Shown here: positions 1 to 64,000 of the stretch, piece after piece | Layout of the letters: every line of letters begins with the position of its first letter | How positions within the stretch are numbered: the first letter of the stretch is position 1 | Source: a virus | Lineage: Duplodnaviria > Caudoviricetes | IMG/VR virus record: IMGVR_UViG_3300025892_000008 | DNA: 64,000 bases | Strand: one strand, 5' to 3' | The notes under the pieces: model-generated | What the model saw: only the letters and a program-made list of their open reading frames with translations | The model's database searches: none | Told to the model about the DNA's origin: nothing | Program-made: the position numbers and the translations under genes

Positions 1-40
1 TTGTAAACTAATAAATTTTTCACCCCAACACAACTACCGA

Positions 41-66
41 TAAATAATATGCTACTATAATAAATA
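41..66 (+). promoter_or_regulatory. T4-like late promoter candidates (TAAATA at 41-46 and 61-66) plus AGGAG ribosome-binding site
   Basis: GATAAATA and ATAAATA directly upstream of the 76-11663 operon. The same motif recurs before many late-type genes in the window. Confidence 0.6.
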
Positions 67-75
67 GGAGATATT

Positions 76-426
76 ATGCAGGAACACTTAGATAAAGCAC
101 TTGAGTTTGCTAATTATAGACAAACATTTGCTATCCAAAGAAAAACACTAAAAGAAAAAATTGATGCACAGTTAACCTACGGAGTTAATGGTGGCATATT
201 TAAAATTGACAGATCATTATTAAACTTTGTTGAAATGTTAATTTTTAAATCTAGAAGAGAAAATGTAGTTCTACTTGATAAGAACGACAACCCAATATTA
301 ATTGAAGATTTAACAAAATTTAGAGATGAAATATTTGATAGGTACTTTTCAGCAACCTTTGCATATTTGGAAGAATACCAAAAAATTAAAAAGGCAAGAT
401 CTGTAGAAACAATATTGGAAGTTTAA
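76..426 (+). CDS. hypothetical protein, first gene of the glycan operon
   Basis: 116 aa ORF with AGGAG SD; its stop overlaps the next start (TAATG). Confidence 0.8.
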   Translation: MQEHLDKALEFANYRQTFAIQRKTLKEKIDAQLTYGVNGGIFKIDRSLLNFVEMLIFKSRRENVVLLDKNDNPILIEDLTKFRDEIFDRYFSATFAYLEEYQKIKKARSVETILEV

Positions 427-1292
427 TGAGCAAGGGTGTAATAATATTTGCTCACAATAATCGGCAGATTGATTATATCCGCATGAGCATACTTGCGGCA
501 AAATTAGCAAATAAGAATTTGCAAGTTCCTGTATCACTAGTTACTGATCCATCTACAATTGATTGGATGAAAGAGTCTAATATTGAAAAAACAGTAACTG
601 AAACATTCGATAATATTATTATAACAGAAAGACCAGACGATACAAATAATGTAAAAAATTACAATGATGGAAAATATAAAGTGCATGCGCCTTTCAATAA
701 CGGTAATAGAGGTAGTGTTTGGGATCTTACACCTTACGATAGAACGTTGATGATAGATAGTGACTACCTTACTTTGACAGATACATTATCTAACTATTGG
801 GATATAGACGAAGATTTATTAATAAGTCCTAAGTATAATGATATACAAGGTGTCGAAAGAATAGGATATCTTGATACACATATCTCAGAAACAAGTATAG
901 ATATGTTATGGGCAACAACTGTAATGTTTACAAAAAATGAAACTACTAAAATATTTTTTGACTTAGTTGCACATGTAAAAGAAAAATATAAAATGTACAG
1001 CGATATCTATAGATTTAATCCAATTGTTTTTAGAAACGATATTGCATTTAGTATTGCAAAACACATAATGAATGGCTATCAAAAGATAGACGAACCTAAC
1101 TTACCTGATATTTTTTCAACAGCAGACAAAGATATTTTAGTTGATGTTTCCAACGAAAGATTAAAATTTTTAATTGCACAAATTAACAGTGACAATTATG
1201 TCGCTACTAGTGTGTGCAATAAAGATGTGCATGTAATGAATAAGTTTAGCATTATGAGAAACTATGATAACCTTATGGAGTTGGCACAATGA
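426..1292 (+). CDS. GT-A fold glycosyltransferase-like protein
   Basis: N-terminal hydrophobic strand GVIIFA and a DxD motif (LMIDSD). Confidence 0.6.
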   Translation: MSKGVIIFAHNNRQIDYIRMSILAAKLANKNLQVPVSLVTDPSTIDWMKESNIEKTVTETFDNIIITERPDDTNNVKNYNDGKYKVHAPFNNGNRGSVWDLTPYDRTLMIDSDYLTLTDTLSNYWDIDEDLLISPKYNDIQGVERIGYLDTHISETSIDMLWATTVMFTKNETTKIFFDLVAHVKEKYKMYSDIYRFNPIVFRNDIAFSIAKHIMNGYQKIDEPNLPDIFSTADKDILVDVSNERLKFLIAQINSDNYVATSVCNKDVHVMNKFSIMRNYDNLMELAQ

Positions 1293-2134
1293 CGTTTGGA
1301 TATTTAATTATTGTTAATGATACTGATACATCTAACTATACTAAATTAGCATACACCCTTGCATTAAGTATTAAGAACACACAGAAAGAAGGTTTTGATA
1401 AAGTAGCATTAGTTATAAATGATAAAACAAAAGTAGAAAGTTATACTTCAACTTGGGTATTTGATGAAATAATAGAATGGGATGGTGCTGTACACTGGGA
1501 CGGCAGATCTTATATGGACGAACTTACACCATGGGATGCTACTATTTGTTTAGATGCAGACATGTTGTTCTTAAGAGATTACAGTCATTGGGCAGAATAC
1601 TTTATTAAGAATAGTGAATTATATATTGCAAATAAAGCATATACATATAGAGGTGATATAGTTACTAATGATTATTATAGAAAATGCTTTACAGCAAATG
1701 AATTACCTAACTTATATTCTTTTTATACATTCTTTGTAAAAAACAGTTCAGTAGCAAAAGAGTTTTTTAATCTACAAAGACAAATTATTAAAAACCCTGA
1801 ACTTTATGCTAATAATTTTTTAGCAAAACACAAACCAACTATTGTAGGTACAGATGAAGCGTTTGCACTTGCATCAAAAATATTAGATATCACTGATGAG
1901 ATTGCGTATCCTTTAGAATTTCCTAGAGTAGTACACATGAAGGGAATGGTACAGAATTGGCCATACGGTGCAGATGATTGCTACGATCATATAGGATTTT
2001 ATTTAAACAAACAAGGAAAATTAAAACTTGGTAATTTTGAACAAACTGACATAGTTCATTATGTTAACAAGGAAACAGTCACGCTGGAAACAGTAAACAT
2101 ATTGGAGGAAATAGCATGGCAGAAAAACAAATAG
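1289..2134 (+). CDS. GT-A fold glycosyltransferase-like protein (GT8-like), paralogue of the previous gene
   Basis: CLDADMLF DxD motif, DEAF motif and C-terminal VHY. Confidence 0.6.
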   Translation: MTFGYLIIVNDTDTSNYTKLAYTLALSIKNTQKEGFDKVALVINDKTKVESYTSTWVFDEIIEWDGAVHWDGRSYMDELTPWDATICLDADMLFLRDYSHWAEYFIKNSELYIANKAYTYRGDIVTNDYYRKCFTANELPNLYSFYTFFVKNSSVAKEFFNLQRQIIKNPELYANNFLAKHKPTIVGTDEAFALASKILDITDEIAYPLEFPRVVHMKGMVQNWPYGADDCYDHIGFYLNKQGKLKLGNFEQTDIVHYVNKETVTLETVNILEEIAWQKNK

Positions 2135-2760
2135 AAATTCCTGATTTCGACGAATGGATTGCAAACTACAAGCATAAGCCTGTGGCATATAATGCAGCAT
2201 TTGATGTTGAAACAGGCCGTGTGTTATCTGTAGGGCCAGATCATACTGTAAACGAAAAAGAGTTTGAAAATGTCATACCTCTTGAAGCAGATATTGCTGA
2301 AAAAATTATATCTAGCGAAATTAGTATGAGTAAATGTTTTATCGATCCTGACCAAGGCGAATTAGAAATTGTTGAAAGAAGAGATTTGTATAAAATAGAT
2401 GATGTACTACATAGAATTATTGTTAGAAAATATTCAGAGATTAAAAAACCAGACATCTATTTAGAACACAATGCTAAAACAAATATATTGTCTGTAGAAC
2501 TTAGTGAAGAATTTGGTGGAACATACAAACAACAAAAAGGAATTGATGTTGTAAAAAGAAAAATGTTCTGGAATGGCGAAACACAACTTGATTTTACAGT
2601 TACAGATTATAATGATCCTAATATTGTAACTGATAATTTTAGTGTAACAATTAATGATCTGATTGGTAACAAAGTTGAACTTAAAGAACTTAATATAAAC
2701 AGGTTCTTTAGCGTATATACAAGACGCTTATTTAAAAACTATATGATTGAGGAAAGATGA
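2116..2760 (+). CDS. hypothetical protein
   Basis: 214 aa ORF with GGAGG SD, overlapping both neighbours. Confidence 0.75.
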   Translation: MAEKQIEIPDFDEWIANYKHKPVAYNAAFDVETGRVLSVGPDHTVNEKEFENVIPLEADIAEKIISSEISMSKCFIDPDQGELEIVERRDLYKIDDVLHRIIVRKYSEIKKPDIYLEHNAKTNILSVELSEEFGGTYKQQKGIDVVKRKMFWNGETQLDFTVTDYNDPNIVTDNFSVTINDLIGNKVELKELNINRFFSVYTRRLFKNYMIEER

Positions 2761-3665
2761 AACGGGTAATTGAGTTTGATGTATTCTTTTTGAGTTATGA
2801 TGAACCTAATGCAGATCTTCATTATGCAGATCTATGTAATAAAGTTCCATGGGCAAAACGTATACACGGTGTAAAAGGTAGCGATCATGCACACAAAGCA
2901 GCAGCAGAGCAATCAGAAACTGATTGGGTGTTAACTGTAGATGCTGACAATATTGTGTATCCACAATTTTTTGATATTGAAATAGATATGGACAATCCGG
3001 ATATACAAGCATACAGTTGGTGCGGTAGGAATAACGTAAATGGTTTAAGATATGGCAACGGTGGATTAAAACTGTGGAATGTTGATCATGTTAAAAATAT
3101 GAAAACTCACGAGAACGCTGATAGTGACAGAGCTCAGGTAGATTTCTGTTGGGAAACAGGATACAGAAACTTTCCAAAGACTTTCAGCGATACTGTAATT
3201 AATTATAATCCGTTTATGGCATGGCGTGCAGGATTTAGAGAAGGTGTTAAGATGACACTAGACAACGGATTAAAAGTTCCACCACAAGAAATTGAAAAGC
3301 GTATATGGTGGCACAACATACATAGACTAGGAATATGGAGTACAATTGGTAGTCATGTTGAAAATGGACTATTTGCAGTTTATGGTGCAAGACTAGGAAC
3401 ATATCTTACAAATTGTACAGATTGGGACCATATACAAGTAAGAGATTTTGAATCACTACGTGAATTATACAATGAGCAATGTAAACAATATGAAGATGGT
3501 GTTGGATTAGAACAAGAAGTAAAACGTTTAGGAACCGAATTAAAAAACCAACTTGGTTTTAATTATCCATATCTAGATGAATCTATGAGCAAATATGTGT
3601 TAAACTTATATGAGCAAACTATTGATCTAGCAAAAACGTATTATAGGACTACAGATGATCTATGA
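2757..3665 (+). CDS. GT2-like glycosyltransferase
   Basis: FFLSYDEPNAD, VKGSDHAH, VDADN (DxD), YGNGGLKL and AWRAGFREGVK motifs. Confidence 0.65.
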   Translation: MKRVIEFDVFFLSYDEPNADLHYADLCNKVPWAKRIHGVKGSDHAHKAAAEQSETDWVLTVDADNIVYPQFFDIEIDMDNPDIQAYSWCGRNNVNGLRYGNGGLKLWNVDHVKNMKTHENADSDRAQVDFCWETGYRNFPKTFSDTVINYNPFMAWRAGFREGVKMTLDNGLKVPPQEIEKRIWWHNIHRLGIWSTIGSHVENGLFAVYGARLGTYLTNCTDWDHIQVRDFESLRELYNEQCKQYEDGVGLEQEVKRLGTELKNQLGFNYPYLDESMSKYVLNLYEQTIDLAKTYYRTTDDL

Positions 3666-4695
3666 TTTATTTTATGTCAGTCAAGGCAAAGCAGAACACT
3701 GGCAAGAGTTTAAGTCTAGATTCTCTAATGCCCAACTGATTGAAGATGTTGAATCTCTAGATCAAATAAAGCAAAAGACATTAACTAGAATGTTTTGGGT
3801 AGTGTGGGATGATATGAAAGTAAAAGATGATTTTGACTTTGAATATCGTGCTACTGAGTGGGACCTAGAATACGTTCATGTATTCAAGAATGGTAATCAC
3901 TTCAATGGTGTTACCCTTATGCCTAAGAATGCTCCAGCATCTAACAAAGAATTCAAGTTCCGATTCTTTATCAACAAAAAAGAAATAGATATAGTAGCCA
4001 GCGATCCTAGGAGTATAGGAAGTAGTTTTGATATTGTGTTTATTTCTTACTATGAACCTTATGCAGATAAAAATTGGCAGCGGTTAAAAAGTAGATTCCC
4101 AAGAGCAAAAAGAATTTCAAACGTAAAAGGAATTCATCAAGCACATTTAGAAGCAGCAAAAATTGTTGAAAGTGATATGTTCTGGGTAGTAGATGGCGAT
4201 GCACATATAGTTGAAGAATTTAATTTTGATTACCAAGACCCGGAAATGTATACTGTGCATGTATGGCGTAGTATCAATCCAGTAAATGACTTAGAGTACG
4301 GATACGGTGGCGTTAAATTATTACCAACGCAGATGACTTTAGATATGGATATGTCTAAACCAGATATGACTACTAGTATTAGCAATAAATTTAAAGCCGT
4401 TAATGAACTTTCTAACATAACAGCATTTAATACAAATGAGTTTGAAGCATGGAAAGGTGCATTTAGAGAATGCTGTAAGTTAGCAAGTAAAACTATACGA
4501 GGACAAAACGAAGATGAAACTAATGAAAGGTTGGCTAAATGGTGTTCAGCCTATGGCAGAGATCGTCCGTTTGGTGATTACGCCATTCAGGGAGCCCGTG
4601 CTGGCAGGAAATATGGTGTGGCTAACAGTACTAATCCTGATGCTCTTAGATTAATAAATGACTTTGATTGGTTAAAGGAGCAGTTTGATGCATGA
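3655..4695 (+). CDS. GT2-like glycosyltransferase with an internally duplicated domain
   Basis: Two copies of the MFWVV(W/D)xD...F(D/N)F(E/D)Y...HV motif; ISYYEP, VDGDA and YGYGGVKL match the upstream paralogue. Confidence 0.65.
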   Translation: MIYDLFYVSQGKAEHWQEFKSRFSNAQLIEDVESLDQIKQKTLTRMFWVVWDDMKVKDDFDFEYRATEWDLEYVHVFKNGNHFNGVTLMPKNAPASNKEFKFRFFINKKEIDIVASDPRSIGSSFDIVFISYYEPYADKNWQRLKSRFPRAKRISNVKGIHQAHLEAAKIVESDMFWVVDGDAHIVEEFNFDYQDPEMYTVHVWRSINPVNDLEYGYGGVKLLPTQMTLDMDMSKPDMTTSISNKFKAVNELSNITAFNTNEFEAWKGAFRECCKLASKTIRGQNEDETNERLAKWCSAYGRDRPFGDYAIQGARAGRKYGVANSTNPDALRLINDFDWLKEQFDA

Positions 4696-6052
4696 CAAAG
4701 ATAGGATAGAAAAATTTATACCTATCATGGACGAGATATCGCCTACCTTCTGCTTGGCTAAATGGCATCACACTACTATCTATTTAGGAACAGGAGAAAC
4801 ACATAGTTGTTATCATCCTGCTCCACATAAAATTCCGCTGGAAGGACTAGAAGAAAATCCTAGTCTATTGCATAATACCCCTCAAAAGAAAGCCGAAAGG
4901 CAGGCTATGATAAACGGAGAGAAACCTAGCGGTTGTAACTATTGTTGGAATGTTGAATGTATGGGTAAAGATTACATTAGTGATCGTAAAGAACGGAATG
5001 CAAGTATACATACACCAAAACGTTTTAATGATATTAAACAAAATCCAATGGCAGATGTTAATCCACAATATGTGGAAGTTAGTTTCGGTAATGAATGTAA
5101 TTTTAAATGCGGATATTGTCATCCTAAACATTCTAGCAGTTACTATAAAGAAATTGAAAAAGAAGGTCCATACACTATGGTTAAGAATCATAGGAATGAT
5201 ATTGACTGGTTTAAAATACACAAAGACGAAGAAACAAATCCATATGTTAAAGCATGGTGGAAGTGGTGGCCTGAATTGCGTAAGACACTTACAATTTTAC
5301 GTATTACAGGTGGTGAACCGTTACTACAGCAAAGCACATGGCGTATGTTCGACGAACTAGAAAAGAATCCATGCCCTGAATTAGAATTAAACATTAACAC
5401 TAACTTAGGTGTTAAGCCTATCCTTATTGAAAGATTTACTGACAAAGTAAACAGTTTAGTTGAAAAAGGCTGTATCAAAGACTTTAAAATTTTTACTAGT
5501 ATTGATACATGGGGACCACAAGCAGAGTATATCAGAACAGGCTTAGATTTAGAGCTGTGGGAAAAGAACTTAGACATGTACATGACTAGAACTAATATGC
5601 CTTTAACATTTATGGTTACATTTAATATTTTAACTGTAACTAACTTTAGTAAACTATTGCAAAAGTTTTTAGACTGGCGAATAAAGTATAATAGTGATAA
5701 TCAAACTAAATGGCAGCGTATTAGATTTGATACTCCGTATCTGAAAGAACCGTTGCAATATGATATGAATATACTTCCTAAAGATGCATTTGTTCCTTAT
5801 ATGAAACAGCACTTACAATTTATAGCAGAAAATTTAGATGATGCAGACAAACACAAATTTAGTATACTTGAATATGAGAAGTTTAGACGTGTAGTTGATT
5901 ACATGGCTTCTACAAATTATACTCCAGAGCGTGTACAAGAAGGTCGAAGAGATTTTCACAATTGGTTTACTGAATATGATCGAAGAAGAAATGTAAGTTT
6001 TGTAGAAACGTTTCCCGAACTAGAGGAATTTTATTTTGACTGTGCCCAGTAA
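4685..6052 (+). CDS. radical SAM protein with N-terminal SPASM/twitch-like Cys cluster
   Basis: CNFKCGYC (CxxxCxxC), ITGGEP, and N-terminal FCLAKW...SCYH...CNYCW. Confidence 0.85.
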   Translation: MMHDKDRIEKFIPIMDEISPTFCLAKWHHTTIYLGTGETHSCYHPAPHKIPLEGLEENPSLLHNTPQKKAERQAMINGEKPSGCNYCWNVECMGKDYISDRKERNASIHTPKRFNDIKQNPMADVNPQYVEVSFGNECNFKCGYCHPKHSSSYYKEIEKEGPYTMVKNHRNDIDWFKIHKDEETNPYVKAWWKWWPELRKTLTILRITGGEPLLQQSTWRMFDELEKNPCPELELNINTNLGVKPILIERFTDKVNSLVEKGCIKDFKIFTSIDTWGPQAEYIRTGLDLELWEKNLDMYMTRTNMPLTFMVTFNILTVTNFSKLLQKFLDWRIKYNSDNQTKWQRIRFDTPYLKEPLQYDMNILPKDAFVPYMKQHLQFIAENLDDADKHKFSILEYEKFRRVVDYMASTNYTPERVQEGRRDFHNWFTEYDRRRNVSFVETFPELEEFYFDCAQ

Positions 6053-7223
6053 AACATTTTGCATATTGCCTTGGATACATCTGTATGCCAATCCTGACGG
6101 CACTGTTCTACCTTGTTGTGTAGGAGACTGGCAGCAATCTATGGGTAATGTTCAGAACACAAAATTAGAAGATGTCTTTAATAATGAAAAGTTTAAGCAG
6201 ATGCGTAAGAACATGTTGGCTGGAAAAAAATGTAGCCAATGTACTGCATGTTACCGCGATGAAGATTCAGGTAACAGTAGTTTTCGTAAGCACAGCAACG
6301 AGCAGTTTGAAAAATATATTGATGATGCAGTTTTAAACACTAATGATGATGGCAGTATGGACGATTTTAGGTTGCGATATTTAGATGTTAGATGGAGTAA
6401 TATTTGCAATTTTAAATGTAGATCTTGCGGTCCTTTGTATTCAAGTAGTTGGGCGCAAGAACACGGTAGCGAAAAAATCTTTACCTATGCAGGCGGAGTT
6501 AGCAATGATGAACTATACAAACAGTTTGAACCTCACTTTGACACTATAGAAGAATTTTACTTTGCAGGCGGCGAGCCATTACTTACAGATAAGCATTACG
6601 AAATATTAGAATATCTAATTGATCACGATCGAACAGATGTAAAGTTAAGATACAACACAAACATGAGTGTGTTAAAATATAAAGGAAAGAGTGTTTTAGA
6701 CTTATGGAAAAAATTTAGTAACGTTATGATTGGAGCGAGCCTAGATCATTATGGATCTAAGGCTGAATATATACGGCACGGGACAGATTGGCCTTTAGTT
6801 GAAAGTAATTTAAAATTAATTCGGAAGGAAACTCCACATGTAGAATTGCATACAAACACGGTAGTATCTATTTTTAATATAAAGACTTTACCTAAGTTTA
6901 TTCAGTATATTATTGATAATGATTTAGTCAGTACAAAAAATTATAACCCTAATTTTTATAATATAATGAATCCAGACTATTATAGTTTTAAAATAATCCC
7001 AGAAGAGGACAAGGTAGATATCATAAAATCCTTGGAAGAGTTTGCTACACAGCACGGTGGAAACATCAAATATGGAATGCAGGGTGTTATAAATGGATTA
7101 CGAACATCGATGTATTCTCCCAAACTTAAAACAAAGTTATCGGTAGAAACAAAACATTACGATCATCTGCGCAAAGAAAGCGTAGAAGAAACTTTTCCTG
7201 AAATACAAGGATGGATTCAATGA
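6036..7223 (+). CDS. radical SAM protein with N-terminal SPASM/twitch-like Cys cluster (start may be GTG 6042)
   Basis: CNFKCRSC, FAGGEP, and N-terminal FCILPW...PCC...CSQCTAC. Confidence 0.85.
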   Translation: MTVPSKTFCILPWIHLYANPDGTVLPCCVGDWQQSMGNVQNTKLEDVFNNEKFKQMRKNMLAGKKCSQCTACYRDEDSGNSSFRKHSNEQFEKYIDDAVLNTNDDGSMDDFRLRYLDVRWSNICNFKCRSCGPLYSSSWAQEHGSEKIFTYAGGVSNDELYKQFEPHFDTIEEFYFAGGEPLLTDKHYEILEYLIDHDRTDVKLRYNTNMSVLKYKGKSVLDLWKKFSNVMIGASLDHYGSKAEYIRHGTDWPLVESNLKLIRKETPHVELHTNTVVSIFNIKTLPKFIQYIIDNDLVSTKNYNPNFYNIMNPDYYSFKIIPEEDKVDIIKSLEEFATQHGGNIKYGMQGVINGLRTSMYSPKLKTKLSVETKHYDHLRKESVEETFPEIQGWIQ

Positions 7224-8446
7224 AGATATACTTCGATACACTATTAAGTAATGAATCTAATCAAAACAAATTAGCAACTAAAGGTAACACAGACTATTGG
7301 CTTGTTGCACCGGGTGCGCCTATTAAACAAAAGTGTATTAACATGAAACTAAATGTTTCGGAGTTAACAGATGTTAACGAAAAAGGAATATATTTTGTAG
7401 ATGTTAGAGGAGATCCCCAGTGGTGGGCAGGAGTTTTAACTAATGCCGGAGTCCCTCATAAGCACATTTTGTCTTGTATACCAAAACAAATTAGAAAATT
7501 AGTTAAAGATAAAAAAATTAGACTTGTGATAAATGCTGACAGAGAAGGTGGCCCGATGGTTACACAACATTGGGATTGTTTCTTATCTACACATAACACT
7601 ATGATTGAACTTGGATTACCTAAGGACAGCGTTCTAATACTACAGGGTAATAAAAAGGTTGAACATCAATATCGAAGATGGAGAAAATACAAAAGTGTTG
7701 ACAAGATGTATGATATAATGTATAGTAATCACTTTGGAAACATATTTGGAGATGCGAATTTGCCTACTAGTCCTGTCATAAAGTATGCAATGGCTAATCC
7801 TAGTAGTAAAGATTACAATAGTTTAAATAGAATATACCGTCCACATCGCGGCGCACACTTATATAGATTAATGAAAGACGGCTTTCTAAGTAACGGAATA
7901 GTAAGCGGCAATGAAATAACACTCAAAGATAAAGATACAGAAAATTTAGTCGGTGACTATCAAGATATAACAAAAGAGTTTCCTAAGTTTATAGACGGAG
8001 ACTGGAGCAAAACGAATGCTGCTAATCAGTATAACGCTGACATATATAAAAATAGTCTGCTTACAGTAATAACAGAAACTATATTCCTGCATGACGTTGC
8101 TTTTATTACTGAAAAAATATTTAAACCTATTACAATGGGGCATCCGCTTATACTATTTGCTAGCCAAGGAACTCTTAAAAGTCTTGAACGAATGGGATTT
8201 AGAACAGATTGGTGTGGAATAGATCCTGAATACAATGACATAGAGGATAATATAGAACGCTTCAATGCCACACAACAAGTATTATATGATTGGATTACAC
8301 TCTCACAGGAAGAAAAGATAGCAAGATTAGAAAAGAGCATGGACACAATACAGCATAATTTTAATTTAATTAGACACAGTGACTTTTATGCTGATGCAAT
8401 ACACGAAGCAGTTGCTAGAACGGAGAAGTATTATGAAACCGTTTAA
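7211..8446 (+). CDS. GT10 (fucosyltransferase)-like glycosyltransferase
   Basis: C-terminal VITET...ITEKIFKPI...GHPLI...GF motif resembles the GT10 ENS...TEK motif. Confidence 0.55.
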   Translation: MDSMKIYFDTLLSNESNQNKLATKGNTDYWLVAPGAPIKQKCINMKLNVSELTDVNEKGIYFVDVRGDPQWWAGVLTNAGVPHKHILSCIPKQIRKLVKDKKIRLVINADREGGPMVTQHWDCFLSTHNTMIELGLPKDSVLILQGNKKVEHQYRRWRKYKSVDKMYDIMYSNHFGNIFGDANLPTSPVIKYAMANPSSKDYNSLNRIYRPHRGAHLYRLMKDGFLSNGIVSGNEITLKDKDTENLVGDYQDITKEFPKFIDGDWSKTNAANQYNADIYKNSLLTVITETIFLHDVAFITEKIFKPITMGHPLILFASQGTLKSLERMGFRTDWCGIDPEYNDIEDNIERFNATQQVLYDWITLSQEEKIARLEKSMDTIQHNFNLIRHSDFYADAIHEAVARTEKYYETV

Positions 8447-9170
8447 TCAATACAAGAGATTTTTTGCATTCGGTTGCAGTCTAACAAGTTATAATTGGCC
8501 TACGTGGGCTGATATTATATCCAAAGAAGTTCCTGAATATTACAATTATGCAAAAAGCGGTGGCGGCAATTTATTCATATCTAATAGCATAGTAGAGGCT
8601 AACCTAACACACAAATTTACAGAAAATGATCTAGTAATAGTAATGTGGAGCAGCATTTCAAGAGAAGATAGATATAAAGATAATAATTGGCAAACACCAG
8701 GAAACATACACACTCAAGATGTTATAGATGTAGAGTTTGTAAATAAATGGAGCAATGAAAGATTTTATCTAATTAGAGATTTAGCATTAGTAGAACAAGC
8801 AAGAGTTTATCTAAATCATCTTCCTTGTGACACAGATATGCTTAAGATGGTAGATTTTGTAAAAGGTAATGAATTACAAGATGTTGTTGATACGTATACA
8901 AATACAATACAAAGTATAAAGCCTGCTATAGTTGATGTCGTTTACAAAGGCACATGGCCTATTACTCCTATTAAAGGATGGAGTGGTAAAGGTCAAAGTG
9001 CAGACTATCATCCAACACCTTTAGGATATTTAAAGTATCTTGAACATTTTTATACAGTTACTGATAATATGAAACAGTTTGCAAAAGAGTATGATGCAAA
9101 AGTTTTAAATTGTAGCACACTAGATGATACATTAAAATTTTGGTCCCCTTCGTATGTAAGGAGATTATAA
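8433..9170 (+). CDS. SGNH/GDSL-like hydrolase or acyltransferase
   Basis: FGCSLT (GDS-like), NYAKSGGGN and C-terminal DYHP. Start trimmed to ATG 8433 to reduce the overlap. Confidence 0.55.
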   Translation: MKPFNQYKRFFAFGCSLTSYNWPTWADIISKEVPEYYNYAKSGGGNLFISNSIVEANLTHKFTENDLVIVMWSSISREDRYKDNNWQTPGNIHTQDVIDVEFVNKWSNERFYLIRDLALVEQARVYLNHLPCDTDMLKMVDFVKGNELQDVVDTYTNTIQSIKPAIVDVVYKGTWPITPIKGWSGKGQSADYHPTPLGYLKYLEHFYTVTDNMKQFAKEYDAKVLNCSTLDDTLKFWSPSYVRRL

Positions 9171-10324
9171 TGCCCTGCATAAACACAAACAATTTAATTT
9201 ATGTGTTAACCTATAATGCCAATAACCCACAGGTGCTTAACATTTCAAATAGTACAGGGGTTATAGCAAAGTGGAAAATACCTCAAGAGTTTTTCTACAT
9301 ACAATTTTCTAATGACAAAAGTTTTAAGGTATTTGATATTAACGCACTAGTACCGGAAAAAGAATTCAAAGAAATTAAGGATCCTGACTCTAACATACAT
9401 CTGATGCTAGATAATGGACTAGAACATTTTTATTCTTGTGCTGATAGTATTTACGAAGATATTATTATTAAGCATTCAATTCCTGCACACAAGATTATAT
9501 TCCTTAGTGCAATACCAACTATGCATGACCATATTAAAAAATTATCAGCAAAATATAATTTGCCTGAGATAAAACTAGACTGGTTTAGTCTTTTTGAATC
9601 TACTGGAAAGGATACGATACTCAAGTCTAAGAATGTTCTAACCTTACAGAAAAAACAAAAGTATGAAAGAGCATATCTCAATCTAAACAGGAGATGGAGA
9701 TCACACCGAACTTTAATGTTTACTCTATTAAAGGATAGAAATCTTTTGGATCGAGGATATGTAAGTTTTGCTCCATCTGATGATGGGTGGAATTGGAATG
9801 CGGCTTACAATAGGTTGATAGCTCTATATAGAGACCATGATCGAATAAAACCGATACTGGAAAGAAACAAGGATGTTGTTGATACTCCGCCTTTATATTT
9901 GGATACGGAGGATTTAGTAACAAATAGGGCAGAGCATGAGACATCAATAAATGATTACTATGCAAGAACATATTTTAGTGTAATAAATGAAACTACATAT
10001 CACGAAGGAGTTCCTTTCTTTAGCGAAAAAATTTTTAAGGCTATTGGAATAGGTCACCCATTTGTAATAGCAACTGCACCAAATAGTTTAAAATATTTGA
10101 GGGAACTAGGTTACAAAACCTTTCATCCTTTCATCAATGAATCATACGATACTATTGATGACCATGGAGATAGGATGATATCCATAGTTAATGAAATCGA
10201 GCGACTTTGCAAAATGGATAAGAATGAATTTAAAAGTTGGAGATCTAATATCGAACCTATTGTTAAACACAATAAGATGATTTTGGATAATAAGAAGATT
10301 ATTACAAAACCTATGAACTACTAG
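9170..10324 (+). CDS. GT10-like glycosyltransferase, paralogue of 7211-8446
   Basis: LNLNRRWRSHR and VINET...FSEKIFKAIGIGHPF motifs; AAGGAG SD and TAATG coupling at 9168-9172. Confidence 0.55.
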   Translation: MPCINTNNLIYVLTYNANNPQVLNISNSTGVIAKWKIPQEFFYIQFSNDKSFKVFDINALVPEKEFKEIKDPDSNIHLMLDNGLEHFYSCADSIYEDIIIKHSIPAHKIIFLSAIPTMHDHIKKLSAKYNLPEIKLDWFSLFESTGKDTILKSKNVLTLQKKQKYERAYLNLNRRWRSHRTLMFTLLKDRNLLDRGYVSFAPSDDGWNWNAAYNRLIALYRDHDRIKPILERNKDVVDTPPLYLDTEDLVTNRAEHETSINDYYARTYFSVINETTYHEGVPFFSEKIFKAIGIGHPFVIATAPNSLKYLRELGYKTFHPFINESYDTIDDHGDRMISIVNEIERLCKMDKNEFKSWRSNIEPIVKHNKMILDNKKIITKPMNY

Positions 10325-10325
10325 C

Positions 10326-10431
10326 ACAGTTTTAAGGCGCCTTAAACGCATTTTAAGCGTCATACAGCGGTGTTATATACCAAGAGCTACAGTTACGCTA
10401 TACTGCTGTAAACCACGTTTAAATGCACTGT
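10326..10431 (+). ncRNA. candidate structured RNA or DNA element (multibranch stem-loop)
   Basis: Perfect 16-bp palindrome at 10331-10346; helices 10348-10360/10415-10426 and 10363-10373/10400-10410 (with G-U pairs); closing helix ACAGT/ACTGT. Confidence 0.45.
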
Positions 10432-10478
10432 AATAAGAAGATTGTAAATATGTTTGTACCAAAATTGGGAGAAGAAAC

Positions 10479-11663
10479 GTGAAGATAGGATTTATTGGAT
10501 TAGGTAAATTAGGATTGCCATGTGCAGAAGTAATTGCTAAAAAAGGACATAGTGTACTAGGTTATGATATTGATACAGTACATAGTGATTATGTAATTGT
10601 AGAAGATACTATACAAGATGCAGTAAAGGATAGAGATATTGTGTTTGTTGCTGTTCCTACACCACATGATCCTAATTATGATGGTAGAGCACCTACAGCA
10701 CATTTAGAACCAAAAGATTTTTCATACGATATTGTTCATAGTGTCCTTAAAGAAGCAAATAAGCATATGAATAAAGACCAATTGCTTGTGCTTATTAGCA
10801 CAGTATTGCCAGGTACAGTACGCAGAGAATTTATACAACACATTACTAATACACGGTTTGTTTACAATCCATACTTAATTGCAATGGGAACTGTTGCTTG
10901 GGATATGGTAAATCCGGATATAGTAATGATAGGAACACATGACGGAAGTGCTACAGGCGATGCTATCGAACTTGTAAGATTTTATCACACAATAATGGAA
11001 AACAATCCTAAGTATGAAATTGGAACTTGGGACGAATGTGAATGTATAAAAGTATTCTACAATACATTTATTTCAACTAAGATTGGATTAGTAAACATGA
11101 TGCAAGATGTTGCTGAGCGACAAGGTAATATAAATGTTGACAAAGTTACTGATGCATTATCTAACTCTACAAAAAGAATTACTAGTTCTGCATATATGAA
11201 AGCAGGAATGGGAGATGGCGGCGCATGCCATCCTAGAGATAATATAGCATTACGCTATATGGCTAAAAAATTAGATTTAGGTTATGATATCTTTGATGCA
11301 ATTATGAATGCTAGAGAAGTACAAGCACAAAATATTGCAACCAAACTCTGTGAAATTGCAAAAGAAAAAGAACTTCCTATTTTAATAAATGGTATTGCTT
11401 ATAAACCAGGTGTGCCTTATGTTGACGGAAGTTATGCATTACTAGTTTCACAATACTGTCACGAATACGGATTTAATCCAATGAAAATTGATCCATTAGT
11501 ATATGGACCTGACAAAGGACCTTATAGAGCAGTAGTTCTTCTTGCGCATCCAGAAATGTATATTGATGTTACTAATGATAGTGTTGTAGTTGATCCATGG
11601 AGAGAACATACTTCGGATACATACGAAGTTGTACATTACGGTAATACTAGAGAATCTTCTTAG
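10479..11663 (+). CDS. ugd: UDP-glucose/GDP-mannose dehydrogenase family protein
   Basis: GFIGLGKLG Rossmann motif, VAVPTP, STVLPGT, KVFYNT and catalytic GGACHPRD; GTG start; TAAATA at 10445-10450. Confidence 0.9.
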   Translation: MKIGFIGLGKLGLPCAEVIAKKGHSVLGYDIDTVHSDYVIVEDTIQDAVKDRDIVFVAVPTPHDPNYDGRAPTAHLEPKDFSYDIVHSVLKEANKHMNKDQLLVLISTVLPGTVRREFIQHITNTRFVYNPYLIAMGTVAWDMVNPDIVMIGTHDGSATGDAIELVRFYHTIMENNPKYEIGTWDECECIKVFYNTFISTKIGLVNMMQDVAERQGNINVDKVTDALSNSTKRITSSAYMKAGMGDGGACHPRDNIALRYMAKKLDLGYDIFDAIMNAREVQAQNIATKLCEIAKEKELPILINGIAYKPGVPYVDGSYALLVSQYCHEYGFNPMKIDPLVYGPDKGPYRAVVLLAHPEMYIDVTNDSVVVDPWREHTSDTYEVVHYGNTRESS

Positions 11664-11952
11664 TCTTTTTTGCTATATCGGCTTTTAATAAACCAACATC
11701 TATTTTAAAATCTAAATTTTTGATTGTGTCTTTATACTCAGTCAAGGAGTTTAATAACTTTTTTGCAACATTATCTGGGTCGTCATTTTCCAGTTGTTGT
11801 TTGACATTGATTTCCCAGATACGTCCATCTGTAAATTCAATAATCATCTTCTCGACATAAGCAACCGGCATGGTGTCCATATATAAATCTTTGAACACCT
11901 CCGGCCACTCGTCTACTAGATGTTTAGGCGGCTTGAAGTAATGCCTATGCAC
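11647..11952 (-). CDS. hypothetical protein
   Basis: 101 aa ORF in the tightly packed minus-strand series. Confidence 0.7.
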   Translation of the reverse strand: MHRHYFKPPKHLVDEWPEVFKDLYMDTMPVAYVEKMIIEFTDGRIWEINVKQQLENDDPDNVAKKLLNSLTEYKDTIKNLDFKIDVGLLKADIAKKTKKIL

Positions 11953-11956
11953 TTGT

Positions 11957-12589
11957 TTATGCTTCTGCTTCTACTTTTGCCTTAGAAGTTTTCTTCTTAG
12001 GCGGATCTAATTCGTCTGCTTGTCTACGTAATTGTGCTGCTTCTTTATACATAGCATCTGCTTGACTACGATATGATTTTGCAAGATCTGAATCAGATAA
12101 TACACCATCCGTTTTAGGAGCCGCTATTGGCTCTTGGCTTGGTGTGCTTTCTGGTACTGTAGTTTGTGCTGCTACTTGTTCTTTTGTCGGAGCACCACTT
12201 ACTAGTGTATATAACTCATCTACAGACATACCTTTTTGCTCTGCAATTAAAGTATTTAATTGTGCAAGATTAACTTCGGATGTCGGTGTAGGAGTCATTG
12301 TTACATTATCAGTAGGAACTTTTCTTAAACGTCCTTCACTTTGCATTGCTTGTAGCATTGGTCTTCCGTCTGAAAAAGTTCTAGAGAACATTAATTCTCC
12401 TAGTTCATTTGTTTGTTGTGCTTGATCGGAATCGATCATAGCCATCAACGAATCATGAATCTCATCTTTCAGTGTTGCAGTTTGCAATACTAAAGCATTA
12501 TTCGATTCTCCCGGAACTGTTCTAAATACTACAGCAACTTTGTCGCCTGTATTTTTCAGTTTTCCTACGTGTTTGATTTCTTTAGCCAT
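11957..12589 (-). CDS. hypothetical protein with C-terminal coiled coil
   Basis: 210 aa ORF with typical codon usage. Confidence 0.75.
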   Translation of the reverse strand: MAKEIKHVGKLKNTGDKVAVVFRTVPGESNNALVLQTATLKDEIHDSLMAMIDSDQAQQTNELGELMFSRTFSDGRPMLQAMQSEGRLRKVPTDNVTMTPTPTSEVNLAQLNTLIAEQKGMSVDELYTLVSGAPTKEQVAAQTTVPESTPSQEPIAAPKTDGVLSDSDLAKSYRSQADAMYKEAAQLRRQADELDPPKKKTSKAKVEAEA

Positions 12590-12592
12590 AAT

Positions 12593-12889
12593 TTACTTCC
12601 CTTGTGTTTGTTGTTCTTGTTGCTGCTTAGATACATGATCTAAGAACAATGTCAACTTGTTATAAGTTTTACCAACTGCTTCAAGTTCGTTAGCCTTAAA
12701 TGCACCTCTTGTTGTAGCAATATCAATAATGCTTTTTACTGCATTTAGATCACTAATATTAAGATCAGGTGCTGCTGGTGCTTCTTCTACACCAGGCGTT
12801 GGTACTGGACCGCTTACCGGAGCAGCAGTCGCTTCTGTGTTTACTTCTGCTTCAGCAGGAGCATCAGTTTTGTTTACTTCTTCAGCCAT
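12593..12889 (-). CDS. hypothetical protein with Ala/Pro/Glu-rich N-terminus
   Basis: 98 aa ORF with AGGAG SD. Confidence 0.75.
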   Translation of the reverse strand: MAEEVNKTDAPAEAEVNTEATAAPVSGPVPTPGVEEAPAAPDLNISDLNAVKSIIDIATTRGAFKANELEAVGKTYNKLTLFLDHVSKQQQEQQTQGK

Positions 12890-12890
12890 T

Positions 12891-13163
12891 CTAGTTTCTC
12901 CTTAAGTATGGGCAAGCCAACATAAAAAATGTCAACTCTTTTTGTTCTTCAAACCCAACAAATGTTGCTGTTTGAAATTTGTCGTTACTTGTTACAGTAG
13001 GGTATGTTAAAACACAATATCTTCCTGCAAGTTTAGATCTAATCCAATTTGTAACATCTCTATAGTTCCTATCTGCACCAGCAATCTTAGTTTTGCAGAA
13101 GTGCGGAGGCATTGTTTCCAATTTTCTAATATTCAAAACATCCAACGGATTTAGTTCTAACAT
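12891..13163 (-). CDS. hypothetical protein
   Basis: 90 aa ORF; ATAAATA lies 5 nt upstream of the ATG. Confidence 0.7.
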   Translation of the reverse strand: MLELNPLDVLNIRKLETMPPHFCKTKIAGADRNYRDVTNWIRSKLAGRYCVLTYPTVTSNDKFQTATFVGFEEQKELTFFMLACPYLRRN

Positions 13164-13190
13164 AAAATTATTTATTAACTGCTACTATAA

Positions 13191-13586
13191 CTATGATGAT
13201 TCTTGGCTTAATCTTTTACTCAAAGCCTTGTTATATCCTAGTTTTTGGACATCTCCACTAAAAAGATATAGTTCAAATGCAGCCTTCTCCTTTAATACTG
13301 ATATTGATCGTTTAGTAATATAATACGGTGAATCTATAAATTTGTCAAGCCATAAAAGTATCTGTGGAGTAATAGAAAAGTCTTTCGGAAAGTCAATCTT
13401 ATAGATTTTGATTTCGGATTCATTCTTAATAAAATCCATTGCTTGGTCTGTTAGTCTTAGTCCACCATCATTTTTAACACGCACATTCCACCACCAATCC
13501 ATTCTTTTGCTCTTTACTAGTTCGGCAGTAATGTCTAATTCAGCGGCTTTTAAAAAAATATTTGTGTAATTGTCTTTAACGTCCAT
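13191..13586 (-). CDS. hypothetical protein
   Basis: 131 aa ORF. Confidence 0.7.
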   Translation of the reverse strand: MDVKDNYTNIFLKAAELDITAELVKSKRMDWWWNVRVKNDGGLRLTDQAMDFIKNESEIKIYKIDFPKDFSITPQILLWLDKFIDSPYYITKRSISVLKEKAAFELYLFSGDVQKLGYNKALSKRLSQESS

Positions 13587-13590
13587 TCCA

Positions 13591-13872
13591 CTATTCTTTT
13601 TCTCCAGTGTTTAATTTATATACAGAAAAGTCAGTAGTGTTAAACAGTTTGTTAAGTTTCTTGGCTAAGTTTCTAGCATGACCAGGATTTGAAAATGAAA
13701 CCTTTTTATATTTCGGACCAGGATAACTTGATACAGCACTACCGCTTTTTAAATTAAAAGGCTTGTGTTTATAAAATACAGCCCATATAGCCTCGCTTTC
13801 AAGTATCTGTTCTACTTTATAGGTCTCTCGGTTGGTATGTTCGAGAATGATTTTTGGTTTTGGTCTACTCAT
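13591..13872 (-). CDS. hypothetical protein
   Basis: 93 aa ORF behind a late promoter and a start-occluding hairpin. Confidence 0.75.
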   Translation of the reverse strand: MSRPKPKIILEHTNRETYKVEQILESEAIWAVFYKHKPFNLKSGSAVSSYPGPKYKKVSFSNPGHARNLAKKLNKLFNTTDFSVYKLNTGEKE

Positions 13873-13910
13873 ATATACGTAAATTCCTAATTAACTACGT
13901 ATATATTTAT
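13870..13910 (-). promoter_or_regulatory. late promoter embedded in a hairpin that sequesters the start codon
   Basis: ATAAATA at 13910-13904; 11-bp inverted repeat 13871-13881/13896-13906; AGGA in the loop. Confidence 0.6.
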
Positions 13911-13916
13911 CCTTTT

Positions 13917-14165
13917 TTAGAACTTTCCACCGTCAAATTTAACATCAACTTCGTTAGCAGTCTTGTTTATCTCTTTTAGCAATGTATGTATTTCCGCTAC
14001 TGTAGACCCTAATTTAGTTGTTATTAGTGCAAGTTCTGTAACAAGTGTTCTTGCTTCTTCAATTGTAATACGTATTTCACGTTGCTGTGTTTTTTCAGCA
14101 GACGATACTCGTTGAAGAAGTTTTTGCACTGATGCTAGGTTAGTTGGAATACTATTTGTTGACAC
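13917..14165 (-). CDS. hypothetical coiled-coil protein
   Basis: 82 aa ORF with GTG start. Confidence 0.7.
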   Translation of the reverse strand: MSTNSIPTNLASVQKLLQRVSSAEKTQQREIRITIEEARTLVTELALITTKLGSTVAEIHTLLKEINKTANEVDVKFDGGKF

Positions 14166-14628
14166 TTGATAATACCTGTTTCATTTCTAAGTCAGTCTTA
14201 AAAGGACCTTTAGATTCATATCTTTGTAGTGTAATAAGTTTAGGACAAAAAGACTTAACCCAACCCTTATCAAACTTAATTACATAGTAACCTGCACAAT
14301 ATAAACTTTTACTATCTTTACTTTTTGTAAACAACGGAAGTTTTTGACGTATATCATACATTGAATTATGCGGAACAGTACTTGATGCATACCCATGTAC
14401 TTCTTTTGGATTTGAATTATCTGCTTCTTTAATAATTTTAGCAATAAAGAAATCGTCACCAAACTCATTTGTTATAACTTTTTTGTTCTTATAAATTTTA
14501 ACACCGTCTTTGTTTTGTAATACAAATTGCGAAAACTCATCTTTTCTTAAAGTTCCAACTCGTTGTCCTTCATCTTCTACAATCCAAAACTTACCTTCAA
14601 GAACTGGTTTTGCTTTTAAAAACGTCAT
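14152..14628 (-). CDS. hypothetical protein
   Basis: 158 aa ORF coupled to the exonuclease gene. Confidence 0.75.
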   Translation of the reverse strand: MTFLKAKPVLEGKFWIVEDEGQRVGTLRKDEFSQFVLQNKDGVKIYKNKKVITNEFGDDFFIAKIIKEADNSNPKEVHGYASSTVPHNSMYDIRQKLPLFTKSKDSKSLYCAGYYVIKFDKGWVKSFCPKLITLQRYESKGPFKTDLEMKQVLSSVNK

Positions 14629-15617
14629 ACTGTATACCTCGCATTTAACGGCTCAGCATATGCTTGCGCCTGATCTGAAATTTTCTTTAAATCGTATAAG
14701 TGACAAAACTTCATCAACCTTACACCGACTTGGCTTATATTTTTATCTGCATCAATTGCTGTTTTAATTGTGCTTTCAATCTTTTCTTTAATATCTGCAG
14801 GTTGTGCAGTAAGATCAATAATAGTTTTATTACGTTCGTAATCTTCTAGTACACGATGTTCTTCACCGTTATGATCAACCCAACGTTGTAACATTAGGTT
14901 ATTCCAATTAAATCCTTTAGTTTGTCTATCTGCAAATGCTTCAACAAGACCAACTTTGTTCTTAGAGCCTTTTTTGCGTACACCTGGATATGCACTAAAC
15001 ACATTATCACTAGTATCGCCACGCATACATTTCTCAAACAACATCCATTCAGCATCTACAACCTTAGGCAGTTTAGTCTTCTTGTCAATAACTAGTTCGC
15101 CTTTCTTGTCAAAGAAGCCTTCTGGTGTAGTAGTAACTTCTTGCACACCATTATAAAGTCTACAGTTAGGAGCAATTAACTGTTGAAAGTCTGTGTCAGT
15201 ACTAACAATAACATGATCTGCATCTGGGTGTTGCTGTACCCAACCAGCAATTAAATCATCTGCTTCTAGCTCTTTGTGTTGTAATACAGTACAGTTAGTT
15301 TTATCTGTAACAAAATTCTTAAATGTATCAAATGCTTCCCAGAACACAGTATCTTCTTCTTGCTGTTTTTCTGTAAGTGCATCACGAGCAACTTGTCTGT
15401 TACGCTTATAAGGCTCATAATGGTCTTTACGCCAACTACGTCCTTCTAAGCAGAACACAACATGTGAACCGTTAAAGTCTTGCCATGCCTTCTTAATGCT
15501 GTTAAGTGTAATATGAAAAGCCATACCTAACTTAACATCTGCATCACCATTAATTACATGTCTTGCACGAAAGAATGTATTTGCTGTATCAACTATTATA
15601 TGTGTCATTTTACTCAT
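14625..15617 (-). CDS. rnh: T4 RNase H-like 5'-3' exonuclease (FEN family)
   Basis: IIVDTAN, CLEG, EADDLI, VSTDTDFQQL and GDTSDNV motifs. Confidence 0.9.
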   Translation of the reverse strand: MSKMTHIIVDTANTFFRARHVINGDADVKLGMAFHITLNSIKKAWQDFNGSHVVFCLEGRSWRKDHYEPYKRNRQVARDALTEKQQEEDTVFWEAFDTFKNFVTDKTNCTVLQHKELEADDLIAGWVQQHPDADHVIVSTDTDFQQLIAPNCRLYNGVQEVTTTPEGFFDKKGELVIDKKTKLPKVVDAEWMLFEKCMRGDTSDNVFSAYPGVRKKGSKNKVGLVEAFADRQTKGFNWNNLMLQRWVDHNGEEHRVLEDYERNKTIIDLTAQPADIKEKIESTIKTAIDADKNISQVGVRLMKFCHLYDLKKISDQAQAYAEPLNARYTV

Positions 15618-15964
15618 TTAGCCTTCTTTATGATATCTGGATCTATACTTCCAGTATCTAGTGGTCCTCCGTAGTCACCATCGACTACAACGTTTGCACA
15701 AAGTTCTCGAAACCAACGATCAACAATATCTTCATCCTTGTCACCATCAACTCCATATCCTTGTTGTTTTAATTGTACTATGAAATGGTCGTTCCAGTCA
15801 AGCTCAAAAAAGCCATTTCGGACATTTTCTTTGTTTACATGTGTATTCAATACACCAACCCATGGTTCTTTCTTCATCGTTGCCTTTTGTTTATCACTAA
15901 TTCCAGGCGCAGACACATCAGTATCAGGTTGTTTCTTACTGAACAGTTTCTTTATAAAGTTCAT
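15614..15964 (-). CDS. hypothetical protein
   Basis: 116 aa ORF with AAGGA SD. Confidence 0.7.
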   Translation of the reverse strand: MNFIKKLFSKKQPDTDVSAPGISDKQKATMKKEPWVGVLNTHVNKENVRNGFFELDWNDHFIVQLKQQGYGVDGDKDEDIVDRWFRELCANVVVDGDYGGPLDTGSIDPDIIKKAK

Positions 15965-15973
15965 AATTTATCC

Positions 15974-16885
15974 TTATGTTCCGATAGCATTACCAAACAA
16001 GTATACATGTACCCTTGCGGCTACATTATATCCACGTTCGAATGCCATCTTAGCAACTGCTCCGGCTGTTGCTGTTTGTTCTTCTTCTCTAGCACCTACA
16101 GGCATAACCCATACAGGATAATTTACACCTTGTGCCTTAAATTGTGAGATAGCATCTTCCATCTCATCCCACTGTTGTTGTTCGGAACCTACAACAAATT
16201 TTAATTGTCCTATAGACAACTTACTATACTGTGCAACTATCTCAGGCTTAATTGCTTTCTTTGCAGCCTCGCCTGCTACACTCCACAGTTTAGGACTTAC
16301 ACTAAAGAACAGTTCGATTTCGTTATCTGCTTCATAAGTCCAGTAATTAATAAATTCTTGTGTTAATGCTTGTGTACCATTAGTTTCAAATGTAACACTA
16401 GCAGGCATATTGCCCATACTCTTAAACTCACGCATGATACCAATGAATGCTTCTTGTCCGTGCTTCATCAACGGCTCACCACCTGTAACACAAAAGTGTT
16501 GTCTTTGTTGTGTAACAGGATGTAGAAACAAACCTTGTGGATTGCTATCTGTTTTAAGTGTATCAATAATTTGTTGTGCTAGTTCAACAGCAGTCTTTTG
16601 ACCCATTAAGTGTTTAAACTTTTTGCTCCATGTGTAACTACTATCACAGCCTTTGTCCCATACAGGCAAATCTTCTACACGTTTTACAGTTGAAGTATCA
16701 AATGTTTCAAACGGCAAATCATATGTATCAGGATTAGTAGGATCAATCTGACCAAATCCGTTACACTGTAAGTTGCATAAGAAAAACCGTATCCAAGCAG
16801 TAGGCACACCTGTATAGTGTCCTTCACCTTGAATACTGTGAAAGATTTCGCTGTAGTAATATTTCTTATCAGTTGCTATTGTCAT
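15974..16885 (-). CDS. queE: 7-carboxy-7-deazaguanine synthase (QueE-like radical SAM)
   Basis: EIFHSIQGEG, WIRFFLCNLQC...GCDS, VTGGEP, FETNG, SVSPK and RVHVYL motifs; start set to ATG 16885 downstream of a sigma70 promoter. Confidence 0.88.
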   Translation of the reverse strand: MTIATDKKYYYSEIFHSIQGEGHYTGVPTAWIRFFLCNLQCNGFGQIDPTNPDTYDLPFETFDTSTVKRVEDLPVWDKGCDSSYTWSKKFKHLMGQKTAVELAQQIIDTLKTDSNPQGLFLHPVTQQRQHFCVTGGEPLMKHGQEAFIGIMREFKSMGNMPASVTFETNGTQALTQEFINYWTYEADNEIELFFSVSPKLWSVAGEAAKKAIKPEIVAQYSKLSIGQLKFVVGSEQQQWDEMEDAISQFKAQGVNYPVWVMPVGAREEEQTATAGAVAKMAFERGYNVAARVHVYLFGNAIGT

Positions 16886-17081
16886 TATGTTTATTATACG
16901 CTTTCTTATTGGATTTGTCAACCTCTTTAGTAAGTGAAAAGGAGCCATCGAAATTGTCTGTCCAAACTAAATCGTCTCCAATATCCCATCCCATTTGGTT
17001 TAGTAACTCAGTGGGAATAGGAAGAACCAAATCCTTCGATTTCGGATCTTCCTTTAATTTGATTTTTTGGGTACTAGTCAC
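16869..17081 (-). CDS. AbrB/MazE/SpoVT-like swapped-hairpin protein
   Basis: DLVLPIPTELLNQMGWDIGDDLVW...DGSFSL; probable GTG start at 17081. Confidence 0.55.
   Translation of the reverse strand: MTSTQKIKLKEDPKSKDLVLPIPTELLNQMGWDIGDDLVWTDNFDGSFSLTKEVDKSNKKAYNKHNDNSN
16893..16921 (-). promoter_or_regulatory. sigma70-type promoter for queE
   Basis: TTGACA-N17-TATAAT. Confidence 0.8.
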
Positions 17082-17283
17082 CAAAATGCTTGTCCAGCAT
17101 TTCGACTCTATCATGTGCAGTTGCCATTTTATCTAACTCTTTTTGGATAGTTTCGATAATATCGCTATGCTCACCAATTCCTACAACCTGTTGCATGTAT
17201 ACTTCAATATTGGCTTTATGCAGATCAATTTCTGCCTCAGCATGCTTCCTTGCTGCATTGATTAATGTTTGTTTCAATGTCAT
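17074..17283 (-). CDS. hypothetical helical protein
   Basis: 69 aa ORF with AAGG SD. Confidence 0.7.
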   Translation of the reverse strand: MTLKQTLINAARKHAEAEIDLHKANIEVYMQQVVGIGEHSDIIETIQKELDKMATAHDRVEMLDKHFGD

Positions 17284-17663
17284 AACCTTTCCTTATAGTT
17301 TTGTTTTGATGGAATTACGCCGCGAACGCCGCCTCTAGGATTCTCCGTATCGCCATCACGACGGAAAATTAAGTGAACATGTGGATAAAGACAAGTTTGT
17401 CCGGCACTCTTGCCCATATTGATACCCACATTGTAACCTGTAATATTGTTATTCTCTGACTTAATGTTGTCATTACCCATAGTAAGAGCAAAATTAAAAC
17501 ACTTTAAAATGTTTTCTTCTGTATTTTGTCTAGGTACAACAAGTGTATGCCCTTCTGTAACAGGATAGATATCGTTATACACAACAAATTCACGTGTATC
17601 AATCTCGACTTGTTTCCAAGGAGCTCTACCATCTTGTTGTGCTATTTCTAAAGTGTCTGTCAT
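17280..17663 (-). CDS. HIT family nucleotide hydrolase (variant triad Y-x-H-x-H)
   Basis: DIYPVTEGHTLVVPR, YNVGINMG and GQTCLYPHVHLIFR. Confidence 0.85.
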   Translation of the reverse strand: MTDTLEIAQQDGRAPWKQVEIDTREFVVYNDIYPVTEGHTLVVPRQNTEENILKCFNFALTMGNDNIKSENNNITGYNVGINMGKSAGQTCLYPHVHLIFRRDGDTENPRGGVRGVIPSKQNYKERL

Positions 17664-17980
17664 TCTTCTAGTCCTGAAACATATTCTTCAAATTCTTCTT
17701 GTCCGTACCATGTTTTAAAATCTTCTTGAAAGTCTTCGTCTTCTTGAGCATAGTGCCAAATCACATCTTGTTGATCTTGCGGAAGTCCATTAAACTCAGA
17801 ACGGAAATACCCTGCTTGTTCATAAGAAGCGTCTTCTCTTGCTTCTTCAGCACGACCCCAATCTTCTTCATCATCGCTATCGCCAATTTCATCTGCTTCT
17901 GACCAACTATCATATGCCATTGAATGTGCTTCTTCATTTATATCACTGATGATAGTGTGTGCCTCTTCTTTAGTTAACAT
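17660..17980 (-). CDS. acidic hypothetical protein
   Basis: ATG 17980 with GGAG SD; very Asp/Glu rich. Confidence 0.7.
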   Translation of the reverse strand: MLTKEEAHTIISDINEEAHSMAYDSWSEADEIGDSDDEEDWGRAEEAREDASYEQAGYFRSEFNGLPQDQQDVIWHYAQEDEDFQEDFKTWYGQEEFEEYVSGLEE

Positions 17981-18128
17981 TATTAATGTACTCCTTAATG
18001 TACCATTCTTTAAATTCTGGATTATCGTTAAAAATAGCAACTACTTCAGGAGCAGAAATTTGTTCAGATCTAATACATACTGCTACACTTTTCCAATCTT
18101 CTTTATCGTAAATTACTTTTATTGTCAT
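17970..18128 (-). CDS. small hypothetical protein (52 aa, not in the ORF track)
   Basis: Hand-translated MTIKVIYDKEDWKS...EYINNVN; fills the gap with TAATG coupling. Confidence 0.6.
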   Translation of the reverse strand: MTIKVIYDKEDWKSVAVCIRSEQISAPEVVAIFNDNPEFKEWYIKEYINNVN

Positions 18129-18358
18129 TAAAATCCTCTACCTTTGTTAATTTGAAATATTCTAGGACCAGGTGTTGTAAATTCAAACCCCATCTTATTA
18201 CCAACATAAACTCTACCGTTATATTCCATATGTATTTTATTTGTTGCTAGAAAGATATCTAGAAACTCTTTTTCTTTAAATCTATCAACTTCTGCCTCTG
18301 CTACTTTGTCATTATCTGTGCAAGTAACTGTGCATACATTATCATGTCCTGTTGGCAT
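18128..18358 (-). CDS. hypothetical protein
   Basis: MPTGHDN... with GGAG SD and TAATG coupling. Confidence 0.65.
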   Translation of the reverse strand: MPTGHDNVCTVTCTDNDKVAEAEVDRFKEKEFLDIFLATNKIHMEYNGRVYVGNKMGFEFTTPGPRIFQINKGRGF

Positions 18359-18915
18359 TAATACTCTCCTACATTTTCCCAAGGATAAACTAACCAAACA
18401 TCTTCCTCAGATTTATTAACTTCATCACAATAGTAATTAACTAAACCAAATTCGCTTGATAAGTTTTCTGTTAATACTGCAAAGCGAACATTATCTCCCC
18501 ATGCTTGATCCCATATAGGCGATTGAGGTAAACAACTGGATTTCCAATCATCTCTAATCCAGTTAAATGTTGCACCAGTATCATTTATATCATCTACAAT
18601 AAGAATGTTTTTGCAATTAGTATCGTGTTTAAACTGCCCCATCTCAGGAGCATAGTCTCCACTATCATCGTAACCATATGCATCTTCGGCCATCCAACAG
18701 TTGCTTTCACTTTCACTAGTATCATCACGTAGACTTACTTTAATCGCTTCGCAACGTATGCCAGTCATGTTACTAATAATAGTAGCAGGAACATTACCAC
18801 CACGTGTAATACCTACAATGTAATCAGGCTTCCAGTTGTCAGCATACATTTTGTTTACAATATTAACGCACATTTTTTCTACGTCAGCCCAACTATAATA
18901 TTTCTTTTTAATCAT
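18358..18915 (-). CDS. type I purine phosphoribosyltransferase (Gpt/Hpt-like)
   Basis: IVGITRGG and PRPP-binding loop ILIVDDINDTGATF; C-terminal WLVYPWE. Confidence 0.85.
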   Translation of the reverse strand: MIKKKYYSWADVEKMCVNIVNKMYADNWKPDYIVGITRGGNVPATIISNMTGIRCEAIKVSLRDDTSESESNCWMAEDAYGYDDSGDYAPEMGQFKHDTNCKNILIVDDINDTGATFNWIRDDWKSSCLPQSPIWDQAWGDNVRFAVLTENLSSEFGLVNYYCDEVNKSEEDVWLVYPWENVGEY

Positions 18916-19387
18916 TGCGTCCTTCCAAATATTTTTCATTATGTACCCAACGGTATCCTAATGTTTTTACAAAAGGTAAAAAGCCCCATTCCTTTTGTTT
19001 CTTGCCCATATAGAACAAACTCCAACAAGGAATCTCTTTACCGTCTTTATCTTCCTTAAGTTTTAGGTAATGCAGATCATCTGATGATCTAAACCTAAAA
19101 TGCCCAGGCCCACGCCATCTTGCTGTGGCTCCTACTACGTTACCTTCTTGACTATAACAAGGAATGTATTCATAGTATCCGCCTTTTAAAATAAGTGTTG
19201 CATACGACCACGGATGATCGTGTAGTACTGACTCATCACTTACCATAACTTTGTGTAGTGTTATGTTAAAAGGAAAGTTCTTTCGTTCCTTTAAAAACAA
19301 ATAATAACGATCAAGATAAGGTATTTTACCATCTCTATCGTATATAGTTCTTTTTCTACCTAACTTATCAAGCAGTTTCAACAACAT
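18908..19387 (-). CDS. cupin-like (double-stranded beta-helix) protein
   Basis: LHDHPWS...GGYYE...LH metal-ligand pattern. Confidence 0.5.
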   Translation of the reverse strand: MLLKLLDKLGRKRTIYDRDGKIPYLDRYYLFLKERKNFPFNITLHKVMVSDESVLHDHPWSYATLILKGGYYEYIPCYSQEGNVVGATARWRGPGHFRFRSSDDLHYLKLKEDKDGKEIPCWSLFYMGKKQKEWGFLPFVKTLGYRWVHNEKYLEGRND

Positions 19388-19775
19388 CAAAAACCTCTTC
19401 CTTTAAATAACGTTTTAACTCACCGTCAATGGGTTGTACGTTATAGTTATCTTTGAAAAATATCTCATAACTATCAGAGCCATATTTTCCAATTCCGTAT
19501 AACATTGTAGCATCATTTCCGTCCCAAGTCAAGTAATCTTTTGACATTCTACGTAGCCGGTGTTCACGTACATTAACCATTCCTAATGGTTTAATAATCA
19601 TTTTAATTGTATCTGGCGCAGTATTAATCAAATGTACTGGTGTAGGACAAATACCAAATAACAAAGGTAATACTCTTTTTACTTGTTTACGGTTTGTTTG
19701 ATTAAGACAGATAACACCTACCATGTGTTGCCAAGAGCCATCAATTTGCTGTTGCACCATAAGTTCGTCTTTCAT
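19368..19775 (-). CDS. HhH-GPD DNA glycosylase, MBD4-like
   Basis: W...ICLNQT...KPLG...LYGIGKYGSDSYEIF closely parallels the MBD4 glycosylase domain. Confidence 0.75.
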   Translation of the reverse strand: MKDELMVQQQIDGSWQHMVGVICLNQTNRKQVKRVLPLLFGICPTPVHLINTAPDTIKMIIKPLGMVNVREHRLRRMSKDYLTWDGNDATMLYGIGKYGSDSYEIFFKDNYNVQPIDGELKRYLKEEVFDVVETA

Positions 19776-19981
19776 CCTAGTGTGACCCAATTACTATGTT
19801 TCGGCTTGAACAAAGAATAAACCTGTTTTACTCTTTTGTTATATTCTTCTTCATTCACCGAAATATTATTTAGGTGTTGTCTCCAAATTCTTTTCATATC
19901 GTCTGAAAGTTTTGGGTTTGCTAGAATTAATTTTAAACTTGCTCTACGCTGAGACTGTTTGATTTCCGAATAAGGTCCCAT
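19772..19981 (-). CDS. hypothetical protein
   Basis: 69 aa ORF. Confidence 0.6.
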   Translation of the reverse strand: MGPYSEIKQSQRRASLKLILANPKLSDDMKRIWRQHLNNISVNEEEYNKRVKQVYSLFKPKHSNWVTLG

Positions 19982-20177
19982 AATTTATTCCTTTCATTGG
20001 ACAATTCTTTCTACTCATTCTTACAATGTGTGGTGTAAGATTATGTAACTTAGTCATATCAATTAGTTTTATACCACGTAAGTTAAACATGAGTGCTTCA
20101 TTAGGTGTAAGAATTCTAATATCGTTCTGAGTTTTTTGCGGTTGAAGTGCATAAACTCTTTCTTCATTAAGATTCAT
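19944..20177 (-). CDS. hypothetical protein
   Basis: 77 aa ORF with TAATG coupling. Confidence 0.5.
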   Translation of the reverse strand: MNLNEERVYALQPQKTQNDIRILTPNEALMFNLRGIKLIDMTKLHNLTPHIVRMSRKNCPMKGINYGTLFGNQTVSA

Positions 20178-20425
20178 TATACTATTTCCTCAACTATTCC
20201 TAACACTTCTGCTAAAAATAATACTGCTCCACCAAGCATCATTAAAAATCCTGCATCAGCAATAAAAATATCAGTGTACTCGTTTGCTGTCCATAAAATA
20301 TATCCTGCAACAGCCATTAAGCCTGATGCTATAAATCTAAATATACTTTTTACAATACTAACTGCAAAGTGTCCTAAGCCGGGATCTTTAGCCGCAGGAA
20401 CAAATACTCTTTCTGGAATAGGCAT
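20177..20425 (-). CDS. small membrane protein (2 TM)
   Basis: Two hydrophobic segments. Confidence 0.65.
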   Translation of the reverse strand: MPIPERVFVPAAKDPGLGHFAVSIVKSIFRFIASGLMAVAGYILWTANEYTDIFIADAGFLMMLGGAVLFLAEVLGIVEEIV

Positions 20426-20607
20426 TATTTTACCTCCACAAGTGGATCACTTAAAAAACTATCATGGTAGTCACCACTTTTATGAAACTGCCTGATTGAA
20501 GTCTCCTTAATCAGGTGCCCATTCTTTATAGTATACGTAACATATTCTGCTTTGATCATACCTTCCGTGCTTCTGTTGATATGTTCAGTCATAGGTCCAT
20601 CTTTCAT
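20425..20607 (-). CDS. hypothetical protein
   Basis: 60 aa ORF with AGGAG SD. Confidence 0.6.
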   Translation of the reverse strand: MKDGPMTEHINRSTEGMIKAEYVTYTIKNGHLIKETSIRQFHKSGDYHDSFLSDPLVEVK

Positions 20608-20617
20608 TTATATCTCC

Positions 20618-21307
20618 TTATTGATTACAAGCATATGATTGTTGAAGTTTAATGTTATCCATAAACTCTTTCTTAGTAGCCGCATCGTCTTTGAATGCAC
20701 CTTTAAGAACAGTTGTTTGTGTAAGACTACTGTGTGCCTTAACACCCCTATTCTCAACACAACCGTGTGTTGCTTGTATATACACACCTAAGTGTTCTGC
20801 ACCTGTTGCTTTTTGTATTTCACGGGTAATATCATTTGCAAGTTCTTCTTGCAATGTACCACGTTCAGCACACCATTGTGCAATACGTGTATACTTAGAC
20901 AAGCCAATTAGTTTGTCTGCGGCAATTATACCAATGTATGCTACGCCTCTTACAATCTGATGATGATGTGAACACATACTTGTTAGTTCTGAACGTACTA
21001 CTAGCATACCTTCATAACGTGAAGCACTGTCATTTGGAAATGCTGTTGCACTAGGAATAGGATCATAACGTCCTGCCATTAGTTCATTGATATACATCTT
21101 TGCAAGACGTTTACCAGTTCCCATACTGTTAGGGTCATTATGCCTGTCAATTACAAGTGCATCTAGTACACCTTCAAACTTCTCGGCGGCTTCGTTGATA
21201 AGTTGTTCTTTTTCGCCTTCAAAAATAAAGTCACTGATATTGTCACCTGCCCAATATCTATTTTCTGTATCTTGTAAGCGTTTTGCTATTTCTTCGTATT
21301 TCTTCAA
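20618..21307 (-). CDS. folE: GTP cyclohydrolase I
   Basis: SMCSHH, GLSKYTRI, LQEEL and HGCVENRGV (Zn ligands C/H/C); TTG start after GGAG. Confidence 0.93.
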   Translation of the reverse strand: MKKYEEIAKRLQDTENRYWAGDNISDFIFEGEKEQLINEAAEKFEGVLDALVIDRHNDPNSMGTGKRLAKMYINELMAGRYDPIPSATAFPNDSASRYEGMLVVRSELTSMCSHHHQIVRGVAYIGIIAADKLIGLSKYTRIAQWCAERGTLQEELANDITREIQKATGAEHLGVYIQATHGCVENRGVKAHSSLTQTTVLKGAFKDDAATKKEFMDNIKLQQSYACNQ

Positions 21308-21346
21308 TTTAATCTCCGATGTTAACGCAGTGGATTGCGTATAGTA

Positions 21347-22387
21347 TTAATGTAACACGTCTAGTAAACCTTTGCAACTAAAATAATCTCCATTCAGTTT
21401 GTTTACTTGTTTATTTAGGTCTGGAAGATAGTTTTTATAATTTTCCATGTATTCTGTAATAAGATTCATTACTTTGGGTTTGTTCTTTTTATATGAATCT
21501 AATGAATCTGTCCATTCACTTGGATATTTAAACTTAGGTAATGCCATTTCAGAATAACTTAACCTATCTGGAACCATTGGAATTGCACCAACAATTGCAC
21601 CTTCATACCAACTTATACCTAGTGTTTCTTGTAAGTTGGCACTAAACACAATTTTTGCTTCTCCTAGTAAGTTGTGATATTCGTTCTTTGAAAGATCTCG
21701 TTCTTGACAAACCACAAAGTTATATTGTGGTAATGCTTCTTTCAAGTCTTGGAATATTGATAGTTGTTTTTCAGGAGCAATCCTGTGTGGGAATAATATA
21801 GTATCCTTTTTAGGCATTCCTTTATACATTGTAAGTGTATCTTCCATGTATTCAAAAGGCCAACCTGTTCTTACTATTTTTTGTTTATCTAAATCAGGAA
21901 AGGCTTTAAAGAACATAAGAATATGGAATTCACTTGCAAAGAAATTATGATCAAAACATTCATACATACTTCTTTCAGCATTTCTTACCCAAGGCTTATC
22001 GCCAATTATCCTACCAAGAAAATCAGCAGGATCGTAACTGCCAGCATGCCATAACCCACCAATTCTGATCTTAACATTAAGTAGCTCAGCCATGTATTTA
22101 AGTTGTATAACAGACGGGTTCCAAGCATCTGTATATAGGAAATAATCCCCATCCTTTACTTCTCCTTTGCAAAATGCATCAGCAATCTGCATCAATTGAT
22201 TTGATTTGTAAACATTAGTCCCACCAAAGTTGAGGAACGCACCAGGTGTTGTTGCCTGTGGCGTATCCCCTCCATTGACTACTCGCACTTTATGGCCGTG
22301 AGCTTCTAGCAGTTTAGGAAACTTTGTTTTCCACTGTTTAGTGTATCGTGTTTCTACTGCTTCAAGATCAACTAGCCAAATATTCAT
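21347..22387 (-). CDS. GT-B (GT4-type, retaining) glycosyltransferase inside the deazaguanine cluster
   Basis: FPHRIAPEK and the E-x7-E motif ETLGISWYE, followed by GAIPMVPDRLSY. Confidence 0.8.
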   Translation of the reverse strand: MNIWLVDLEAVETRYTKQWKTKFPKLLEAHGHKVRVVNGGDTPQATTPGAFLNFGGTNVYKSNQLMQIADAFCKGEVKDGDYFLYTDAWNPSVIQLKYMAELLNVKIRIGGLWHAGSYDPADFLGRIIGDKPWVRNAERSMYECFDHNFFASEFHILMFFKAFPDLDKQKIVRTGWPFEYMEDTLTMYKGMPKKDTILFPHRIAPEKQLSIFQDLKEALPQYNFVVCQERDLSKNEYHNLLGEAKIVFSANLQETLGISWYEGAIVGAIPMVPDRLSYSEMALPKFKYPSEWTDSLDSYKKNKPKVMNLITEYMENYKNYLPDLNKQVNKLNGDYFSCKGLLDVLH

Positions 22388-22590
22388 CTGCGCTTACTCC
22401 TTTTATCTTTAAATTTCCGATTACCTTTACTAAATGCTCTCCATACATAACTAGAGTTATTATAGAGATCCTTTTCATGAAAAGGATAAAAGTTACCACG
22501 GTTGTCACTGTTAAAGCGACAAAAATTTTTGAATTGTTCAAGATCGTTAAAAACCTTATCGTAGGCTCTACGATTGAATTGAATCGCCAT
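22384..22590 (-). CDS. hypothetical basic protein
   Basis: 68 aa ORF with ATGA overlap to the GT gene. Confidence 0.6.
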   Translation of the reverse strand: MAIQFNRRAYDKVFNDLEQFKNFCRFNSDNRGNFYPFHEKDLYNNSSYVWRAFSKGNRKFKDKRSKRR

Positions 22591-22602
22591 TTTAATAATC
22601 CT

Positions 22603-23043
22603 CTATCTAGCATACTCAATGTGGGCACCGTTTTCTCCATCTTCACTTACGTCAATATGGACTTCACGGCCTGGGTGTTTAGCAATAATTTGTTCATATA
22701 AATCATCACTCATCATTTCACAACTTTTATAATCTAATTCAATTGTCTTCTCCTCATACAGTTTCTCAAGCCAACGCTTGAATTGGATGAATTCAATATC
22801 TCTGTCGTTGTGTGTAACAGTGATACCTACCTTAAAATGAAATATGTGTCTATGGGGATAACCCAAAAAACTAACATCATATTCATCTCCTGTTGCAAGA
22901 CTAGGATCATCTAGTGCCGCAGGATACTTATGGATACCTTCTTTAGTAAAGGTTACCCAAATCATTCGTTTTGCTGTAGACATAATGCGTCTATGATTGT
23001 CTTCTGCTGTTGCTTCTTTTATCATTGTTTCCATTGTACTCAT
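22603..23043 (-). CDS. QueD-paralogous T-fold protein, DpdL-like (true start probably 23034 or 23025)
   Basis: LGYPHRHIF (LxxxHRHxF rather than the QueD CxxxHGH), IEFI, SCEM and VSEDGENGA. Confidence 0.65.
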   Translation of the reverse strand: MSTMETMIKEATAEDNHRRIMSTAKRMIWVTFTKEGIHKYPAALDDPSLATGDEYDVSFLGYPHRHIFHFKVGITVTHNDRDIEFIQFKRWLEKLYEEKTIELDYKSCEMMSDDLYEQIIAKHPGREVHIDVSEDGENGAHIEYAR

Positions 23044-23072
23044 AGTATACTACCTTTTTGTTCTGTTGTCAA
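23044..23072 (-). promoter_or_regulatory. sigma70-type promoter for the T-fold/GT/folE block
   Basis: TTGACA-N17-TATACT. Confidence 0.75.
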
Positions 23073-23073
23073 G

Positions 23074-23577
23074 TTAGTCTTTAATATCATCATCGCCATA
23101 TTTGCTCCAATCCGTAAACTTATTGCGTTGTAATAGTGGATGAATATTGTGTACCCATACACCCGGATTAGAATGATCAAAGTCTGCATCATCAATCTTA
23201 ATACAAGCATTGTAGTTAAGTTGATTTACGTATGGCAGTTTAACACTAATCATACTAATAAAGTTATGATTCTCATTAAACCCACTTTCAAGTATCCATT
23301 CATGATACTTTACATCATAGTCTAATGTAACTAAAAATTTCTTATTAAGTAGGCCTTGTACAAGATCTTCCCAACTTTCTTTTGGAACAAAACTGTGATT
23401 AGCACCTAAGTAAATATGGTCAACTGTGTGTTCTTTTGCTTTTGCAAGAACATCTTCTAATGGTTGACATCCTGTTACAAACAGTGTATGCATTTCATAA
23501 GCAGGAGTTTTCTCTACTTCATATCCTGTAAAGTAAGTAACATCTTCTTTTACACCATCTGCATATTCTCGTTTCAT
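23074..23577 (-). CDS. hypothetical protein adjacent to the TGT-like gene
   Basis: 167 aa ORF with HIYLGANHSF, KIDDADF and PGVWVH motifs. Confidence 0.75.
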   Translation of the reverse strand: MKREYADGVKEDVTYFTGYEVEKTPAYEMHTLFVTGCQPLEDVLAKAKEHTVDHIYLGANHSFVPKESWEDLVQGLLNKKFLVTLDYDVKYHEWILESGFNENHNFISMISVKLPYVNQLNYNACIKIDDADFDHSNPGVWVHNIHPLLQRNKFTDWSKYGDDDIKD

Positions 23578-23753
23578 TCAGCGTTTACCTTTTCTAACCT
23601 ATCAATTTGGTCTTTCATTTTTAATCGACTACGTTTCATTTCAGATATTTCTTCATCTGCAAACCTACCGGTTTTTTCCATAGTATCAATTTTTTTATTT
23701 AGGAAATTGTGTGTTTCTTTTAAAACTTTTAGTCTCTGAGTGTAGTCACCCAT
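23574..23753 (-). CDS. small DUF465/YdcH-like coiled-coil protein (59 aa, not in the ORF track)
   Basis: Hand-translated MGDYTQRLKVLKETH...EMKRSRLKMKDQIDRLE; GGAGG SD and ATGA coupling. Confidence 0.65.
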   Translation of the reverse strand: MGDYTQRLKVLKETHNFLNKKIDTMEKTGRFADEEISEMKRSRLKMKDQIDRLEKVNAE

Positions 23754-23754
23754 T

Positions 23755-25302
23755 TTACGCCTCCTGTAGTTGTTGCTCTAGTTTATCTAGTTCACCATCT
23801 TCTCTATCATCTGCCCAAGGTGTTTTTTCTTCACCTTCTTCGTCTACTTCTACAAACATTCTGTTAAACTCATTGGTAACACCACCACGTAGTCTTGCAC
23901 CTTCTAAGTTTTTAAGGAAACTGTCACCTTCTTTAATCATAGCAAACGCTGCTTCTTTAGTAGGCTGTTCGAACAGTTCTTCGACAAATTTATCAAAGTA
24001 TAAAATGTTACGCGGCACCCAATCAGAATATTCATCACTCTTATCTGCTTCTTTTACTTTTCTCCAACTTCTCCAGTCTGGACGATCCTTTGCCAATTCA
24101 ATATCTGTTAAGTTGTTAGCACGTTGTACCGCAACAATATGTTGATAAACGTTATGTGCCATCATTAGTGCATAACCAAAACTATCCCAAGATGTTTTAC
24201 CTTCTTTACCAATCTTGTTTAACATACCTGGAGCATAATGACAAATGTCAGCAATGCTTAGTCGTCTACCAATTTCACTTTCGAAAGGAAAAGGAATATC
24301 GTGCCTCTTGGCAAGTGCTTTGTTATCAGGAGCCTTGTCCATTATAACTGACCATCTCTTACTTGTATGCTGGCTGTTAGTGTACACTAGTCCGTGTGCT
24401 GTAGCAATAAAAGGACTTGCACAATCAAAACTAACTGTAAAGTTCTCATTAATGTGTTTTCTAACCTGTCGTTGAATTGAAGTAAGATAACATGACCAAT
24501 CAAGTTGTGCAGTACCTAAGAAGTGCATCCAGTCCTTGCCTTCTAGCATACCATCAAATTTCATAGTCATTATACGTCTTAGTGTAATAGGCATTTTGCA
24601 CATATTAGCGCCACCCATTGCCCAGCCTTCACAAGCCTTGTCTTTCCATATAGCAGGATCGGAGAATTCTTTAACACCTTCGTACCACCTTTCAGCAGTA
24701 TCCCAGTCTGAACCCTGTAATACATTTAAGAACTTAGTTGCACCAAGTCTGCGCTCTAACCAATATTTGTTATTAAATCTTGTTTTTTCTAAACAATCTT
24801 CAAAACTCTTTAGTCCTGTTTTAGGCGAATGAATATGATCACATGCCCAAGTAGGAACGTCAAGTAGCATACTCCAGTCTGCTGTAAGTTCGAGCCAATT
24901 AAGAATATCTTCTCTAACCTTATTAGCAGCAGGACCTTCAAAGTTTAGCCAATCAAATTTAAGAACACCTTTACCAACTTGATAACCACCTGAGTCACCA
25001 AGTATCATAGTGTTGCCACGATCACGTGTTTGCACCATACTGTCTTGATCCATTGTTTTATCAAGATTTAATTGTGCGTGTCCTGCGGAATACAATCCAT
25101 ATTTGTATGTAAAGTATCCTTCTTCTTCATTTAAAAAGTTCATACCTTCGATGCCGCGATCAAAGCCTTGCGGAATACGGTCAGTTGGAACGAACTCTTG
25201 CTTACGTTGTTTAGCAATATAAGTGCTGAAGAAAGAACTAATAGCAGGCAAATACACTGCGTAGTCTTTCTGTAATGGTGTTAAGTTGACTGGTTTTTTC
25301 AT
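23755..25302 (-). CDS. dpdA: tRNA-guanine transglycosylase-fold protein, probable DNA 7-deazaguanine transglycosylase (DpdA-like)
   Basis: GDSGGYQ, LLDVP, VLQG, WAMGG, HFLG, FDCASP and AHN motifs; co-located with folE/queE and directly downstream of the clamp and polymerase. Confidence 0.75.
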   Translation of the reverse strand: MKKPVNLTPLQKDYAVYLPAISSFFSTYIAKQRKQEFVPTDRIPQGFDRGIEGMNFLNEEEGYFTYKYGLYSAGHAQLNLDKTMDQDSMVQTRDRGNTMILGDSGGYQVGKGVLKFDWLNFEGPAANKVREDILNWLELTADWSMLLDVPTWACDHIHSPKTGLKSFEDCLEKTRFNNKYWLERRLGATKFLNVLQGSDWDTAERWYEGVKEFSDPAIWKDKACEGWAMGGANMCKMPITLRRIMTMKFDGMLEGKDWMHFLGTAQLDWSCYLTSIQRQVRKHINENFTVSFDCASPFIATAHGLVYTNSQHTSKRWSVIMDKAPDNKALAKRHDIPFPFESEIGRRLSIADICHYAPGMLNKIGKEGKTSWDSFGYALMMAHNVYQHIVAVQRANNLTDIELAKDRPDWRSWRKVKEADKSDEYSDWVPRNILYFDKFVEELFEQPTKEAAFAMIKEGDSFLKNLEGARLRGGVTNEFNRMFVEVDEEGEEKTPWADDREDGELDKLEQQLQEA

Positions 25303-25310
25303 AATGTTAT

Positions 25311-26048
25311 TTAGGCCGCCTGTGCTGGAATGATATATTTGTAATTTGCTAATCCACTATCTAGTGTAATTTGAATAGCACCTTCGTTTGAAATACTCAT
25401 CTTAGTATTATTAACATCAGCAATTTTAAGGATAGCAAGAATACTAGCCACTGGCCAAGTCCAACCTTTATCTAATGTACCTTCAACATTTTGTGCGAAT
25501 ACAAATTCACCACCATGTGTACTTGCATCACCAAAGATAAACTTCAAGTTATTATCTTCAGTTTTTGCTAAGAACGTTGGATGTTCAGGATTAGCGCCTG
25601 CTTGGAAACTAAACCTTTGTACTGCTGGCAAAGTTGGAGTTACCTCAACATTCCAGTTAACACCACGAAACTTAACAGTTTTCATTTTTTCGTTAATAAT
25701 TTCTTGATTCATAAAACGATAGTCGTTTTTAAAATCACCATCAGCATTTTCAAAATGAATACCTACTGGAATAGTAGCACCATTTCTTTCAGCATTTGTA
25801 ATAGTAATTTTTGCATCCTTTTGATATTCAGTACCATCAATTAAGTATTTCAACTTATTAAGTTGAGGCATACCAAATGTACCAATCATATCTGGATACG
25901 GGTTATGTGTGTCTGCTTCCATAATAACTGATCTGTCATCAGCCATTGAAAACATTCCTGTCTTATCTTCTTCGCCAGATACCTTAACAGTTGTTAGGAA
26001 ACCTAAGTTCTGTGTGTGGCTGACGATATCTTGTAAAATGTCTTTCAT
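25311..26048 (-). CDS. DNA polymerase sliding clamp (gp45-like)
   Basis: 245 aa acidic beta-rich protein immediately downstream of polB; size and synteny fit. Confidence 0.6.
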   Translation of the reverse strand: MKDILQDIVSHTQNLGFLTTVKVSGEEDKTGMFSMADDRSVIMEADTHNPYPDMIGTFGMPQLNKLKYLIDGTEYQKDAKITITNAERNGATIPVGIHFENADGDFKNDYRFMNQEIINEKMKTVKFRGVNWNVEVTPTLPAVQRFSFQAGANPEHPTFLAKTEDNNLKFIFGDASTHGGEFVFAQNVEGTLDKGWTWPVASILAILKIADVNNTKMSISNEGAIQITLDSGLANYKYIIPAQAA

Positions 26049-26069
26049 TGAATTCTCCTATACATTTAC

Positions 26070-26098
26070 ATTATAATTAAGTTTTGTATAAAACGCAA
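26070..26098 (-). promoter_or_regulatory. sigma70-type promoter for clamp/dpdA
   Basis: TTGCGT-N17-TATAAT. Confidence 0.6.
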
Positions 26099-26106
26099 GT
26101 GCTTTT

Positions 26107-28770
26107 TTACTCAAAATCAAATAAACTGTTAAAGTTATTATCATTACGTGTTTGACTTATGTCCCATTCCAAAACGCCAATTAAGTTTTTAAGTTTTTCA
26201 TCGATAACTGTGTTTTCCATAGTAGCATCATCGAATGGTAACTCTTTGAACCAATCCGGAAGTCTTAGTTCGTCAACCGGATATGCTACACTGGTGTAAG
26301 CCATTGGATTATCTTTAACCTTACATACAATAACTTTTGCACCATCTGTTATGTTTACTGAGTACTTGTCGCCGTTCATACGTTTAAGTGTATTCCAATT
26401 GATACTTGCTCTTACGTGTCCAGGCATATTCACCTTACCTGCTTTCTTTTCCTTTGCTCCATACTCTGTAATCTTATTTGCACGCTTAGGAGAACCTTTC
26501 TCCCAACCTGGACGTGACTTAAACTCTGTTCTAAATTCAGTAATGTAGTCTAGTACATCTTCTTTGTCTTTACCTGCTAGTACCATTTCTAATACATTAC
26601 TCAAAAAGTCTTGAATAACAACAGGAGTATCAGAACGTTTCAAGTCTAAGCCCATTGCTTTAATCTTGCCTGCCTTGCCTTCTGTATCTGTTCTAAATCC
26701 TTCAATGTCATAGTATAACACTGCATAACGTTTCTTTGTAATAAACAGACCTTTACTTGCAACAATCTCTCTAGCAGCCGCAATAACTTCGGAACGTTTT
26801 TTAGGACAATGAAATGCTTGGCTCATAAACTTAGGAAATGTTGCATTAGCATTTTCGCCGATTGTATCATATAGTTCTATAACGCTGTCTTTTGTCCACG
26901 GAATACTACCTGCTTCAATATCTTTTTTCAGTGTGCTATACGCACTGAAGTATGTAGAGTCAGTGTCACCATAAACAATTGCTTTGCCTGTATGATCATA
27001 TTCGCCTGTTACTATCTCATTGATCTTAGCAGCCATATGTTTTGTGATACTTCTTCCTGTAAGTGTAACACTTTGACCGATCCTATTATCGAAAAACCTA
27101 CAACCAGGATTAAGAATAGCGCCATACAAACTGTTAAGTAGAATTTTCTTAACCAACTGTCGCTTTGCCCAGTATTCTTCTTCAATTTTGTTTCCTGCAT
27201 TTTGACTTTCTTTCTGTTTAGCCTGCATTTCTTTACGTTCTTTGTACCAACGTGCAAGTAGTCCAGGAATAATACCTTCTTTTTCGTATGTAAAGATTGT
27301 ACCATTAGCACTTAGCATCCAAGGTTGATTGCTTTCGTAGATTAAATCATATATCTGTGCGGCACTAAGTTTGTCATTGTCGCCATTTTCCCAGTCGACA
27401 GTAATCTCTCTGCTAATCTCTTTGTCCATTACAGAACTATATTCAACACTACCAAACATACCTTCCCATGCACTTGCAAATGATTTGCCCTTTGCCATCT
27501 GTCCATCGATATGTGCTTTTGTTCCTTCTTGACGTAGTTGTCCGACTACAGTCTCAGGACCCATATTCAATGCTCTAATAACAGACGGATACAGTGAATT
27601 CAAGTCAACACTGCCAATCCATTCATGAATACCTTTTTTAGGATAAGCAACATAAGCACCTGCCGCAGGCTCACTGCCTGGCTCACGTTTTACTCTGTTC
27701 GGAACAATCATTCCACGTCTGTGTGCTTCGTTGATAATACCTTGTTCTGTAACTGCAACAGCACCCATTGTTGTTTGTATAAGAACTGTGTTTTCATGTG
27801 CAATAGTATTTGCAAGATCGATAAACTTTAGTTTCTTGTCTAGTTTGTCAAGTAGTGCAGTATCTTGTCTATTGTATTCGATGAATGTTCTAAAGTCGTT
27901 GTTGTATAGTGCATCAAGACTACCTTCATAAACAGTTTTCTTTTCACCTACTTCTAGTTCACCAATAGCATCTAGTCTGTATGTATGGCGTTCTTCATAG
28001 TTGTACTTACGATATAGTTCTAAACTATCTACGTGTACACGACCAATTAGATCATATGTTTGTGATTCCTTACCAAACTTTTCATATATTCTTTTCTTAG
28101 GCTTTTGATCCCACAAGCACAAGCGTCTAGTATCATCTGCGCTTAATACTTTAATGATACGGTTAACAGTGTAAGGCATATCATAACCTTCACTGTTCCA
28201 ACCACTTAGTACATCAGCATCTTGAATAAGATCTAAAAAAGCATCAAGCATATCTGCTTCATTGTCATACAGTATTGTATTTGGAATACCTTCAATTGCT
28301 TTTTGTGCTTCTGCCATTGAAAGTGTCTTAGGAGGAATAGCCAAACAAATAAGTTCATCTAGCCACTGTAAATGCACAGCAATTGATGTAATAGGCATAA
28401 ACGCATCTTCTGGACTTGCGTACCCACGCTCAGGATCAAAGTCAACCTCGATATCCCAAAACGCTACATTTAGTTTAGGAGCATCAACGTTTAAATAGTT
28501 GTCTTCTAAACAGCGATAAATTGGATTTATATCGCTTTCATATAATTTATGATTAGAATGAATTGCAAGTTCCTTGCGCAATTCCTTAATGTTTTTTGCA
28601 GTTACACGCTGTAAAGGATCACCGTAAATAGATTGATGTTTGCCTCTTGGGTCTTTATAATAAAATACGTGTCTTGGGGAATATTCTGTAAAATGTCTTT
28701 TATTGTTTTTTCTTTCTACTACTCGAATAGTATCTTCACTTCGATCATAGAATGCATCTACGTAACTCAT
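26107..28770 (-). CDS. family B DNA polymerase (T4 gp43-like)
   Basis: Exonuclease motifs DIEVD, GWNSEGYD and YNRQD; polymerase motifs DLNSLYPS, KILLNSLYG and YGDTDS; ATG 28770 with AGGAG SD. Confidence 0.95.
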   Translation of the reverse strand: MSYVDAFYDRSEDTIRVVERKNNKRHFTEYSPRHVFYYKDPRGKHQSIYGDPLQRVTAKNIKELRKELAIHSNHKLYESDINPIYRCLEDNYLNVDAPKLNVAFWDIEVDFDPERGYASPEDAFMPITSIAVHLQWLDELICLAIPPKTLSMAEAQKAIEGIPNTILYDNEADMLDAFLDLIQDADVLSGWNSEGYDMPYTVNRIIKVLSADDTRRLCLWDQKPKKRIYEKFGKESQTYDLIGRVHVDSLELYRKYNYEERHTYRLDAIGELEVGEKKTVYEGSLDALYNNDFRTFIEYNRQDTALLDKLDKKLKFIDLANTIAHENTVLIQTTMGAVAVTEQGIINEAHRRGMIVPNRVKREPGSEPAAGAYVAYPKKGIHEWIGSVDLNSLYPSVIRALNMGPETVVGQLRQEGTKAHIDGQMAKGKSFASAWEGMFGSVEYSSVMDKEISREITVDWENGDNDKLSAAQIYDLIYESNQPWMLSANGTIFTYEKEGIIPGLLARWYKERKEMQAKQKESQNAGNKIEEEYWAKRQLVKKILLNSLYGAILNPGCRFFDNRIGQSVTLTGRSITKHMAAKINEIVTGEYDHTGKAIVYGDTDSTYFSAYSTLKKDIEAGSIPWTKDSVIELYDTIGENANATFPKFMSQAFHCPKKRSEVIAAAREIVASKGLFITKKRYAVLYYDIEGFRTDTEGKAGKIKAMGLDLKRSDTPVVIQDFLSNVLEMVLAGKDKEDVLDYITEFRTEFKSRPGWEKGSPKRANKITEYGAKEKKAGKVNMPGHVRASINWNTLKRMNGDKYSVNITDGAKVIVCKVKDNPMAYTSVAYPVDELRLPDWFKELPFDDATMENTVIDEKLKNLIGVLEWDISQTRNDNNFNSLFDFE

Positions 28771-28783
28771 TTTTTCTCCTATA

Positions 28784-28829
28784 TGCAATTTCAGGCTTGC
28801 AAATACCAATGTGTCGCTTAATGGCCGAC
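28784..28829 (-). promoter_or_regulatory. two hairpins immediately upstream of the polB SD (candidate translational operator)
   Basis: UGCAA/UUGCA stem at 28784-28801 and GUCG/CGAC stem at 28813-28829. Confidence 0.4.
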
Positions 28830-28849
28830 TTTACCTTCTTCGTTAGTAC

Positions 28850-29119
28850 TTATACAGCAAAAACGTTGATTAAATGTTTTGTGACTCCGTATATATAAAT
28901 TAACGAAAGCACACCATTCAAAACAATTAAACTTTTCTCTTTCCACAATATACCAACACTTGTCCAAATAACAGATGCAAAAAAGAAACCATATACTCCA
29001 TACATCTCATTTGGAAATGTACTAATGAGCATAGCGGCTGTTAGCAATACAGTTGTACCTGCCCATGCTAACGGTTGGTAAGGTTTACTCGCTTGTGTCG
29101 TCATTATCAATTTCTTCAA
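28850..29119 (-). CDS. small membrane protein (3 TM)
   Basis: Three hydrophobic segments. Confidence 0.65.
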   Translation of the reverse strand: MKKLIMTTQASKPYQPLAWAGTTVLLTAAMLISTFPNEMYGVYGFFFASVIWTSVGILWKEKSLIVLNGVLSLIYIYGVTKHLINVFAV

Positions 29120-29381
29120 TGTTATCAGGTTTCAAAATAGGCATACCACCGTTATCAAAATAACGCCCATCGTCTGTAATATAAATGTGTGTTGTAATAT
29201 TAGATCCATCAATAGCAGACTTTTTATAGATACGCTTTTTCTTAATAGTACCTTTATAGTCTGTGTAATCAGCATTCACTAAACGTACTTTATCATTTAT
29301 GCCACCATAGATCCTATCAGCAGGTTCGCCACCTGGACCAATATGGTTTGAAACTATAAGTGTATTACCCATTGCGTTCAT
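29085..29381 (-). CDS. hypothetical protein
   Basis: 98 aa ORF; start may be 29372. Confidence 0.6.
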   Translation of the reverse strand: MNAMGNTLIVSNHIGPGGEPADRIYGGINDKVRLVNADYTDYKGTIKKKRIYKKSAIDGSNITTHIYITDDGRYFDNGGMPILKPDNIEEIDNDDTSE

Positions 29382-29592
29382 CTATTACTTTTTTAATGTG
29401 TATAAGGTGATCAGGAACTTCCCAATTAAACACTGATGCTAAGTTTACACCACTGTTTTCATAATCTAGATCTTTCACACCTTTTTTCATACCAAACCCT
29501 AGTCCACCTTTTGTCTTAATATGTCTTTTAGGGTCATATTGAGATTCATCTTTATATTGCACTTTTTTAATTCTCTTTCTTTGTTTAGGCAT
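29365..29592 (-). CDS. basic hypothetical protein
   Basis: 75 aa ORF just downstream of a sigma70 promoter. Confidence 0.65.
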   Translation of the reverse strand: MPKQRKRIKKVQYKDESQYDPKRHIKTKGGLGFGMKKGVKDLDYENSGVNLASVFNWEVPDHLIHIKKVIDERNG

Positions 29593-29599
29593 TGTTATA

Positions 29600-29628
29600 A
29601 TAGTAACACAATTATATTACATTGTCAA
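29600..29628 (-). promoter_or_regulatory. sigma70-type promoter
   Basis: TTGACA-N17-TACTAT. Confidence 0.7.
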
Positions 29629-29635
29629 GTTATTT

Positions 29636-29917
29636 TTACCACCAACCTGCTGCTATACCGTATCCAAATACGTTAACACAAGCAAAGTAGAAAGTTAATA
29701 GTGTTACCCATGCTGCACCTCTACGTAACGATGCATAGCATTGAGTAATACTACCTACAAAGAATCCTGGATATACTATAAGCATATTAGGATCCCTAGC
29801 AGTAAGAGCAAGAGTCATACTTGCACCTACTGTAAAGATAAAACTTATTAATTCGAAACCAAAAGCAACTTTATCGCTTTGGTAAGAATTAACCCAAAAG
29901 TTTTTTATCTTTTCCAA
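29636..29917 (-). CDS. small membrane protein (3 TM)
   Basis: Three hydrophobic segments. Confidence 0.7.
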   Translation of the reverse strand: MEKIKNFWVNSYQSDKVAFGFELISFIFTVGASMTLALTARDPNMLIVYPGFFVGSITQCYASLRRGAAWVTLLTFYFACVNVFGYGIAAGWW

Positions 29918-30208
29918 TTATTCGTCATCCACACGTGGACCTGAAACATCATCAGGAAGATTTTTAGTAATACCTAAAATACCTTCAATGTCACTCCATT
30001 CTTCTTCGTGTTTTGCCCAATCACCTTTGTGTGCAATTTTAATTGCTTTATTAATTGTGCTTGGTTTAATTTGTAGTTCTTCTGCTACTGCTTTTACAGT
30101 ATCTTTAAGTCCTTCGTTCAAATCTTCTACTTCACGTAGTACAGTTGAACCTTCGCTAATTAGTCTTTCTAATTTCGCTTTTTCTTCGGGGCCATAACTT
30201 TTTGACAT
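29918..30208 (-). CDS. T4 DsbA / GapR-like double-stranded DNA-binding protein
   Basis: KLERLISEG...LKDTVKAVAEELQIKPSTINKAIKIAHK pattern resembles the T4 DsbA/DUF2312 family. Confidence 0.55.
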   Translation of the reverse strand: MSKSYGPEEKAKLERLISEGSTVLREVEDLNEGLKDTVKAVAEELQIKPSTINKAIKIAHKGDWAKHEEEWSDIEGILGITKNLPDDVSGPRVDDE

Positions 30209-30233
30209 ATCATTCTCCTGGTTTGAGTTTATT

Positions 30234-30262
30234 ATTATACACTATTTAGGTTTGTGTGTCAA
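30234..30262 (-). promoter_or_regulatory. sigma70-type promoter with a nested late motif
   Basis: TTGACA-N17-TATAAT with CTAAATA inside the spacer. Confidence 0.75.
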
Positions 30263-30265
30263 CAC

Positions 30266-30799
30266 TTACTTGTAGATTTTCCAACCATTTTTATCAACTA
30301 AATTCAAAATAAATATTTTTTCTTTGTTGTAGTCGTGTTGTCCTTTGTTTCTGGTTTCGTAGAATGTTCTAGTTTCTTTAAAATCAAAACCAAAAATATT
30401 AACTTGTTTATTATTCGTTTCACTTAGATAATACAAAACCTGTAATCCTGTAGATGGTGGCGCATTAAGATTATTTTCTAACCATTGTGATTGAAACAAA
30501 GGTAAGATTATTCTTTTTGCTTTAAATTTTGCTTTTTTTATTTTATATTCCAATTCCTTTTTAGTAGGAGTGAATATTAAAGTATGGAATTTTGGTGTTT
30601 CAGAATTATATTTTTCAAAAGTGTTTACTTCACTTGAAGCCAAAAAGTCCCAACGACTTCCTTGAGATTCTTCATTAATTATACCTGCTCGATTAAATCT
30701 TACAGTAGGAAGACTATCAATAATGTGTCCGTTAGTTTTTGAAAATATACTTTCTGCGTTGCCAATTACATTTAAAGCCTGATTTAAATCTGTTAACAT
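30266..30799 (-). CDS. GT29 (sialyltransferase)-like protein
   Basis: VIGNA...G..ID...VRFN (sialylmotif L-like), PSTG (S-like), IFGFDF and H.Y..EK (VS-like). Confidence 0.55.
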   Translation of the reverse strand: MLTDLNQALNVIGNAESIFSKTNGHIIDSLPTVRFNRAGIINEESQGSRWDFLASSEVNTFEKYNSETPKFHTLIFTPTKKELEYKIKKAKFKAKRIILPLFQSQWLENNLNAPPSTGLQVLYYLSETNNKQVNIFGFDFKETRTFYETRNKGQHDYNKEKIFILNLVDKNGWKIYK

Positions 30800-30816
30800 A
30801 CAGGTATTTACGTCAT

Positions 30817-30846
30817 AAAAAAAGCCGGCAGTTGAATACCGGCTTT
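30817..30846 (-). terminator. rho-independent terminator
   Basis: AAAGCCGG-loop-CCGGCTTT followed by a U7 tract on the minus strand. Confidence 0.85.
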
Positions 30847-30869
30847 AGTTTGTATTTAAATTCTTTTTG

Positions 30870-31808
30870 TTAGCAGTCTGGACCGCAGTTGCAGTCGTCA
30901 CCGCATTTGCCTTTACAAGCACACTCTGGACCACAATTGCAGTCCTTGCCTTCAGTTAAGCCTTTTTCCACAACGTCATACATTTCAAAACGTCCGCCGT
31001 TTCTTTCATATAGTATAGCAGCAAAAATTTCTTGCTTGTTTGTTTCTTCTACTTTTGTTACAGCGACTCTATTAGCCCAATTCCAAAGAACATCATCCAT
31101 TGGATCAATTGCTTGTTGTCCGCCACTTTCTTTAACCATTTTAAACATTTCGATAAATGTCATTTTAGGTTCTACTGATTCTTTAACAGTTTTCTTTTTC
31201 TTTTTGCCGTAAGCACCTTCGTCCATGTCTTTTTCTTTATCATCGGACGTCTTGCCTTTTTTCTTATCTAGCATTTTTTGGAATGCTGCTTTTTGTTTAG
31301 CAGACTGTGCTTCTACAATTTCGCCGTCCATGTCTTTAAATGTCACAGATTCATTTTTAGATTCATCTTTCTTCTTGTATTCTTCCATACAAGATTCGCA
31401 CATTTCTTTTAGTTCTTTCTGATCGCAGTCTGGGTGTGCTTCGCACATTTCTTTCACACTCATGCCCTTACCACACATCATTAAGATGCTTTTCTTGCTA
31501 GGTAATTTTTTAGGTTTCTTTTCTGCTTTAATAATTTGCTCTGCTTCTTTAACAGGCTCTTTCTTTTTCTTAGCATCTTTAGCAGCCTTCTTCATGGGCT
31601 CTTTCTTGTCGCCATCTTTGTCCATATCAAGAAAGTCTGGTTTTGCTGCTTCTTTTACTTTTGTATCTTTTTTTGCTTCGGTAACTACTTGTTTAGCACC
31701 TAGCGCAATACCTGTTGATTCCGCCAGTGTTGAATAATGCTGTAAATCTTGACTTGGCGTAGTCGGATCTAAGTCACGCATTTTTGTTATAATTTTTCTA
31801 AAGTCCAT
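30870..31808 (-). CDS. Lys/Glu-rich late protein with EF-hand-like loop and Cys-rich tail
   Basis: DMDKDGDKKE; C-terminus DCNCGPECACKGKCGDDCNCGPDC; ATAAATA at 31838-31832. Confidence 0.8.
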   Translation of the reverse strand: MDFRKIITKMRDLDPTTPSQDLQHYSTLAESTGIALGAKQVVTEAKKDTKVKEAAKPDFLDMDKDGDKKEPMKKAAKDAKKKKEPVKEAEQIIKAEKKPKKLPSKKSILMMCGKGMSVKEMCEAHPDCDQKELKEMCESCMEEYKKKDESKNESVTFKDMDGEIVEAQSAKQKAAFQKMLDKKKGKTSDDKEKDMDEGAYGKKKKKTVKESVEPKMTFIEMFKMVKESGGQQAIDPMDDVLWNWANRVAVTKVEETNKQEIFAAILYERNGGRFEMYDVVEKGLTEGKDCNCGPECACKGKCGDDCNCGPDC

Positions 31809-31834
31809 AGTAGTTTCCTTTGTATAGTAAGTAT

Positions 31835-32269
31835 TTATCTTCTTACTGGGTTCTCTCCAAATATACTGTTCTTCATATCTAGTGCATTTTTAGCAGTTCC
31901 GTTACCCGTTTTTGGTTGTTTAACCACTGGTTGCGGCGGTGCTTTTGTGCCTGATTTTCCACCCCATGGATTACCTGTATAGCTCTTCTTACCACGTGCT
32001 TTACCTGGACTCAAATGCGGTGCTTCTACACTAGCAATATTACCTGCTGCTGTAGCGCCTGCTGTTGCAGACTCTTTAAAGCCGTTTTCACCTGCTTCTT
32101 TCTCTAACTCATACTTTCTACGCATAAGTTCTTTCGTCAACTTCTCGCTTTTACTTGTTTCGGGATCTAACTGAATATCCTGCAAAGCCTTACGTTTTGC
32201 TTCGTAATCCTCTTTATCCTTAGTAATACTAGTTCTAGTATCTTCTGCAAATAATTCACTTAGTTTCAT
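31835..32269 (-). CDS. late protein with capsid-targeting-like N-terminus
   Basis: Starts MKLSELFAE; ATAAATA 5 nt upstream. Confidence 0.75.
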   Translation of the reverse strand: MKLSELFAEDTRTSITKDKEDYEAKRKALQDIQLDPETSKSEKLTKELMRRKYELEKEAGENGFKESATAGATAAGNIASVEAPHLSPGKARGKKSYTGNPWGGKSGTKAPPQPVVKQPKTGNGTAKNALDMKNSIFGENPVRR

Positions 32270-32303
32270 AATATTATTTATCCTGTTTGTGGTCTCGTAA
32301 AAC

Positions 32304-33560
32304 CTATTTCTTTTTACCTGACTTCATATTAGCACACCAGTGATACATTTTAGCCTTCTCACCGCTTGCGTTTTTAGCCTTCTTACGCAACGATGTTACA
32401 CTACCATTGCAACTTGCACCTGATTTTTTTACTCTTCCGGGTCTACTTTTACCCTTCTTTTTACCGTCAGCAAAGTTTTCTTCTATATGTTCTCTTACTA
32501 GATGTTGAAAATTTTCTTCTATTTCTGCTTTTAATTTTTTGGCAGTTCTTTCAAACTTATGATCTTTATGTTTGAACCCTATGCCTCCGGCACTTTCCCA
32601 CGCTGCAATGTTAACACCATAATCGTCTATAAGGATATTAGGTGTGCCGTCGGGGTTAGTTGCATACTTCGCCTTATCCTTAGTTATGATGACTTCAGTT
32701 GGTGGAAAGAAGTCTAGGTTCTTTTCAATCCACTCGCGTTTATGCGGTTCTGAGTTAGGGTCATTTGCCAGTGGAGAACTTAGAATCTTGTAGTCACCTT
32801 TAACTTGTTTAATAATACCAAGTAGGTTTTTTGCATTTGCTGTTAGAGGAATGTTTAACCAAAATTCATCCTCATCTCTAATTTTTTTAAGTGCTGGTTC
32901 AATTTCATCTTTACCTAGTTCGCGCCAGTCCTTGCCAACCAACTTCTTCCACTCGCCAAAGAAGTCTGCTAGGACACCGTCCATGTCTACATAAATTTCT
33001 GATTTAGGGTTAAGCCCTTGAAACATATCTTCATATGTTTTCTTTTTCTTTTTCTTGGGGAATAATTTCTTAACGTTCATATACTCGCCACCTACGGGAA
33101 CGTCTGCGGTAGCATTTTGTTTTGTTACAATACCAACACCTGCTGCTTCTTCACCGTGATACTCTTGCTTGTGTTGTTCGCTTTCATCTGGAACTTCGTC
33201 TGTAAATGTTACAAATTTCTCCGGAACAACTACTGCTTCCATACTATCTACTTTTGCTATTCTTGCAGCAAAGTATCTATGATGTCCGTCCAGTATAAGA
33301 TACTTGCCGTCTTTTGGTGTAACTATAATTGGTTTTATTTCTTCGCCTGCTTTGATTTTATCCGCAAACTTCTTCATATTGTCTGCAGATTTTTTACCCT
33401 TCATTTTATCTGCTGGCTCAAATGGTTCCAGTTTATCAAAGTCTATTTGTTGTGAAGATTTTGAATTCCAGTATTTGTCATCTAGTGTAGCACCCTGATA
33501 GGAAGGATCCGTGTATACGGTTATTTCTTTTTCTTCTATAAGGAACTGGTGCGCTCTCAT
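32304..33560 (-). CDS. fusion of a ParB/Srx-like domain, a HAD 5'-nucleotidase-like domain and a basic Cys-containing tail
   Basis: PIIV...ILDGHHRYFAA; YVDMDGVLADF...ILIDDYGVN; starts MRAHQFLIE. Confidence 0.8.
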   Translation of the reverse strand: MRAHQFLIEEKEITVYTDPSYQGATLDDKYWNSKSSQQIDFDKLEPFEPADKMKGKKSADNMKKFADKIKAGEEIKPIIVTPKDGKYLILDGHHRYFAARIAKVDSMEAVVVPEKFVTFTDEVPDESEQHKQEYHGEEAAGVGIVTKQNATADVPVGGEYMNVKKLFPKKKKKKTYEDMFQGLNPKSEIYVDMDGVLADFFGEWKKLVGKDWRELGKDEIEPALKKIRDEDEFWLNIPLTANAKNLLGIIKQVKGDYKILSSPLANDPNSEPHKREWIEKNLDFFPPTEVIITKDKAKYATNPDGTPNILIDDYGVNIAAWESAGGIGFKHKDHKFERTAKKLKAEIEENFQHLVREHIEENFADGKKKGKSRPGRVKKSGASCNGSVTSLRKKAKNASGEKAKMYHWCANMKSGKKK

Positions 33561-33757
33561 CCTAATGGGTTCTCGCCTGTAAGTTTAGGTCTAGCGAACC
33601 ACAACTTGAACCATTCAGGGGTACCTGGTTGTATGTCTAGTTTCGCTTGGTAGTATTGTTTCTCTGTGCCTGTTATAGATAGATTGGGTCCATCATACTG
33701 TTTCCAGCCGTGACGTTCATAGATGCCTGCAAGTCTTTTTAATTCTTCCAACTCCAT
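33557..33757 (-). CDS. hypothetical protein
   Basis: 66 aa; MELEELKRLAGI module; TAATG coupling. Confidence 0.7.
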   Translation of the reverse strand: MELEELKRLAGIYERHGWKQYDGPNLSITGTEKQYYQAKLDIQPGTPEWFKLWFARPKLTGENPLG

Positions 33758-34980
33758 TACATTTTAACACAGTTGTCTACAGTTTTGCCGCCCTTCTTCT
33801 TAGTACCCATACGCTTGTAACCTTTCCAGCATACTTTGCCGTCAACGCCTTTTTGCTTTGCTTCATTAACACTTTCGTATTGCTGTCTAATGCTTTCTGG
33901 CATAGCAACAAATCTAGGCTTCTTACATTCTGAACATACTGCTTCATTTGCGCCGTTTACTGCACTATACAGATCTTCTGCAAACTCTGCTACTTTGTCA
34001 ACAGCATAATGTACATCTAAACTGTTTGCTAGGTCTATTGCTTTAAACACTGCGTCTGCTAGATCTTTATCAGATAAGTCAACACTTTCTTTAAATGCTT
34101 CATTTGTTCTTTGTAGTGCTTTTGCAACACCAGGATGATCAGCAAGTCCAGGAGCAATTTTATTAATTACTTCTACTGCGCCTGTCATATTACCTGCTTT
34201 ATATCTAGTATCATTTAAAACACCGTAAGCCATTTTAATTTGCTTATCTGTAAAGCCCATATTGTCTTGTGCTTCTTGTGTTGCTTCAGGCACTGCAATT
34301 TCGTTTTCTAAGTAGTGTTTTGCCTTGCTTAACATTTGTAAACTCTTAGTAACTTTACTCTGCCACCAGTGGGGGAAATCACTGTCTTCAGGTAAGTTCT
34401 CTAACATTTTAAAAAGTTCTCTAGCATAATTTGCTGCCTGGTATAGTTCTTTACGAATCATATGACGTTCATCATCTTGGTGTCCAATCGAAGTTTCTGT
34501 TTCAATTGAATCTTTCATTTCATCATCGTCATCATCGTCATCATCGTCATCATCTGGACTAGGCTCAGGATCTTTTATTTTTTGTAAACTTGTATCTTCT
34601 TGCTGACTAGCCCACTTCATTAACTTCTCAAGTTGTTCTTGACTGACCTTTGTTTTCTTTAGTAGTTCTTGAATTGAACTAGCACCACCTGGATCGCCAT
34701 AGCGTGTAAGTTCATCGCCAACACGACCAAGCACATTTGATAGTGCATCGTCCTTTGTAGTTGCCGCTTTATCCATCAGGATCCTTCCTAGTTTAGAAAG
34801 TTCGCCTCCTGCTGGATTTGTGTAAATTGATTCATCCATTTCTTTTCCCCTGTGTTTAGATTTACCTTGTTTCATTTCTTTTTTCTTATCTCGATGTGAT
34901 CCAGCCGCGCCACTTTTACGTAGTGCTTCCATGTCTTTCCAGTTAGGATCTCTCGTTTTGATCGTCTTCTGGTTCTTCAT
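33757..34980 (-). CDS. modular acidic late protein with poly-Asp tract
   Basis: 407 aa; D11 tract; C-terminal CWKGYKRMGTKKKGGKTVDNCVK module. Confidence 0.75.
   Translation of the reverse strand: MKNQKTIKTRDPNWKDMEALRKSGAAGSHRDKKKEMKQGKSKHRGKEMDESIYTNPAGGELSKLGRILMDKAATTKDDALSNVLGRVGDELTRYGDPGGASSIQELLKKTKVSQEQLEKLMKWASQQEDTSLQKIKDPEPSPDDDDDDDDDDDEMKDSIETETSIGHQDDERHMIRKELYQAANYARELFKMLENLPEDSDFPHWWQSKVTKSLQMLSKAKHYLENEIAVPEATQEAQDNMGFTDKQIKMAYGVLNDTRYKAGNMTGAVEVINKIAPGLADHPGVAKALQRTNEAFKESVDLSDKDLADAVFKAIDLANSLDVHYAVDKVAEFAEDLYSAVNGANEAVCSECKKPRFVAMPESIRQQYESVNEAKQKGVDGKVCWKGYKRMGTKKKGGKTVDNCVKM
34520..34554. repeat. 9-nt tandem repeat (TCATCATCG, about 4 copies) encoding poly-Asp
   Basis: Read directly from the sequence. 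Confidence 0.85.
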
Positions 34981-35578
34981 CTGATAATCCCATTCCTTGT
35001 CTTACAGCAGCGAATAATTCGTCCGCATGTTCTCCAGCACCTGTATGCTGTATAAACTTTTTAATATCGTTGTTTGCAGCATCTTCTCTTGCTTTTGTAC
35101 CGCTTATTCCTTCAACTCCGTCAGCGCCGTCTTCTCTTGCGCCAGCACTTACAAACTCAAGGGTTTCAAATTTGTATTTAATTTCTAAAGGACCTTTTTT
35201 GCCTTCAGTCTTGCCGTTGTAGGCTACTAAACTATCGTATAAATTTTTTCTGTCATCACCACCTACAAATGTTGCATGTGTATAGTTTTGGTCATTTAAA
35301 TATTCAGCAACTTTTGTAATTGTGTTTAGATTAGTATCTTCTATTACATTTTCTGCATAGTCGGAATGTATCTTTCTAATAAAGTCTATCTTAGTAGAAT
35401 AGTCTAAAGGATTCTTTTTAGAGTCTTGTGATTGTGTAGTAAAAATTTTCATATCACCACCTTGTGCAGACATCTTTTTAAAGACTTCTTTATGCCCAAG
35501 TGTAGGAGGATTAAACCTTCCAAAGCAGAAAGTTACATGTTTGTCTGTGTCTGCTTCAAATAGTTCTCTAATTTTCAT
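34943..35578 (-). CDS. HIGH-superfamily nucleotidyltransferase (cytidyltransferase/NMNAT-like)
   Basis: FGRFNPPTLGH, KNPLDY, VGGDDR and ISGTKAR motifs; starts MKIRELFE. Confidence 0.8.
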   Translation of the reverse strand: MKIRELFEADTDKHVTFCFGRFNPPTLGHKEVFKKMSAQGGDMKIFTTQSQDSKKNPLDYSTKIDFIRKIHSDYAENVIEDTNLNTITKVAEYLNDQNYTHATFVGGDDRKNLYDSLVAYNGKTEGKKGPLEIKYKFETLEFVSAGAREDGADGVEGISGTKAREDAANNDIKKFIQHTGAGEHADELFAAVRQGMGLSDEEPEDDQNERS

Positions 35579-35906
35579 AGTCGCCACGCTCTATAAATTT
35601 TTCTTGTTCACCACAAATACTTCTTGCCATGTTAATAAGTGTTTCTTTTGTAAATTTACTTCCATCATTATCATCAATACCATACTTTGTACAATACATT
35701 TCTTTACACTTTTGTATAGGTTTGATATAAATTTTATATGCATCAGGATGTCCTGCATATTTTTTATGCTTTTTAATTGCAGGGAACATTACATTAGATG
35801 TAACATCATTGTCATTATTCATGAAGAATTTTAAATCTTCTAACCAGTTAATATCCTGGTTTTCTTCTGGTGCACCTATAGGCGAAAATAATTCGTTTAG
35901 TCTCAT
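35568..35906 (-). CDS. hypothetical protein
   Basis: 112 aa; starts MRLNELF. Confidence 0.75.
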   Translation of the reverse strand: MRLNELFSPIGAPEENQDINWLEDLKFFMNNDNDVTSNVMFPAIKKHKKYAGHPDAYKIYIKPIQKCKEMYCTKYGIDDNDGSKFTKETLINMARSICGEQEKFIERGDYEN

Positions 35907-36998
35907 TTACCACTTCCTACATGACCAGTAACGTGCTTTTGTACGCGGTCCTGGATTATCACAGTTGTGTCTTGCTCTAAAAGATTTTCTACGCTTAGGA
36001 TTAGATTTCTTAATACGCATATTTGGATCACCAAAGTTTACTTTTTTAATGTTCTTAGTTTTTGGATCACGTACATATACTTTAAACTTCTTAACATCGC
36101 CTTGCATAGGCTTGCCAAGTTTTACTTTGCGTCCTTGGTATTCTGCTTCGTCTACAATATCTTCATGCCAAGGTAGGTATCCGTAATACTCATAGAACTC
36201 CTCACCTTCGAATGTTTGCTCATCTTCTTCGTTAGTATCCAAGCCAGAAAGTTCTTTAACTCGATTAAGTTCTTCGTTATTAGTTGATTCATCAGCGTCA
36301 CCTGACTGAACTTTATCAATAATTCTTGCATTCGTATCAATGTCATCATCGCCTGTAATTTTTTCAATTTCATCCAGAAACGCTTTTGTAATTGGCATTT
36401 CGTCAACGTGTCCTAGCGGATCATTTTCAAATTCTTCTTCGCCGTATTTTTCCCTCATTGCTTCAGCCTCATTTTCTTCAACAAAGTCTGTAGTAATGCC
36501 TGAGTTCAATGCCCACTGTATGTAACCGTCTGGTAATCTGTCTCCGTTACCGCCTCTGAACTTAGAGAATTTTTCAACCAAATCGGAAATCATTCCATAC
36601 ATTTCATTTGAAACTTCACTACTATTTTCACCTACGTTTTCACCTTGCGAGTATTTGTTATCACGTTCAGCGTATTGTTCTTCAGCATCTTCTTGAGCTG
36701 AACGTAGTATTTCTTCTGCGTCTACACCACCATAATTCATAATCATATCTGTATCATTTTGCACATCATATCCTAATTTACTACTTGGATTATTACCATA
36801 TGCGTGTACTTCAATTGATTTTGGATCTACTACTGGTTTGCCATCTACTATTTTAGCAGTATAATGGATGTCGGCTCCTTCTGGTTCACCATCATCTCCG
36901 GATACTTCGAAGTCTTCAATCTCACCTTTAAATTCTTCAGGATCAAATCCCTCTTGGGTTGACTCAAATAGTGTAAGTTTATTCAGTAGGTCTCGCAT
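35907..36998 (-). CDS. very acidic modular protein with basic C-terminal domain
   Basis: 363 aa; ELNRVKELSGL module; C-terminal KKVNFGDP...RRKSFRARHNC...ARYWSC; CTAAATA upstream. Confidence 0.75.
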   Translation of the reverse strand: MRDLLNKLTLFESTQEGFDPEEFKGEIEDFEVSGDDGEPEGADIHYTAKIVDGKPVVDPKSIEVHAYGNNPSSKLGYDVQNDTDMIMNYGGVDAEEILRSAQEDAEEQYAERDNKYSQGENVGENSSEVSNEMYGMISDLVEKFSKFRGGNGDRLPDGYIQWALNSGITTDFVEENEAEAMREKYGEEEFENDPLGHVDEMPITKAFLDEIEKITGDDDIDTNARIIDKVQSGDADESTNNEELNRVKELSGLDTNEEDEQTFEGEEFYEYYGYLPWHEDIVDEAEYQGRKVKLGKPMQGDVKKFKVYVRDPKTKNIKKVNFGDPNMRIKKSNPKRRKSFRARHNCDNPGPRTKARYWSCRKW

Positions 36999-37049
36999 AA
37001 TATAATTCCTTTATTAGATTTATACTATATTTAGCGTTAAATGTAAAGT

Positions 37050-37421
37050 TTAATAGTTATATCGGACTTCGCGGATTGTGCCGTTTTGAAGTTCATACTT
37101 GGCTCTAATCCATACAAACTTGCCAGTAAACGTACTTGAAACATCATAATCAACAGCATCAGTGTTGTTAGGTTGATTGTAATATGTGCTATCACCTGCA
37201 AACGTGTTAACTTCTACCCAGTCTGTATCGTCATCACTTGGATACTGCTCTAGTGTGCCTTGTATAGTAATGCTACCTAAAAACGCATTTACAACGGTAT
37301 ATAGCGTGTGTATACCGTCACCATTCTTATAATACCCACCGCCTATCTTCTTTTCACTATATTGTGCTGAAGATGCTGTTGAATCTATGTTCTGTAGTAA
37401 TATGTTAGTTCCGTTGATCAT
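37050..37421 (-). CDS. hypothetical beta-rich protein
   Basis: 123 aa; ATAAATA 4 nt upstream of the ATG. Confidence 0.75.
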   Translation of the reverse strand: MINGTNILLQNIDSTASSAQYSEKKIGGGYYKNGDGIHTLYTVVNAFLGSITIQGTLEQYPSDDDTDWVEVNTFAGDSTYYNQPNNTDAVDYDVSSTFTGKFVWIRAKYELQNGTIREVRYNY

Positions 37422-37428
37422 ACTGTAT

Positions 37429-38106
37429 TTATCGGTTTAATATATATTTGAAAACCTTGCCTATTAAGTTAGGTGCTCGTAATTGTAACATTAATAATGT
37501 ATTATCATCCGCTACTTGGATGTATCTTCTATCGTAATTTTCACTTGTAACAACTAACCATCTATAAACACTTTCAGTAAATGTAACGTTAGGAACCTGT
37601 TTAGACAACCAGTCAGCCACACTTTTTCTTGAACTAGCATCTAGTTTATGCGGGTGTAAGTATACTCGGTATTGATATTTGTTATAAGGTAACTCATTAA
37701 CATAAATTTTCTTATTACTATTCAAGATAGTGTTTTCTGTACCTTGTTTAGGTTGGGCTCTATACTTTACATATTCTGTAAATTCTTTACCTAATTGATC
37801 ATATAGATTAAAATTATTAGTGTATAAGTCAATATAATTACCTTCTAATCTTTTACCAAAGGATTTACTATCAAATGCATTTAACATCAAGCAAAGTTTT
37901 ATCCAACTTTCGTGATTTTCAGTTACATCTTCCACAACATCTTTACGCCAAGGTTCTTGATCTTTAAATCCATTCTGACATATATCTAACAGTTGAGAAA
38001 AATTATACCAGCGTAATGCGCTTGCACCCGGCATTCTCAGAGTAATTTTATAAATGTATTTGTTATAAAATTTCTTTTTAGTTGTCTTGGCTGTCGGCAG
38101 TTTCAT
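37429..38106 (-). CDS. hypothetical protein
   Basis: 225 aa ORF. Confidence 0.7.
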   Translation of the reverse strand: MKLPTAKTTKKKFYNKYIYKITLRMPGASALRWYNFSQLLDICQNGFKDQEPWRKDVVEDVTENHESWIKLCLMLNAFDSKSFGKRLEGNYIDLYTNNFNLYDQLGKEFTEYVKYRAQPKQGTENTILNSNKKIYVNELPYNKYQYRVYLHPHKLDASSRKSVADWLSKQVPNVTFTESVYRWLVVTSENYDRRYIQVADDNTLLMLQLRAPNLIGKVFKYILNR

Positions 38107-40417
38107 TTTCAGGCTTCTTTGCTGCTGCTTTTGCTGCTTTACGTTCTGCTTTAGTTAAGATTTTAGGAGCAGGAGCAAATGCAAACACGGGTTTATCATT
38201 GTCAATTGTTACATTAACTATTCCGCCATCTACTAATTCACCAAATAAAACTTGCTTACTGAGTGGTGTTTTAATTTCTGCATCTATCAATCTACCTAAC
38301 GGCCTAGCACCCATTTTCTTACTATACCCTTTTCCTGCTAACCATGAAATAGTTTCTTCATTTAGTTTGATAGTAATGTTTTTATCTTTTACTTGACCAT
38401 TAAGTTCTTTAATAAATTTTAAAACAATTTCTTTTACAACAGATTTTGATAACTTGCCAAACTTAACAGTAGCATCTAGTCTATTTCTAAACTCTGGAGC
38501 AAAAAAGTTTTTAACTGCTTTTTCATCTTCATCAAATCTTTCTAGGTCATCAAATCCAATAGTATTATTTTCGTTATCAGCAGCACCTAAGTTACTAGTC
38601 ATAATGAGTATACTATTTCTACCATCTGCTTGTTTACCATTTGATCCTGTTACAAAACCATTATCCATAAACTGTAACAAAATATTAGACACATCTTGAT
38701 GTGCTTTTTCTATTTCGTCAAGTAGTAATATAGCATTAGGTGTTTCTTGTAATTTAGTAATCAACTGTCCTGCATTTTCATCAAAGCCTACATATCCTGG
38801 AGGCGCACCAATTAATCTTGCAACACTATGCTTCTCTTGATACTCACTCATATCGAATCGTATCAATGACATGCCCATCTTTTCTGCAAGTTGTTTTGCT
38901 GTTTCTGTTTTACCACAGCCTGTAGGACCTAAGAATAAAAAACTACCAATAGGCTTATCAGGGGACTTTAGTCCTGCTTGTGCAACAAAAATTTTATCAA
39001 GTAATTTATCTACTGCATCATCTTGACCAAAAATACTTTTCTTCATAGCCGGTTCAAGATTATGTAAATTTTTACTTTCTTTCTGTGCTACTGTTTCTAA
39101 AGGCATTTTAATCATTTTAGATAATTCATAAGTAACTTGTTCTACATCAACTACTTGTGTAATACCTTCTTCAACAGGATCATCGTTTAGTTTATAACGT
39201 GCAGAAGCACAGTCAATAATATCGATGGCTTTATCAGGAAGTTTTTTATCTGATATGTATTTTATAGATAATTTTACAGCCTGTTCAATTGCTTCAGATG
39301 TAATATTAACATTATGATGTTGCTCATAGTATTTTTTCAAACCTTTAAGTATTTTAATTGTTACTTCTGCTGTAGGCTCGTCAACTGTTACACGTTGGAA
39401 TCTACGCATTAATGCACGATCCTTTTCAAAGTACTTGCGATACTCTTCCCAAGTAGTTGAAGCAATAACTTTCATACCACCTTTACTTAATGCTGGCTTT
39501 AACATATTTGCTAAATCATTTGAACTTTGACTTGCTGTACCTGCGCCTGACATCATATGTGCTTCATCTATGAATAAGATAATTTTACCTTTTCTTTCTA
39601 GAGCACCTAAGACTGCTTTAATTCTTTCTTCAAAATCACCTCTGTATTTAGAGCCAGCAACTAATGATCCTATATCTAAATTATATACTGTATGATCTTG
39701 TATAAATTTAGGTACTTTCTTTTCGTGTATCTTACGTGCTAGTCCTTCTGCAATAGCAGTTTTACCAACACCTGGATCTCCTACCATTAATACATTTGAC
39801 TTAGTTCTACGTGCTAATACAAGTTCAATATCTTCTAACTCGGGATCTCTTCCAATTACAGGATCAATTGTTTTTTGTTTAGCCTTCAATGATAGGTTAT
39901 CACAAAATTGATTTATTATTTTATCTAATTGATCATTTGTAAGGGGTCCTGACCCGCTTTCGTTTTCAAAAAATTCATCTTCTTCAATATAATGTTTTTG
40001 AAAGTGCTGAACAAATTTTTCTTTTATAATCCCGCCTTTTGTTAAGAAGTAAAAAGCAAAACTATTTTTTTCGGATAGTACACTAACTATAACATCAGCA
40101 ATTTCCATTTGGTTTCTACCGCTGAATAATACTTGTGTAAAGCATCTATTCAGTACACGTTCTACACTGTTAGTTTTCCTAGGTAGTGTGTTATCATTAG
40201 ATTCGATATCTTTTAAATTGTTTTTCAAGTAATGATCAAGATTAGATTTTATATAATCAACATCAGCACCGTATTCCTTCAGACCTGCTGATGACTCTTT
40301 ATCGGCAACAATTGCAAAAATAAGATGTTCTAATGTAATTAATCTATGTTTGTAGGATTTGGTTATTTCTACAGAACTATCGAAAATCTTTTGTAATTGT
40401 TTACTTGGCTCAATCAT
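38078..40417 (-). CDS. clpA: ClpA-type AAA+ unfoldase
   Basis: Clp N-domain (ITLEHL); GDPGVGKT/FIDEAH; GPTGCGKT/LLDEIEK; IGF loop; MGARPL; no ClpB middle domain. Confidence 0.92.
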   Translation of the reverse strand: MIEPSKQLQKIFDSSVEITKSYKHRLITLEHLIFAIVADKESSAGLKEYGADVDYIKSNLDHYLKNNLKDIESNDNTLPRKTNSVERVLNRCFTQVLFSGRNQMEIADVIVSVLSEKNSFAFYFLTKGGIIKEKFVQHFQKHYIEEDEFFENESGSGPLTNDQLDKIINQFCDNLSLKAKQKTIDPVIGRDPELEDIELVLARRTKSNVLMVGDPGVGKTAIAEGLARKIHEKKVPKFIQDHTVYNLDIGSLVAGSKYRGDFEERIKAVLGALERKGKIILFIDEAHMMSGAGTASQSSNDLANMLKPALSKGGMKVIASTTWEEYRKYFEKDRALMRRFQRVTVDEPTAEVTIKILKGLKKYYEQHHNVNITSEAIEQAVKLSIKYISDKKLPDKAIDIIDCASARYKLNDDPVEEGITQVVDVEQVTYELSKMIKMPLETVAQKESKNLHNLEPAMKKSIFGQDDAVDKLLDKIFVAQAGLKSPDKPIGSFLFLGPTGCGKTETAKQLAEKMGMSLIRFDMSEYQEKHSVARLIGAPPGYVGFDENAGQLITKLQETPNAILLLDEIEKAHQDVSNILLQFMDNGFVTGSNGKQADGRNSILIMTSNLGAADNENNTIGFDDLERFDEDEKAVKNFFAPEFRNRLDATVKFGKLSKSVVKEIVLKFIKELNGQVKDKNITIKLNEETISWLAGKGYSKKMGARPLGRLIDAEIKTPLSKQVLFGELVDGGIVNVTIDNDKPVFAFAPAPKILTKAERKAAKAAAKKPENETADSQDN

Positions 40418-40943
40418 TTTTTAATTTCTTCCTTAATTTGTTTAATTTCTTTAATGCTAATTGTAACTTCAACCGACTCACTCTGTCAACAAAACAAATG
40501 CCATTTAGGTGATCAAATTCATGTTGAAAGCATTTTGCAAGATAACCTTGTATCTTTGCTTCTTTGGTTTCTCCTTGTGCATTCTGCCATTGCCCAACTA
40601 TCCAAGAAGGTCTTGTAACTTTAATTAGTAATCCTGGATAACTTAAACAACCTTCTGTATCCATTACTGTTTCATTACTTGCTTCTAATATTGTAGGATT
40701 AAACAATGCAAAAGGCTTAGGAAAATTTGGTATATCTTTACTACCCATTACAAAAACTCTTTTTTTCAAATCTATTTGATTTGCAGCAAGTCCAATACCT
40801 TTATTGTTAAGCATGAAATTACACATATCCCATTCAAGTTTTTCAGGATCATACTTTTCGTTATCAAAATCCCATACTTCACTTTGTTGGTTAAGTGCTT
40901 CGTGCAGCCCTAACTTGTAATCTATGTCTAGTTTATATTCCAT
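40410..40943 (-). CDS. def: peptide deformylase
   Basis: GIGLAANQ, EGCLS and QHEFDHLNG motifs. Confidence 0.93.
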   Translation of the reverse strand: MEYKLDIDYKLGLHEALNQQSEVWDFDNEKYDPEKLEWDMCNFMLNNKGIGLAANQIDLKKRVFVMGSKDIPNFPKPFALFNPTILEASNETVMDTEGCLSYPGLLIKVTRPSWIVGQWQNAQGETKEAKIQGYLAKCFQHEFDHLNGICFVDRVSRLKLQLALKKLNKLRKKLKND

Positions 40944-41772
40944 GTTTTATGTTTCTTAGTTTGTTTCTTTGTTCTTCATTATATTTAGGTATGTCTGCTT
41001 TTATTCTTATTTGTAAATTGCCTCTTATCTTAGTACTAATATTAGGCAAGCCCTCTCCTTTACAACTTAATAAAGTGTCTGGTTGTGTGCCAGCAGGTAT
41101 ATTAATTTCAATGCTTCTGTTGTCAATAGTAGCAACTTGAGCTTTTGCACCTAACATTAAATCCCATGCATCAACTTTAACTTCACATAGTATATTATCC
41201 CCGTAACGTTGAAAGCGGTGGTGATTGCGAATGCGTATTTGTACATGTAGGTCACCTGCAGGTACATTTGGAATATTTTGTTCACCCATTCCTCTATATC
41301 TAATTGTTTGACCGTGTTCAACACCTTTAGGTATATCAACAGTAACTACTTTAGTCCTTCCTGTTGGAAGTTGTATTTCCATCCCTATAGTTTTACCACG
41401 TAACACATCTTCTAATGTTACGTCTACAGCAACATTAATAGGACGGTTGACTGGTCTTCTTGCACCGCCTTGTCCAAAAAACGAACTGAATATATCATCC
41501 ATCCCGCCACTAAATGGTGAACCATTAAAGTTAAATTCAAAATTCTGAGAATTATATCTACGTTGGTTAGGATCAGTAGTTCCGAACTGATCATACATCT
41601 GTTTCTTTTGCGGGTCGTTAAGAGTTTGGTATGCTTCGTTTATTTCTTTAAACTTAGAATCGTCACCTCCTGTACGATCAGGATGGTGGGTCATTGACTG
41701 TTTTTTGTAAGCCTTTTTTATTTCTTGTTGGCTTGCATTTCTGCCAATGCCTAGTGTTGAATAATAGTCCAT
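40933..41772 (-). CDS. dnaJ: DnaJ/CbpA-type chaperone (no zinc finger)
   Basis: J domain with HPD, G/F-rich linker and C-terminal substrate-binding domain (GDL, GNL). Confidence 0.9.
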   Translation of the reverse strand: MDYYSTLGIGRNASQQEIKKAYKKQSMTHHPDRTGGDDSKFKEINEAYQTLNDPQKKQMYDQFGTTDPNQRRYNSQNFEFNFNGSPFSGGMDDIFSSFFGQGGARRPVNRPINVAVDVTLEDVLRGKTIGMEIQLPTGRTKVVTVDIPKGVEHGQTIRYRGMGEQNIPNVPAGDLHVQIRIRNHHRFQRYGDNILCEVKVDAWDLMLGAKAQVATIDNRSIEINIPAGTQPDTLLSCKGEGLPNISTKIRGNLQIRIKADIPKYNEEQRNKLRNIKHGI

Positions 41773-41840
41773 AATATTAAAGCATCCTCCTTAAGCAATG
41801 CTCTAGTATTTAATCTATTTTAGTTGGGTGCGGAAATTTT

Positions 41841-42140
41841 CTACTTATCTGATTTTTTAGATGTACCTGTGTACAATCCAAACCAAGCAGCACCAGCACC
41901 AACTACAATACTAATTAAACCTGATTGTTCCATAGTAGGAGTAGGTAAATTCATATACCAAATTACACACTTGTATAATAACACAATGTATACAGTTAAG
42001 AATAATCTTGGAAATATTCTCCAAGCATCAACTGCTTTGGCTAAATGAATTAATCCTTGATATGGATTTTGTGAACTATCAGTAGTTGTTGTATCTACTT
42101 CAAGATCAATTTGTACACTCTTTTTAATTGGATCGCTCAT
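41841..42140 (-). CDS. putative holin-like 2-TM membrane protein
   Basis: Two TM segments next to the spanins; ATAAATA at 42177-42171. Confidence 0.45.
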   Translation of the reverse strand: MSDPIKKSVQIDLEVDTTTTDSSQNPYQGLIHLAKAVDAWRIFPRLFLTVYIVLLYKCVIWYMNLPTPTMEQSGLISIVVGAGAAWFGLYTGTSKKSDK

Positions 42141-42173
42141 TGTGTTTCTACCCTCTTTGTTTTATATACGTAT

Positions 42174-42557
42174 TTATTCAGTTGTGGCTTCTTTTTCGCC
42201 TTCATAATATTCACGATACTGTTCAAGTGTTAATCCTTGTTGTATCATATAAGCACGTATTTGTGCGAAGTTTTTAGATAATAATTCGTAATCTTCGTCA
42301 CTTAAACCAAACAGTACAGGGTCTTTGCCTTGCTCTTTCATTTTAGCAAATACTTCTGCTGCATTTTCTGAAGTGATTATGATCCAACGAACTTCCTCTA
42401 ATTTAGGAGTTTCAGGATTAGCAAGATTAAGAGGTGCTCTTTCTACTTCAGTTTTAAATACGTCTAACTTTGATACAGTGCTGCAACTAGTAAGGAACGT
42501 AGTTAGGATTAGCAAGACTAGGGCACTCAGAATTGATCTGTGATTTCTTAGTAGCAT
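42174..42557 (-). CDS. o-spanin-like lipoprotein
   Basis: Signal peptide with lipobox LTSC (Cys25); overlaps the i-spanin 3' end. Confidence 0.7.
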   Translation of the reverse strand: MLLRNHRSILSALVLLILTTFLTSCSTVSKLDVFKTEVERAPLNLANPETPKLEEVRWIIITSENAAEVFAKMKEQGKDPVLFGLSDEDYELLSKNFAQIRAYMIQQGLTLEQYREYYEGEKEATTE

Positions 42558-42972
42558 TTTTCTCTTTCTCCGTTAGTGGTGCGCCCATAGCAATTTCTAC
42601 ACATCTCATTGCTTTTTTGGTTGCGCTGTTAACAACACGTTCAACTGATGTTGGACGTTCTTCGGCAAGTTTTCCTATATCACGGACCTCACCTTGTCCG
42701 TTTATCTTATTAAAACGTTTGTCAAGTGCTTTGAATTCTGTTTGCAATACTCTGTTCTTATCTTCAAGTTCTTTGTTAGCAGACAATATAGCAGTAAAAT
42801 CTTTTTTCTGTTGTTCAATTACAGACTGTTGTTCAGACACACTGTCTAATAGTTTAGCATTATTTGCTTCACTAGTTGCAAGATCAGACTTTAATGTTTT
42901 TACATACAAAAAGCCGCCGCCTGCACCTGCTAACATAATTACAATCATCGCTATTTTAATTGATCCAAACAT
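42487..42972 (-). CDS. i-spanin-like protein
   Basis: N-terminal TM helix followed by a long coiled coil. Confidence 0.7.
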   Translation of the reverse strand: MFGSIKIAMIVIMLAGAGGGFLYVKTLKSDLATSEANNAKLLDSVSEQQSVIEQQKKDFTAILSANKELEDKNRVLQTEFKALDKRFNKINGQGEVRDIGKLAEERPTSVERVVNSATKKAMRCVEIAMGAPLTEKEKNATKKSQINSECPSLANPNYVPY

Positions 42973-43187
42973 TATGCTTCTACCAGTTTAATAAAGTCGC
43001 CAACAGTTTGAACGTTGGCTTCGTCTTCTTCTGAAATTGTTACACCTGTTGCTTTTTGAATAGCAACTGCTAACTCGATAATATCAAATTCATCAGCACC
43101 TAAATCGTCCATTAAATTTGCTTCTGGTACAACTTTAGATTCATCAATACCTAAGTGTTCTGCTACTGCTTTAATTACTTTTTTCAT
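42972..43187 (-). CDS. acyl carrier protein homologue lacking the phosphopantetheine serine
   Basis: LGIDESKV...DDLGADEFDIIEL...TVGD aligns to AcpP DLGADSLDTVEL with Ser changed to Glu (codon GAA). Confidence 0.85.
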   Translation of the reverse strand: MKKVIKAVAEHLGIDESKVVPEANLMDDLGADEFDIIELAVAIQKATGVTISEEDEANVQTVGDFIKLVEA

Positions 43188-43314
43188 CTACTTTTTCCTC
43201 TTGGTAACGTGGATATGTACAAACAATTATTTCTATTGGTTTGTTGTCTCCATCCATAAATGTTTCGATTAATCTGCCTTCGTGTGCTCTTCCACAATTT
43301 TGACAGGTAAGCAT
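43171..43314 (-). CDS. 47-aa putative Zn-binding protein (not in the ORF track)
   Basis: Hand-translated MLTCQNCGRAHEG...IIVCTYPRY; TAATG-coupled to the endolysin. Confidence 0.6.
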   Translation of the reverse strand: MLTCQNCGRAHEGRLIETFMDGDNKPIEIIVCTYPRYQEEKVDEKSN

Positions 43315-44180
43315 TAGTCTAACAGTTTTTCCAATGTTGCAGGACCAGCAATGCCATCAGCAACTAAGCCATTTGACATTTGCCATTGCTTCAATGCACG
43401 TTCAGTGCCAGGACCAAAGTCACCGTCAGCGCCAATACCTAATGCTTCTTGCATCATCTTAACACCTTCGCCTTTACATCCTTTACGTAGTACACCGATA
43501 TCATCAACATCAATGTGTCCTTCGTCTGTACCTAAATCGTCTGCATCCATACCTAATACTTTAAGTGCGTGTGCATAACGCTTTTGTCTATCTTCTAAAC
43601 CAATGTTACCGCCATTGATCTTTTTAGTCATTTTAACTACATTGTCTGTGTCAGCAATATTGTTAAGTTTAGTTGTGTCCCAGAACCAACAAGCACTTTC
43701 AATTGCACCTGCAGGAGTTGCAACATAATCTGATGCTTCCTCTGCTGTCTTACCAATACTTTCGCCAAACTTTGTATAGTTGTAACGACCAGTAAGTTGT
43801 TTTAATCCACGTCCACGGAATCTCCATCCGTCACCTTCGTTAACATTACCCATCTTGTATTTGCGATATGTGTCATTGTATACACGGTTAGCAATCATTT
43901 CTGGGTTACGAGCATACTCTGCTGCATCTGCTTTTGGAGCATTACCAAAGTAACGACCAAACACTGCACGTAATGCCTTTTCACTGTAGTTTAAATTTTC
44001 TTCTAATTTTTTAAAGCCTGCACTTTCGTGAGCGCACTGACTTAGGAAGTGTGCTACTCTACGTTCTGTTGTGATACCATACTTAGGTAATAGTTCACAT
44101 AGCGCATCATACCAGTTATCAGGATTATCAGAAATAATCTCTCCTAGGTGCGCTTTAGTAAATTCAAATTCAAAACTCAT
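43314..44180 (-). CDS. GH19 chitinase-like endolysin with C-terminal peptidoglycan-binding domain
   Basis: FLSQCAHES, ENLNYS, FRGRGLKQLTG and INGG motifs; PG-binding GADGDFGPGT...ADGIAGPAT. Confidence 0.9.
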   Translation of the reverse strand: MSFEFEFTKAHLGEIISDNPDNWYDALCELLPKYGITTERRVAHFLSQCAHESAGFKKLEENLNYSEKALRAVFGRYFGNAPKADAAEYARNPEMIANRVYNDTYRKYKMGNVNEGDGWRFRGRGLKQLTGRYNYTKFGESIGKTAEEASDYVATPAGAIESACWFWDTTKLNNIADTDNVVKMTKKINGGNIGLEDRQKRYAHALKVLGMDADDLGTDEGHIDVDDIGVLRKGCKGEGVKMMQEALGIGADGDFGPGTERALKQWQMSNGLVADGIAGPATLEKLLD

Positions 44181-44950
44181 TTTGTATCCTTTAATTTTAG
44201 AACCATTGTTTTTGATTCATTAGTAAACAAAAATTTGTCGCCGTATTTTTGTATGTTATAGTCTCCCATAACTTTAGTTAACCAGAAAATTTCTGCTGTA
44301 GCATTATCATCTACTTGAATATCTTCCATACCTTCAATTAGTTTATCATCACCTTCTTGAACAAGTTCAAACTCAACTTTGATATCAAATGGTTTAATTA
44401 TTGTTATTTTGTTATTTTCTAAAACTAAATCATCCATTAGTGTCTTAGTAAAGAAACTTTTAACTTCGTCAGTTCTAAATTTAGTCATAACTTGTTCGTA
44501 CATTTTCTTACTTGACGGAATCTTTCTCAAATTTTCTGTAGTAACAGACATTTTATCTTTATTTTTATAATACTTATATTCCCAATCTAAAATATTTGTT
44601 AACTTGCTTATACCAAAAACCATTTCCATAATGTTTTCTGCTAGTTTGTTATTTCTTTCTACTTCAACAAAAATAGAATATTCTCCATCTTTGTTTTCTC
44701 CTGCACTAACATCTGCATCTAGTACAAAAGGATATCCTTTCTCAATAAACTCCATAAAGTCTTTTGCAGGATTTCTATCTTTTGCTTGGAAAGTTACAAC
44801 ACAAACATCTGGGTCTTCACCCATTTTTGATTTATGTGTATCTACTTCCATCATAGGATAAAACATATCCTCTAAATCGTGTTTTCTCAAACCTTCTTCT
44901 AAAACTTTATTATTGTGCTTCATCTGGTGTTCCTTGTGCAGTTTGGTCAA
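44177..44950 (-). CDS. hypothetical protein
   Basis: 257 aa ORF. Confidence 0.75.
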   Translation of the reverse strand: MTKLHKEHQMKHNNKVLEEGLRKHDLEDMFYPMMEVDTHKSKMGEDPDVCVVTFQAKDRNPAKDFMEFIEKGYPFVLDADVSAGENKDGEYSIFVEVERNNKLAENIMEMVFGISKLTNILDWEYKYYKNKDKMSVTTENLRKIPSSKKMYEQVMTKFRTDEVKSFFTKTLMDDLVLENNKITIIKPFDIKVEFELVQEGDDKLIEGMEDIQVDDNATAEIFWLTKVMGDYNIQKYGDKFLFTNESKTMVLKLKDTK

Positions 44951-45431
44951 CTGGTTCTGGATTTTGTGCTTGTACTGAATTTGATAAAATGTCTTGTACT
45001 TTATTCTTATCTAAATTACTATAACCCCTGTCAACATTTTTCATAAGTGTTTTAGGCATTTTAATTTTTACCAACCATACTTGATTGTAATCAACTTTAC
45101 CTTTTCTTGTGCCTGGACGTATATCATCTGGTGTTTTAATTCTTCTTACATTAGCCATAGCAGTTTCAGCATAAGAAACTTTACAACCATACTCCATTAA
45201 TCTCTTACCGCCTGCAGGCTCTGGCATCTTATCATTAGGCCACATAAATGTACACGTAATATAATACCTGTCTTCTTTAGGACCTTCTGCTAATTCACCA
45301 TCGATCCAGTTGTCGAATACGTAAAGGTCAAGTTCATCAACAACACGCTCAAAGTCCTTTAATAGGTTTAAACTGTTGTTAGAACCGTAAATTTGTTCTA
45401 TATTTGATATAATGTCTTTAATGCTGGCCAT
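44910..45431 (-). CDS. hypothetical protein
   Basis: ATG 45431 with GGAG SD and ATAAATA at 45453-45447. Confidence 0.75.
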   Translation of the reverse strand: MASIKDIISNIEQIYGSNNSLNLLKDFERVVDELDLYVFDNWIDGELAEGPKEDRYYITCTFMWPNDKMPEPAGGKRLMEYGCKVSYAETAMANVRRIKTPDDIRPGTRKGKVDYNQVWLVKIKMPKTLMKNVDRGYSNLDKNKVQDILSNSVQAQNPEPVDQTAQGTPDEAQ

Positions 45432-45590
45432 GTTAGTCTCCACAAGTATTTATCGTTTTCTAAATGTTATACTATTATTTTCTTTTTACGAACTTAAATA
45501 ATAGTATGTTCGATAACGGACTTTTGACAATCTATACATACCCACACTCTGTTGTTGAGCATATTTCACTAACGGAGGAAAACCCCTAAT

Positions 45591-46310
45591 ATGAAAAGAA
45601 AAAACAAAGCCCACGCGGCACATAACTCAGCGTACAACAACATAGTTAACATAAACTCGCATAAATCACAGCGAAAACAAGTAGTTCCTAAGAACTTAAA
45701 TCAAAAATTTTACCTACAAAAATTAGACAGCAAGGATAAGCATATAGTATTTGCTATAGGCCCTGCAGGCACGGGTAAAACAATGATTGCAGTCCAATGG
45801 GCAATTAATGAATTTCGCGATAAATTATGTGATAAAATTGTAATAACTAGACCTGCAGTTTCAGTAGACGAAAGTCACGGTTTTTTGCCTGGAGATCTAA
45901 ATGAAAAGATGGCACCGTGGACTCGACCTATTTTTGACGTTTTTTCAGAAAACTTTTGTCAAGCAGAAGTAGAAAGACAAATAAGAGAGGGAGTAGTTGA
46001 AATTGCTCCATTAGCATATATGAGAGGCAGAACATTTAAAAACTCCGTAATTATTGCGGATGAAATGCAAAACGCAACACCTAGTCAGATGAAGATGCTG
46101 TTAACTAGGTTAGGGGAAGGATCCAAGATGATTGTAACCGGAGACTTACATCAGGCAGACAGGCCTAGTAACAACGGTTTATTAGAGTTCCTTGAGTTGT
46201 ATAACAACTTTAGTAATCATCAATATCTTGATATCTGTGAATTTACAAGAGCAGATGTAGAAAGACACGAAGCAGTAAAAGAAATTTTAAGTATATACGG
46301 CGACAACTAA
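45591..46310 (+). CDS. phoH: PhoH-like ATPase
   Basis: GPAGTGKT, ITRPAV, GFLPG, LAYMRGRT, DEMQN and TGD..Q.D motifs. Confidence 0.93.
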   Translation: MKRKNKAHAAHNSAYNNIVNINSHKSQRKQVVPKNLNQKFYLQKLDSKDKHIVFAIGPAGTGKTMIAVQWAINEFRDKLCDKIVITRPAVSVDESHGFLPGDLNEKMAPWTRPIFDVFSENFCQAEVERQIREGVVEIAPLAYMRGRTFKNSVIIADEMQNATPSQMKMLLTRLGEGSKMIVTGDLHQADRPSNNGLLEFLELYNNFSNHQYLDICEFTRADVERHEAVKEILSIYGDN

Positions 46311-46340
46311 GAGTTAACTTTTCTTGTAAGACTGGTAGAT

Positions 46341-46691
46341 CTAATCTATCAGTTTTGCAGGAATTGCCTTAAACAATTTTGTCTTGTTTTCTTTGTAGTT
46401 CTCTTTTGCGAAGTCTACATAGTTTTCCATAGGCGGCTGTTCATCTGCGATGTTAGGCCAGTTACCGTCTGTGCTAAAATAAAGATTGTGCTTGTACCAC
46501 GGATCATTTTCATCGTCTGTTTGATAAATTGCTTCTTCAGGACATTCAGGAATACATACACCGCAATCAATACACTCTTCCGGATTAATCACAAGCATGT
46601 TTTCACCCTCGTAGAAACAATCTACAGGGCAAACACTTACACAAGTTGTGTGCTTACAATTTATACATTTATCATCTACTAAGTGTGCCAT
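46341..46691 (-). CDS. 7Fe/dicluster ferredoxin (FdxA-like)
   Basis: [18 protein letters not shown]...[12 protein letters not shown]. Confidence 0.9.
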
Positions 46692-46692
46692 A

Positions 46693-46938
46693 TTATATTA
46701 ACCAGTTCCATATTGCTCGTAACCCTAATAACAAGTACATTCCTTCCATTAATGCTCTAGGAATATCTTTATCTTTAATACCAAAGTAAATCCACATTGT
46801 ACAACTTACACAGGCAACTGCCCAGCCTATCCATTGTGTTTCTGTATTAGCATTTGAAAGAATAAAAGCAGCAATAATTGCTAGTATAAAGCCTATCCAT
46901 CTAGGCCCATCGATGTTGTGATAGTATCTAATTTTCAT
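46693..46938 (-). CDS. small membrane protein
   Basis: About three hydrophobic segments. Confidence 0.65.
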
Positions 46939-47849
46939 AATCTTCCTAACTTAATTAATACTGCTGCTAGATTAATTTCCGGATCAGCAACTAATGTATG
47001 ATCTACTAATCCTTGTTTAATTACTAGTACCGCAGTGTCTTGTTTTGCTTCATCACCAAAGATTGAAATGTTATCATATAGCCAACGATATACTTCTTCC
47101 ATTTCTTCAGCACGTAGTTTGCCACAAAGTAATTGTCTTGCTTCACTAATCTTGCCAGCCTTAAATAGTTCAACCATATCAAACTTCCAGTCTGCTTCAC
47201 CTTCATCACCTTTACTAGGAGCATGCAGTTTAGCATCTGTAACGTTTTGTTGCACCATGTTAATACATTTACGTAAGTCTGGATACGTAGCCTTTACATA
47301 AAGATCTAATGTTTCTAAATCAATATCAACTTGTTCTTCAACTAGTATTGTTGCAACACGAGCAGTAAACTCTGTTTGATCAATACGCTCCATATGATAG
47401 CCTTGACACCTACTGTGAATAGCAGGAATAATTCTATTAGGATAATTGCAAGTTAAAATAAATCTTGATGTCATATGATACTCTTCCATAACACCACGCA
47501 ATGCTGCCTGTGCGTTCGGCGACAAGTAATCAGCCTCATCTAATAATACAACCTTAAATGGACCAAATGGAATCATTTGCACAAAGTTTGTAATCTTATT
47601 TCTTACTTCATCTACACTGTTTGTTCTACTAGCATTAATTTCTAGTACATCAAACTCTTCAATTCCAAGTTCATTTATAAGAATCTTTGCCATAGTAGTT
47701 TTACCGATACCGGCTGCACCACTAAACAATAAATGAGGAATACTTTTTTCTTTTACCCAAAGTTTTGCTTGTTTGCGTTGATGTTCATCTCTAAAAACAT
47801 AACCATCTAAATTCTTAGGACGATATTTTTCTACCCATAGTTCTTTCAT
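46935..47849 (-). CDS. clamp loader AAA+ subunit (RFC/gp44-like)
   Basis: LWVEKYRP, GAAGIGKT, NAS, DEAD, LTCN and IHSRC motifs. Confidence 0.9.
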   Translation of the reverse strand: MKELWVEKYRPKNLDGYVFRDEHQRKQAKLWVKEKSIPHLLFSGAAGIGKTTMAKILINELGIEEFDVLEINASRTNSVDEVRNKITNFVQMIPFGPFKVVLLDEADYLSPNAQAALRGVMEEYHMTSRFILTCNYPNRIIPAIHSRCQGYHMERIDQTEFTARVATILVEEQVDIDLETLDLYVKATYPDLRKCINMVQQNVTDAKLHAPSKGDEGEADWKFDMVELFKAGKISEARQLLCGKLRAEEMEEVYRWLYDNISIFGDEAKQDTAVLVIKQGLVDHTLVADPEINLAAVLIKLGRL

Positions 47850-48253
47850 TTTGCCTCACTTATACGTTTTCTTAATCCACTTGTACTAAATGAATGTTGT
47901 CTACTATTATAGTGTATTTTTATACCTTTGTCAACACATATTTGTTTGCCTGTAAAATCTTTGGTTTTATATTCTTCACCAATAAAACGGACATTAATAT
48001 TATATGTTAACAAGATATCAACAAGATCCTGTTCAGTAGCATAGGGAATAATTTCATCTATGTACTTACAGCCCTCTAGTTGTACGTATCTTTCAAACAC
48101 ACTTTGTATTGGTTGATTTTTTTCTGGTCTATCTATAGTAGGATCAGTTTGTAGTCCAACTATCATAAAGTCGCAATTGGCTCGTGCTTCTTTTAACATA
48201 GCAACGTGTCCACTGTGGAATAGGTCAAACGATGATGCTGTAAATCCTATCAT
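47846..48253 (-). CDS. TagD-like cytidylyltransferase
   Basis: FDLFHSGH, VGLQTD, ERY and HSFSTSGLR motifs. Confidence 0.85.
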   Translation of the reverse strand: MIGFTASSFDLFHSGHVAMLKEARANCDFMIVGLQTDPTIDRPEKNQPIQSVFERYVQLEGCKYIDEIIPYATEQDLVDILLTYNINVRFIGEEYKTKDFTGKQICVDKGIKIHYNSRQHSFSTSGLRKRISEAK

Positions 48254-48432
48254 GCGCCTGTTCCTCCTGGTGGCACTAGGTCAGGTGTAATACAATGTAG
48301 TGCTACGTATCCTGGATACAGATTGTTTGCTGTAGCAATACCTTGCTCACAGTTTGCGAACTCGCCTACCTTAACAATGTCCCACGGCTGATACGCCATA
48401 GTCATCCAAATATATACTACAAATATTTTCAT
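48250..48432 (-). CDS. small secreted or membrane hypothetical protein
   Basis: 60 aa with hydrophobic N-terminus; ATGA coupling on both sides. Confidence 0.55.
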   Translation of the reverse strand: MKIFVVYIWMTMAYQPWDIVKVGEFANCEQGIATANNLYPGYVALHCITPDLVPPGGTGA

Positions 48433-48755
48433 ACTGTCCTGCCTCCGTCAAATACGCACACAAAATATAGTTCTTCGTTGCCTGCGTGTACACGATGAAA
48501 GACACCATCTTCAATTAGCACAGTGTCGCCTGCTTCTACATTGTGAGTAACACTATCAAGTTCCATTGTACCAGTACCTTCTAAAAACATATACACTTCT
48601 TCTTGTCCTGCGTGTTTATGTCCTGATGTACTTTTGTTTGGATTAAGCCTAGTACTACTTACAACTAGATTCTTCAACAAGGTATTATCCTTAACGATAT
48701 AACGATCGTCGGACTTTACAACTATACCTTCTATGTTAGAGTGTTTAAACTTCAC
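48429..48755 (-). CDS. cupin domain protein (mannose-6-phosphate isomerase-like)
   Basis: GHKHAGQEEVY...GVFHRV. Confidence 0.8.
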   Translation of the reverse strand: MKFKHSNIEGIVVKSDDRYIVKDNTLLKNLVVSSTRLNPNKSTSGHKHAGQEEVYMFLEGTGTMELDSVTHNVEAGDTVLIEDGVFHRVHAGNEELYFVCVFDGGRTV

Positions 48756-48758
48756 AAT

Positions 48759-49172
48759 CTAAAGATCACCTTCTTTTCTGTTTTCAGAATAATGTACATC
48801 AAACTCACCGCCTGGATATCTTGCTTTAAGTTTGTTTACATTTTCTTCTATGACTTCATTAGGATCCAACCCAAGAGCCCGGCAACTACTAATCCAATAC
48901 CACATAATATCGCCAAGTTCTCGTTTGCAATGAAATACAGTTTCATCGTCCAAAGGTTTACCTTGGAAGATACATTTTTTAACAATTTCACTAAACTCTC
49001 CTCCTTCTGATGCAATACCAATTGCACCTGTTAATAATAAAGATGTTTTTACATTAGGATTATTTGCTTCAATATCCTTTGCTCTATAGAACATCTCTGA
49101 TAGTTGATCACTTTCTTTACTTGTTACTTCTTGTACAAAGTCTTTGTACTTGTTTAAATCTACTTGTGTCAA
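48759..49172 (-). CDS. mazG: MazG-like nucleoside triphosphate pyrophosphohydrolase
   Basis: ASEGGEFSEIVKK, ELGDIMWY and N..KL.ARYP motifs. Confidence 0.88.
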   Translation of the reverse strand: MTQVDLNKYKDFVQEVTSKESDQLSEMFYRAKDIEANNPNVKTSLLLTGAIGIASEGGEFSEIVKKCIFQGKPLDDETVFHCKRELGDIMWYWISSCRALGLDPNEVIEENVNKLKARYPGGEFDVHYSENRKEGDL

Positions 49173-49197
49173 GATTCTCTCCTCTATTCTAATTTAT

Positions 49198-49226
49198 ATT
49201 ATATACTATCTGTTTACTCTTGTCAA
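49198..49226 (-). promoter_or_regulatory. sigma70-type promoter for the mazG-to-clamp-loader block
   Basis: TTGACA-N17-TATAAT; the -35 box sits in the palindrome ACTCTTGwCAAGAGT. Confidence 0.75.
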
Positions 49227-49276
49227 GAGTTATACTAAATATTTTTATAACATTCGTTATCAAAAAGGAGAACCCC

Positions 49277-49465
49277 ATGATTACAAATCTTAATGTAAAC
49301 CTAGAAGTAGGCCAAGAAATACTTGTTGGAAAGAACAACGACAAGGCAAAGATTACTAAAATTGAATTTCATCCAAAATCAGGGGAAGTGTCTATAAACA
49401 CCACTAAGGGGCCTAGGAAGGCTTTGACTTTTAGATTGTGTCCGGAAAAAGTATATAGTTGTTAA
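49277..49465 (+). CDS. small SH3/KOW-like hypothetical protein
   Basis: AAGGAG SD, CTAAATA at 49235-49241; LEVGQEILVG...AKITKIE. Confidence 0.65.
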   Translation: MITNLNVNLEVGQEILVGKNNDKAKITKIEFHPKSGEVSINTTKGPRKALTFRLCPEKVYSC

Positions 49466-49858
49466 TTATTCGGCGCCAAACATACCGGCGTCAAATGTTG
49501 CTTTAGATCCGTCTGAATACTCTTGACCGAAGTACGCAAGGTCCTTGGGCTCTTCATCTTGCCATGCAAGTATTGAGTCCAACTCAATTTTTTGAATCTC
49601 TACTTCTTCGCCGTGTTCGTCTGTAACTTTAAGTTTACGTGTCCAACGACCGTGTGCGATTAAAATCCAATCGCCTACATCATACGGATCTTTATTTTCG
49701 TGTCCTTTAGAATATACTTGTGCCCAACGAGGTTTTACACCATGTGCCTTAGCGTCATCGGATCCAATAATGATTCCGCCTGCTGTCGTTGTTTCACCAA
49801 AGTGCATTTTATGCACTAATACATCACTACGGATAGCAGTAATTTTACCTTTGATCAT
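49466..49858 (-). CDS. groES: GroES/Cpn10-like co-chaperonin
   Basis: DVLV...TTAGGIII...VGDWIL...ILA pattern. Confidence 0.8.
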   Translation of the reverse strand: MIKGKITAIRSDVLVHKMHFGETTTAGGIIIGSDDAKAHGVKPRWAQVYSKGHENKDPYDVGDWILIAHGRWTRKLKVTDEHGEEVEIQKIELDSILAWQDEEPKDLAYFGQEYSDGSKATFDAGMFGAE

Positions 49859-49872
49859 GTGCTATAGCCTTT

Positions 49873-50100
49873 CTATGATTTTTTAGATCTATCTACAACT
49901 TCTTCTTGAATTGCTCTAGGGTTTTTATCATAGTAATCTTTTAGAATTGCTTCTCTTGTTCTTACTACTTTTCCGCCCTTACCAATTTCATCACCGCGAG
50001 CATTTACTTTCATATTACCAACTGCTGGTAATGTTTCATTTTTAAGATTAAGTTTTTCCATATCAATCTCTTTGCCGCGCATACTTTTAATTGTTGCCAT
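49873..50100 (-). CDS. hypothetical protein
   Basis: 75 aa ORF with AAGGAG SD. Confidence 0.7.
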   Translation of the reverse strand: MATIKSMRGKEIDMEKLNLKNETLPAVGNMKVNARGDEIGKGGKVVRTREAILKDYYDKNPRAIQEEVVDRSKKS

Positions 50101-50110
50101 TTTAGTCTCC

Positions 50111-50566
50111 TTATTTAAAGAATTCGTTTAGTGGTATATTGTATTTAATCGGATCAATCTTATGGACCCCTAATATGTGAAGAACAAGACTTGAAACACT
50201 TGATCCTCTACCTACACCCCATACGATATCATTTTTTCTTAGTGTGTCTATTATATATTTTACCTGTTTTAGTAACATCGTAAGATTTCTATCTTCGAAT
50301 TCTTTCAGTTCAATCTTAGCTCTTTCTATATATTCGTCTGTTTTACACTGCATAATAACGAATTTTTCAATATCCATATCTTTATAACTGTCTGGCATAA
50401 ACCAATTATTTGTATTTAATTTAGATTTTGGCTTTGGATAGTCTAGGAATTCTGTTTCTATTCTTTCTAGATACAGACTAGCATCATCAATAACACAGTG
50501 TTCCAGTATTTCTGGCCCGTGTTTTTTAATACCTTGTATTACTTCTTTTATATTATTAGTCGACAT
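50111..50566 (-). CDS. miniature DnaE (Pol III alpha)-like fragment
   Basis: R...EL...WGVGRGSSVSSLVLHILGVHKIDPIKYNIPLNEFF parallels DnaE GPGRGSGAGSLVAY...DPL...LLFERF; it ends before the PDxDxD motif. Confidence 0.75.
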   Translation of the reverse strand: MSTNNIKEVIQGIKKHGPEILEHCVIDDASLYLERIETEFLDYPKPKSKLNTNNWFMPDSYKDMDIEKFVIMQCKTDEYIERAKIELKEFEDRNLTMLLKQVKYIIDTLRKNDIVWGVGRGSSVSSLVLHILGVHKIDPIKYNIPLNEFFK

Positions 50567-50792
50567 TTATAAGTTGATCCAAATCCTTATCTTCATCATT
50601 TGTTTTTACAGGTTGCATTGCTCTTCTGCGTAATTCATCTCTATATATTGTAACAAATGTTTGGAGTTGTGTCAACAGTTGTCCGTTGCCTAAACGTGCG
50701 GCTTGGGTATATTTTTTGCCCAATTCGGATATTTTCTGTGTTAATTCAGTTTCAGTAAGTTGTTTTGGGTCTTCTTGGAATGGGTGAAACAT
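50556..50792 (-). CDS. hypothetical helical protein
   Basis: 78 aa ORF coupled on both sides. Confidence 0.7.
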   Translation of the reverse strand: MFHPFQEDPKQLTETELTQKISELGKKYTQAARLGNGQLLTQLQTFVTIYRDELRRRAMQPVKTNDEDKDLDQLINVD

Positions 50793-51403
50793 TATGCAAA
50801 TGCGCCGATATATCTCATGTATATTACCGCAGTGCTGTGTCTAAATACTTCAACGATAATTGGATCAGTTGCTGAAGTTAATGTAAGTACTGGCGATCCG
50901 CTTGCATACCCTGGGAAATCTTTGCTTTTAATAATTGTACCACCTGAAGTTAAAAAGTTAACAGTTCTTGATGAACCATCACTATATAGTTCAAGTGTTA
51001 CTTTGCCCATACCGATCGGAGTGGCTTCTCCTGTATATACAGGATCTCCTGGAAAATTTAAGAAGTCTATGGAAATATTGCCACCTACTCTATAAATTTG
51101 GTAGTCGCCATTTTTGTAATCAATAGTAGTAGGTGAAGCATCAACTGCTCCTCCGTCAAATTTACCAATTCTATTATTAATTAAAACAGCATTTGAGATA
51201 TTGTTTAATTCAAAATCGTTTGCTTCATCCTTATACGCAGCATTTGTAAGGACATCTGTAAGTTCATCTTTAGCATTTCTAAGACTTGTTTTAATTGTGT
51301 CTGAATTATCTCTAAAAACTTGTGTATCATTATCCTGCCCAGCAACTGGGAAGTTTTCATTTATACTTAGATAGTTTATTAAACTGTTGTTCGATCTTGC
51401 CAC
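50792..51403 (-). CDS. putative structural (baseplate/tail) protein
   Basis: INENFPVAGQDNDTQVFRDN N-terminus; ATAAATA at 51437-51431. Confidence 0.6.
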   Translation of the reverse strand: MARSNNSLINYLSINENFPVAGQDNDTQVFRDNSDTIKTSLRNAKDELTDVLTNAAYKDEANDFELNNISNAVLINNRIGKFDGGAVDASPTTIDYKNGDYQIYRVGGNISIDFLNFPGDPVYTGEATPIGMGKVTLELYSDGSSRTVNFLTSGGTIIKSKDFPGYASGSPVLTLTSATDPIIVEVFRHSTAVIYMRYIGAFA

Positions 51404-51448
51404 GTTATTATCTCCGTTGTATTCAGTATGTATTTATCATATTACAAA

Positions 51449-53983
51449 CTAGCTCGGAATATTTTTCTGAGCAAAGGGTTTATCTTCAGTAGATTTATGT
51501 GCTAAATTAGCATGATTTGTAATTTTATCTTGCGGAAACTGTATATAAGTATCCTGTATTTCTCCGTTTAGTATATCAATAATGTATCTATCAGCAGTAA
51601 AATCTATGGTTTTAAAGTCAAATGCACTTGATTTAATTCTACTTATTACTGTATCTGCTCTGTTAGGTTTAGTATAACAAATAACAAGTGCTTTTGTGAA
51701 ACCAAGTTCATACGTACTTGTTTGCTGTATACTTCTCATCCATAAAGGTAAAAATTCTCTATCTCTTTCTCCTATAGCAGATAATCTTTTTCTCATATTT
51801 TTGACTGAATTAGGAAATACTCGTTGCAAATCTGCATCACTCGCATATGGAATATCACTATCTATAGTAATATTGTCATAACTTACAAGAACTTTGCTAT
51901 TGCTGTTATTTGGTAAATTAATTTCATCTGATATACTTTTACCATTTTTTTCGTAATCATCAACTAGATCAACATATACTACTTCATATAGTACTTTTTG
52001 TGTAATTGGGTCTTTGGCTTGGGCTTTCTTTATTGCTCCAAACGTAAATCTTTTATTATAATGGTTTCTACTTAATGCTTGTACTACTGTTGTAGCAGCA
52101 GTGCTTTCTATACCTGCAAAAATTAAACTTTTAATTTCAGTCTGGACACCAAAATTAGTATCACCGTATCTATATATATCGTTAGAAGGAAAAATAGTTG
52201 CGTCAGTTATAAAGTTAAACCATGAAAGTCTTTTATTTTTATTTTGAAACGCTTTAACAAAAATATTAGCAAAAGACTTTTGACTGTCTGCAACAACCTT
52301 TACTGTAAATTTTCTTGTATCTTTTGCCAACCCAGATGAATCAGATGCTTGTACACTAAATGTATATAATTTATCATATGTGGTACCGATACCATCAAAG
52401 GTAGTATTGTACGTAATAGTTCCTGTTGAATCAACTGCACTACTATCTCTATCAAAAAATCTAGTCAACCCTTCTTGATCACTATCTGAAAACTGTGTTA
52501 CTTTGCCTGTAATGTTTCCATTGGATAAGAAAACTAATCCTGGAGGTAACTCACCTGATGTAATACTATAACTAACTCTTCCACCATACAAAAGACTTGT
52601 TGCTTCTACTGCTAATTTACTAGGCTGATTGGGTTTAATAATTCCTAAGTCTGTACCTGTAATCCATTCGATAGAACTTTCTATTTCACCTATTAAATCT
52701 ACAGTGAAAGTTTTATCTGATGTTCCTACACCTAATTCCCAATAAGAACTATTTGCTTCATCTGGTAATTGGTTAATGTTAGATTCTTTACATACATAAA
52801 CAAAACCGTTATATCTAACTGCTTCGTTTGCTTCATAGAATCTTATCGAACTCCAGTCACCTACAAGCGTGTAATCTTGTTGTGCTATACTTGCAGGAAA
52901 ATTAACTGCTTTCATAGTAAATTGATAAGTTGTAGTTACAGCAGCCTGGTATGGAACTTTGCCTGCTAGTTCACCTGTAGTTGTATCTATAGTAAGTCCT
53001 GGCGGCAATGTACTAGGAGTTCCATCAGGATTATTGTCTACTATAAAATAACTGATTACTCCAGACAGTGTTGGTGGATCGTATACATCAAGGAATAATG
53101 TTATGTAATTATTTGCTCTATATCTACCAAGATATGAATCTGTAATCCATAACGGAACTCTATCACTTGTTGTATCTGCTTGAAATAGATTAGTATCAAC
53201 TTGTACTAATGTATTATCTGCTTTTAAAAATTCTTCTGATACTACATATATTTTAAATATTCTGTTTACAGCATTCAATCCATCTGTAATTGCAATACCG
53301 AATGTATAAATCCTACTTAATTTTTTAGGAACAATTCCTTGCTCACCGTAGTCGTAATATTGATTATCATAAAAGAATGAATCAAAACCTAAACTATTAT
53401 TCTTTGCAATGTCTAGAGGTGCTGTATCGAATGAAGCAGTATCGTATGCTCCAGTAATTGATGTAGCATAGTCTATTGCAGGTATTGGCTGTGTAAAGCC
53501 ACTTATACGTCCTGTCTTAGAAATTTTTAATCCATAAGGTAATATTCCGCTATTAGGTACCAAATAATATTCTAAGTTCTCACCTGCTACAGCATCATTA
53601 TCCGTTGCTTCTAATTGGAAGTCTACCTGGGCATCATCCATAATAAAATAAGCCTGACCAGGTCCTACGTTTAAAAATCCTTCTTTGGTAATCCATTCAG
53701 GAATATCTGCACCAGTTACGCTTATTTTAAATGTTCTATCTTTTTCTTTATCGTTATCGTCTGCACGAATAACAAATCTGTATTCTGTAAATTTTGTTAC
53801 TTCAGCAGGTGACCCTTTTATAACATTTCCTGATATTATCATACCACGAGGAAGTTCACCTGCGATTACAGAATATTGAATTGGATTGCTAGTATCTGTT
53901 GTTGCTTCTATAGAGACTGAGGTAATAATTCTTTCTTCAAGTGTTCCTAGGTCTCCTGCTGGCGTTGTCCATGTCACTGCCAT
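51449..53983 (-). CDS. baseplate-wedge-like protein with He_PIG/Ig-like repeats
   Basis: Repeated G.LP.GL....G.(I/L).G motifs; 844 aa; structural gene context. Confidence 0.65.
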   Translation of the reverse strand: MAVTWTTPAGDLGTLEERIITSVSIEATTDTSNPIQYSVIAGELPRGMIISGNVIKGSPAEVTKFTEYRFVIRADDNDKEKDRTFKISVTGADIPEWITKEGFLNVGPGQAYFIMDDAQVDFQLEATDNDAVAGENLEYYLVPNSGILPYGLKISKTGRISGFTQPIPAIDYATSITGAYDTASFDTAPLDIAKNNSLGFDSFFYDNQYYDYGEQGIVPKKLSRIYTFGIAITDGLNAVNRIFKIYVVSEEFLKADNTLVQVDTNLFQADTTSDRVPLWITDSYLGRYRANNYITLFLDVYDPPTLSGVISYFIVDNNPDGTPSTLPPGLTIDTTTGELAGKVPYQAAVTTTYQFTMKAVNFPASIAQQDYTLVGDWSSIRFYEANEAVRYNGFVYVCKESNINQLPDEANSSYWELGVGTSDKTFTVDLIGEIESSIEWITGTDLGIIKPNQPSKLAVEATSLLYGGRVSYSITSGELPPGLVFLSNGNITGKVTQFSDSDQEGLTRFFDRDSSAVDSTGTITYNTTFDGIGTTYDKLYTFSVQASDSSGLAKDTRKFTVKVVADSQKSFANIFVKAFQNKNKRLSWFNFITDATIFPSNDIYRYGDTNFGVQTEIKSLIFAGIESTAATTVVQALSRNHYNKRFTFGAIKKAQAKDPITQKVLYEVVYVDLVDDYEKNGKSISDEINLPNNSNSKVLVSYDNITIDSDIPYASDADLQRVFPNSVKNMRKRLSAIGERDREFLPLWMRSIQQTSTYELGFTKALVICYTKPNRADTVISRIKSSAFDFKTIDFTADRYIIDILNGEIQDTYIQFPQDKITNHANLAHKSTEDKPFAQKNIPS

Positions 53984-53997
53984 TTGTGGTTATCCTC

Positions 53998-54573
53998 CTA
54001 GGTTAGATCGCCACAGTCGAGGTCGATATCTGATGTAAATGTTAGTGTTCCAAAATCTATATTTGCTGTCTGCATTGCTAACTGTATTGCGTTTTGATAT
54101 ACTCCATTGATTGAACCAAAATCATAAGTTTGCAAATATTCAGTTACAGGAATTACTGTTTTAAAATTGACAGAACTTCCAGACGTCGTTACTTCTATAT
54201 CTTTTAAACCGGTTTCTGAACCTGGTGCTGCTATTCCTTGTAGTGTGATTTGTTCGTGAGTTGACGCTAACATGCTACCGCTATCAGTGTCAAATCTTAT
54301 AAACGCATCTTCCTGTGTAGTGTTAACAGTAAGAAAATCTGCAGATTCTTCAATTAATATTTTAGTTCCACTTACAAGAGATTTAAATTGTAAATCGTTA
54401 TTTAATTTCTGTTTAAATACACCTGCACCTAACCCACTGTTTGACGCTGTTATAGTAAGCCCTGTATTAAGTTCAGAAAAGTTAGCATTTACCTTTAGAA
54501 ACGCTGTTCTTAGATCATCACCTAATCCGTCGTTTACTAAATTTCCTACATTAATTGTTTGTATTGTTGCCAT
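53998..54573 (-). CDS. structural protein with gp9/gp10-like N-terminal motif
   Basis: INVGNLVNDGLGDDLRTAFLKVNANF. Confidence 0.7.
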   Translation of the reverse strand: MATIQTINVGNLVNDGLGDDLRTAFLKVNANFSELNTGLTITASNSGLGAGVFKQKLNNDLQFKSLVSGTKILIEESADFLTVNTTQEDAFIRFDTDSGSMLASTHEQITLQGIAAPGSETGLKDIEVTTSGSSVNFKTVIPVTEYLQTYDFGSINGVYQNAIQLAMQTANIDFGTLTFTSDIDLDCGDLT

Positions 54574-54594
54574 TTTTCTTTCCTATATGTATAT

Positions 54595-54849
54595 TTAGTG
54601 GAGATCCGCCCACCCTGCTGTGCTATCATTATTAGCATCTGCAGCATAACCTTGAAACTTTCCTGATGTTGTATTATAAACCATCATACCAAAAACTGGT
54701 GTAAGAGCATCTATCTCAGTCTGTGTAAGTTGCGGTGGACCAATATATACTTCATCAAAGTTTTGATTGATTTTGTTAAAGGCAGTACGTAGATTATCGC
54801 CTGTTCTATCGTTTGCACTAGAGCCAATGTTTACTGTAAGTTTTGCCAT
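54595..54849 (-). CDS. short structural protein with gp9/gp10-like N-terminal motif
   Basis: VNIGSSANDRTGDNLRTAFNKINQNF. Confidence 0.7.
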   Translation of the reverse strand: MAKLTVNIGSSANDRTGDNLRTAFNKINQNFDEVYIGPPQLTQTEIDALTPVFGMMVYNTTSGKFQGYAADANNDSTAGWADLH

Positions 54850-54859
54850 TTATCCGCTC

Positions 54860-57154
54860 CTATACCCAACCGCCGATTGCAATTTTGCCCCAGCCCGTAC
54901 TCTTGCGGACATAGACATAACTGTCATCAACTCTAATTTCACCTATAGGTGCTACTTCTGTTTCTGAAGCCGGAGCCGCTGCACCTGGTGCAATAGTTCC
55001 TAACACTGTTCCTGATTCATTAATAACTACAGATGAGTCATCACTAAACACACTTCCGATAAGTTCACCTACGTGTGTTCCTCTAAGAACTCCATCTACA
55101 CCATCAACTAATTGTGTACTATTATCTGCAAATACTGAACCTGTTATATCACCTGTAAAGTTAAATTCAGGATTCGCTGTATGTGTTATCTCTCCTGACG
55201 AAGCATCGTACATCAACATAGTTGTACCAACTGCACTTCTAATTGGTTTAACTACAAATGTATCTGCTCCAGCCTCAGTTAAAATATTGCCAGTTGCGTT
55301 AATTACAATTGAGTTTGCTGCTTGGTTTGAATAGCCTGCTTGATAACCAATTGCTATTGCACTTGCACCTTGAGTTGTATAACCGGCGCTGTTTCCAAGT
55401 GCTGTTGCTTGAGTGCCTTGAGTAAAACTTCCTGCGCCGTACCCAACTGCCACTGCGTTGTCACCTTGATTGTCATAACCTGCTGTTTTACCAAGTGCTA
55501 CTGCTGAATCGCCTTGATTGTCATAACCTGCTGCGGTGCCAAGTGCTACTGCTGAATCGCTTTGATATCTGCTACCTGCCCGCTTACCAATTGCTACTGA
55601 TTCTGCGCCTTGAACTACTTCGCCTGCTTCAGATCCAACTGCTACTGCATCATCACCTTGCGTACTTTTACCTGCTTCTTTACCAATTGCTATTGCTTCT
55701 ATGCCTTGAGTAGTTCGACCTGCACTACTACCAAGTGCAACTGACCCAGCGGCTTGTGCGTTATTACCTGCTTGATTACCTATTGCTACTGAACTATTTT
55801 CTTGATCTGTTTGACCTGCTAGATATCCAAGTGCAATAGTTGGATTAGTTGTTCTTAAATTATATGTTTCTACTGGGCCAATGATCTTAGCATCTACAGC
55901 ATCTACTAGCACTGTTGAATCATCAGCAAACACACTACCTGTAATATCTGATTGTCCACTAAACGCAATGTTTAATGTTTGTGTTCCACTGTTTCCAGTA
56001 AGAACAATACCGTTTCCTTCTTCTACAACTAATGTACCTGCTATACTAGGAGCAGCCAAGAATGTTCCTTTTACATCTACAGTTCTATATGCATTACCAG
56101 CCGGAGAAGCATTTGTAATTGTTACAATACCAGTTGCTGCATCAGTAAATACCGTTAAAGCAGCACTACCAGGTTGTATTTCTAGTACACCTGCGTTTGT
56201 TATTTTTACATTATCTCCAGTGCTATTATCAATATTAATACCAGCGCCTGCTGCTCTACCACTAGGTAATGCTGTTGTGCTTTGTATACTTCGAACACCA
56301 GTGTTAGTTACTGTAACATTTCCTGTTGCAGAGCTAATACCTAAACCTAGTCCTGCTGTTAATTGTGTAACACCTGTGTTTGTAATTGTAATACTTTCAG
56401 CAGCACTATCCACTGCCATTGAAATTGCAGTTCCACTTATTAAATTTAATGTATCAACAAAGTCATCTGCTACTACTTGGTTTCCACTATCAACTTGTAC
56501 ACTTTTGAAAAATGTTTGATCTGGATTAATTATTAATGAACCGTTTACAGTTGAACCTAACGGTAAATCAATTATACCTCCAGGCTTACCTTTTATTTGT
56601 GCTGAACCTAACCAAACACCATTAAATGCATTTGCATCATTGTCAGAATGTTCACCTGTATATAAAGACTTCCACGGTTTAGTAACACTACCTAAGTTAA
56701 ATGTTGCAACACTATTAGGTGAAACATTCGTATTTAAATTTTCGAAATCCAAAGAATTGTATTCTGAAAATGCTTGGAAAATTCCACCACCTGAAGCATA
56801 TGCATCATATGTTGTGCCGTTTACTGATGTAGTTAAATTTTCGTCAGTATATAAATGAAAGGAAAATAAATCTATTAATTTTGCAAAAAAGTTTTGATTA
56901 TCTAATTGACTTATACCAGTGCTTGTTATGAATAATTTTTGACCATCGACTAACTCATGTTTGCTTGTAGCAACAACTCTAACAGGATTACTTTCTGAAG
57001 TTCCTGATTCAACATGGGCTATATCCTGATCACCTCCTCTCGAAAGTGTTGCGCCTATGATAGTAAAGTTTTCATTTACTTTTTCAAATGCTTCTTTTAC
57101 TCTGCTCCACACAATTGGTGGATTACCTGGATTAATATTACTATTGTATGCCAT
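54860..57154 (-). CDS. tail fibre/adhesin with YadA-head-like 16-aa repeats
   Basis: AFEKVNENF N-terminal motif; about 11 repeats of the form GDSAVALGxxAGYxxQ. Confidence 0.75.
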   Translation of the reverse strand: MAYNSNINPGNPPIVWSRVKEAFEKVNENFTIIGATLSRGGDQDIAHVESGTSESNPVRVVATSKHELVDGQKLFITSTGISQLDNQNFFAKLIDLFSFHLYTDENLTTSVNGTTYDAYASGGGIFQAFSEYNSLDFENLNTNVSPNSVATFNLGSVTKPWKSLYTGEHSDNDANAFNGVWLGSAQIKGKPGGIIDLPLGSTVNGSLIINPDQTFFKSVQVDSGNQVVADDFVDTLNLISGTAISMAVDSAAESITITNTGVTQLTAGLGLGISSATGNVTVTNTGVRSIQSTTALPSGRAAGAGINIDNSTGDNVKITNAGVLEIQPGSAALTVFTDAATGIVTITNASPAGNAYRTVDVKGTFLAAPSIAGTLVVEEGNGIVLTGNSGTQTLNIAFSGQSDITGSVFADDSTVLVDAVDAKIIGPVETYNLRTTNPTIALGYLAGQTDQENSSVAIGNQAGNNAQAAGSVALGSSAGRTTQGIEAIAIGKEAGKSTQGDDAVAVGSEAGEVVQGAESVAIGKRAGSRYQSDSAVALGTAAGYDNQGDSAVALGKTAGYDNQGDNAVAVGYGAGSFTQGTQATALGNSAGYTTQGASAIAIGYQAGYSNQAANSIVINATGNILTEAGADTFVVKPIRSAVGTTMLMYDASSGEITHTANPEFNFTGDITGSVFADNSTQLVDGVDGVLRGTHVGELIGSVFSDDSSVVINESGTVLGTIAPGAAAPASETEVAPIGEIRVDDSYVYVRKSTGWGKIAIGGWV
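55464..55559. repeat. 48-nt tandem duplication (44/48 identical) within the fibre repeats
   Basis: Units 55464-55511 and 55512-55559 compared by eye. Confidence 0.85.
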
Positions 57155-60100
57155 TATGATCTACCCACCGCTATTTCAATTGTTCCTATATGATCACTAT
57201 CGTAATCCTCAATTGCTTTACCAACAATTGTTCCTACTTTAGGATCTTCACTTACTGTTGCTACACCATGTATTCCTGCTGTAACTAATATATCACCTTT
57301 CTTAATTTTTCCTACAACTTTGCAAGGTACTCTACCAACAAGTGCTACTAGGTTTTTATGTCCTGGGCATGCTGTATACATAACATATGCTGCTGTATTT
57401 GATACAACACCTGCTATTCTCTTATCTGTGCCTGTGTTCGAAGTTGTAACTTCCTTGTCACCACCAAATACTAACACTGTTCCGACTTCGTATTCCTTGT
57501 CACCTTCGTAGTATTCTGCAACGTCTGCTGAGTATGTTGCTTCAAGTCTAGATTCATTAGGTGAACTTCCTGTAAGACTCCATCTACCTGTAATTGTACC
57601 AGCAGTAGTATTGCCGCCTGTTGTTAAACTGCTTACTTGAATGCTTGATGCAATAATAGGAGCATTTGCTAAACCATTTTGAGTTCTAAATGTGTGGTTA
57701 TCATTATCATAAAAGTTTGATTTGTCTGATGCAAGTGTGCCGTCTTGTAAGAAAATTCCGCCGCCACCTCCGCCGCCAGTGCCGCCAAACGTATGCAATC
57801 TAATAAATCCACCTGACCCAGATGTTCCAGAATCAACTGCTTCAAAGCCGTCAATGTTATACTGTGCTACGTCAATTATTCTACCACCGAAGTCACCGTT
57901 ACTATCTCTAATTATAAGTTTGCCTGCTTCGACTGTACTACTATCACCTGCTGCATAGTCAATAATACCGTAATCACTATCAGAAGTTCCTGAACTTGCA
58001 TTTGTTCTAGCAAGTAAACCTACACTACCAAACTGTGATTTCTTAACAGAACCACCTGCATCTACAATTGTTGTAAATGGAATATCTGCAACGTCACCAG
58101 GTGTTAGTGCATCATTACCTAACACACTCTGTGCAGCAACTTGTGCTAGTGCTGACTTAGGTGTACCGTTGTCTTTTAGTTGTACCCAACCGTCAGTTAC
58201 AGTAAATTCTGTACTACTGAAACTTGCTAAACCACTGCGTGCTTGTTTGACTGCTGCTGTTCCTGTTGGTGCATTTACATCAGTACCTGCTAATTGCATT
58301 AATAATTTACTTTGAGCAATGTCAGCAGTTGCATTAACGTCTGCATCTAAAATTACATTAGGATTAAGTTGCGCATCAATTGAGTTTGCTGTTGAATCAA
58401 TATCTAAACTTATATCACCTACAACTGTAACGTTTACAGCATCTCTATCATTACCTGTAAACACAAGTAATTGGTTTGCTGCTAAATCTGTAAATGTAAA
58501 GTTTTGTAGGTTATCAAAAGTAAAACTTCTCAAGTTCATTGCATCTTGAGGGTTAACTGGATTGGCAATATTTACAATTTTGTTTTGATTAAGATCCATG
58601 TTGGCTTTCATAGCCTGTTGACCACTTAGGTCCATAAATCCACCAGTAACACTAGGTATTAAATTAGCATCAATAACCTTAGCACCACTGTGCGAGATAC
58701 CTAATCTTCTTTCAATGTAAAGTCTTGCAGCATTCTCTGTAGGAACAGTATCAACTGCGTTATCTGAGAATGAACTATCTGTTGAGAATTCCGAAACTGG
58801 AACACCTCGTTTGAATCCAATACCGTCCAAGTTACTCAAAGCAATCGCTGCTGAGAATGTCACACGTCCTGTTCCTTGGTCAACTTTAAAGAAAGGTCCT
58901 ACGTTAAAGTTACCAAACTGGTCAGTGGTTACATAGAACACACGTCCCACAGTACGTTCTTGTGTTTCATTATCTGCGTTTAATGCATTAACTGCTGGAC
59001 CATAAATTTCGTTTGGATAGTTTGTATCTGCATACGAACCACTACCAATTTCAAGTAAGTCATGTCCAGTTACACGAGTTAATGAAATTCTAATAGTTAA
59101 GTTACCATAACTGTTTAAACTCCTAGTTGGAACTGCACTTCGTATTGTGTAAGATCCTTCAAATTCTATTATACTATCTTCTAGTGGTCTATTAAGAGTT
59201 ATTCTAGCATAGTTATCGTTAAGATCGTCTTCTGATTCATACTGGCTAACAATATATTCTTCACCTTTGAATACAAATCTTGAATTAGCAACCCGCGCTC
59301 GCTCTTGAGGAGCAACCGGAACAACACTAATCGTTGAATCACCTGCTCTACCTAATACTTTTGCAAAAGTCTGTGTTCCACTTTGTGTACCTGAAGTATC
59401 AACTTCTACTGAACTTGCAAGTGCAGGTGGTGTAGTTGTTACAGTAAATTGTACAGAACTAGCACCTAAACTATCTTTATTGTTATTGGATACAAAATAG
59501 TGTAGACTTTCGTTTAAACCAGTTGGTAATGATCCTGTTGTTTTTAATCTAATTACATCACCAACTGCAAATCCATGCGGTGATGCAGTTGTGAATACTG
59601 CTGGTGCTGCAACACTAATACTAGTAAGCCCTGTAAATGCTCCAGGAACCACAGGATTTGCACCAGTTGTGCCAACACTTTCACTAGGTTGATATACAGT
59701 TAAATCAATGTAATCATAGTTTTCTCTAAGCGTAGTCTTTGTAATACCATCTGCTATTGCAGTTATATCTCCAGAACCAGCACCTGTTACTTCTAGTGCA
59801 GCACTAGTTTTACTTGTACCAATTTCAAAAGTTGTAGATGTTAAATTTGTTTCTAGTACAAAATATGTAATACCAGCAGTAATTCCTGTTGGTAATGTTC
59901 CAGTCGAAGCAAATGTTAGTCTATAGTCTGCTAACTGTTTGTGAGCAATAACATTTACTAAACTTAATCCTGATCCATTAGTTAAGCCTCCAAGTAATGT
60001 ACCGCCTAATGACGTAGTAAGTTGTATTGTATTATAAGTAGGAACATCAAATACATAATAAGTTGTTGATGCTGTTAATCCGTTTGCTGTAGTCTTAGGA

Positions 60101-63100
60101 ACAAATGTATCACCACGTCTTAATCCGTGGTTTCTATCTGTAGTAAGCGTATTATTACTTGCAATATCAGTTACAGTAATAGTAAATGTTAGTACTGTAG
60201 GGTTTGCTACAGTAAATTCTACATCAAAAGCACCTCTACCTGCTGTGCTATCATTAAAATCTTCAAATTGTAATACACGATAAACATCGGTTGGCGATTC
60301 AGCAAAACGTAAACCTGTTGATGGTCTTGTAGCAACGTCAGCAAGTTCACCTGTTAAAACAATTTGAGAATTACTTCTAAGTGACAACTTCGTTCCATCT
60401 GAAATAGCAGCAAACAATCCATCAAAGTTTCCTGTTGTATCACTTGTTAAATTAAGTTTTGCAACACCTGTTGGTAAGTCTGTAGTTGAAACTGATGTAA
60501 CAGGATATCTAAAAATTAAATTACCATGGTCGACTTCAAGTTCTGAATTGTTAAGAGGAGTATAATCATAATTGTTAACATATACAACTAACCCACCCGT
60601 TACGTTTTGGAAAGAAGCACTTGGGAAATAACAATCAACTCTCTGTGCAACATCATAATACAATGTTGTAGGAGTTGGAACTTCAAGTGGGTCTGAACCA
60701 TCTGCAACCAATGCATAGATACCATGTGCAGAAGAACCACCAATACTTCTAATCTGCGCACCATTAAGTGACATGTAAGAAGCATAACAGTAATATGTAA
60801 ACATAGATACTGCTTCTGTTAAACCACCGTTAGTAGCCAACAAGCCGTAACCCATATCTGAAATCTGTGTAAAGTCATTCGATAACATTGATCTGTTACC
60901 AGGCATCAATATTTCATATTTTCTCTGATAACTGTGTGTTCCGCTGCCTGCACTAGTTGTTGCAATTTGGACACTGCCTAAAAATTGAGAAGTTATTCTA
61001 AATGTGTTACCTGTTAGTCCTGTTTCAGAAACATAATATTCTTTGCCGGCTACTATTCCTGTTGGCAATGTTCCTGTTGTACTAAAGACAATTGTAGCGC
61101 CTGCTTGTAACCCGTGATCTGTTTTAGTAAACACAGCAGGATCTGCTTGTGTAATACTTGTTAATGTTTGTGCACCGGGTGTTAAACTAAAAGGTGTAGT
61201 TTCATCAAGTACAAGTGTTGCAGTACTTCCGCTCGCACCATATACATAATCTCTAACATAGTTTACTTTGAAAATATCATCGCCAACAATAAATGATGCT
61301 GGTAGTTCTGGGAATCTATCTAGTCCTGCTACATTAATACGTGTTGTGCTTGTGCTACTAGCGTGTAAAAATTGTAAGTTACCAGCAAACCCGTCAACAA
61401 ACATACCGCCTGCAAATGTTTGTGCGTTAATAGATTTACTAAATGAAGCACATTCCTGTGCATAAGGTGACTTAGCAAGTATCTGTCCTGTTGGATCAAG
61501 TGTCATAGCAAAACCGCCATGTCCTTGCATTGTCATCGCTCTAAGTATTACAGCATCGTTACATAAGAATACGTCAAGTTTATCATTATCTTTAGGATAG
61601 TTTACACTTCCTGATCCATCAATTACATCTTCTAGTGCATCAAATAACTCTTCTAGTACACCTTCTGTACCAGTTTCTTTAACAAATGCTGCATCAGTAA
61701 TTTGAAGGAACCCTGTATTATAAACTGTTGTAATAGGATCATTAGCAATAATTTTATCTAGTATAGTTTCTAAATATGTAAGTGATGCAAGTGTTTCAGA
61801 AAGTTGAGTTGTAATTGCAAGTCTTCCACTTGCATTTTGATAATATTTTAAACCTGCTGATATAGTTCTATTGTATTCACCATACTTCAAATCAAATATC
61901 ATTGCATCTAGTATCAGTCCAACATCTCGTTTACATAATGCTTCACTATAAGTGAATGAAGATGTATAAGGTGCTATGTTATTTGTGATTTGATAGTTAA
62001 TCCAAGCAGCAATTTCTTCTTGCAAAAATGTTCTATTTAATTTTATAAGTGCTGCTGATGCTTTGTAGCCGCCGCCGTTGTTTATTCTAGGATATACAGG
62101 TTGTGTAGTATCTTCTAGGTAATGGTATCCATATAAATCGCTTGCAGTTGTAAGTCCATCAATGGTTGTATCTCTTCTAAATCTTTGGAAAGCCCAAGGA
62201 GAACTAGAAGTTCCTGCTCTTGGCTTTATGATACAACGTCTAAATTCATTACCTACAATAGCAACGTTCTGCGGAACTTTAATAGGATAGTTTTCCTCGT
62301 ACACTCCGCTTTCAAGTAAGATAGTAATTTGTGTTTGGTTACTAATATCACCATATGATAGTTCTTCACCAATTTGGAAATTACCAAACTTAATATCAAC
62401 ATCAAATATTTCATTTCCACTACTATCTAATGCACCTTCATGTGCAAGTATCTGTGCTTGTGCACCAGATGTTAAACCTTTAATAAACAAGCCTTCTCTA
62501 ATATCTCTTGTTCTAAATGCAACTTCAGTGTCTGTTAAAACATCACCAGTATAATCAGTGCGCTGTCCTTCAGTCTTTAAAAGGAATCTAGGCAAATCAG
62601 CCGCAACAGTTGGAATGCTAGTAAATCCGCTTCCACTATCAGTAACTTCGATAGCAGTAATAACACCACCAACTACGGTTGCTTCACCAAACGCACCTAC
62701 GCCGCCTCCGCCAGTAATACGTACTGAAACTAAACTGTGTCCTGATCCACCATTACTAATTGTAACGTTGTTTACTTTGTAAGTAACATTAAATGTTGCA
62801 CCCGAACCAAATGCACTATCTGAAGTAGTTGTAACTCCAGTAGAACCTGGCAATGCAGTATAGTTACCTGAACTAAGTTGTTTAAATGTTACAACACCGC
62901 CTGGTGAAGATGCAGTTGTTAAAACTTCATATTTTGCAGCGCCACCTGTTCCGCCAGCAAGAGTAATAATGTCTCCTGCTTGGTAGTTTGTTCCTACAGC
63001 ATTTAATGTAATAGTATCAACACTTAGTCTTGGTGATCCAACAAACCCTGTACCTGATGTAGGTGATGTACCAATAGTTGCTAGTTCAACTGATTTTGTT

Positions 63101-63909
63101 CCGTTAGCATAAGTTAATTTCTTTTCGTATGGACCAATATCGTCGTTAGATTCAAGTAAAATTTCTTCTGCTTTTTTACATGCTGCTTCAAGTGTTCTGT
63201 AGGCATAAGCAAGTGCTCTACCTTGTAAGGCATCTGAAACTCCTGTTCTAACATCAGAACCTGATGTTGCAACATATAAGTTTACACTCGATCCAAAAGA
63301 TGATCCGTCAACATATGATTTAGTCGCAGCAATTAATCCATCGTATCTAGCATCGTCATCCGGTTCAGGAGAACGTGAAAGAATCAACGGCCCACTCATA
63401 GTTCCAAAAGAAATATTTGTTGCGCCTGTAGCAGGATCTATTGCGTCAACACCAGCCTTTGAAATCTTTGAATCAACGTAGCCTTTGTTTGCTGCTTCAT
63501 CATCTGAAACAGGAGTAGCCATATCTTTAATACGGTATGTGTTACCACCTGAAGCAACAGATAAGTTACCACCAAGTTGTGGTGACGTATCACCTGATAT
63601 TTCAGAAAACTCTGTGCTTACAATAATTTGGTTACTATTACTAGTAGTATCAACTGCTACACCAGTTCCGCCTGTAATCTGTTTAAATTGTAGTCCGTCT
63701 GTAGTATTATTAACAGAAACAACTGCTGCTTCTTGCCCAACGAAATTGGATGGTGTATCATCAAGTCCTAAGAAAGTTAATTTTTCTCCTAAACCTAATG
63801 AACTGTATAATTCTCTAAAGTTATCGTTTACTTTACTAAACGAATCGCGGATACTATCGCCAGTTCCGTCGTTACCTACTACACCGGTATCTATTACTTT
63901 TCTTGCCAT
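57154..63909 (-). CDS. giant tail fibre / baseplate-attached protein (2251 aa) with C-terminal intramolecular-chaperone-like domain
   Basis: IDTGVVGNDGTGDSIRDSFSKVNDNF N-terminus; repeated TGTLPTG...(Y)YV modules; C-terminal ADVAEYY...GVVS...LVGRVPCKV; ATAAATA at 63947-63941. Confidence 0.8.
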   Translation of the reverse strand: MARKVIDTGVVGNDGTGDSIRDSFSKVNDNFRELYSSLGLGEKLTFLGLDDTPSNFVGQEAAVVSVNNTTDGLQFKQITGGTGVAVDTTSNSNQIIVSTEFSEISGDTSPQLGGNLSVASGGNTYRIKDMATPVSDDEAANKGYVDSKISKAGVDAIDPATGATNISFGTMSGPLILSRSPEPDDDARYDGLIAATKSYVDGSSFGSSVNLYVATSGSDVRTGVSDALQGRALAYAYRTLEAACKKAEEILLESNDDIGPYEKKLTYANGTKSVELATIGTSPTSGTGFVGSPRLSVDTITLNAVGTNYQAGDIITLAGGTGGAAKYEVLTTASSPGGVVTFKQLSSGNYTALPGSTGVTTTSDSAFGSGATFNVTYKVNNVTISNGGSGHSLVSVRITGGGGVGAFGEATVVGGVITAIEVTDSGSGFTSIPTVAADLPRFLLKTEGQRTDYTGDVLTDTEVAFRTRDIREGLFIKGLTSGAQAQILAHEGALDSSGNEIFDVDIKFGNFQIGEELSYGDISNQTQITILLESGVYEENYPIKVPQNVAIVGNEFRRCIIKPRAGTSSSPWAFQRFRRDTTIDGLTTASDLYGYHYLEDTTQPVYPRINNGGGYKASAALIKLNRTFLQEEIAAWINYQITNNIAPYTSSFTYSEALCKRDVGLILDAMIFDLKYGEYNRTISAGLKYYQNASGRLAITTQLSETLASLTYLETILDKIIANDPITTVYNTGFLQITDAAFVKETGTEGVLEELFDALEDVIDGSGSVNYPKDNDKLDVFLCNDAVILRAMTMQGHGGFAMTLDPTGQILAKSPYAQECASFSKSINAQTFAGGMFVDGFAGNLQFLHASSTSTTRINVAGLDRFPELPASFIVGDDIFKVNYVRDYVYGASGSTATLVLDETTPFSLTPGAQTLTSITQADPAVFTKTDHGLQAGATIVFSTTGTLPTGIVAGKEYYVSETGLTGNTFRITSQFLGSVQIATTSAGSGTHSYQRKYEILMPGNRSMLSNDFTQISDMGYGLLATNGGLTEAVSMFTYYCYASYMSLNGAQIRSIGGSSAHGIYALVADGSDPLEVPTPTTLYYDVAQRVDCYFPSASFQNVTGGLVVYVNNYDYTPLNNSELEVDHGNLIFRYPVTSVSTTDLPTGVAKLNLTSDTTGNFDGLFAAISDGTKLSLRSNSQIVLTGELADVATRPSTGLRFAESPTDVYRVLQFEDFNDSTAGRGAFDVEFTVANPTVLTFTITVTDIASNNTLTTDRNHGLRRGDTFVPKTTANGLTASTTYYVFDVPTYNTIQLTTSLGGTLLGGLTNGSGLSLVNVIAHKQLADYRLTFASTGTLPTGITAGITYFVLETNLTSTTFEIGTSKTSAALEVTGAGSGDITAIADGITKTTLRENYDYIDLTVYQPSESVGTTGANPVVPGAFTGLTSISVAAPAVFTTASPHGFAVGDVIRLKTTGSLPTGLNESLHYFVSNNNKDSLGASSVQFTVTTTPPALASSVEVDTSGTQSGTQTFAKVLGRAGDSTISVVPVAPQERARVANSRFVFKGEEYIVSQYESEDDLNDNYARITLNRPLEDSIIEFEGSYTIRSAVPTRSLNSYGNLTIRISLTRVTGHDLLEIGSGSYADTNYPNEIYGPAVNALNADNETQERTVGRVFYVTTDQFGNFNVGPFFKVDQGTGRVTFSAAIALSNLDGIGFKRGVPVSEFSTDSSFSDNAVDTVPTENAARLYIERRLGISHSGAKVIDANLIPSVTGGFMDLSGQQAMKANMDLNQNKIVNIANPVNPQDAMNLRSFTFDNLQNFTFTDLAANQLLVFTGNDRDAVNVTVVGDISLDIDSTANSIDAQLNPNVILDADVNATADIAQSKLLMQLAGTDVNAPTGTAAVKQARSGLASFSSTEFTVTDGWVQLKDNGTPKSALAQVAAQSVLGNDALTPGDVADIPFTTIVDAGGSVKKSQFGSVGLLARTNASSGTSDSDYGIIDYAAGDSSTVEAGKLIIRDSNGDFGGRIIDVAQYNIDGFEAVDSGTSGSGGFIRLHTFGGTGGGGGGGIFLQDGTLASDKSNFYDNDNHTFRTQNGLANAPIIASSIQVSSLTTGGNTTAGTITGRWSLTGSSPNESRLEATYSADVAEYYEGDKEYEVGTVLVFGGDKEVTTSNTGTDKRIAGVVSNTAAYVMYTACPGHKNLVALVGRVPCKVVGKIKKGDILVTAGIHGVATVSEDPKVGTIVGKAIEDYDSDHIGTIEIAVGRS

Positions 63910-64000
63910 CTTATCCCCTAGAAGTCCTTTGTTTCAATAATATTTATCAATTTATTCTGTAAGCCTAATGTAAAATAGTAAATATAACTATGTTTATAGG

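Follow-up and report, generated by a model that had tools for sequence, protein, structure and literature searches.

A DpdL-type 7-deazaguanine gene cluster with a built-in glycosyltransferase beside the replication genes of a marine giant phage: a candidate glycosylated DNA modification

The window analyzed here (the whole stretch of 64,000 nucleotides) comes from a giant phage, marine and widespread, in which a set of 7-deazaguanine genes adjoins the DNA-copying genes. A glycosyltransferase (GT) gene is embedded in this set, and comparison with other phages indicates that it is a conserved member of the module and not a stray gene. We propose a replisome-linked DNA modification of the DpdL type in which the 7-deazaguanine also receives a sugar, and we give this reading about an even chance. 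We found no published description of an association between a GT and deazaguanine genes.

Gene content of the cluster

All genes named in the initial annotation (polB, clamp, TGT-fold, T-fold, GT, folE, queE) were recovered, adjacent and co-oriented on the minus strand (Table 1). For the polymerase, 28770 is the position of the ATG start; with TTG the frame would extend to 28809, and gene calls in identical metagenome contigs give 887 aa. The clamp is 33-37% identical to the same-position proteins of PA5oct and Phosso, the Phosso orthologue being annotated as a sliding clamp.

Table 1. Features of the deazaguanine cluster and adjoining genes (positions in the window).
Feature	Coordinates	Strand	Evidence or remark
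QueE-like radical SAM enzyme (7-carboxy-7-deazaguanine synthase)	15974..16948	-	phrog_2076, E 6.5e-53
Sigma-70-like promoter TTGACA-17-TATAAT	16893..16921	-	perfect, 12/12 matches; just upstream of likely QueE start 16885
HIT-family nucleotide hydrolase/transferase	17280..17663	-	PF01230, E 1e-7; NF045834, E 7e-12
Purine (xanthine/guanine-type) phosphoribosyltransferase (PRTase)	18358..18939	-	PF00156, E 4e-11; NF006613, E 3.5e-12
Cupin-like protein, 160 aa	18908..19390	-	phrog_4786, E 1e-29
Small HhH-GPD (EndoIII-like) protein	19368..19790	-	PF00730, E 2e-6
GTP cyclohydrolase I (FolE)	20618..21307	-	PF01227, E 4e-37; NF006824, E 5e-41
GT-B glycosyltransferase (Glycos_transf_1/GT4-like), 346 aa	21347..22387	-	orthologue and profile evidence
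Basic protein, 68 aa, pI 10.3	22384..22590	-	between DpdL and GT
DpdL-clade T-fold protein, 146 aa	22603..23043	-	LGYPHRHIF fits LxxxHRHxF; QueD paralogue without catalytic Cys
Sigma-70-like promoter TTGACA-17-TATACT	23044..23072	-	11/12 matches, a consensus match only (overall number of such sites no higher than in shuffles); gap upstream of DpdL gene
p167, 167 aa, predicted alpha/beta fold	23074..23577	-	conserved partner
DUF465 coiled-coil protein, 59 aa	23574..23753	-	PF04325, E 9e-11
Divergent DpdA/TGT-superfamily transglycosylase, 515 aa, acidic C-terminal tail	23755..25302	-	family profile and hhalign
Sliding-clamp-like protein, 245 aa	25311..26048	-	phrog_12062, E 5e-36
Family B DNA polymerase (polB)	26107..28770	-	PF00136, E 8e-34; PF03104; phrog_262, E 2e-197

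The TGT-like protein had no match in Pfam and NCBIfam searches and remained below every Pfam cut-off. It carries a DSGGYQ motif, for which the family consensus is GDSGGFQ, and D103, S104, G106, H260 and D293 are invariant in the family alignment (877 representatives in both cases). Searched against the PDB, the family profile met TGT only around DSGG (E 1.6), and in the region of the TGT zinc site the consensus retains a single Cys. By hhalign, the protein aligned with the DpdA-position proteins of ACP17 (96.9%), X1 (96.0%; annotated as queuine tRNA-ribosyltransferase) and BCSR5 (87.6%). These results support its earlier reading as DpdA-type, making it a putative member of the family that accompanies DpdL. 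The p167 gene is kept in 77 of 80 related loci, every time between DpdA and DpdL; in ACP17 a homologue immediately precedes DpdA, whereas PA5oct-like phages have theirs at a separate genomic location. Its AlphaFold2 model has a pLDDT of 90, and a fold search with it gave no significant match, the longest alignments being with QueE chains (Z 6.0-6.4).

The T-fold protein falls in the DpdL clade, from which the QueD insertion is absent in the alignment, and the LxxxHRHxF signature given in the initial annotation is indeed that of DpdL (PMC10516641). It is 52% identical to the ACP17 DpdL and 34% (E 5e-11) to that of phiST. DpdL is predicted to decarboxylate 7-carboxy-7-deazaguanine to 7-deazaguanine (PMC10516641). 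The likely true start of QueE is 16885 (303 aa by gene callers in identical contigs); this protein is under the cut-offs of the NCBIfam QueE models (E 1e-10), and it is 42% identical to the orthologue of Vibrio phage 2.275.O and 36% to PA5oct QueE. The PRTase gene is kept in 69 of the 80 loci and at the same place in PA5oct, the HIT gene in 53 and also in L185. As for the smaller genes, the one for the basic protein (no match in a family search) is kept in 62/80 loci and the DUF465 gene is rare (9/80). The cupin-like gene occurs in 51/80, in most relatives immediately 3' of the GT, and an atlas comparison of its product yields a weak CDO_I lead and nothing else. The HhH-GPD gene changes location among relatives, being found between polB and clamp in some.

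No homologue of QueC, QueF, Gat or QueD was found in the window (tblastn, seven phage queries), in line with the initial annotation, but the same genome does encode a QueD (PF01242, E 1.6e-14), located some 5.5-6 kb outside the window and at a distance of about 46 kb from the dpdA-like gene. CMP-Kdo genes share the operon of this QueD. In PA5oct and Phosso, whose genomes are complete, QueD is present and QueC absent. A weak QueC-like PP-loop gene, P0392, was also found about 20 kb beyond the window (some 60 kb away from the dpdA-like gene), so that the foreseen objection of a queC elsewhere in the genome keeps some weight.

The glycosyltransferase and its association with DpdL

The GT-B assignment was upheld, the enzyme being of the Glycos_transf_1 type. 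Its motif QETLGISWYE provides the catalytic E254-x7-E262, which is invariant in the GT alignment together with R202 and E206-K207. The window's own GT has no Pfam match above cut-off; PF00534 was matched by 6 of 13 orthologues (best E 8e-12), that of L185 reaching 31 bits and so passing the 26.4-bit cut-off, and is also borne by the atlas feature neighbours of the GT. The best PDB matches of the GT profile were GT4-type enzymes (E 0.23), and the T4 glucosyltransferases were not reached at E up to 10. The orthologues are acidic (pI 5.0-6.5), unlike an expected DNA-binding enzyme, which counts against glycosylation.

Conservation of the GT neighbourhood, proposed as a check in the initial annotation, proved strongly positive. 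Of 80 related viral contigs, every one has DpdL beside the GT, and the GT is conserved with deazaguanine genes in at least six cultured-phage lineages. Its orthologues adjoin DpdL and/or DpdA in several phages that are unrelated to one another, namely PA5oct-like phages (DpdA-GT-DpdL in PA5oct), Phosso (DpdL-GT-x-FolE), ACP17 (p167-DpdA-GT-DpdL-QueE, with genes that overlap or abut), X1/BUDD (GT-DpdA-DpdL-QueE in X1) and BCSR5; in L183, the GT slot is occupied by a different GT. The GT had been tied to dpdA, and this point has to be corrected: it tracks DpdL and not DpdA as such, as Vibrio phage 2.275.O has a DpdA relative grouped with QueC/QueF/Gat and neither GT nor DpdL. Two phages, RHph_I1_18 and phiST (in which dDG has been measured), carry DpdL but no GT, so the GT is an addition to the DpdL pathway. 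Remote homologues of the GT (23% identity) are found in phages that have no deazaguanine genes nearby, which also counts against the glycosylation reading.

Sugar-handling genes are present inside the GT cluster and differ among three lineages: a GHMP kinase and an NTP_transferase immediately after the GT in L185, the SDR epimerase-like gp320 (PF01370) in PA5oct, and a PIG-L/LmbE deacetylase-like protein in X1 and BCSR5. Such lineage-specific genes argue that a sugar is indeed transferred and that diversifying selection acts on it, as is typical when surfaces or DNA are decorated, and the transferred sugar probably differs between lineages.

Comparison with known systems

The DpdL-type dDG system of phiST comprises FolE, QueD, QueE, DpdL and DpdA3 (Hutinet et al., NAR 2023, PMC10516641). 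Both phages share FolE, QueD, QueE, a DpdL with LxxxHRHxF, a TGT-superfamily transglycosylase, the lack of a canonical QueC in the cluster and the clustering with replication genes. However, phiST has no GT, p167, PRTase or HIT protein, with MazG-like and P-loop proteins instead, and the 259-aa protein at its likely DpdA3 position aligns marginally to the 515-aa family (hhalign 56%). Acidovorax phage ACP17 shares the five-gene core p167, DpdA, GT, DpdL and QueE with the window (identities of 36% for p167, 38% for GT and 52% for DpdL), but it is a 156-kb T4-like phage with QueD and FolE within the cluster and neither PRTase nor HIT protein. In E. coli, no dDG was obtained with its dpdL and dpdA alone, which led the authors to suggest a possible need for additional enzymes (PMC10516641); the GT of ACP17 does not occur in the main text of that paper. 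The Pseudomonas jumbo phage PA5oct (Wroclawvirus) is syntenic (polB-clamp-DpdA-GT-DpdL...PRTase-QueE-RNaseH; DpdA 41%, GT 47%, DpdL 57% identical), and its QueD and FolE are encoded outside the cluster. It differs by an HFH instead of HRH DpdL motif, by the epimerase-like gene and by the position of p167, about 28 kb away. Resistance to G-site restriction enzymes gives experimental evidence that G is modified in PA5oct DNA (PMC12191111).

The nearest chemical precedent for the GT is HuiG, the huimycin GT, a GT-B-type enzyme of the PF13439 family that glycosylates a 7-deazapurine base derived from 7-deazaguanine, with UDP-GlcNAc as donor (10.64898/2026.04.15.718813). HuiG, however, works in the secondary metabolism of an actinomycete and has free O-methylated preQ0 as substrate. 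The T4 alpha- and beta-glucosyltransferases are phage GT-B enzymes that decorate a modified DNA base (5hmC) after replication, whereas here the sugar would go to a purine analogue, which has no hydroxymethyl group. The parallel drawn in the initial annotation with T4 alpha-glucosyltransferase stands as an analogy only, the nearest solved chains being GT4-type and the acidic GT disfavouring direct DNA binding.

Proposed pathway and alternative readings

FolE and QueE of the window, together with the QueD outside it, would convert GTP into 7-carboxy-7-deazaguanine, a chemistry established for these families. The DpdL-clade protein would turn this compound into the base actually used, and the DpdA-type transglycosylase would put it in the place of guanine in phage DNA, as suggested by homology, by gene context and by the fact that PA5oct DNA resists restriction. 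The GT may transfer a sugar from a nucleotide-sugar to the deazaguanine, either as free base before insertion or after insertion. With the PRTase and the HIT protein, the module probably has a side arm at the level of nucleotides, which would recycle the guanine released by DpdA or make a deazaguanine nucleotide, and p167 would be an additional conserved partner.

The gene families and the co-occurrence of the GT thus support part of the initial interpretation. Against glycosylation, 7-deazaguanine offers no obvious hydroxyl, so that the sugar would have to be attached as an N- or C-glycoside or, on the carboxy form, as an ester; the decarboxylase activity of DpdL is a prediction, the genome holds the QueC-like gene, and the GT and TGT-like proteins of the window are below Pfam cut-offs. 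The missing hydroxyl and the acidic GT would fit plain dDG (or dCDG) as in phiST, where complete dDG replacement is achieved without a GT (PMC10516641). The GT, functionally linked but leaving the final DNA base undecorated, would then be a helper or scaffold for DpdA/DpdL, or would glycosylate an intermediate later deglycosylated, and helpers are plausible since reconstitution of DpdA3-type enzymes failed (PMC10516641). We consider this unlikely, given the invariant catalytic residues of the GT and the lineage-specific nucleotide-sugar supply and tailoring genes beside it. Alternatively, the GT, PRTase and HIT protein could yield a 7-deazapurine that is glycosylated or ribosylated but soluble, as a metabolite resembling huimycin or toyocamycin or as a nucleotide pool, with DpdA inserting the plain base only. 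ToyH-type PRTases use preQ0 in toyocamycin biosynthesis, the PRTase is well conserved here, HuiG acts on a free 7-deazapurine, and the GT is acidic. This seems quite unlikely, as the module sits among replisome genes and adjoins DpdA, no PRTase was seen in the GT-bearing clusters of ACP17, X1 and Phosso, and no export or self-resistance genes were seen.

An ordinary preQ0/ADG-type pathway, in which P0392 would turn CDG into preQ0 or ADG for insertion by DpdA and the GT would be unrelated, draws on the SGGADS PP-loop and the QueC-resembling Cys motif CGKCFWCQER of P0392. Its PF06508 match (E 0.0023, 17.9 bits) is nevertheless under the 22-bit cut-off, and the alignment to true phage QueC is confined to the two motifs. 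P0392 lies in a radical-SAM/2OG tailoring island apart from the deazaguanine genes, and no homologue of it occurs in four phages that share the GT-DpdL module (PA5oct, Phosso, ACP17 and BCSR5). Also, DpdL phages are defined by the absence of QueC (PMC10516641), and we judge this pathway very unlikely. That the TGT-like protein modifies host or phage tRNA would agree with its superfamily and with a giant phage, yet it is highly implausible: its gene lies between clamp and replication genes in every relative, its closest relatives are the DpdA-position proteins of DpdL phages, the PA5oct virion DNA is modified at G, and the consensus keeps one Cys at the zinc-site position. If glycosylation of the deazaguanine is indeed the role of the GT, these phages may carry a hitherto undescribed sugar-bearing purine in their DNA.

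Layout of the module and distribution of the phage

All genes between positions 15974 and 28809 lie on the minus strand, and the observations of the initial annotation proved correct. The two best sigma-70-like sites of this strand both fall in gaps, one directly upstream of the T-fold gene and the other just upstream of position 16885. As the latter is a perfect sigma-70-like promoter inside the long QueE open reading frame, 16885 is probably the real start. The replication block is bounded by a protein of 2251 aa with a weak match to the N-terminal part of T4 gp9/gp10, which is probably a baseplate or fibre component.

The phage is a marine giant with a wide distribution; from the CheckV completeness of fragments related to it, its genome should measure about 350 kb, and the stretch was found in marine metagenomes from at least eight studies. 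A near-identity search of cultured phages with the cluster gave no match. In two marine metatranscriptome runs (X10, X11), contigs spanned the whole cluster (window 15500-26200) at even depth, as DNA carry-over would give, and thus these contigs do not show transcription.

Features of the module in transcription order, followed by other loci discussed in the text (positions are those of the window unless a locus handle is given)
Feature	Position	Strand	Match or remark
polB		minus	PF00136; phrog_262, E = 2e-197
Sliding-clamp-like protein		minus	
TGT/DpdA-like protein, 515 aa	23755-25302	minus	No Pfam or NCBIfam match
DUF465 protein, 59 aa		minus	
p167, 167 aa	23074-23577	minus	Unknown
T-fold protein, 146 aa	22603-23043	minus	LGYPHRHIF
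Basic protein, 68 aa		minus	
Glycosyltransferase, 346 aa	21347-22387	minus	E-x7-E motif
FolE	20618-21307	minus	PF01227, E = 4e-37; then several small genes
HhH-GPD protein	19368-19790	minus	EndoIII-like
Cupin-like protein		minus	
Phosphoribosyltransferase (PRTase)	18358-18939	minus	Xanthine/guanine type
HIT protein	17280-17663	minus	
QueE-like radical SAM enzyme	15974-16948	minus	phrog_2076, E = 6.5e-53; then RNase H
Protein of 2251 aa	57154-63909		
QueD gene string	L188:3907-7296		Same phage, 5.5-9 kb past window end
PP-loop protein	L193:8070-8756		Same phage, about 20 kb past window end
PA5oct DpdL	L001:11763-12140		
PA5oct purine PRTase	L001:12946-13380		
phiST genes beside DpdL	L096:8421-9802		
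PhiXhv-15 glycosyltransferase locus	L187:4816-8050		
Glycosyltransferase fragment and full gene	L101:13286-13519, 14815-15906		Relative
FolE fragment and repeat	L101:17929-18024, 19138-19890		Relative

The putative 7-deazaguanine enzymes and their partners

DpdL is defined by the signature LxxxHRHxF in place of the QueD motif CxxxHGH (Hutinet et al., PMC10516641), as stated in the initial annotation. The T-fold protein carries this signature as L-GYP-HRH-I-F, together with the deletion of the clade relative to QueD (alignment A3). It is 52% identical to the DpdL of Acidovorax phage ACP17 (E = 9e-33) and 34% identical to the founding protein CGPG_00067 of Cellulophaga phage phiST (E = 5e-11). 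The decarboxylase function of DpdL is a published prediction, unproven even for the founding members, and heterologous tests failed (PMC10516641). The PA5oct-like DpdL has HFH where every other compared member of the clade has HRH.

The TGT/DpdA-like protein did not match PF01702 even at E = 10, and only 4 of its 64 relatives did so weakly (best E = 0.0045). Its homology to TGT/DpdA rests on hhalign comparisons of the family with proteins in the DpdA position, which gave 96.9% for the 424-aa protein of ACP17, 96.0% for the X1 protein annotated as queuine tRNA-ribosyltransferase and 87.6% for the BCSR5 equivalent. The value for phiST gp042, which from the gene numbering would be the published DpdA3, was 56% over 83 columns. 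Residues 101-108, LGDSGGYQ, match the substrate-pocket motif DSGG[FY]Q, which includes the first catalytic Asp. D103, S104 and G106 were invariant in an alignment of 64 diverse homologues (consensus GDSGGFQ), and a PDB profile search (E = 1.6) aligned DSGGYQ exactly with TDSGGYQ of the Z. mobilis TGT. The same alignment has a second invariant Asp, D293, within SFDCASPF, an xFDCxxP-like motif whose counterpart in the proteins of ACP17 and X1 is SYDS. We infer from these alignments that D103 and D293 are counterparts of the two catalytic Asp of tRNA-guanine transglycosylases, with D293 as the putative nucleophile.

This family is very large: of 8,000 scored candidates, more than 7,700 clusters (90% identity) matched, and at 50% identity there are 877 representatives, none of the members being annotated. 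The relatives occur together with queuosine-precursor genes in every case, for example QueF, YhhQ, QueC, Gat, FolE and QueE in Vibrio phage 2.275.O, and the replisome neighbourhood is kept in all of them. On these sequence grounds, the protein is filed as a putative divergent DpdA-type enzyme. In L101, a relative whose DpdA is 82% identical, the full gene of the glycosyltransferase (GT) is preceded by an N-terminal GT fragment of 78 residues, from which an insertion of about 1.3 kb separates it. A FolE fragment of 32 residues recurs beyond a reversed 280-aa open reading frame, and a GIY-YIG homing-endonuclease gene lies in the vicinity. This arrangement points to mobile-endonuclease traffic inside the module.

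DpdL is accompanied by DpdA, FolE and QueE inside the window. The initial annotation had proposed a search for queC and queD elsewhere in the genome; the region past the window end yielded queD and, for queC, a sub-threshold candidate. The QueD encoded 5.5-6 kb past the window end (149 aa; PF01242, E = 1.6e-14) has the motif HCHLLHGY, as in other phage QueDs. About 20 kb past the window end, a PP-loop protein of 228 aa contains SGGADS and CGKCFWCQER and could be read as the QueC of an ordinary preQ0 pathway, but it scored 17.9 bits with PF06508, below the 22-bit cut-off, and its alignment to the QueC of Vibrio phage 2.275.O was limited to these two motifs. Also, no homologue was found in PA5oct, Phosso, ACP17 or BCSR5, and the complete PA5oct and Phosso genomes, in which QueD and FolE are encoded elsewhere, contain no QueC. 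Because of this weak PP-loop evidence and of the two QueC-less genomes, we consider an ordinary preQ0 pathway unlikely in this phage. Neither QueD nor QueC was present on eight IMG/VR fragments from this lineage, each 75-155 kb long; as they stop short of the QueD site, this says little. The island around the PP-loop gene contains at least 7 radical SAM genes, 2OG/Asp-Arg hydroxylase-like genes, SDR epimerases and a UDP-glucose dehydrogenase. The QueE-like protein itself has an unusual radical-SAM spacing, with an insertion of about 40 residues between the first two cluster Cys (CNLQC) and the next one (GCDS).

Within the lineage of the window, both the PRTase and the HIT protein are conserved; the former is also kept in PA5oct and the latter in the distant metagenomic relative L185, which suggests that both form a nucleotide-level arm of the pathway. 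Such an arm would recycle the guanine expelled by DpdA to GTP, the pathway's own substrate; alternatively, it would make a deazaguanine nucleotide. Nucleotide-level enzymes recur beside DpdL: a purine PRTase in the window and in PA5oct, the HIT protein in the window, and a MazG-like NTP pyrophosphohydrolase with a P-loop protein in phiST. They sit uneasily with a purely post-replicative base-exchange model for the formation of dDG, the deoxynucleoside of 7-deazaguanine.

The small HhH-GPD protein lies inside the module, and between polB and the clamp in some relatives. As its fold is shared with host defence nucleases and glycosylases that recognise modified G, this protein may be a decoy, or a repair enzyme that has adapted to the modified base. 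An alpha/beta fold was predicted confidently for p167 (pLDDT 90). No significant structural relative was found: STAS and QueE matches were at Z 6-7, the stated noise range of the tool, and the longest structural alignments, to QueE, had Z values that the tool calls non-diagnostic. A PDB profile search with p167 gave no match, and only low-score LRR-like rows appeared in the atlas. The Phosso 'glycosylase' and PA5oct gp320 were rejected as relatives of p167, as they are not homologous.

The glycosyltransferase and its linkage to DpdL

The window GT itself scored below all profile cut-offs, with no match to PF00534, a family matched by 6 of its 13 orthologues (best E = 8e-12). The L185 orthologue (36% identity) reached 31 bits for a gathering score of 26.4. 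E254-x7-E262, R202 and E206-K207, which supply the E-x7-E motif and the conserved Arg/Lys of the C-terminal nucleotide-sugar domain, did not vary in any of the 13 orthologues, the most distant of which is 28% identical. In the PDB profile search, GT4-type enzymes took the top three places, and the language-model neighbours of the protein carry PF00534. From the single sequence, AlphaFold2 gave a poor model (pLDDT 44). Because of the invariant residues, the orthologue and PDB matches and the language-model neighbours, the assignment as a predicted catalytically intact GT-B enzyme, Glycos_transf_1/GT4-like, holds.

Two other readings of this enzyme were weighed. A QTMAN/GTDC1-like enzyme, that is a tRNA-queuosine mannosyltransferase, would be expected to carry PF12038 (QTMAN_N). 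With matches allowed up to E = 1, none of the 13 orthologues contained this domain, and a six-frame search of the PA5oct, Phosso, ACP17, X1 and BCSR5 records at their GT loci gave none either; this reading was rejected for this clade. For T4 alpha-glucosyltransferase, to which the initial annotation drew a comparison, no relationship was detected: in PDB at E up to 10, the GT profile returned only GT4-type GTs and ribosomal proteins, and did not reach T4 AGT or BGT (GT63/GT72). The orthologues are uniformly acidic (pI 5.0-6.5); thus, a small-molecule acceptor, the free base before insertion, fits at least as well as DNA.

The neighbourhood of the GT, whose conservation in related phages had been proposed as a check, was clearly positive. 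A GT homologue occurs within a few kilobases of DpdL in 17 of the 28 cultured-phage records with a DpdL homologue, and these fall into five groups: PA5oct-like (DpdA-GT-DpdL), Phosso (DpdL-GT), ACP17 (p167-DpdA-GT-DpdL-QueE, with overlapping or abutting genes), X1/BUDD (GT-DpdA-DpdL-QueE), and BCSR5, with a GT homologue near DpdL. Among 80 related viral contigs, the GT lies beside DpdL in all 80, with p167 in 77 and DpdA in 74. The GT clearly belongs to the DpdL pathway. It is absent from phiST, which has complete dDG and is the only DpdL phage of the comparison with measured chemistry, and from RHph_I1_18, whose DpdL is 60% identical to that of the window. The GT is thus an optional accessory that goes with DpdL. 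The genes after DpdA in Vibrio phage 2.275.O and in a second Phosso locus were rejected as GT relatives, being unrelated.

The sugar enzymes beside the GT vary between lineages. In L185, the GT is immediately followed by a GHMP kinase and a sugar-phosphate nucleotidyltransferase; an SDR epimerase/dehydratase-like protein is near it in the PA5oct cluster, and a PIG-L/LmbE-type deacetylase-like protein in the X1 and BCSR5 clusters. In the relative L183, a different GT occupies the same slot. This variability suggests a real, diversifying glycosyl transfer. The neighbours also suggest candidate sugars, a hexose or other sugar via kinase and nucleotidyltransferase, and GlcNAc or GlcN via the LmbE-type deacetylase. 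In the phage of the window, the sugar would possibly be Kdo, as QueD belongs to a run of overlapping genes that also encode KDO-8-phosphate synthase (E = 1e-100), CMP-Kdo synthetase, a weak GT8-like protein and a PMM-type HAD enzyme. Activated Kdo made by the phage could be the sugar donor, or could belong to an unrelated LPS-type auxiliary pathway; the QueD genes of PA5oct and Phosso have no Kdo-gene neighbours. A distant GT homologue (23% identity) occurs in Xanthomonas phage PhiXhv-15 with GlmS and a BshB/LmbE-type deacetylase, with no deazaguanine genes within 7 kb. This locus may be another glycosylation system using the same GT family.

A possible sugar on a purine analogue

Homology places in one phage the putative enzymes making 7-carboxy-7-deazaguanine, a DpdL-clade protein, a DpdA-type transglycosylase and an apparently intact GT-B enzyme. 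In the proposed pathway, DpdL would yield 7-deazaguanine, the deazaguanine base would enter DNA, in keeping with the replisome neighbourhood in relatives and the modified G of PA5oct DNA, and the GT would place a sugar on the deazaguanine. The acceptor is the weak point of this proposal; candidates are N2, O6, C7 and C8 of 7-deazaguanine, or an ester on the carboxy form. To our knowledge, the natural 7-deazaguanine bases of DNA, of which eight had been described by 2023, all bear small substituents, and the glycosylated DNA bases known to us are pyrimidines with a hydroxymethyl or hydroxy group. Chemically, the closest precedent is HuiG, which attaches GlcNAc to a 7-deazapurine base in huimycin biosynthesis (10.64898/2026.04.15.718813).

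The module belongs to the DpdL/DpdA systems, and its conserved GT module is, as far as we could find, undescribed: our literature search found no paper on glycosylated 7-deazaguanine in DNA, nor on a GT in DpdL/DpdA clusters. Of the interpretation given in the initial annotation, the DpdL-type 7-deazaguanine module with a conserved GT stood, whereas the sugar on the DNA base is still something that we infer. A sugar-bearing 7-deazaguanine is a concrete hypothesis, testable in culture. We would give slightly less than an even chance that the virion DNA of this phage and of PA5oct, ACP17, Phosso, X1 and BCSR5 carries glycosylated 7-deazaguanine, with a sugar differing by lineage.

If true, this would be, as far as we could find, the first description of a purine analogue in DNA that carries a sugar, and a new class of DNA hypermodification. 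It could explain why ACP17 DpdL and DpdA failed in E. coli without their neighbouring genes (PMC10516641). It could also explain the modified G of PA5oct, a candidate for phage therapy that is attacked by nucleases sensing hypermodified DNA, one of them specific to phages with modified G (PMC12191111; the mass-spectrometric base determinations of that study concern phages other than PA5oct). As the module is abundant, judging from the number of DpdA-like clusters and of marine studies, such a base would be common in ocean viral DNA, with consequences for restriction evasion, for type IV and glycosylase defences and for bias in nanopore or PCR-based sequencing.

Follow-up and report, generated by a model that had tools for sequence, protein, structure and literature searches.

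The gene at positions 23755..25302 of the analysed DNA (the window, a stretch of 64 kb) most probably encodes a DpdA-type DNA guanine transglycosylase from a large, as yet unnamed subfamily sister to DpdA2, an enzyme that would dock on the phage sliding clamp and receive its base from the phage's own pathway. This assignment is based on results computed here: a predicted fold, conserved catalytic residues, homology with DpdA2, the neighbouring genes and a recurrent tail motif.

23755..25302, minus strand: gene of the DpdA-like protein with the fold of tRNA-guanine transglycosylases (TGT), 515 aa, translated from a stop-free open reading frame (P0001).

All the TGT motifs that the sequence-only reading had recognised in this frame could be located, namely DSGG (residues 103–106), LLD (146–148), QG (196–197), GG (230–231), HFLG (260–263), FD (292–293) and AHN (382–384), and they are conserved in the family. 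In an alignment of 70 homologues with 25–86% identity, D103, S104, G106, P150, H260 and D293 are invariant, while D148 is kept in 69/70 sequences, Q196 in 57/70, G197 in 63/70, G231 in 61/70, H383 in 59/70 and N384 in 65/70. Since the motifs are conserved across 70 homologues, they are not a product of chance. The three active-site aspartates of the TGT/DpdA superfamily, which are invariant in TGT and DpdA and needed for guanine exchange (PMC10164549), are all present in P0001 and are invariant or nearly so (69–70 of 70).

24994..24996, minus strand: codon of D103 (DSGG), the predicted general acid/base, found in 70/70 homologues and aligned to TGT D102.
24859..24861, minus strand: codon of D148 (LLD), the predicted base-recognising aspartate, found in 69/70 and aligned to the FDE of TGT and DpdA2.
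24424..24426, minus strand: codon of D293 (SFD), the predicted nucleophile, found in 70/70 and matched in the alignment to the invariant aspartate of SYDS in DpdA2.

The equivalents of D103 are D102 of Z. mobilis TGT and D95 of Salmonella DpdA, and the role of this aspartate is taken from PMC10164549; those of D148 are TGT D156 and DpdA D130. D293 would correspond to TGT D280 and DpdA D256; it is the putative counterpart of the TGT nucleophile, the match being made by position and via DpdA2 rather than by direct alignment to TGT. Aligned to the Zymomonas TGT, the family profile matches DSGG with D102, LLD with D156, QG with Q203 and GWAxGG with G229/G230, and the histidine of AHN falls on the zinc ligand H349. 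Against the PDB, the same profile found TGT at an E-value of about 1, which alone is not significant, although TGT is the sole recurring family in the list; sequence methods by themselves did not reach TGT significantly.

The AF2 model of P0001 (pLDDT 92.2, pTM 0.91) had TGT structures as all of its top 50 Foldseek matches in the PDB (E about 2e-9). In a VIA-wide structure search, archaeosine TGT 1iq8 was followed (Z 17.3, rmsd 4.8, 297 aligned) by QTRT2 6fv5 (Z 16.0), bacterial TGT 3unt (15.6), the DNA preQ0 insertase DpdA 7ui4 (15.2) and Cap10 9ntn (13.9), with unrelated TIM barrels at 11.5 or less. Matches in BFVD included the homologue from phage 2.275.O, a 'tRNA guanine transglycosylase' of phage Motura, nt-1 DpdA2 and phiST DpdA3 (E 4.7e-4). 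Structure prediction, proposed as a check by the sequence-only reading, thus gave TGT-superfamily structures as the only strong fold matches, and P0001 is modelled as a TGT-type (beta/alpha)8 barrel, more similar to structures of TGT/DpdA than to TIM barrels of other kinds. It shares the TIM barrel (Z 15.2–17.3), the three catalytic aspartates and a histidine on the last barrel helix with bacterial DpdA (Salmonella Montevideo, 7ui4) and with the Z. mobilis and archaeosine TGTs. However, it differs from them in the lack of the CxCx2Cx22H zinc site and of an evident DpdB-type ATPase partner, an identity of 11–16%, the presence of a clamp-binding-like tail and the absence of a match to PF01702 or to the PADLOC DpdA model.

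The loss of the C-terminal CxCxxC motif with retention of the AHN histidine, both pointed out before, holds not only for P0001 but across the family. CxCxxC was found neither in P0001 nor in any of the 271 family members examined, C354 (42/70) being the only partly conserved cysteine where it would lie, while H383 is the residue aligned with H349 of the Zymomonas enzyme. The CxCxxC...H site is conserved in bDpdA and TGTs (PMC10164549), but CxCxxC is also absent from the checked sequences of DpdA1 (phage 9g), DpdA2 (five phages) and DpdA3 (phiST); since its loss is common to all of these, it does not define a new subfamily. Likewise, P0001 is indeed much longer than a bacterial TGT, but DpdA2 proteins have 403–464 aa, so 515 aa is only modestly above them and the length alone is not unusual.

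No family was assigned to P0001 in searches of Pfam (E ≤ 0.01), PHROGs, NCBIfam and PADLOC (E ≤ 1, DpdA model included). At E ≤ 10, Pfam PF01702 (TGT) had no match in the genomes of PA5oct, ACP17, nt-1 and phiST; the gene itself matched no phage genome by megablast, and the DpdA2 profile had no match in the PDB. A phmmer search of the PDB with P0001 returned only VemP and a phosphatase, rejected as chance matches. At E ≤ 0.001 the family itself comprises more than 7,700 proteins, forming 877 clusters at 50% identity, and includes proteins of the cultivable Pseudomonas phage PA5oct labelled 'hypothetical' in GenBank; one of these, EST35_0316, shows 41% identity to P0001. DpdA is treated as a signature gene of 7-deazaguanine DNA; because the four databases miss the family and its members are deposited as 'hypothetical', surveys of modified phage DNA undercount it. 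The DNA of PA5oct is reported to carry modified G and to resist restriction, and with the family named, the modified G inferred in this phage would gain the insertase that had been missing, PA5oct-type phages being therapeutic jumbo phages.

The nearest named relatives of P0001, as judged by profile comparison, are the DpdA2 proteins, phage DNA 7-deazaguanine transglycosylases of Vibrio nt-1, VH7D, Acidovorax ACP17 and others (Hutinet 2019, Cui 2023), of which those of VH7D and nt-1 were found in E. coli to insert preQ0, preQ1 or CDG into DNA (PMC10516641). The hhalign comparison of the family with DpdA2 gave 97.4% (E 1.5e-11) over 190 columns from the DSGG to the FD motif. Like DpdA2, P0001 has a TGT-fold core with DSGG, (F/L)D, QG, HxLG and S(Y/F)D, lacks CxCxxC, is missed by Pfam TGT, and carries a helical C-terminal extension (DpdA2 length is about 400–464 aa) and a C-terminal tail similar to the clamp-binding peptide of the polymerase; both occur in large T4-like phages with adjoining FolE, QueD, QueE and sometimes DpdL and a glycosyltransferase. 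However, homology is detectable over residues 97–309 only, leaving the N-terminal 96 and C-terminal 200 residues unaligned, and the clamp motif of P0001 lies within an acidic tail, with a terminal helix after it, whereas that of DpdA2 lies at the extreme C-terminus.

One could suppose that P0001 is simply a long, fast-evolving DpdA2 and not a member of a separate subfamily, given that DpdA2 is its best profile match, that HxLG, S(Y/F)D and the loss of the zinc site are common to both, and that DpdA2 proteins also reach 400–460 aa, reside in T4-like or jumbo phage hosts and bear a C-terminal clamp-type tail. We regard this as unlikely. The family HMM gave at least 140 bits for family members (537 for the PA5oct protein) but 11–32 for DpdA2, 7 for DpdA3 and 2 for DpdA1, and in the tree 38 family rows and 5 DpdA2 rows each fall on one side of a branch (SH-aLRT 89 and 100) of about 3 substitutions per site, with DpdA2 sampled by five sequences only in both analyses. 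A tblastn search with ACP17 DpdA2 found 71 phage records, and no PA5oct-group phage, Phosso or 2.275.O was among the best 60 of these 71. The tree places the P0001 family apart from DpdA2. Of the earlier proposal of a distinct DpdA subfamily, the placement of a DpdA-type protein of TGT fold outside the characterised clades is borne out by the HMM and the tree, while the arguments from zinc loss and length carry little weight.

The DpdA3 proteins of Cellulophaga phage phiST (CGPG_00065) and Campylobacter phages, in which G is completely replaced, are similarly divergent, zinc-free and missed by Pfam, and co-occur with DpdL and a QueC-less CDG pathway beside polymerase genes. Comparison of the family with phiST DpdA3 by hhalign gave 66% (E 5.5e-5) over 83 columns of a single-sequence template, and BLASTP against this protein found no match. 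With 259 aa, DpdA3 is half as large; the DSGG and FD motifs lie outside the alignment, and the phiST protein showed no clamp-type tail. Neither the family nor DpdA2 gave a significant hhalign match to phage 9g DpdA1, a null result that tells nothing either way, as a template of one sequence is of low power. The 9g DpdA1 ends in RLQDLFDE.

The genes around the DpdA-like gene include the following:

26107..28809, minus strand: family B DNA polymerase, its tail ending in NNFNSLFDFE (Pfam DNA_pol_B 8e-34, exonuclease domain 1e-16).
25311..26048, minus strand: sliding clamp of 245 aa, encoded directly upstream of the DpdA-like gene (AF2 pLDDT 84).
22603..23043, minus strand: DpdL-like T-fold protein of the proposed CDG decarboxylase family (phmmer and tblastn matches).
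21347..22387, minus strand: glycosyltransferase-like gene between DpdL and FolE (phmmer matches to Phosso, PA5oct and ACP17 neighbours, 4e-101 to 5e-67).
20618..21307, minus strand: GTP cyclohydrolase I, FolE (Pfam 4e-37, PHROG 1e-43).
15974..16948, minus strand: QueE-like radical SAM enzyme, CDG synthase (phmmer PA5oct QueE 5e-50, 9g QueE 2e-11; Fer4_12 2e-4).
18358–18939: phosphoribosyltransferase.
17280–17663: HIT protein.
32304–33560: NT5C-like nucleotidase.

The order polymerase, clamp, DpdA-like, DpdL-like, glycosyltransferase-like and FolE, with QueE further on, recurs in PA5oct and one metagenomic contig. The top 38 fold matches of the clamp model are all sliding clamps (PCNA Z 17.0; T4 gp45, 6drt, Z 16.7, rmsd 3.0 over 212 residues). 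The DpdL-like protein matches DpdL, as defined in PMC10516641, of PA5oct (phmmer 3e-44), ACP17 (3e-37) and phiST (8e-15), and the Phosso, PA5oct and ACP17 counterparts of the glycosyltransferase-like gene have weak Glycos_transf_1 matches. Searches with phage references (phmmer) detected no QueD, QueC, QueF or YhhQ in the 64-kb window. QueD is located elsewhere in the genomes of PA5oct, Phosso and 2.275.O, and by analogy the QueD of this phage is assumed to lie outside the 64 kb. The downstream 167-aa frame (23074–23577) is not similar to the Phosso 'glycosylase' at the same position, and by the clamp HMM the 'virion structural protein' encoded upstream of the DpdA-like gene in Phosso is no clamp homologue.

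This context also bears on the substrate. P0001 might be a tRNA-guanine transglycosylase acting on host or phage tRNA and not on DNA, its fold and catalytic residues being those of tRNA TGTs and archaeosine TGT its best structural match. We consider this extremely improbable: the window carries no tRNA genes, the gene lies among replisome genes, downstream of a clamp homologue in six contexts, and the protein has a polymerase-like, putatively clamp-binding tail and lacks both a zinc subdomain and a C-terminal domain that would bind tRNA, PUA or otherwise. Moreover, DpdA2, the nearest characterised relatives, act on DNA, and the restriction resistance of PA5oct DNA also speaks against a tRNA substrate.

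The tail of P0001 contains a motif resembling the polymerase C-terminus:

23848..23880, minus strand: clamp-binding-like peptide TNEFNRMFVEV, residues 475–485, in the disordered acidic tail; resembles the polymerase end NNFNSLFDFE.

The AF2 pLDDT falls below 50 at residues 471–486. The DpdA and polymerase tails of one and the same phage are alike: NEFNRMF and NNFNSLF in the window, NSFNSLF and HFDSLF in PA5oct, the terminal NNNDLFGW and NNTDLFDW in 2.275.O, and, for ACP17 DpdA2, the terminal TTLDELFE and PSLDDLFE. The motif is enriched in family tails (52/112 versus 18 ± 3.7 in shuffled tails), and its strict form is missing in about half of the family representatives, including those of small integrase-bearing phages. 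Complex prediction for P0001 with the clamp gave a score of 0.65, compared with 0.18 for the best of three controls. Of 80 solved complexes 58 attained the mark of 0.65, as did 2 of 110 mismatched pairs, although here custom alignments and a trimeric clamp were used, which differs from the calibration. Contacts agreed between runs by at least 88%, the partner pLDDT was at least 56, and the predicted interface places residues 475–492 on the interdomain loop and C-terminus of the clamp. Since clamp–peptide complexes have already been solved (T4 gp45 with peptide, 6drt), the pass may reflect likeness and not binding. P0001 probably rides the phage sliding clamp by means of a copy of the polymerase's clamp-binding tail.

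More broadly, one could hypothesise, with about an even chance of being right, that DpdA-type enzymes of this family and of DpdA2, perhaps also DpdA1, are replisome passengers whose tail co-varies with the peptide of their own polymerase and which replace guanine behind the fork. If true, this would explain how a post-replicative enzyme modifies a whole genome and would define a new class of clamp client; the clamp tether is a testable explanation for efficient post-replicative guanine replacement. A literature search found no relevant paper on 'DpdA5' or on the sliding clamp together with DpdA.

From these data we infer a DNA substrate, a base and a clamp tether for P0001 as follows. D293 would attack C1' of deoxyguanosine in phage DNA, and guanine would be released with D103 as general acid/base; the covalent intermediate would then be resolved by a free base, a 7-deazaguanine bound through D148, Q196/G197 and G230/G231, in an enzyme with no structural zinc site. 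FolE, QueD, QueE and DpdL-like genes of the phage itself would supply this base, which is here most likely 7-deazaguanine or CDG and might undergo further tailoring by the glycosyltransferase encoded nearby. The tail peptide would dock the enzyme on the clamp encoded just upstream, so that it acts on freshly replicated DNA.

Alternatively, deazaguanine could enter DNA as a nucleotide via the polymerase, with the TGT-fold protein performing free-nucleotide exchange, guanine excision only, or salvage. The phosphoribosyltransferase, HIT protein and NT5C-like nucleotidase nearby leave room for such a route, and a similar phosphoribosyltransferase occurs in the BUCT-ZZ01 deazaguanine cluster, but this enzyme could equally recycle released guanine. 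The invariance of the three aspartates of double-displacement base exchange (D148 in 69/70), the presence of DpdA in every phage known to carry 7-deazaguanines, the case made for post-replicative insertion (PMC10516641) and a putative clamp-binding tail that would be sensible only for an enzyme working on DNA make the nucleotide route very improbable, and base exchange in DNA remains the preferred reading.

Differing gene contexts hint at a family that is not bound to a single base, and this variety, with DpdL and a glycosyltransferase in some phages and QueF and a probable QueC in another, makes it a good system for studying shifts in base specificity. In the 64-kb window and in PA5oct, the family is accompanied by DpdL, FolE and QueE without QueC. 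The homologue in Vibrio phage 2.275.O adjoins QueF, a YhhQ-type transporter, FolE and a gene annotated 'queuosine biosynthesis protein', which is probably QueC.

P0001, the DpdA-like protein, comprises 515 amino acids and is encoded by the ORF 23755-25302 on the minus strand, whose start codon is sound since the N-terminus is kept from residue 1 in close homologues. All motifs of the TGT fold listed in a sequence-only reading of this DNA were found in P0001, and they form the most conserved columns in an alignment of 70 sequences (25–86% identity), where D103, S104, G106, P150, H260 and D293 are invariant and D148, Q196/G197, G226, G231, L262/G263 and N384 nearly so. The CxCxxC zinc motif is indeed absent, being present in 0 of 271 family members; at the expected position of the zinc site the family retains one cysteine (C354, 60%) and the AHN histidine (H383, 84%). 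What had been observed in P0001 is thus confirmed.

Sequence searches with P0001 against Pfam, PHROGs, NCBIfam, PADLOC and, using phmmer, the PDB were empty, and it is the predicted structure, not the sequence libraries, that is decisive for the TGT assignment. The 70-sequence alignment served as input for the AlphaFold2 model, which reached a pLDDT of 92.2 and a pTM of 0.91, with disorder confined to residues 471-501. The top 50 Foldseek matches of this model in the PDB were all Zymomonas mobilis TGT (E ~2e-9). An exhaustive structural alignment over 48,161 PDB representatives ranked five TGT-superfamily entries best, namely archaeosine TGT (Z score 17.3), QTRT2 (16.0), bacterial TGT (15.6), the DNA preQ0 insertase DpdA (15.2) and Cap10 (13.9), followed by unrelated TIM barrels with Z scores of at most 11.5. 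TGT was also the only recurring match of the family profile among PDB sequences, at an E of ~1 that by itself is not significant; this alignment places DSGG on D102, LLD on D156, QG on Q203, GWAxGG on G229/G230, and the AHN histidine on the zinc ligand H349. Three aspartates are reported to be invariant and essential in TGT and bacterial DpdA (PMC10164549), and those of P0001 correspond to them.

A tblastn search with P0001 against 50,697 phage records revealed matches in only 13, all annotated as 'hypothetical protein': eleven Pseudomonas jumbo phages of the PA5oct group (41% identity), Vibrio phage 2.275.O and Sinorhizobium phage Phosso. The family is huge in metagenomes, with 7,705 members at E <= 0.001 among 8,000 scored, forming 877 clusters at 50% identity. 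The DpdL-like gene near that of P0001 led to the DpdA3 of phiST and the DpdA of ACP17, the latter grouping with the DpdA2 of Vibrio phage nt-1. In profile–profile comparisons the family matched five DpdA2 proteins (97.4%, E 1.5e-11, residues 97-309) and phiST DpdA3 (66%, E 5.5e-5), and no match was obtained with 9g DpdA1; the family HMM gave 537 bits for PA5oct, 11-32 for DpdA2, 7 for DpdA3 and 2 for DpdA1. On the maximum-likelihood tree, 38 family rows and 5 DpdA2 rows each fell on one side of a branch (SH-aLRT 89 and 100, respectively), DpdA2 being sampled by only five sequences, as in the profile comparison, and the outgroups lying on long branches. P0001 was not nested inside a characterised clade. 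Altogether, the profiles, HMM scores and tree indicate that P0001 represents a distinct, unnamed DpdA-type clade, with DpdA2 as its nearest named relative. The distinct DpdA subfamily proposed earlier was therefore right in substance, while part of the reasoning was not: 9g DpdA1, the five DpdA2 proteins and phiST DpdA3 also lack CxCxxC, and the length of 515 aa, although correctly stated, is not special given DpdA2 proteins of 403-464 aa. In the AlphaFold2 model, the extra length corresponds to a helical extension (~400-470) and an acidic disordered tail.

Following the genes of PolB and the sliding clamp, the DpdA-like gene is succeeded by two small ORFs, a DpdL-like T-fold gene, a glycosyltransferase gene and FolE, beyond which lie genes for a phosphoribosyltransferase (PRTase), a HIT protein and QueE. 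Genes of this stretch include:
23074-23753, minus strand: two uncharacterised ORFs (~59 aa and 167 aa) without family matches, between the DpdA-like and DpdL-like genes
19368-19790, minus strand: small HhH-GPD glycosylase-like protein, between QueE and FolE
18358-18939, minus strand: PRTase, between QueE and FolE
17280-17663, minus strand: HIT-family protein, between QueE and FolE

The 167-aa product has no similarity to the Phosso 'glycosylase' encoded at the same position. Synechococcus phage BUCT-ZZ01 has a similar PRTase in its deazaguanine cluster; the enzyme could recycle guanine freed by base exchange or be part of a nucleotide-level route.

The same gene order is repeated in PA5oct and one metagenomic contig, the latter with additional genes for a GHMP kinase and a sugar nucleotidyltransferase beside that of the glycosyltransferase. 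In a metagenomic relative, L009 (10819-13509), these two genes follow the glycosyltransferase gene that neighbours the DpdA-like gene, and the three make up a self-contained module for sugar activation, as would fit a glycosylated base. The 2.275.O member neighbours QueF, a YhhQ-type transporter, an amidotransferase-like gene, FolE and a probable QueC gene that carries the annotation 'queuosine biosynthesis protein'. The Phosso DpdA-like gene (3968-5617) is ~170 kb from the PolB/clamp/DpdL/glycosyltransferase/FolE/QueE block and adjoins primase and helicase genes, hence still residing among replisome genes. Some members occur in small integrase-bearing phages without any pathway genes. The contexts in the window, PA5oct and 2.275.O therefore tie the family to 7-deazaguanine pathways of several kinds. 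Neither QueC, QueF, YhhQ nor a canonical QueD was found within the 64-kb window; QueD is far from the cluster in PA5oct, Phosso and 2.275.O. A pathway that includes DpdL and lacks QueC suggests that the base inserted here is probably DG or CDG, a reading that follows Cui et al. (PMC10516641).

PA5oct DNA withstands five restriction enzymes in a pattern suggesting modified G, and nucleases sensing modified G restrict this phage; QueE and a PTPS gene were named in that study, and a transglycosylase was not (PMC12191111). For PA5oct, Iyer et al. refer to a 'deazaguanine synthesis/incorporation system' (PMC7824862). Both annotation and the question of modified G in PA5oct benefit from the finding.

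The 245-aa product of the gene upstream of P0001 is a sliding clamp, its AlphaFold2 model (pLDDT 84) matching PCNA (Z 17.0) and T4 gp45 (Z 16.7), with clamps occupying all top 38 positions. The window polymerase ends in NNFNSLFDFE, and the disordered tail of P0001 carries TNEFNRMFVEV at 475-485. This likeness of DpdA and polymerase tails recurs phage by phage in PA5oct, the metagenomic contig, 2.275.O (NNNDLFGW-end versus NNTDLFDW-end) and ACP17 (DpdA2 TTLDELFE-end versus PSLDDLFE-end). Scored as [FYLIMVW]xx[LMF]F in the last 70 residues of full-length representatives, the motif was present in 52 of 112 tails, compared with 18 +/- 3.7 (maximum 30) for shuffled tails and 2-10 for 70-residue windows elsewhere in these proteins. 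Six contexts have a clamp homologue just upstream of the DpdA-like gene. In phage 9g, the DpdA1 gene directly follows a beta-type clamp gene, the two lying at 3007-3960 and 2006-2998, and the DpdA1 end, RLQDLFDE, resembles a beta-clamp-binding motif.

Complex prediction for the clamp trimer and P0001 residues 462-515 scored 0.65 (best of three controls, 0.18). In the calibration, from which this prediction differed by taking our own alignments and a trimeric clamp as input, that mark was attained by 58 of the 80 solved complexes and by 2 of the 110 mismatched pairs. Runs agreed in at least 88% of contacts, with a partner pLDDT of at least 56, and the predicted interface joins P0001 residues 475-492 to the interdomain loop and C-terminus of the clamp. 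Complexes of gp45 with peptides have already been solved; together with the calibration mismatch, this means that the pass may reflect likeness, not binding. Our literature search found no paper linking DpdA to a sliding clamp. Tethering of P0001 to the clamp is an attractive, testable hypothesis, and, judging from the tail and gene order in 9g, the idea may extend to DpdA1.

With a GC content of 35% and the minus strand carrying almost every gene from 11.6 kb on, the window seems to be a piece of a large T4-distant phage. It codes for a family B polymerase, a T4 DsbA-like regulator, a ClpB-like ATPase and a peptide deformylase; the polymerases closest to its PolB belong to the jumbo phages Phosso (50%), Atu_ph07 (47%) and Vibrio phage 2.275.O (44%). 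Other features include:
30266-30799, minus strand: 177-aa protein weakly matching glycosyltransferase family 29 (sialyltransferase; E 3e-5)
32304-33560, minus strand: 418-aa protein with a ParB N-terminal-like region and an NT5C deoxynucleotidase domain
57154-63909, minus strand: very long ORF (2,251 aa) at the window end

The full-length gene of the ClpB/ClpA-type double AAA+ chaperone (38078-40417, minus strand) overlaps the start of the peptide deformylase gene (40410-40943, minus strand), an unusual gene pair for a phage.

What the first reader, a model, noticed from the sequence alone, without database searches (positions are those of the whole stretch)
42972..43314. Pseudo-acyl carrier protein (Ser to Glu) translationally coupled inside the lysis cassette
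Seen: a clear AcpP homologue in which DLGADSLD reads DLGADEFD (GAT GAA TTT). It cannot carry 4'-phosphopantetheine. Gene order is endolysin, 47-aa CxxC protein, ACP-like, i-spanin, o-spanin, with overlapping stops and starts. Established: ACP binds many partners (Fab enzymes, LpxA/D, AcpS, SpoT) via helix II next to this Ser. Inference: Glu mimics the phosphodiester, making a decoy that could inhibit lipid A or fatty-acid synthesis, alter ppGpp signalling, or tune lysis timing.
Basis: partly seen in the sequence, partly recalled or inferred. Interest (0 to 1): 0.78.

Follow-up and report, generated by a model that had tools for sequence, protein, structure and literature searches.

The report
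Serine-less acyl carrier look-alike before spanins
A giant ocean phage keeps, just ahead of its cell-bursting spanin genes, a well-folded copy of the bacterial fatty-acid carrier protein whose cofactor-bearing serine is always glutamate or aspartate, so it cannot carry lipids the normal way and most likely works by binding another protein, still unidentified.

Summary
Observation confirmed. Window 42972-43187 (- strand) encodes a 71-aa AcpP homologue (PF00550, E 3.8e-10). The AlphaFold model has pLDDT 95 and matches solved ACPs at TM 0.9. Glu33 (GAA) aligns without gaps to the phosphopantetheine Ser.

It is neither a sequencing error nor decay:
- Every relative found has Glu or Asp at the site, and all four acidic codons are used.
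- Median dN/dS is 0.22.

The constant neighbour is the i-spanin, not the endolysin. In 43 of 48 loci the gene lies directly 5' of i-/o-spanin. The upstream gene varies: GH19 endolysin, GH108-like endolysin, or none. The 47-aa CxxC gene occurs in one clade only. Close relatives lack the gene, so it is accessory.

Cultured phages add two points. RaK2-like jumbo phages have a Ser-type ACP before an unrelated spanin pair. Glu-type ACPs also occur in Serratia Miltonvirus phages and in ICP1, where one sits beside a Ser-type paralogue, so Ser-to-Glu arose more than once.

Best reading: a prosthetic-group-free mimic of holo-ACP that docks on a basic ACP site. The target is unknown.

This scan had already flagged Ser-less phage ACPs on other DNA (Ackermannviridae, a peat phage, another ocean phage). 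I found no paper describing them. Class: new variant of a known kind.

The parts
42972..43187 (-). ACP-like protein, 71 aa, Glu33 in place of the 4'-phosphopantetheine Ser ('ACP-E')
   Evidence: PF00550 E 3.8e-10. AF2 pLDDT 95.2, four helices, Glu33 is the first residue of helix II. Foldseek matches to AcpP at TM about 0.9, rmsd 1.0. Gapless alignment to GADSLD.
43171..43314 (-). 47-aa CxxC protein. Invariant Cys4, Cys7, His11 and Cys32 suggest a small zinc knuckle plus beta-hairpin. Present only in the clade whose ACP-E is 70% or more identical.
   Evidence: Alignment A2. ORFs in loci L082-L103. AF2 pLDDT 81 with two strands. No Pfam, PHROG or NCBIfam match. No fold match.
43314..44180 (-). 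Endolysin: GH19 catalytic domain plus PG_binding_1, with no signal sequence
   Evidence: phrog_181 E 2.4e-71, PF00182 and PF01471. In L082, whose ACP-E is 100% identical, a GH108-like endolysin (phrog_315) sits at the same place.
42487..42972 (-). i-spanin (Rz-like): N-terminal membrane helix and periplasmic coiled coil. Its start shares one base with the ACP-E stop.
   Evidence: phrog_739 E 3.9e-12. Alignment A3.
42174..42557 (-). o-spanin (Rz1-like lipoprotein, lipobox L-T-S-C). It starts inside the i-spanin gene.
   Evidence: phrog_812 E 4.1e-8. Sequence.
44177..44950 (-). Virion structural protein, the upstream gene of the same overlapping gene string. In clades without an endolysin here it abuts ACP-E directly.
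   Evidence: phrog_13138 E 1.4e-27. Loci L108 and L111.
45446..45453 (-). ATAAATAC motif, a candidate late promoter (T4-late-like) for the string 177-aa gene, virion protein, endolysin, CxxC, ACP-E, spanins
   Evidence: All five matches in the window are on the - strand, each about 20-35 nt before a start codon. The promoter role is inferred.

Best explanation
The gene encodes an AcpP-derived protein that has given up the carrier function and is kept as a small acidic protein-binding module.

Shown:
- It has the ACP fold.
- It has no attachment Ser.
- The site is always Glu or Asp, and the gene is under purifying selection.
- The docking residues of helix II (Asp32, Asp35, Glu38) and the acidic helix III are kept.
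- It sits in one overlapping gene string with virion and lysis genes.
- Across diverged clades it lies directly before the i-spanin start.

Inferred:
- The carboxylate stands where the phosphate of the prosthetic group sits in holo-ACP.
- The protein therefore docks like holo-ACP on the basic patch of an ACP client but delivers nothing.
- It is made late, together with the spanins.
- The most likely targets are host ACP-dependent enzymes of envelope lipid synthesis (glycerol-3-phosphate acyltransferase, lipid A acyltransferases, Fab enzymes). Blocking them would freeze or weaken the envelope at the time of lysis.
- It is an accessory, not a core lysis protein, because sister phages lyse without it.
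For: Fold and homology.

The acidic site is selected:
- All 60 database homologues have E or D.
- All six syntenic loci found through the endolysin that carry a gene in this slot have Glu. This sample is not biased by the motif.
- Codon use at the site among distinct loci is GAA 17, GAG 10, GAC 6, GAT 3.
- Median pairwise dN/dS is 0.22.

Docking residues: D32 and D35 are invariant and E38 nearly so, also in cultured-phage relatives.

Link to spanins:
- 43 of 48 loci have ACP-E directly 5' of i-/o-spanin, whatever lies upstream.
- RaK2-like phages GAP32 and fHe-Yen9-03 have an ACP directly before a spanin pair of other PHROG families (phrog_1152, phrog_2425), with no BLASTP similarity to the window's spanins.
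- PMC7760394 independently notes an ACP near the spanin in Erwinia jumbo phages.

Repeated origin: Glu-type ACPs occur in Serratia Miltonvirus phages and in ICP1 beside a Ser-type paralogue. They fall in a different tree group from the marine clade, and the tree needs at least three changes of state.

Precedents from papers:
- Excess ACP stops E. coli growth by inhibiting glycerol-3-phosphate acyltransferase, and apo-ACP inhibits more strongly than holo-ACP (PMC3896788).
- An ACP without Ser works purely as a binding subunit in Plasmodium, where the partner lost the Arg that holds the phosphate (PMC8547962).
Against: - No partner was identified.
- The acidic triad in the C-terminal half of helix II (E. 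coli Glu47-49, mapped by the +3 offset) is Gln-Lys-Ala here and varies among clades, so docking on canonical clients may be weakened.
- Host ACP is very abundant (0.25% of soluble protein in E. coli, PMC3896788), so a competitor must be made in large amounts.
- The adjacency to spanins within the marine group may come from one ancestral arrangement, so only two lineages give independent support.
- A Gly variant (P0068) and a Trp variant (P0107) exist among near relatives outside the spanin-linked clades, so an acidic residue is not required everywhere.
- Close relatives lack the gene. One record, 86% complete, has no PF00550 anywhere.
Confidence: 0.45

Rival explanations
1. A dedicated accessory of the phage's own lysis machinery. 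ACP-E binds a phage protein (i-spanin, o-spanin precursor, holin or the CxxC protein) and tunes the assembly, timing or activation of the outer-membrane step, rather than touching host lipid enzymes.
For: It is tightly coupled to the i-spanin start in all spanin-linked clades. A second, unrelated spanin family is also preceded by an ACP in RaK2-like phages. In one clade it overlaps the CxxC gene.
Against: ACP-E has no signal sequence, and the i-spanin has only about five cytoplasmic residues. Contact would therefore need release through holin lesions. i-spanins 72-75% identical to the window's work without ACP-E in sister phages. CxxC is missing from most clades. The 2-TMD gene 41841-42140 is also present in a relative without ACP-E, so it does not co-vary.
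Confidence: 0.2
2. A late or virion-associated protein unrelated to lysis, for example an assembly factor or a packaged or injected host-takeover protein. Its place before the spanins is inherited gene order.
For: It always lies downstream of virion protein phrog_13138 and abuts it directly where no endolysin is present. In another myovirus type it lies between a virion protein and the tail sheath (L104, L106). ACPs were detected by mass spectrometry in virion preparations of Erwinia jumbo phages and, with a single retrieval, of a Vi01-like phage (PMC7760394 and PMC10892097).
Against: The mass-spectrometry detections are weak and concern distant ACPs. Nothing in the sequence points to capsid targeting. 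The independent ACP-spanin adjacency in RaK2-like phages is left unexplained.
Confidence: 0.15
3. A carrier that uses the Glu carboxylate as a covalent attachment point, as the amino-group carrier protein LysW uses its C-terminal Glu. A ligase encoded elsewhere would load it.
For: Only the strict need for a carboxylate at the site and the presence of a small Cys-rich acidic-tailed neighbour. A Trp-variant relative sits beside two radical SAM/SPASM genes, which shows that ACP-like scaffolds are used in other chemistry in these phages.
Against: Glu and Asp interchange freely between close relatives, which a loading enzyme would tolerate poorly. No ATP-grasp or ligase gene is in the cassette. CxxC lacks the second zinc knuckle and the LysW tail; the LysW features are from my own knowledge.
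Confidence: 0.04
4. A sequencing error, or a recently inactivated ordinary acpP picked up from the host.
For: None after testing.
Against: Glu or Asp is found in all relatives down to 28% identity. Four acidic codons are used, dN/dS is 0.22, the fold is predicted with high confidence, and identical sequence occurs in many independent metagenomes.
Confidence: 0.01

Closest known systems
Bacterial type II fatty-acid-synthase acyl carrier protein AcpP (PF00550; TIGR00517)
   Same: Same four-helix fold (TM about 0.9, rmsd 1.0, 30-40% identity to solved AcpPs). Same D-x-x-D frame around the attachment site and the same acidic start of helix II.
   Different: Glu or Asp replaces the Ser, so AcpS-type phosphopantetheinylation is impossible. 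It scores below every NCBIfam cut-off (66.7 against 71; TIGR00517 54.7 against 70.45). The Glu47-49 triad of helix II is lost. It is encoded by a phage and coupled to spanins.
Apicomplexan mitochondrial ACP without Ser (Plasmodium falciparum mACP, Ser to Phe; PMC8547962)
   Same: An ACP fold kept under selection without a prosthetic group and working as a protein-binding subunit. The replaced residue is part of the interface.
   Different: There the residue is hydrophobic, and the partner Isd11 lost the Arg that binds the phosphate. Here the residue is acidic, which points to a partner that keeps a basic phosphate-binding patch. The partner here is unknown, and no LYR protein is evident.
Apo-ACP as a growth inhibitor in E. 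coli (reviewed in PMC3896788)
   Same: ACP that cannot be acylated inhibits glycerol-3-phosphate acyltransferase and stops growth. That is the effect a permanent non-carrier ACP could have.
   Different: That is an overproduction artefact of the cell's own protein. Here a virus encodes a permanently unmodifiable form with a negative charge at the site. The same review notes that SpoT does not bind apo-ACP, so it is open which clients accept the Glu form.
Ser-type ACP genes preceding spanins in RaK2-like jumbo phages (GAP32_159, fHe-Yen9-03 g156; Erwinia Eneladusvirus, PMC7760394)
   Same: Same gene order: ACP, i-spanin, o-spanin. The authors noted the proximity.
   Different: They keep the Ser and could be loaded. 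Their spanins belong to other families and show no detectable similarity.
Glu-type ACP look-alikes of cultured phages (Serratia Miltonvirus 2050H1, phiMAM1 and Kevin; Vibrio phage ICP1)
   Same: Glu at the same aligned column, and the same invariant flanking Asp residues. All are annotated 'acyl carrier protein' or hypothetical.
   Different: They fall in a different tree group and are not next to recognisable spanins. ICP1 has a Glu-type and a Ser-type copy in tandem.
Dedicated ACPs that acylate membrane-active proteins (Salmonella IacP acylating the T3SS translocon; PMC5279801)
   Same: A small ACP genetically tied to proteins that act on membranes.
   Different: IacP needs its Ser and prosthetic group to donate an acyl chain. 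ACP-E cannot do this.

Membership tests
AcpP / PP-binding (PF00550) | Four-helix ACP fold | tested here: met
   AF2 pLDDT 95.2 with helices 2-12, 33-47, 53-57 and 62-70. Foldseek top hits are all AcpP, TM 0.86-0.95.
AcpP / PP-binding (PF00550) | Sequence match above Pfam's gathering score | tested here: met
   40.3 bits against 20.8.
AcpP / PP-binding (PF00550) | Conserved Ser of the D-S-L motif that receives 4'-phosphopantetheine | tested here: not met
   Glu33 aligns to the Ser without gaps. Every relative has Glu or Asp.
AcpP equivalog (TIGR00517, NF002151 and others) | Score above the curated equivalog cut-off | tested here: not met
   Best score 66.7 against 71. TIGR00517 scores 54.7 against 70.45.
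AcpP / PP-binding (PF00550) | Carries acyl groups in vivo | not testable with these tools
   Needs mass spectrometry of the protein. It is excluded by the standard chemistry because the Ser is absent.
Ser-less, binding-only ACPs (apicomplexan mACP type) | ACP fold kept under selection without the Ser | tested here: met
   dN/dS 0.22. Conserved across clades down to 28% identity.
Ser-less, binding-only ACPs (apicomplexan mACP type) | Stable complex with a defined partner (Isd11/LYR protein) | not tested
   No partner is known. The one complex job run gave no verdict (see Tried and rejected).
Phage lysis cassette (spanin-associated accessory) | Conserved adjacency and coupling to i-/o-spanin genes | tested here: met
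   43 of 48 loci, with a gap of -17 to +14 nt. A second lineage with another spanin family shows the same order.
Phage lysis cassette (spanin-associated accessory) | Contribution to lysis | not testable with these tools
   Needs genetics. Sister phages lack the gene, so it is not essential.
LysW-type amino-group carrier protein | Zinc-ribbon body, C-terminal Glu tail and an ATP-grasp loading enzyme nearby (features from my own knowledge) | tested here: not met
   ACP-E is an ACP fold, not a zinc ribbon. Neighbouring genes show no ligase. The CxxC neighbour matches no family or fold.

The most novel reading that the evidence does not exclude
Acidic Ser-less ACPs are a class of phage-made holo-ACP mimics that arose more than once (marine jumbo phages, Ackermannviridae, ICP1). 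Each would block a specific host ACP client of envelope lipid or lipid A synthesis. In the marine and RaK2-like lineages the ACP module has become a fourth, auxiliary part of Gram-negative lysis that prepares the membranes for spanin-driven fusion.
Probability: 0.15. Interest if true: 0.85.

Novelty: new variant of a known kind. Interest (0 to 1): 0.6.

Why it matters
ACP is a central hub of bacterial lipid metabolism and has dozens of protein clients. A virus-made copy that cannot be loaded, carries a fixed negative charge at the loading site and evolved more than once would be a natural probe, or inhibitor, of that hub. It would point to the host step that large phages most need to control late in infection.

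The repeated placement of ACP genes before spanins hints at an unrecognised link between lipid metabolism and the outer-membrane step of lysis.

The same kind of protein exists in cultured, genetically tractable phages (ICP1, Serratia phiMAM1 and 2050H1; Ser-type in GAP32 and fHe-Yen9-03). The question can therefore be tested directly.

Databases currently name all of these 'acyl carrier protein', which is misleading for metabolic annotation of viral metagenomes.

Tried and rejected
1. Complex prediction of i-spanin (A3) + CxxC (A2) + ACP-E (A1) gave no verdict: score 0.26, below the mark of 0.32, and the controls were not run. This is no evidence either way.
2. blastn of the cassette against cultured phages found no match. 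The window has no whole genome on hand, so I could not scan for a second ACP, a phosphopantetheinyl transferase or Fab/Lpx genes. Within the 64-kb window there is only one ACP-like ORF.
3. I suspected a His11-Glu33 pair (metal site or covariation). Rejected: His at that column is equally common in Ser-type ACPs, 70 of 174 domains.
4. I suspected that the 2-TMD gene 41841-42140 co-varies with ACP-E. Rejected: a relative without ACP has it at 79% identity elsewhere in its genome.
5. CxxC protein: no Pfam, PHROG, NCBIfam or PADLOC family, and no Foldseek PDB match with E of 0.001 or better.
6. A frameshift fusion of CxxC to ACP-E through the A-run at the overlap was rejected by reading the frames. 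The slippery heptamer is not in phase, and relatives with the short CxxC form have no overlap.
7. Sigma-70 promoter and terminator scans around the cassette gave nothing above shuffles for promoters.
8. Expression: identical contigs occur in RNA libraries of two studies (X3 and X9; part of X17). Contigs cannot prove transcription, and DNA carry-over is possible.
9. Other cultured-phage ACPs have Ser and no spanin neighbour: Vibrio 10AMN, 1.187.O and helene, Erythrobacter R6L, P-HM2, Xanthomonas PhiXhv-12, pf16, phiRSL1.
10. Bias to note: the loci were seeded with a pattern that required E or D at the site, and works by shared words. The unbiased samples are the synteny set and the profile search. 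In the latter the nearest non-family hits are ordinary Ser ACPs.

Full report
WHAT IS THERE

On the - strand the window carries one string of overlapping or abutting genes:
- a 177-aa ORF (44910-45443);
- a virion structural protein (44177-44950, phrog_13138);
- an endolysin (43314-44180; GH19 plus PG_binding_1, phrog_181 at E 2.4e-71);
- a 47-aa CxxC ORF (43171-43314);
- the 71-aa ACP-like ORF (42972-43187);
- an i-spanin (42487-42972, phrog_739);
- an o-spanin that starts inside it (42174-42557, phrog_812, lipobox L-T-S-C).

Further downstream lie a 2-TMD protein (41841-42140), DnaJ, peptide deformylase and a Clp-type ATPase.

The window also holds a T4-type family B polymerase and a clamp loader. 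GC content is about 35%. Homologues sit on marine contigs of up to 272 kb. This is an uncultured marine jumbo phage, and it has no nucleotide match among cultured phages.

THE ACP-LIKE PROTEIN

- It matches PF00550 above the gathering score.
- AlphaFold predicts a four-helix ACP at pLDDT 95.2, with Glu33 as the first residue of helix II.
- The best structural matches are solved AcpPs at TM about 0.9 and rmsd about 1 Å.
- Sequence alignments to solved ACPs have no gaps and place Glu33 on the Ser of GADSLD.
- It falls below every curated NCBIfam ACP cut-off.

IS THE GLU REAL AND SELECTED?

Yes.
- All 60 database homologues, down to 43% identity, have Glu or Asp at the site.
- I collected syntenic loci through the endolysin, which does not bias the site. 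Twenty had both endolysin and i-spanin. Six carried a gene between them, and in all six it was an ACP-like protein with Glu, some at only 28-36% identity.
- Among distinct loci the site uses GAA 17, GAG 10, GAC 6 and GAT 3 times.
- Median pairwise dN/dS in the closest clade is 0.22.
- The stretch is held in runs of 11 studies, all marine or seawater where the sample is named. No variant at this codon appeared in the four runs laid.

A profile search of 1.84 billion representatives shows that the spanin-linked family forms a handful of clusters, all E or D. The next-best hits are ordinary Ser ACPs: 174 of 212 aligned domains have Ser.

WHAT IS IT TIED TO?

The endolysin is not the constant neighbour.
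- In L082 and L083, whose ACP-E is 100% identical, a GH108-like endolysin (phrog_315) replaces the GH19 enzyme.
- In two other clades there is no endolysin here, and the virion protein abuts ACP-E directly.
- The CxxC gene is confined to the clade with 70% or more identity.

The i-spanin start immediately downstream is invariant. It is found in 43 of 48 loci, with gaps from a 17-nt overlap to 14 nt.

The gene is nevertheless dispensable.
- Phages whose i-spanins are 72-75% identical go straight from endolysin to i-spanin.
- An 86%-complete relative has no PF00550 anywhere.

The remaining loci show other settings.
- In L104-L106, ACP-E lies between a virion protein and the tail sheath of another myovirus type.
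- In L127, it lies beside Sak4 and SSB genes.

Because these marine phages share gene order, the many loci amount to roughly one evolutionary observation.

INDEPENDENT SUPPORT FROM CULTURED PHAGES

In Cronobacter phage GAP32 and Yersinia phage fHe-Yen9-03 an annotated ACP is followed at once by a one-TMD protein of phrog_1152 (Rz-like spanin) and a lipobox protein (phrog_2425 / phrog_456). These have no detectable similarity to the window's spanins. Those ACPs keep the Ser.

The authors of PMC7760394 remarked that the ACP of Erwinia jumbo phages lies near the spanin-like gene, and they detected it in virion preparations.

Other cultured-phage ACPs I read have Ser and no spanin neighbour.

THE GLU TYPE IS NOT UNIQUE TO THE OCEAN PHAGES

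- Serratia Miltonvirus phages (2050H1, Kevin; seven records) have Asp-Glu-Leu-Asp at the aligned site.
- ICP1 has two adjacent ACP-like genes, one with Glu and one with Ser.

A maximum-likelihood tree on 81 columns is poorly resolved, as expected for so short a protein.
- All marine E-type proteins, plus a Gly variant, form one group (support 91/75).
- The ICP1 pair, the Serratia protein, L127 and a Ser-type Vibrio phage ACP form another (95/74).
- Parsimony needs at least three changes of state.

Ser to Glu therefore probably happened more than once.

This scan had already flagged Ser-less ACPs in Ackermannviridae, a peat phage and another ocean phage beside spanins. My results agree with those notes and add three things: the ICP1 pair, the RaK2-like Ser-type case, and the swapping of the upstream endolysin.

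I found no paper describing the substitution. One preprint predicts a phage ACP-FabZ contact.

HOW IT MOST LIKELY WORKS

Shown: the protein cannot be phosphopantetheinylated at the canonical site. Selection demands a carboxylate there. It keeps Asp32, Asp35 and Glu38. With the +3 offset these correspond to E. coli Asp35, Asp38 and Glu41; the E. coli numbering is from my own knowledge. It also keeps the acidic helix III.

Inferred: the carboxylate imitates the phosphate that partner enzymes hold with Arg or Lys, giving a holo-ACP look-alike with no arm.

Precedents:
- Excess ACP, and apo-ACP more strongly than holo-ACP, stops E. coli growth by inhibiting glycerol-3-phosphate acyltransferase (PMC3896788).
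- Plasmodium mACP works as a pure binding subunit, and its partner lost the phosphate-binding Arg when the Ser became Phe (PMC8547962). An acidic replacement predicts the opposite: a partner that keeps the basic patch.

Timing is probably late. All five ATAAATAC motifs in the window lie on the coding strand 20-35 nt before start codons, one of them ahead of this gene string. That is an inference.

The target remains unknown. Weaknesses of the decoy model are the loss of the Glu47-49 triad, the abundance of host ACP, and the Gly and Trp variants in neighbouring clades.

RIVALS

- A regulator that binds the phage's own spanins, holin or the CxxC protein. This is topologically awkward, and the candidate partners do not co-vary with ACP-E.
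- A virion-associated or injected protein.
- A Glu-linked carrier. This is unlikely because Glu and Asp interchange and no ligase is nearby.
- Error or decay. This is excluded.

VERDICT

The 'cannot carry phosphopantetheine' reading is right. The decoy idea is plausible but unproven. The accurate description of the context is 'before the spanins', not 'inside the lysis cassette next to the endolysin'.

It is a new variant of a known kind: ACP-fold proteins, including rare Ser-less ones. It recurs in phages, is unnamed in the literature I could search, and can be tested in cultured systems.

Noticed in passing
L134:1318-1980 (Vibrio phage ICP1, MW794148.1): Two adjacent ACP-like genes with similar N-termini. 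The first has Glu at the attachment site (L-D-E-L-D) and the second (GP97) has Ser (M-D-S-L-D). This is a natural paired experiment in a tractable phage.
   Followed up: partly
L135:1693-2698 (Cronobacter phage GAP32) and L132:2234-3399 (Yersinia phage fHe-Yen9-03): A Ser-type ACP directly followed by a phrog_1152 Rz-like spanin and a lipobox protein (phrog_2425). In GAP32 these two are annotated only as 'putative membrane protein' and 'hypothetical protein', so the spanin pair seems under-annotated.
   Followed up: partly
L139:1413-3725 (JGI contig of a related phage): An ACP-like protein with Trp at the attachment site (N-A-D-W-L-D, P0107) sits directly before two radical SAM genes, the first with a faint SPASM hit. 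The contig shares an 88-aa protein with window 31838-32080.
   Followed up: partly
window 4685-7223 and 10479-11663 (+ strand): A block of + strand genes includes two radical SAM proteins (one with a SPASM domain) and a UDP-glucose/GDP-mannose dehydrogenase-like protein. Several neighbours of 280-410 aa match no Pfam family.
   Followed up: no
window, whole: TATAAATA, the T4 late-promoter octamer, is absent (0 matches against 10.2 ± 3.1 in shuffles). ATAAATAC occurs five times, always on the - strand just upstream of start codons (31831, 37425, 42170, 45446, 51430).
   Followed up: partly
L082:2365-2877 versus window 43314-44180: Endolysin module swap at one position. A GH108-like phrog_315 enzyme of 170 aa replaces the GH19 + PG_binding_1 enzyme of 288 aa, while the flanking ACP-E (100% identical) and i-spanin (99%) are unchanged. 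The GH19 endolysin itself occurs at 66-87% identity in many otherwise unrelated viral contigs.
   Followed up: partly
L081:6192-9446: A 1084-aa protein with CarboxypepD_reg and outer-membrane beta-barrel (TonB-dependent-receptor-like) domains is encoded by a phage contig just downstream of the spanins and before DnaJ.
   Followed up: no
L073:4869-6140: In this relative a 54-aa membrane protein and a 358-aa protein with a signal-like N-terminus lie between endolysin and i-spanin. The junction seems to be a hot spot for accessory genes.
   Followed up: no
proteins P0074 (425 aa), P0087 (934 aa), P0069, P0091, P0095, P0116: Multi-domain proteins that contain one or more ACP-like domains with Glu or Asp at the attachment site. 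Their origin and context were not examined.
   Followed up: no
window 41841-42140 (-): A conserved 99-aa protein with two predicted membrane helices (phrog_10198, unknown function) has its own ATAAATAC motif. It sits at different genome positions in relatives. It is a holin candidate, but this was not tested.
   Followed up: partly
window 42835-43401: One contig in run X3 joins 42835 to 43401, skipping 565 bases that hold the 5' end of the i-spanin gene, ACP-E, CxxC and the 3' end of the endolysin gene. It probably comes from a co-occurring relative without the two small genes.
   Followed up: no

Follow-up and report, generated by a model that had tools for sequence, protein, structure and literature searches.

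A conserved 151-residue phage protein as the probable triphosphate-binding half of a split, minimal Pol III alpha with a distant partner gene

In cyanobacteria, DnaE is encoded as DnaE-N and DnaE-C by two distant genes, and intein pieces on the two products splice the halves into a full-length enzyme. A split minimal Pol III alpha has also been described, from sequence, in the group 2.2 jumbo phages, where a role in repair or gap filling was suggested and the pair was proposed as a model of the ancestral C-family enzyme (Iyer et al. 2021, Viruses 13:63, PMC7824862). Our search of the literature returned no biochemical, genetic or expression data on this split mini Pol III alpha and no later paper. 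Here we analyzed a 64,000-nt stretch of DNA from a tailed-phage record (IMGVR_UViG_3300025892_000008), hereafter the window, which stems from an uncultured giant phage of marine type and in which a small ORF at 50111..50566 on the minus strand encodes what we call the N-unit, the putative NTP-binding half of such an enzyme. An earlier note on this DNA had supposed that similar small Pol III-like ORFs might already be on record in related jumbo phages, and the N-terminal unit of the system described by Iyer et al. (GAP32_323, PHROG 11127) is indeed of this kind: it corresponds to that part of the DnaE palm which the window ORF retains, stops at the equivalent position, and is a stand-alone gene far from the gene for its complementary C-unit; a GroES-like gene is its neighbor, and its genome also encodes a family B polymerase and a T4-type clamp loader. 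The window's N-unit differs in belonging to a marine subfamily of 151–165 aa with its own conserved N-terminal 50 residues, whereas the N-units of the cultured phages GAP32, PA5oct, RsoM2USA and SCTP-2 are 169–181 aa as annotated and match it only from about residue 35–55. The distance between the two genes, 5–116 kb in cultured phages, would be ~165–185 kb in the window's clade.

The N-unit ORF is intact, with an ATG start and a TAA stop enclosing 151 codons. Its sole Pfam match aligns positions 18–94 of the 260-position PF07733 (DNA_pol3_alpha) with residues 74–150 (E = 6e-13), and its best PHROG is phrog_11127 (171-position profile, E = 2.5e-40). When the single sequence was compared with solved structures by phmmer, residues 76–149 aligned without gaps to E. 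coli Pol III alpha 318–391, and the same residues aligned to M. tuberculosis DnaE1 333–405 and Taq 383–453, although a profile of the N-unit family found no match among PDB sequences. Of the Pol III alpha palm the protein represents no more than the first third (E. coli 318–391), comprising two long helices, the VWGVG strand, the GRGSS triphosphate loop, one helix and a ...NEFFK tail that ends 7–10 residues short of the PDxDxD strand with its catalytic aspartates. We take the latter to be D401 and D403 in E. coli Pol III alpha, 10 residues past position 391. The PF07733 and DnaE alignments agree with the earlier observation that the GRGS region and the following helix are kept and that the ORF stops just before PDxDxD. 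The catalytic aspartate triad in one polypeptide, by which a bacterial Pol III alpha is recognized, is absent from the N-unit, and Pfam detected no PHP domain, thumb, full fingers, clamp-binding motif or OB fold in it. An AlphaFold model of the single chain (pLDDT 86) is mostly helical, and Foldseek returned Pol III alpha chains as its top structural matches. Within the C-terminal half of this model the strand at residues 111–120 has the lowest confidence, which fits a strand folded without its sheet partners.

Two further motifs were considered and rejected. DMDIE (residues 63–67) was dropped as a permuted catalytic motif, as E67 varies and D65 is not invariant among 54 relatives. The C-terminal LNEFF was discarded as a clamp-binding tail because it is unlike the ...NSLFDFE tail of the phage's family B polymerase, and also because it is ordinary DnaE palm sequence lying inside the interface predicted below.

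The N-unit gene sits in a compact and recurrent neighborhood, all of it on the minus strand. Directly upstream lies a 78-aa helical ORF (phrog_15348, 50556..50792) whose last 11 nt, stop included, overlap the start of the N-unit gene; downstream, a 75-aa ORF (phrog_14844, 49873..50100) begins 10 nt past the N-unit stop and is preceded by GGAG, so that the start, stop and coupling of the gene are as intact as they had first appeared. A TAAATA late-promoter box 5 nt upstream of the N-unit ATG is absent; a TATAAAT overlaps the start codon instead. The upstream neighbor is conserved, with phrog_15348 also directly upstream of the N-unit in GAP32 and Vibrio phage 2.275.O, and is absent from that position in PA5oct, RsoM2USA and SCTP-2. 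The downstream neighbor phrog_14844 is likewise found directly downstream of the N-unit in GAP32, PA5oct, SCTP-2 and Vibrio 2.275.O. Next come a GroES/gp31-like co-chaperonin (49466..49858; PF00166 and phrog_931) and, 2.3 kb downstream of the N-unit, a clamp-loader large subunit of gp44/RFC-like type (46935..47849; PF00004 and PF13177), which we report as context and for which we claim no partnership. The order N-unit, small ORF, GroES-like gene, clamp loader is kept in GAP32, PA5oct, RsoM2USA and Vibrio 2.275.O, and the clamp loader lies 1–2.5 kb downstream of the N-unit in GAP32, SCTP-2 and RsoM2USA. Members of phrog_15348 and phrog_14844 and the GroES-like gene thus accompany the N-unit across very distant phages.

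The window also encodes a complete family B DNA polymerase of 900 aa (26107..28809, minus strand; PF00136 and PF03104), confirming that a full replicative polymerase coexists with the small ORF; this enzyme is the phage's main replicase, alongside the mini Pol III. Together with the RFC-like clamp loader, this polymerase gives the window genome the combination that marks the T4-like 'group 2.2'. Elsewhere in the window we observed a 779-aa ClpB/Hsp104-type double AAA+ protein (Clp_N, AAA, AAA_2 and ClpB_D2-small domains) at 38078-40417 on the minus strand, and a DnaJ-like gene was seen in relatives (L112); together with the GroES-like gene these suggest a phage-borne chaperone set. A 418-aa protein at 32304-33560, also on the minus strand, combines ParB N-terminal-like and 5'-deoxynucleotidase (NT5C) domains.

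The complementary part of the DnaE palm is encoded by a separate family of ~190 aa, the C-unit, which we reached through a Pol III finger-domain match to gene _210 of the Ralstonia phage RsoM2USA. This 193-aa protein starts MDIDIDL, carries KLDFL, ALIRPGK and FKRAHSISYA, and has 992 near-length relatives; the family begins exactly at (P)DIDID and contains KxDFL with the third aspartate as well as RPxK and KSH. Across 50 diverse C-units, D3, D5, D7, K66, D68, R135, P136 and K138 are invariant, and the finger remnants RPxK and KSH are invariant or nearly so. RPxK and KSH match DnaE motifs that contact the incoming dNTP and the template. The C-unit profile is collinear with Taq Pol III alpha 461–551, 607–720 and 801–823 and skips residues 552–606 and 721–800, in our reading the thumb and some of the fingers. 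The 192-aa C-unit of the marine relative G132 (L412:1483-2058, minus strand), which starts MPDIDIDF, has no Pfam match at E ≤ 0.01, whereas soil relatives reach the Pol III finger family.

The two units occur together. A tblastn search recovered 92 phage records for the N-unit and 96 for the C-unit, with almost matching host-genus tallies, and both units were present, 5–116 kb apart, in all six cultured genomes checked (GAP32, PA5oct, RsoM2USA, SCTP-2, Vibrio 2.275.O and the 141-kb Alishewanella Slicko01). No PHP domain was found in the three complete genomes searched for one (GAP32, PA5oct and RsoM2USA). Compared with bacterial DnaE (E. coli 2HNH, Taq 2HPI/3E0D, M. tuberculosis 5LEW), the pair has a homologous Pol-beta-like palm, in which the GS triphosphate loop and helix of the N-unit align residue by residue and the C-unit retains the three aspartates and the finger motifs. 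Unlike bacterial DnaE, the palm is cut between its first and second strands, the pair lacks PHP, thumb, clamp-binding, HhH and OB domains, and it amounts to ~340 aa rather than 1160. As in the cyanobacterial case, DnaE would be made from two distant genes; unlike the cyanobacterial halves, which are split elsewhere, these show no sign of protein splicing. The search for intein halves proposed at the outset came back negative, with no intein family matching the N-unit or the G132 C-unit, and the junctions of both are plain DnaE sequence: the N-unit ends FFK, the C-unit starts M(P)DIDID, and 7–8 linker residues of DnaE are missing between them.

We next folded the window's N-unit together with the G132 C-unit, each with its own family alignment. 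The complex scored an ipSAE of 0.90, with 0.00 for the best of three controls, against a mark reached by 58/80 solved complexes and by 2/110 mismatched pairs; this pass may derive from the likeness of the pair to solved single-chain DnaE, in which case it reports likeness and not binding. Separate runs shared at least 96% of contacts, and the partner was modeled with a pLDDT of at least 89. The predicted interface sets N-unit residues 112–126 (the VWGVG strand and GRGSS loop) against C-unit residues 2–9 (the DIDIDF strand), and the invariant W55/F56 and the C-terminal residues 148–151 of the N-unit also contact the C-unit in the model. As modeled, the interface rebuilds the DnaE palm sheet.

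Taken with these observations, we consider the N-unit to be one subunit of a heterodimeric, minimal C-family (DnaE-like) nucleotidyltransferase, with a probability of roughly 0.85. In the enzyme we propose, the N-unit would supply the support helices of the Pol-beta-like palm and its first beta-strand (VWGVG), and its GRGSS loop and following helix would hold the triphosphate of the incoming nucleotide. The C-unit, ~190 aa from a separate gene, would supply the next strand, (P)DIDIDF, with two catalytic aspartates, the KxDFL motif with the third aspartate and its lysine, and what is left of the fingers (RPxK and FKKSHAxAY). The two would assemble non-covalently into a ~340-aa heterodimer with a complete active site and no PHP, thumb, clamp-binding or OB domains. 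The product may be an active DNA polymerase of low processivity that operates alongside the family B enzyme, whether for repair, for gap filling or for some portion of replication; of these we adopt repair or gap filling as a default guess.

Whether such a heterodimer would carry out templated DNA synthesis or some other nucleotidyl transfer we put at about even odds. A templated polymerase is favored by the gene context and the retained finger motifs, although the loss of the thumb, the clamp-binding element and most finger elements implies weak, distributive activity at best. It is accordingly possible, and we advance it tentatively, that the units do assemble but form a minimal Pol-beta-fold nucleotidyltransferase for untemplated tailing, primer-like synthesis or nucleotide signaling. 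The parts of DnaE that hold the primer-template (the thumb and most of the fingers) are deleted, so that the pair may bind DNA too weakly to act as a true polymerase; it has no counterpart of the clamp-binding tail found on the family B polymerase; and the phage already possesses a complete replicase, clamp loader, primase and helicase. Against this, the RPxK and KSH remnants of the fingers have been kept at their near-complete invariance, and the C-unit gene lies inside a replisome gene cluster.

The window itself holds no C-unit by motif scans and hmmsearch --max in all six frames; a weak tblastn match at 17014-17196 was rejected as part of a coiled-coil ORF. The gene is likewise absent from the 10 kb past the window end and from relatives' contigs reaching ~52 kb before the window start, and it was found in 0/30 IMG/VR records with an N-unit of the full-length type, compared with 6/19 with the longer type. 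Loss of the partner from the subfamily was nevertheless rejected, as contigs anchored on the capsid gene place the C-unit far off, with one exception (G001, below). The anchor is a highly conserved 390-aa protein at about −52 kb, which is probably the major capsid protein. In G136 (209,836 bp) the N-unit, which shares 51% identity with that of the window along its entire length, lies at 11.4 kb, the capsid gene at ~116 kb and the C-unit at 178.4 kb, a separation of 167 kb between the two units; in G135 the N-unit is 101 kb from the capsid gene. In G132, G133, G134, G137 and G138 the C-unit lies past the capsid gene at a distance of 57–85 kb, on the flank that faces away from the window. The G132 contig aligns collinearly with the window's relatives (66–81% nucleotide identity), and its C-unit is located among genes for a UvsW-like helicase, a protein of 156 aa, a zinc-finger-like protein of 227 aa, a Toprim primase and a DnaB-like helicase. 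From the layout of these relatives, the partner in the window lineage would sit in a primase/helicase cluster outside the window, at the distance given above, and the window genome's own C-unit would be expected roughly 110–135 kb before the window start.

A pair of genes, encoding a ~155-aa protein and a ~227-aa C2H2-like zinc-finger protein, was observed directly upstream of the C-unit both in G132 (L412 2234-3371, minus strand) and in the soil phage RsoM2USA (_212 and _211). In RsoM2USA the order (L008) is N-unit, GroES-like gene, one further gene, clamp loader, the _212/_211 pair and C-unit, which may be close to the ancestral arrangement.

Some genomes yielded an N-unit only. G001 (IMGVR_UViG_3300046318_000439), at 202 kb with terminal repeats and rated complete, has an N-unit at 97656-98132 on the minus strand with its coupled upstream small ORF, the counterpart of the window's 78-aa ORF at 56% identity, and two profiles that recover remote C-units at E = 1e-52 found none in any of its frames. 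The record represents either a genuine orphan lineage or an assembly from which sequence is missing. In G112 (286 kb, 82% complete) the N-unit was found and the C-unit was not. Apparent N-only lineages such as G001, together with the placement of the two units in blocks ~170 kb apart (the GroES/clamp-loader block and the primase-helicase block), raise the speculative and rather unlikely idea that the split is functional and not accidental, with the N-unit either having a second role or contributing to an active enzyme only if two modules under separate control are expressed together; in both cases the phage would possess, next to its family B replicase, a second and unrelated polymerase.

G001 also bears on the three options that the earlier note had left side by side, namely one half of a split enzyme, a decoy for the host replisome and a repurposed nucleotide-binding module. 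The first is supported by the complementary ~190-aa family, its co-occurrence with the N-unit and the predicted docking; for the decoy and the stand-alone nucleotide-binding module no evidence was found, while G001 keeps both alive. We regard as improbable that the N-unit is an orphan which acts alone or with a host protein, either as a nucleotide-binding module or as a decoy or inhibitor of host Pol III. The missing C-unit of G001 and the lack of any C-unit within ~126 kb around the N-unit in the window's own lineage are what such an orphan would lead one to expect, but G136 and G132–G138 carry C-units at a consistent distant position, the residues W116, G117, G119–S123 and E148–K151 of the predicted interface are invariant, and strand 111–120 is of low confidence alone, as if its sheet partners were missing. 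A subunit of a two-gene enzyme remains our preferred reading of the N-unit.

The truncated form of the protein is itself conserved, in hundreds of 150–190-aa relatives. We found 904 near-length relatives in a large protein collection, the best 120 of which are 98–165 aa long, mostly 151–162 aa, with identities down to 54%. In a library clustered at 50% identity, 724 representatives matched the N-unit at E ≤ 1e-10, and among the best 150 of these (95–196 aa) nearly all share the query's end point; nearly all relatives listed stop at ...EFFK or a few residues beyond. Lengths stay within 151–165 aa across 59 relatives, and in 54 aligned relatives W116, G117, G119, R120, G121, S122, S123 and E148–K151 are invariant. 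Pairwise dN/dS against close relatives is 0.07–0.18 at dS of 0.1–0.9. The N-unit is thus under strong purifying selection with a conserved truncation, where a pseudogene had been expected to show variable truncation and dN/dS near 1. The ORF and the same neighbors also occur on many independent metagenome assemblies, up to 219,692 bp (ENA ERZ807141 NODE_16_length_219692, with the identical locus at 15.4 kb), and since the ORF is identical on many independent contigs it is not an assembly frameshift; no hidden full-length frame or Pol III-like frame elsewhere in the window was found, and a weak search returned no longer or fused relatives close to the N-unit. That the N-unit is a decaying remnant of a captured dnaE, or an artefact of assembly or frameshift masking a longer gene, would suit a domain fragment incapable of catalysis alone, but is already refuted on the terms set by the earlier note, by the selection, constant length and independent assemblies just described and, against a remnant, by the unrelated conserved ORF that occupies the DNA 3' of the gene 10 nt away.

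Reduced C-family polymerases also occur in phages in another form. G131 (IMGVR_UViG_3300006735_000364, a 19.6-kb contig) encodes an unsplit 563-aa DnaE without a PHP domain (L326:543-2234, minus strand; PHROG 11165-like). Like the pair considered here, it is a compact, PHP-less phage DnaE, and its N-unit-like segment matches at E = 1e-8; it falls outside the two-gene family and, in contrast to the pair, holds PF07733 in full (18–260) and a finger domain in one chain. The same contig carries a stand-alone 203-aa C-unit at 6608-7156 on the plus strand, and some phages therefore have two kinds of reduced C-family polymerase parts.

Judged by its sequence and that of its relatives, the window ORF appears to add a marine member to a kind of enzyme known since 2021, one whose partner gene is unusually remote. 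What the window contributes is a marine subfamily, evidence of strong selection, a predicted interface across the palm sheet, and halves that would lie ~170 kb apart. That distance makes the small ORF seem an orphan whenever one window is viewed by itself, and because the marine C-unit has no Pfam match, routine annotation leaves the C-unit hypothetical and the N-unit seemingly without a partner; both halves should be named in annotation as parts of one enzyme. Phages with N- and C-units form hundreds of sequence clusters from soil, freshwater, gut-associated and marine samples. Among known relatives of the bacterial replicative polymerase, the two-gene mini Pol III would be the smallest, and in these giant phages, which make up a very large group, it coexists with a family B replicase of archaeo-eukaryotic type.
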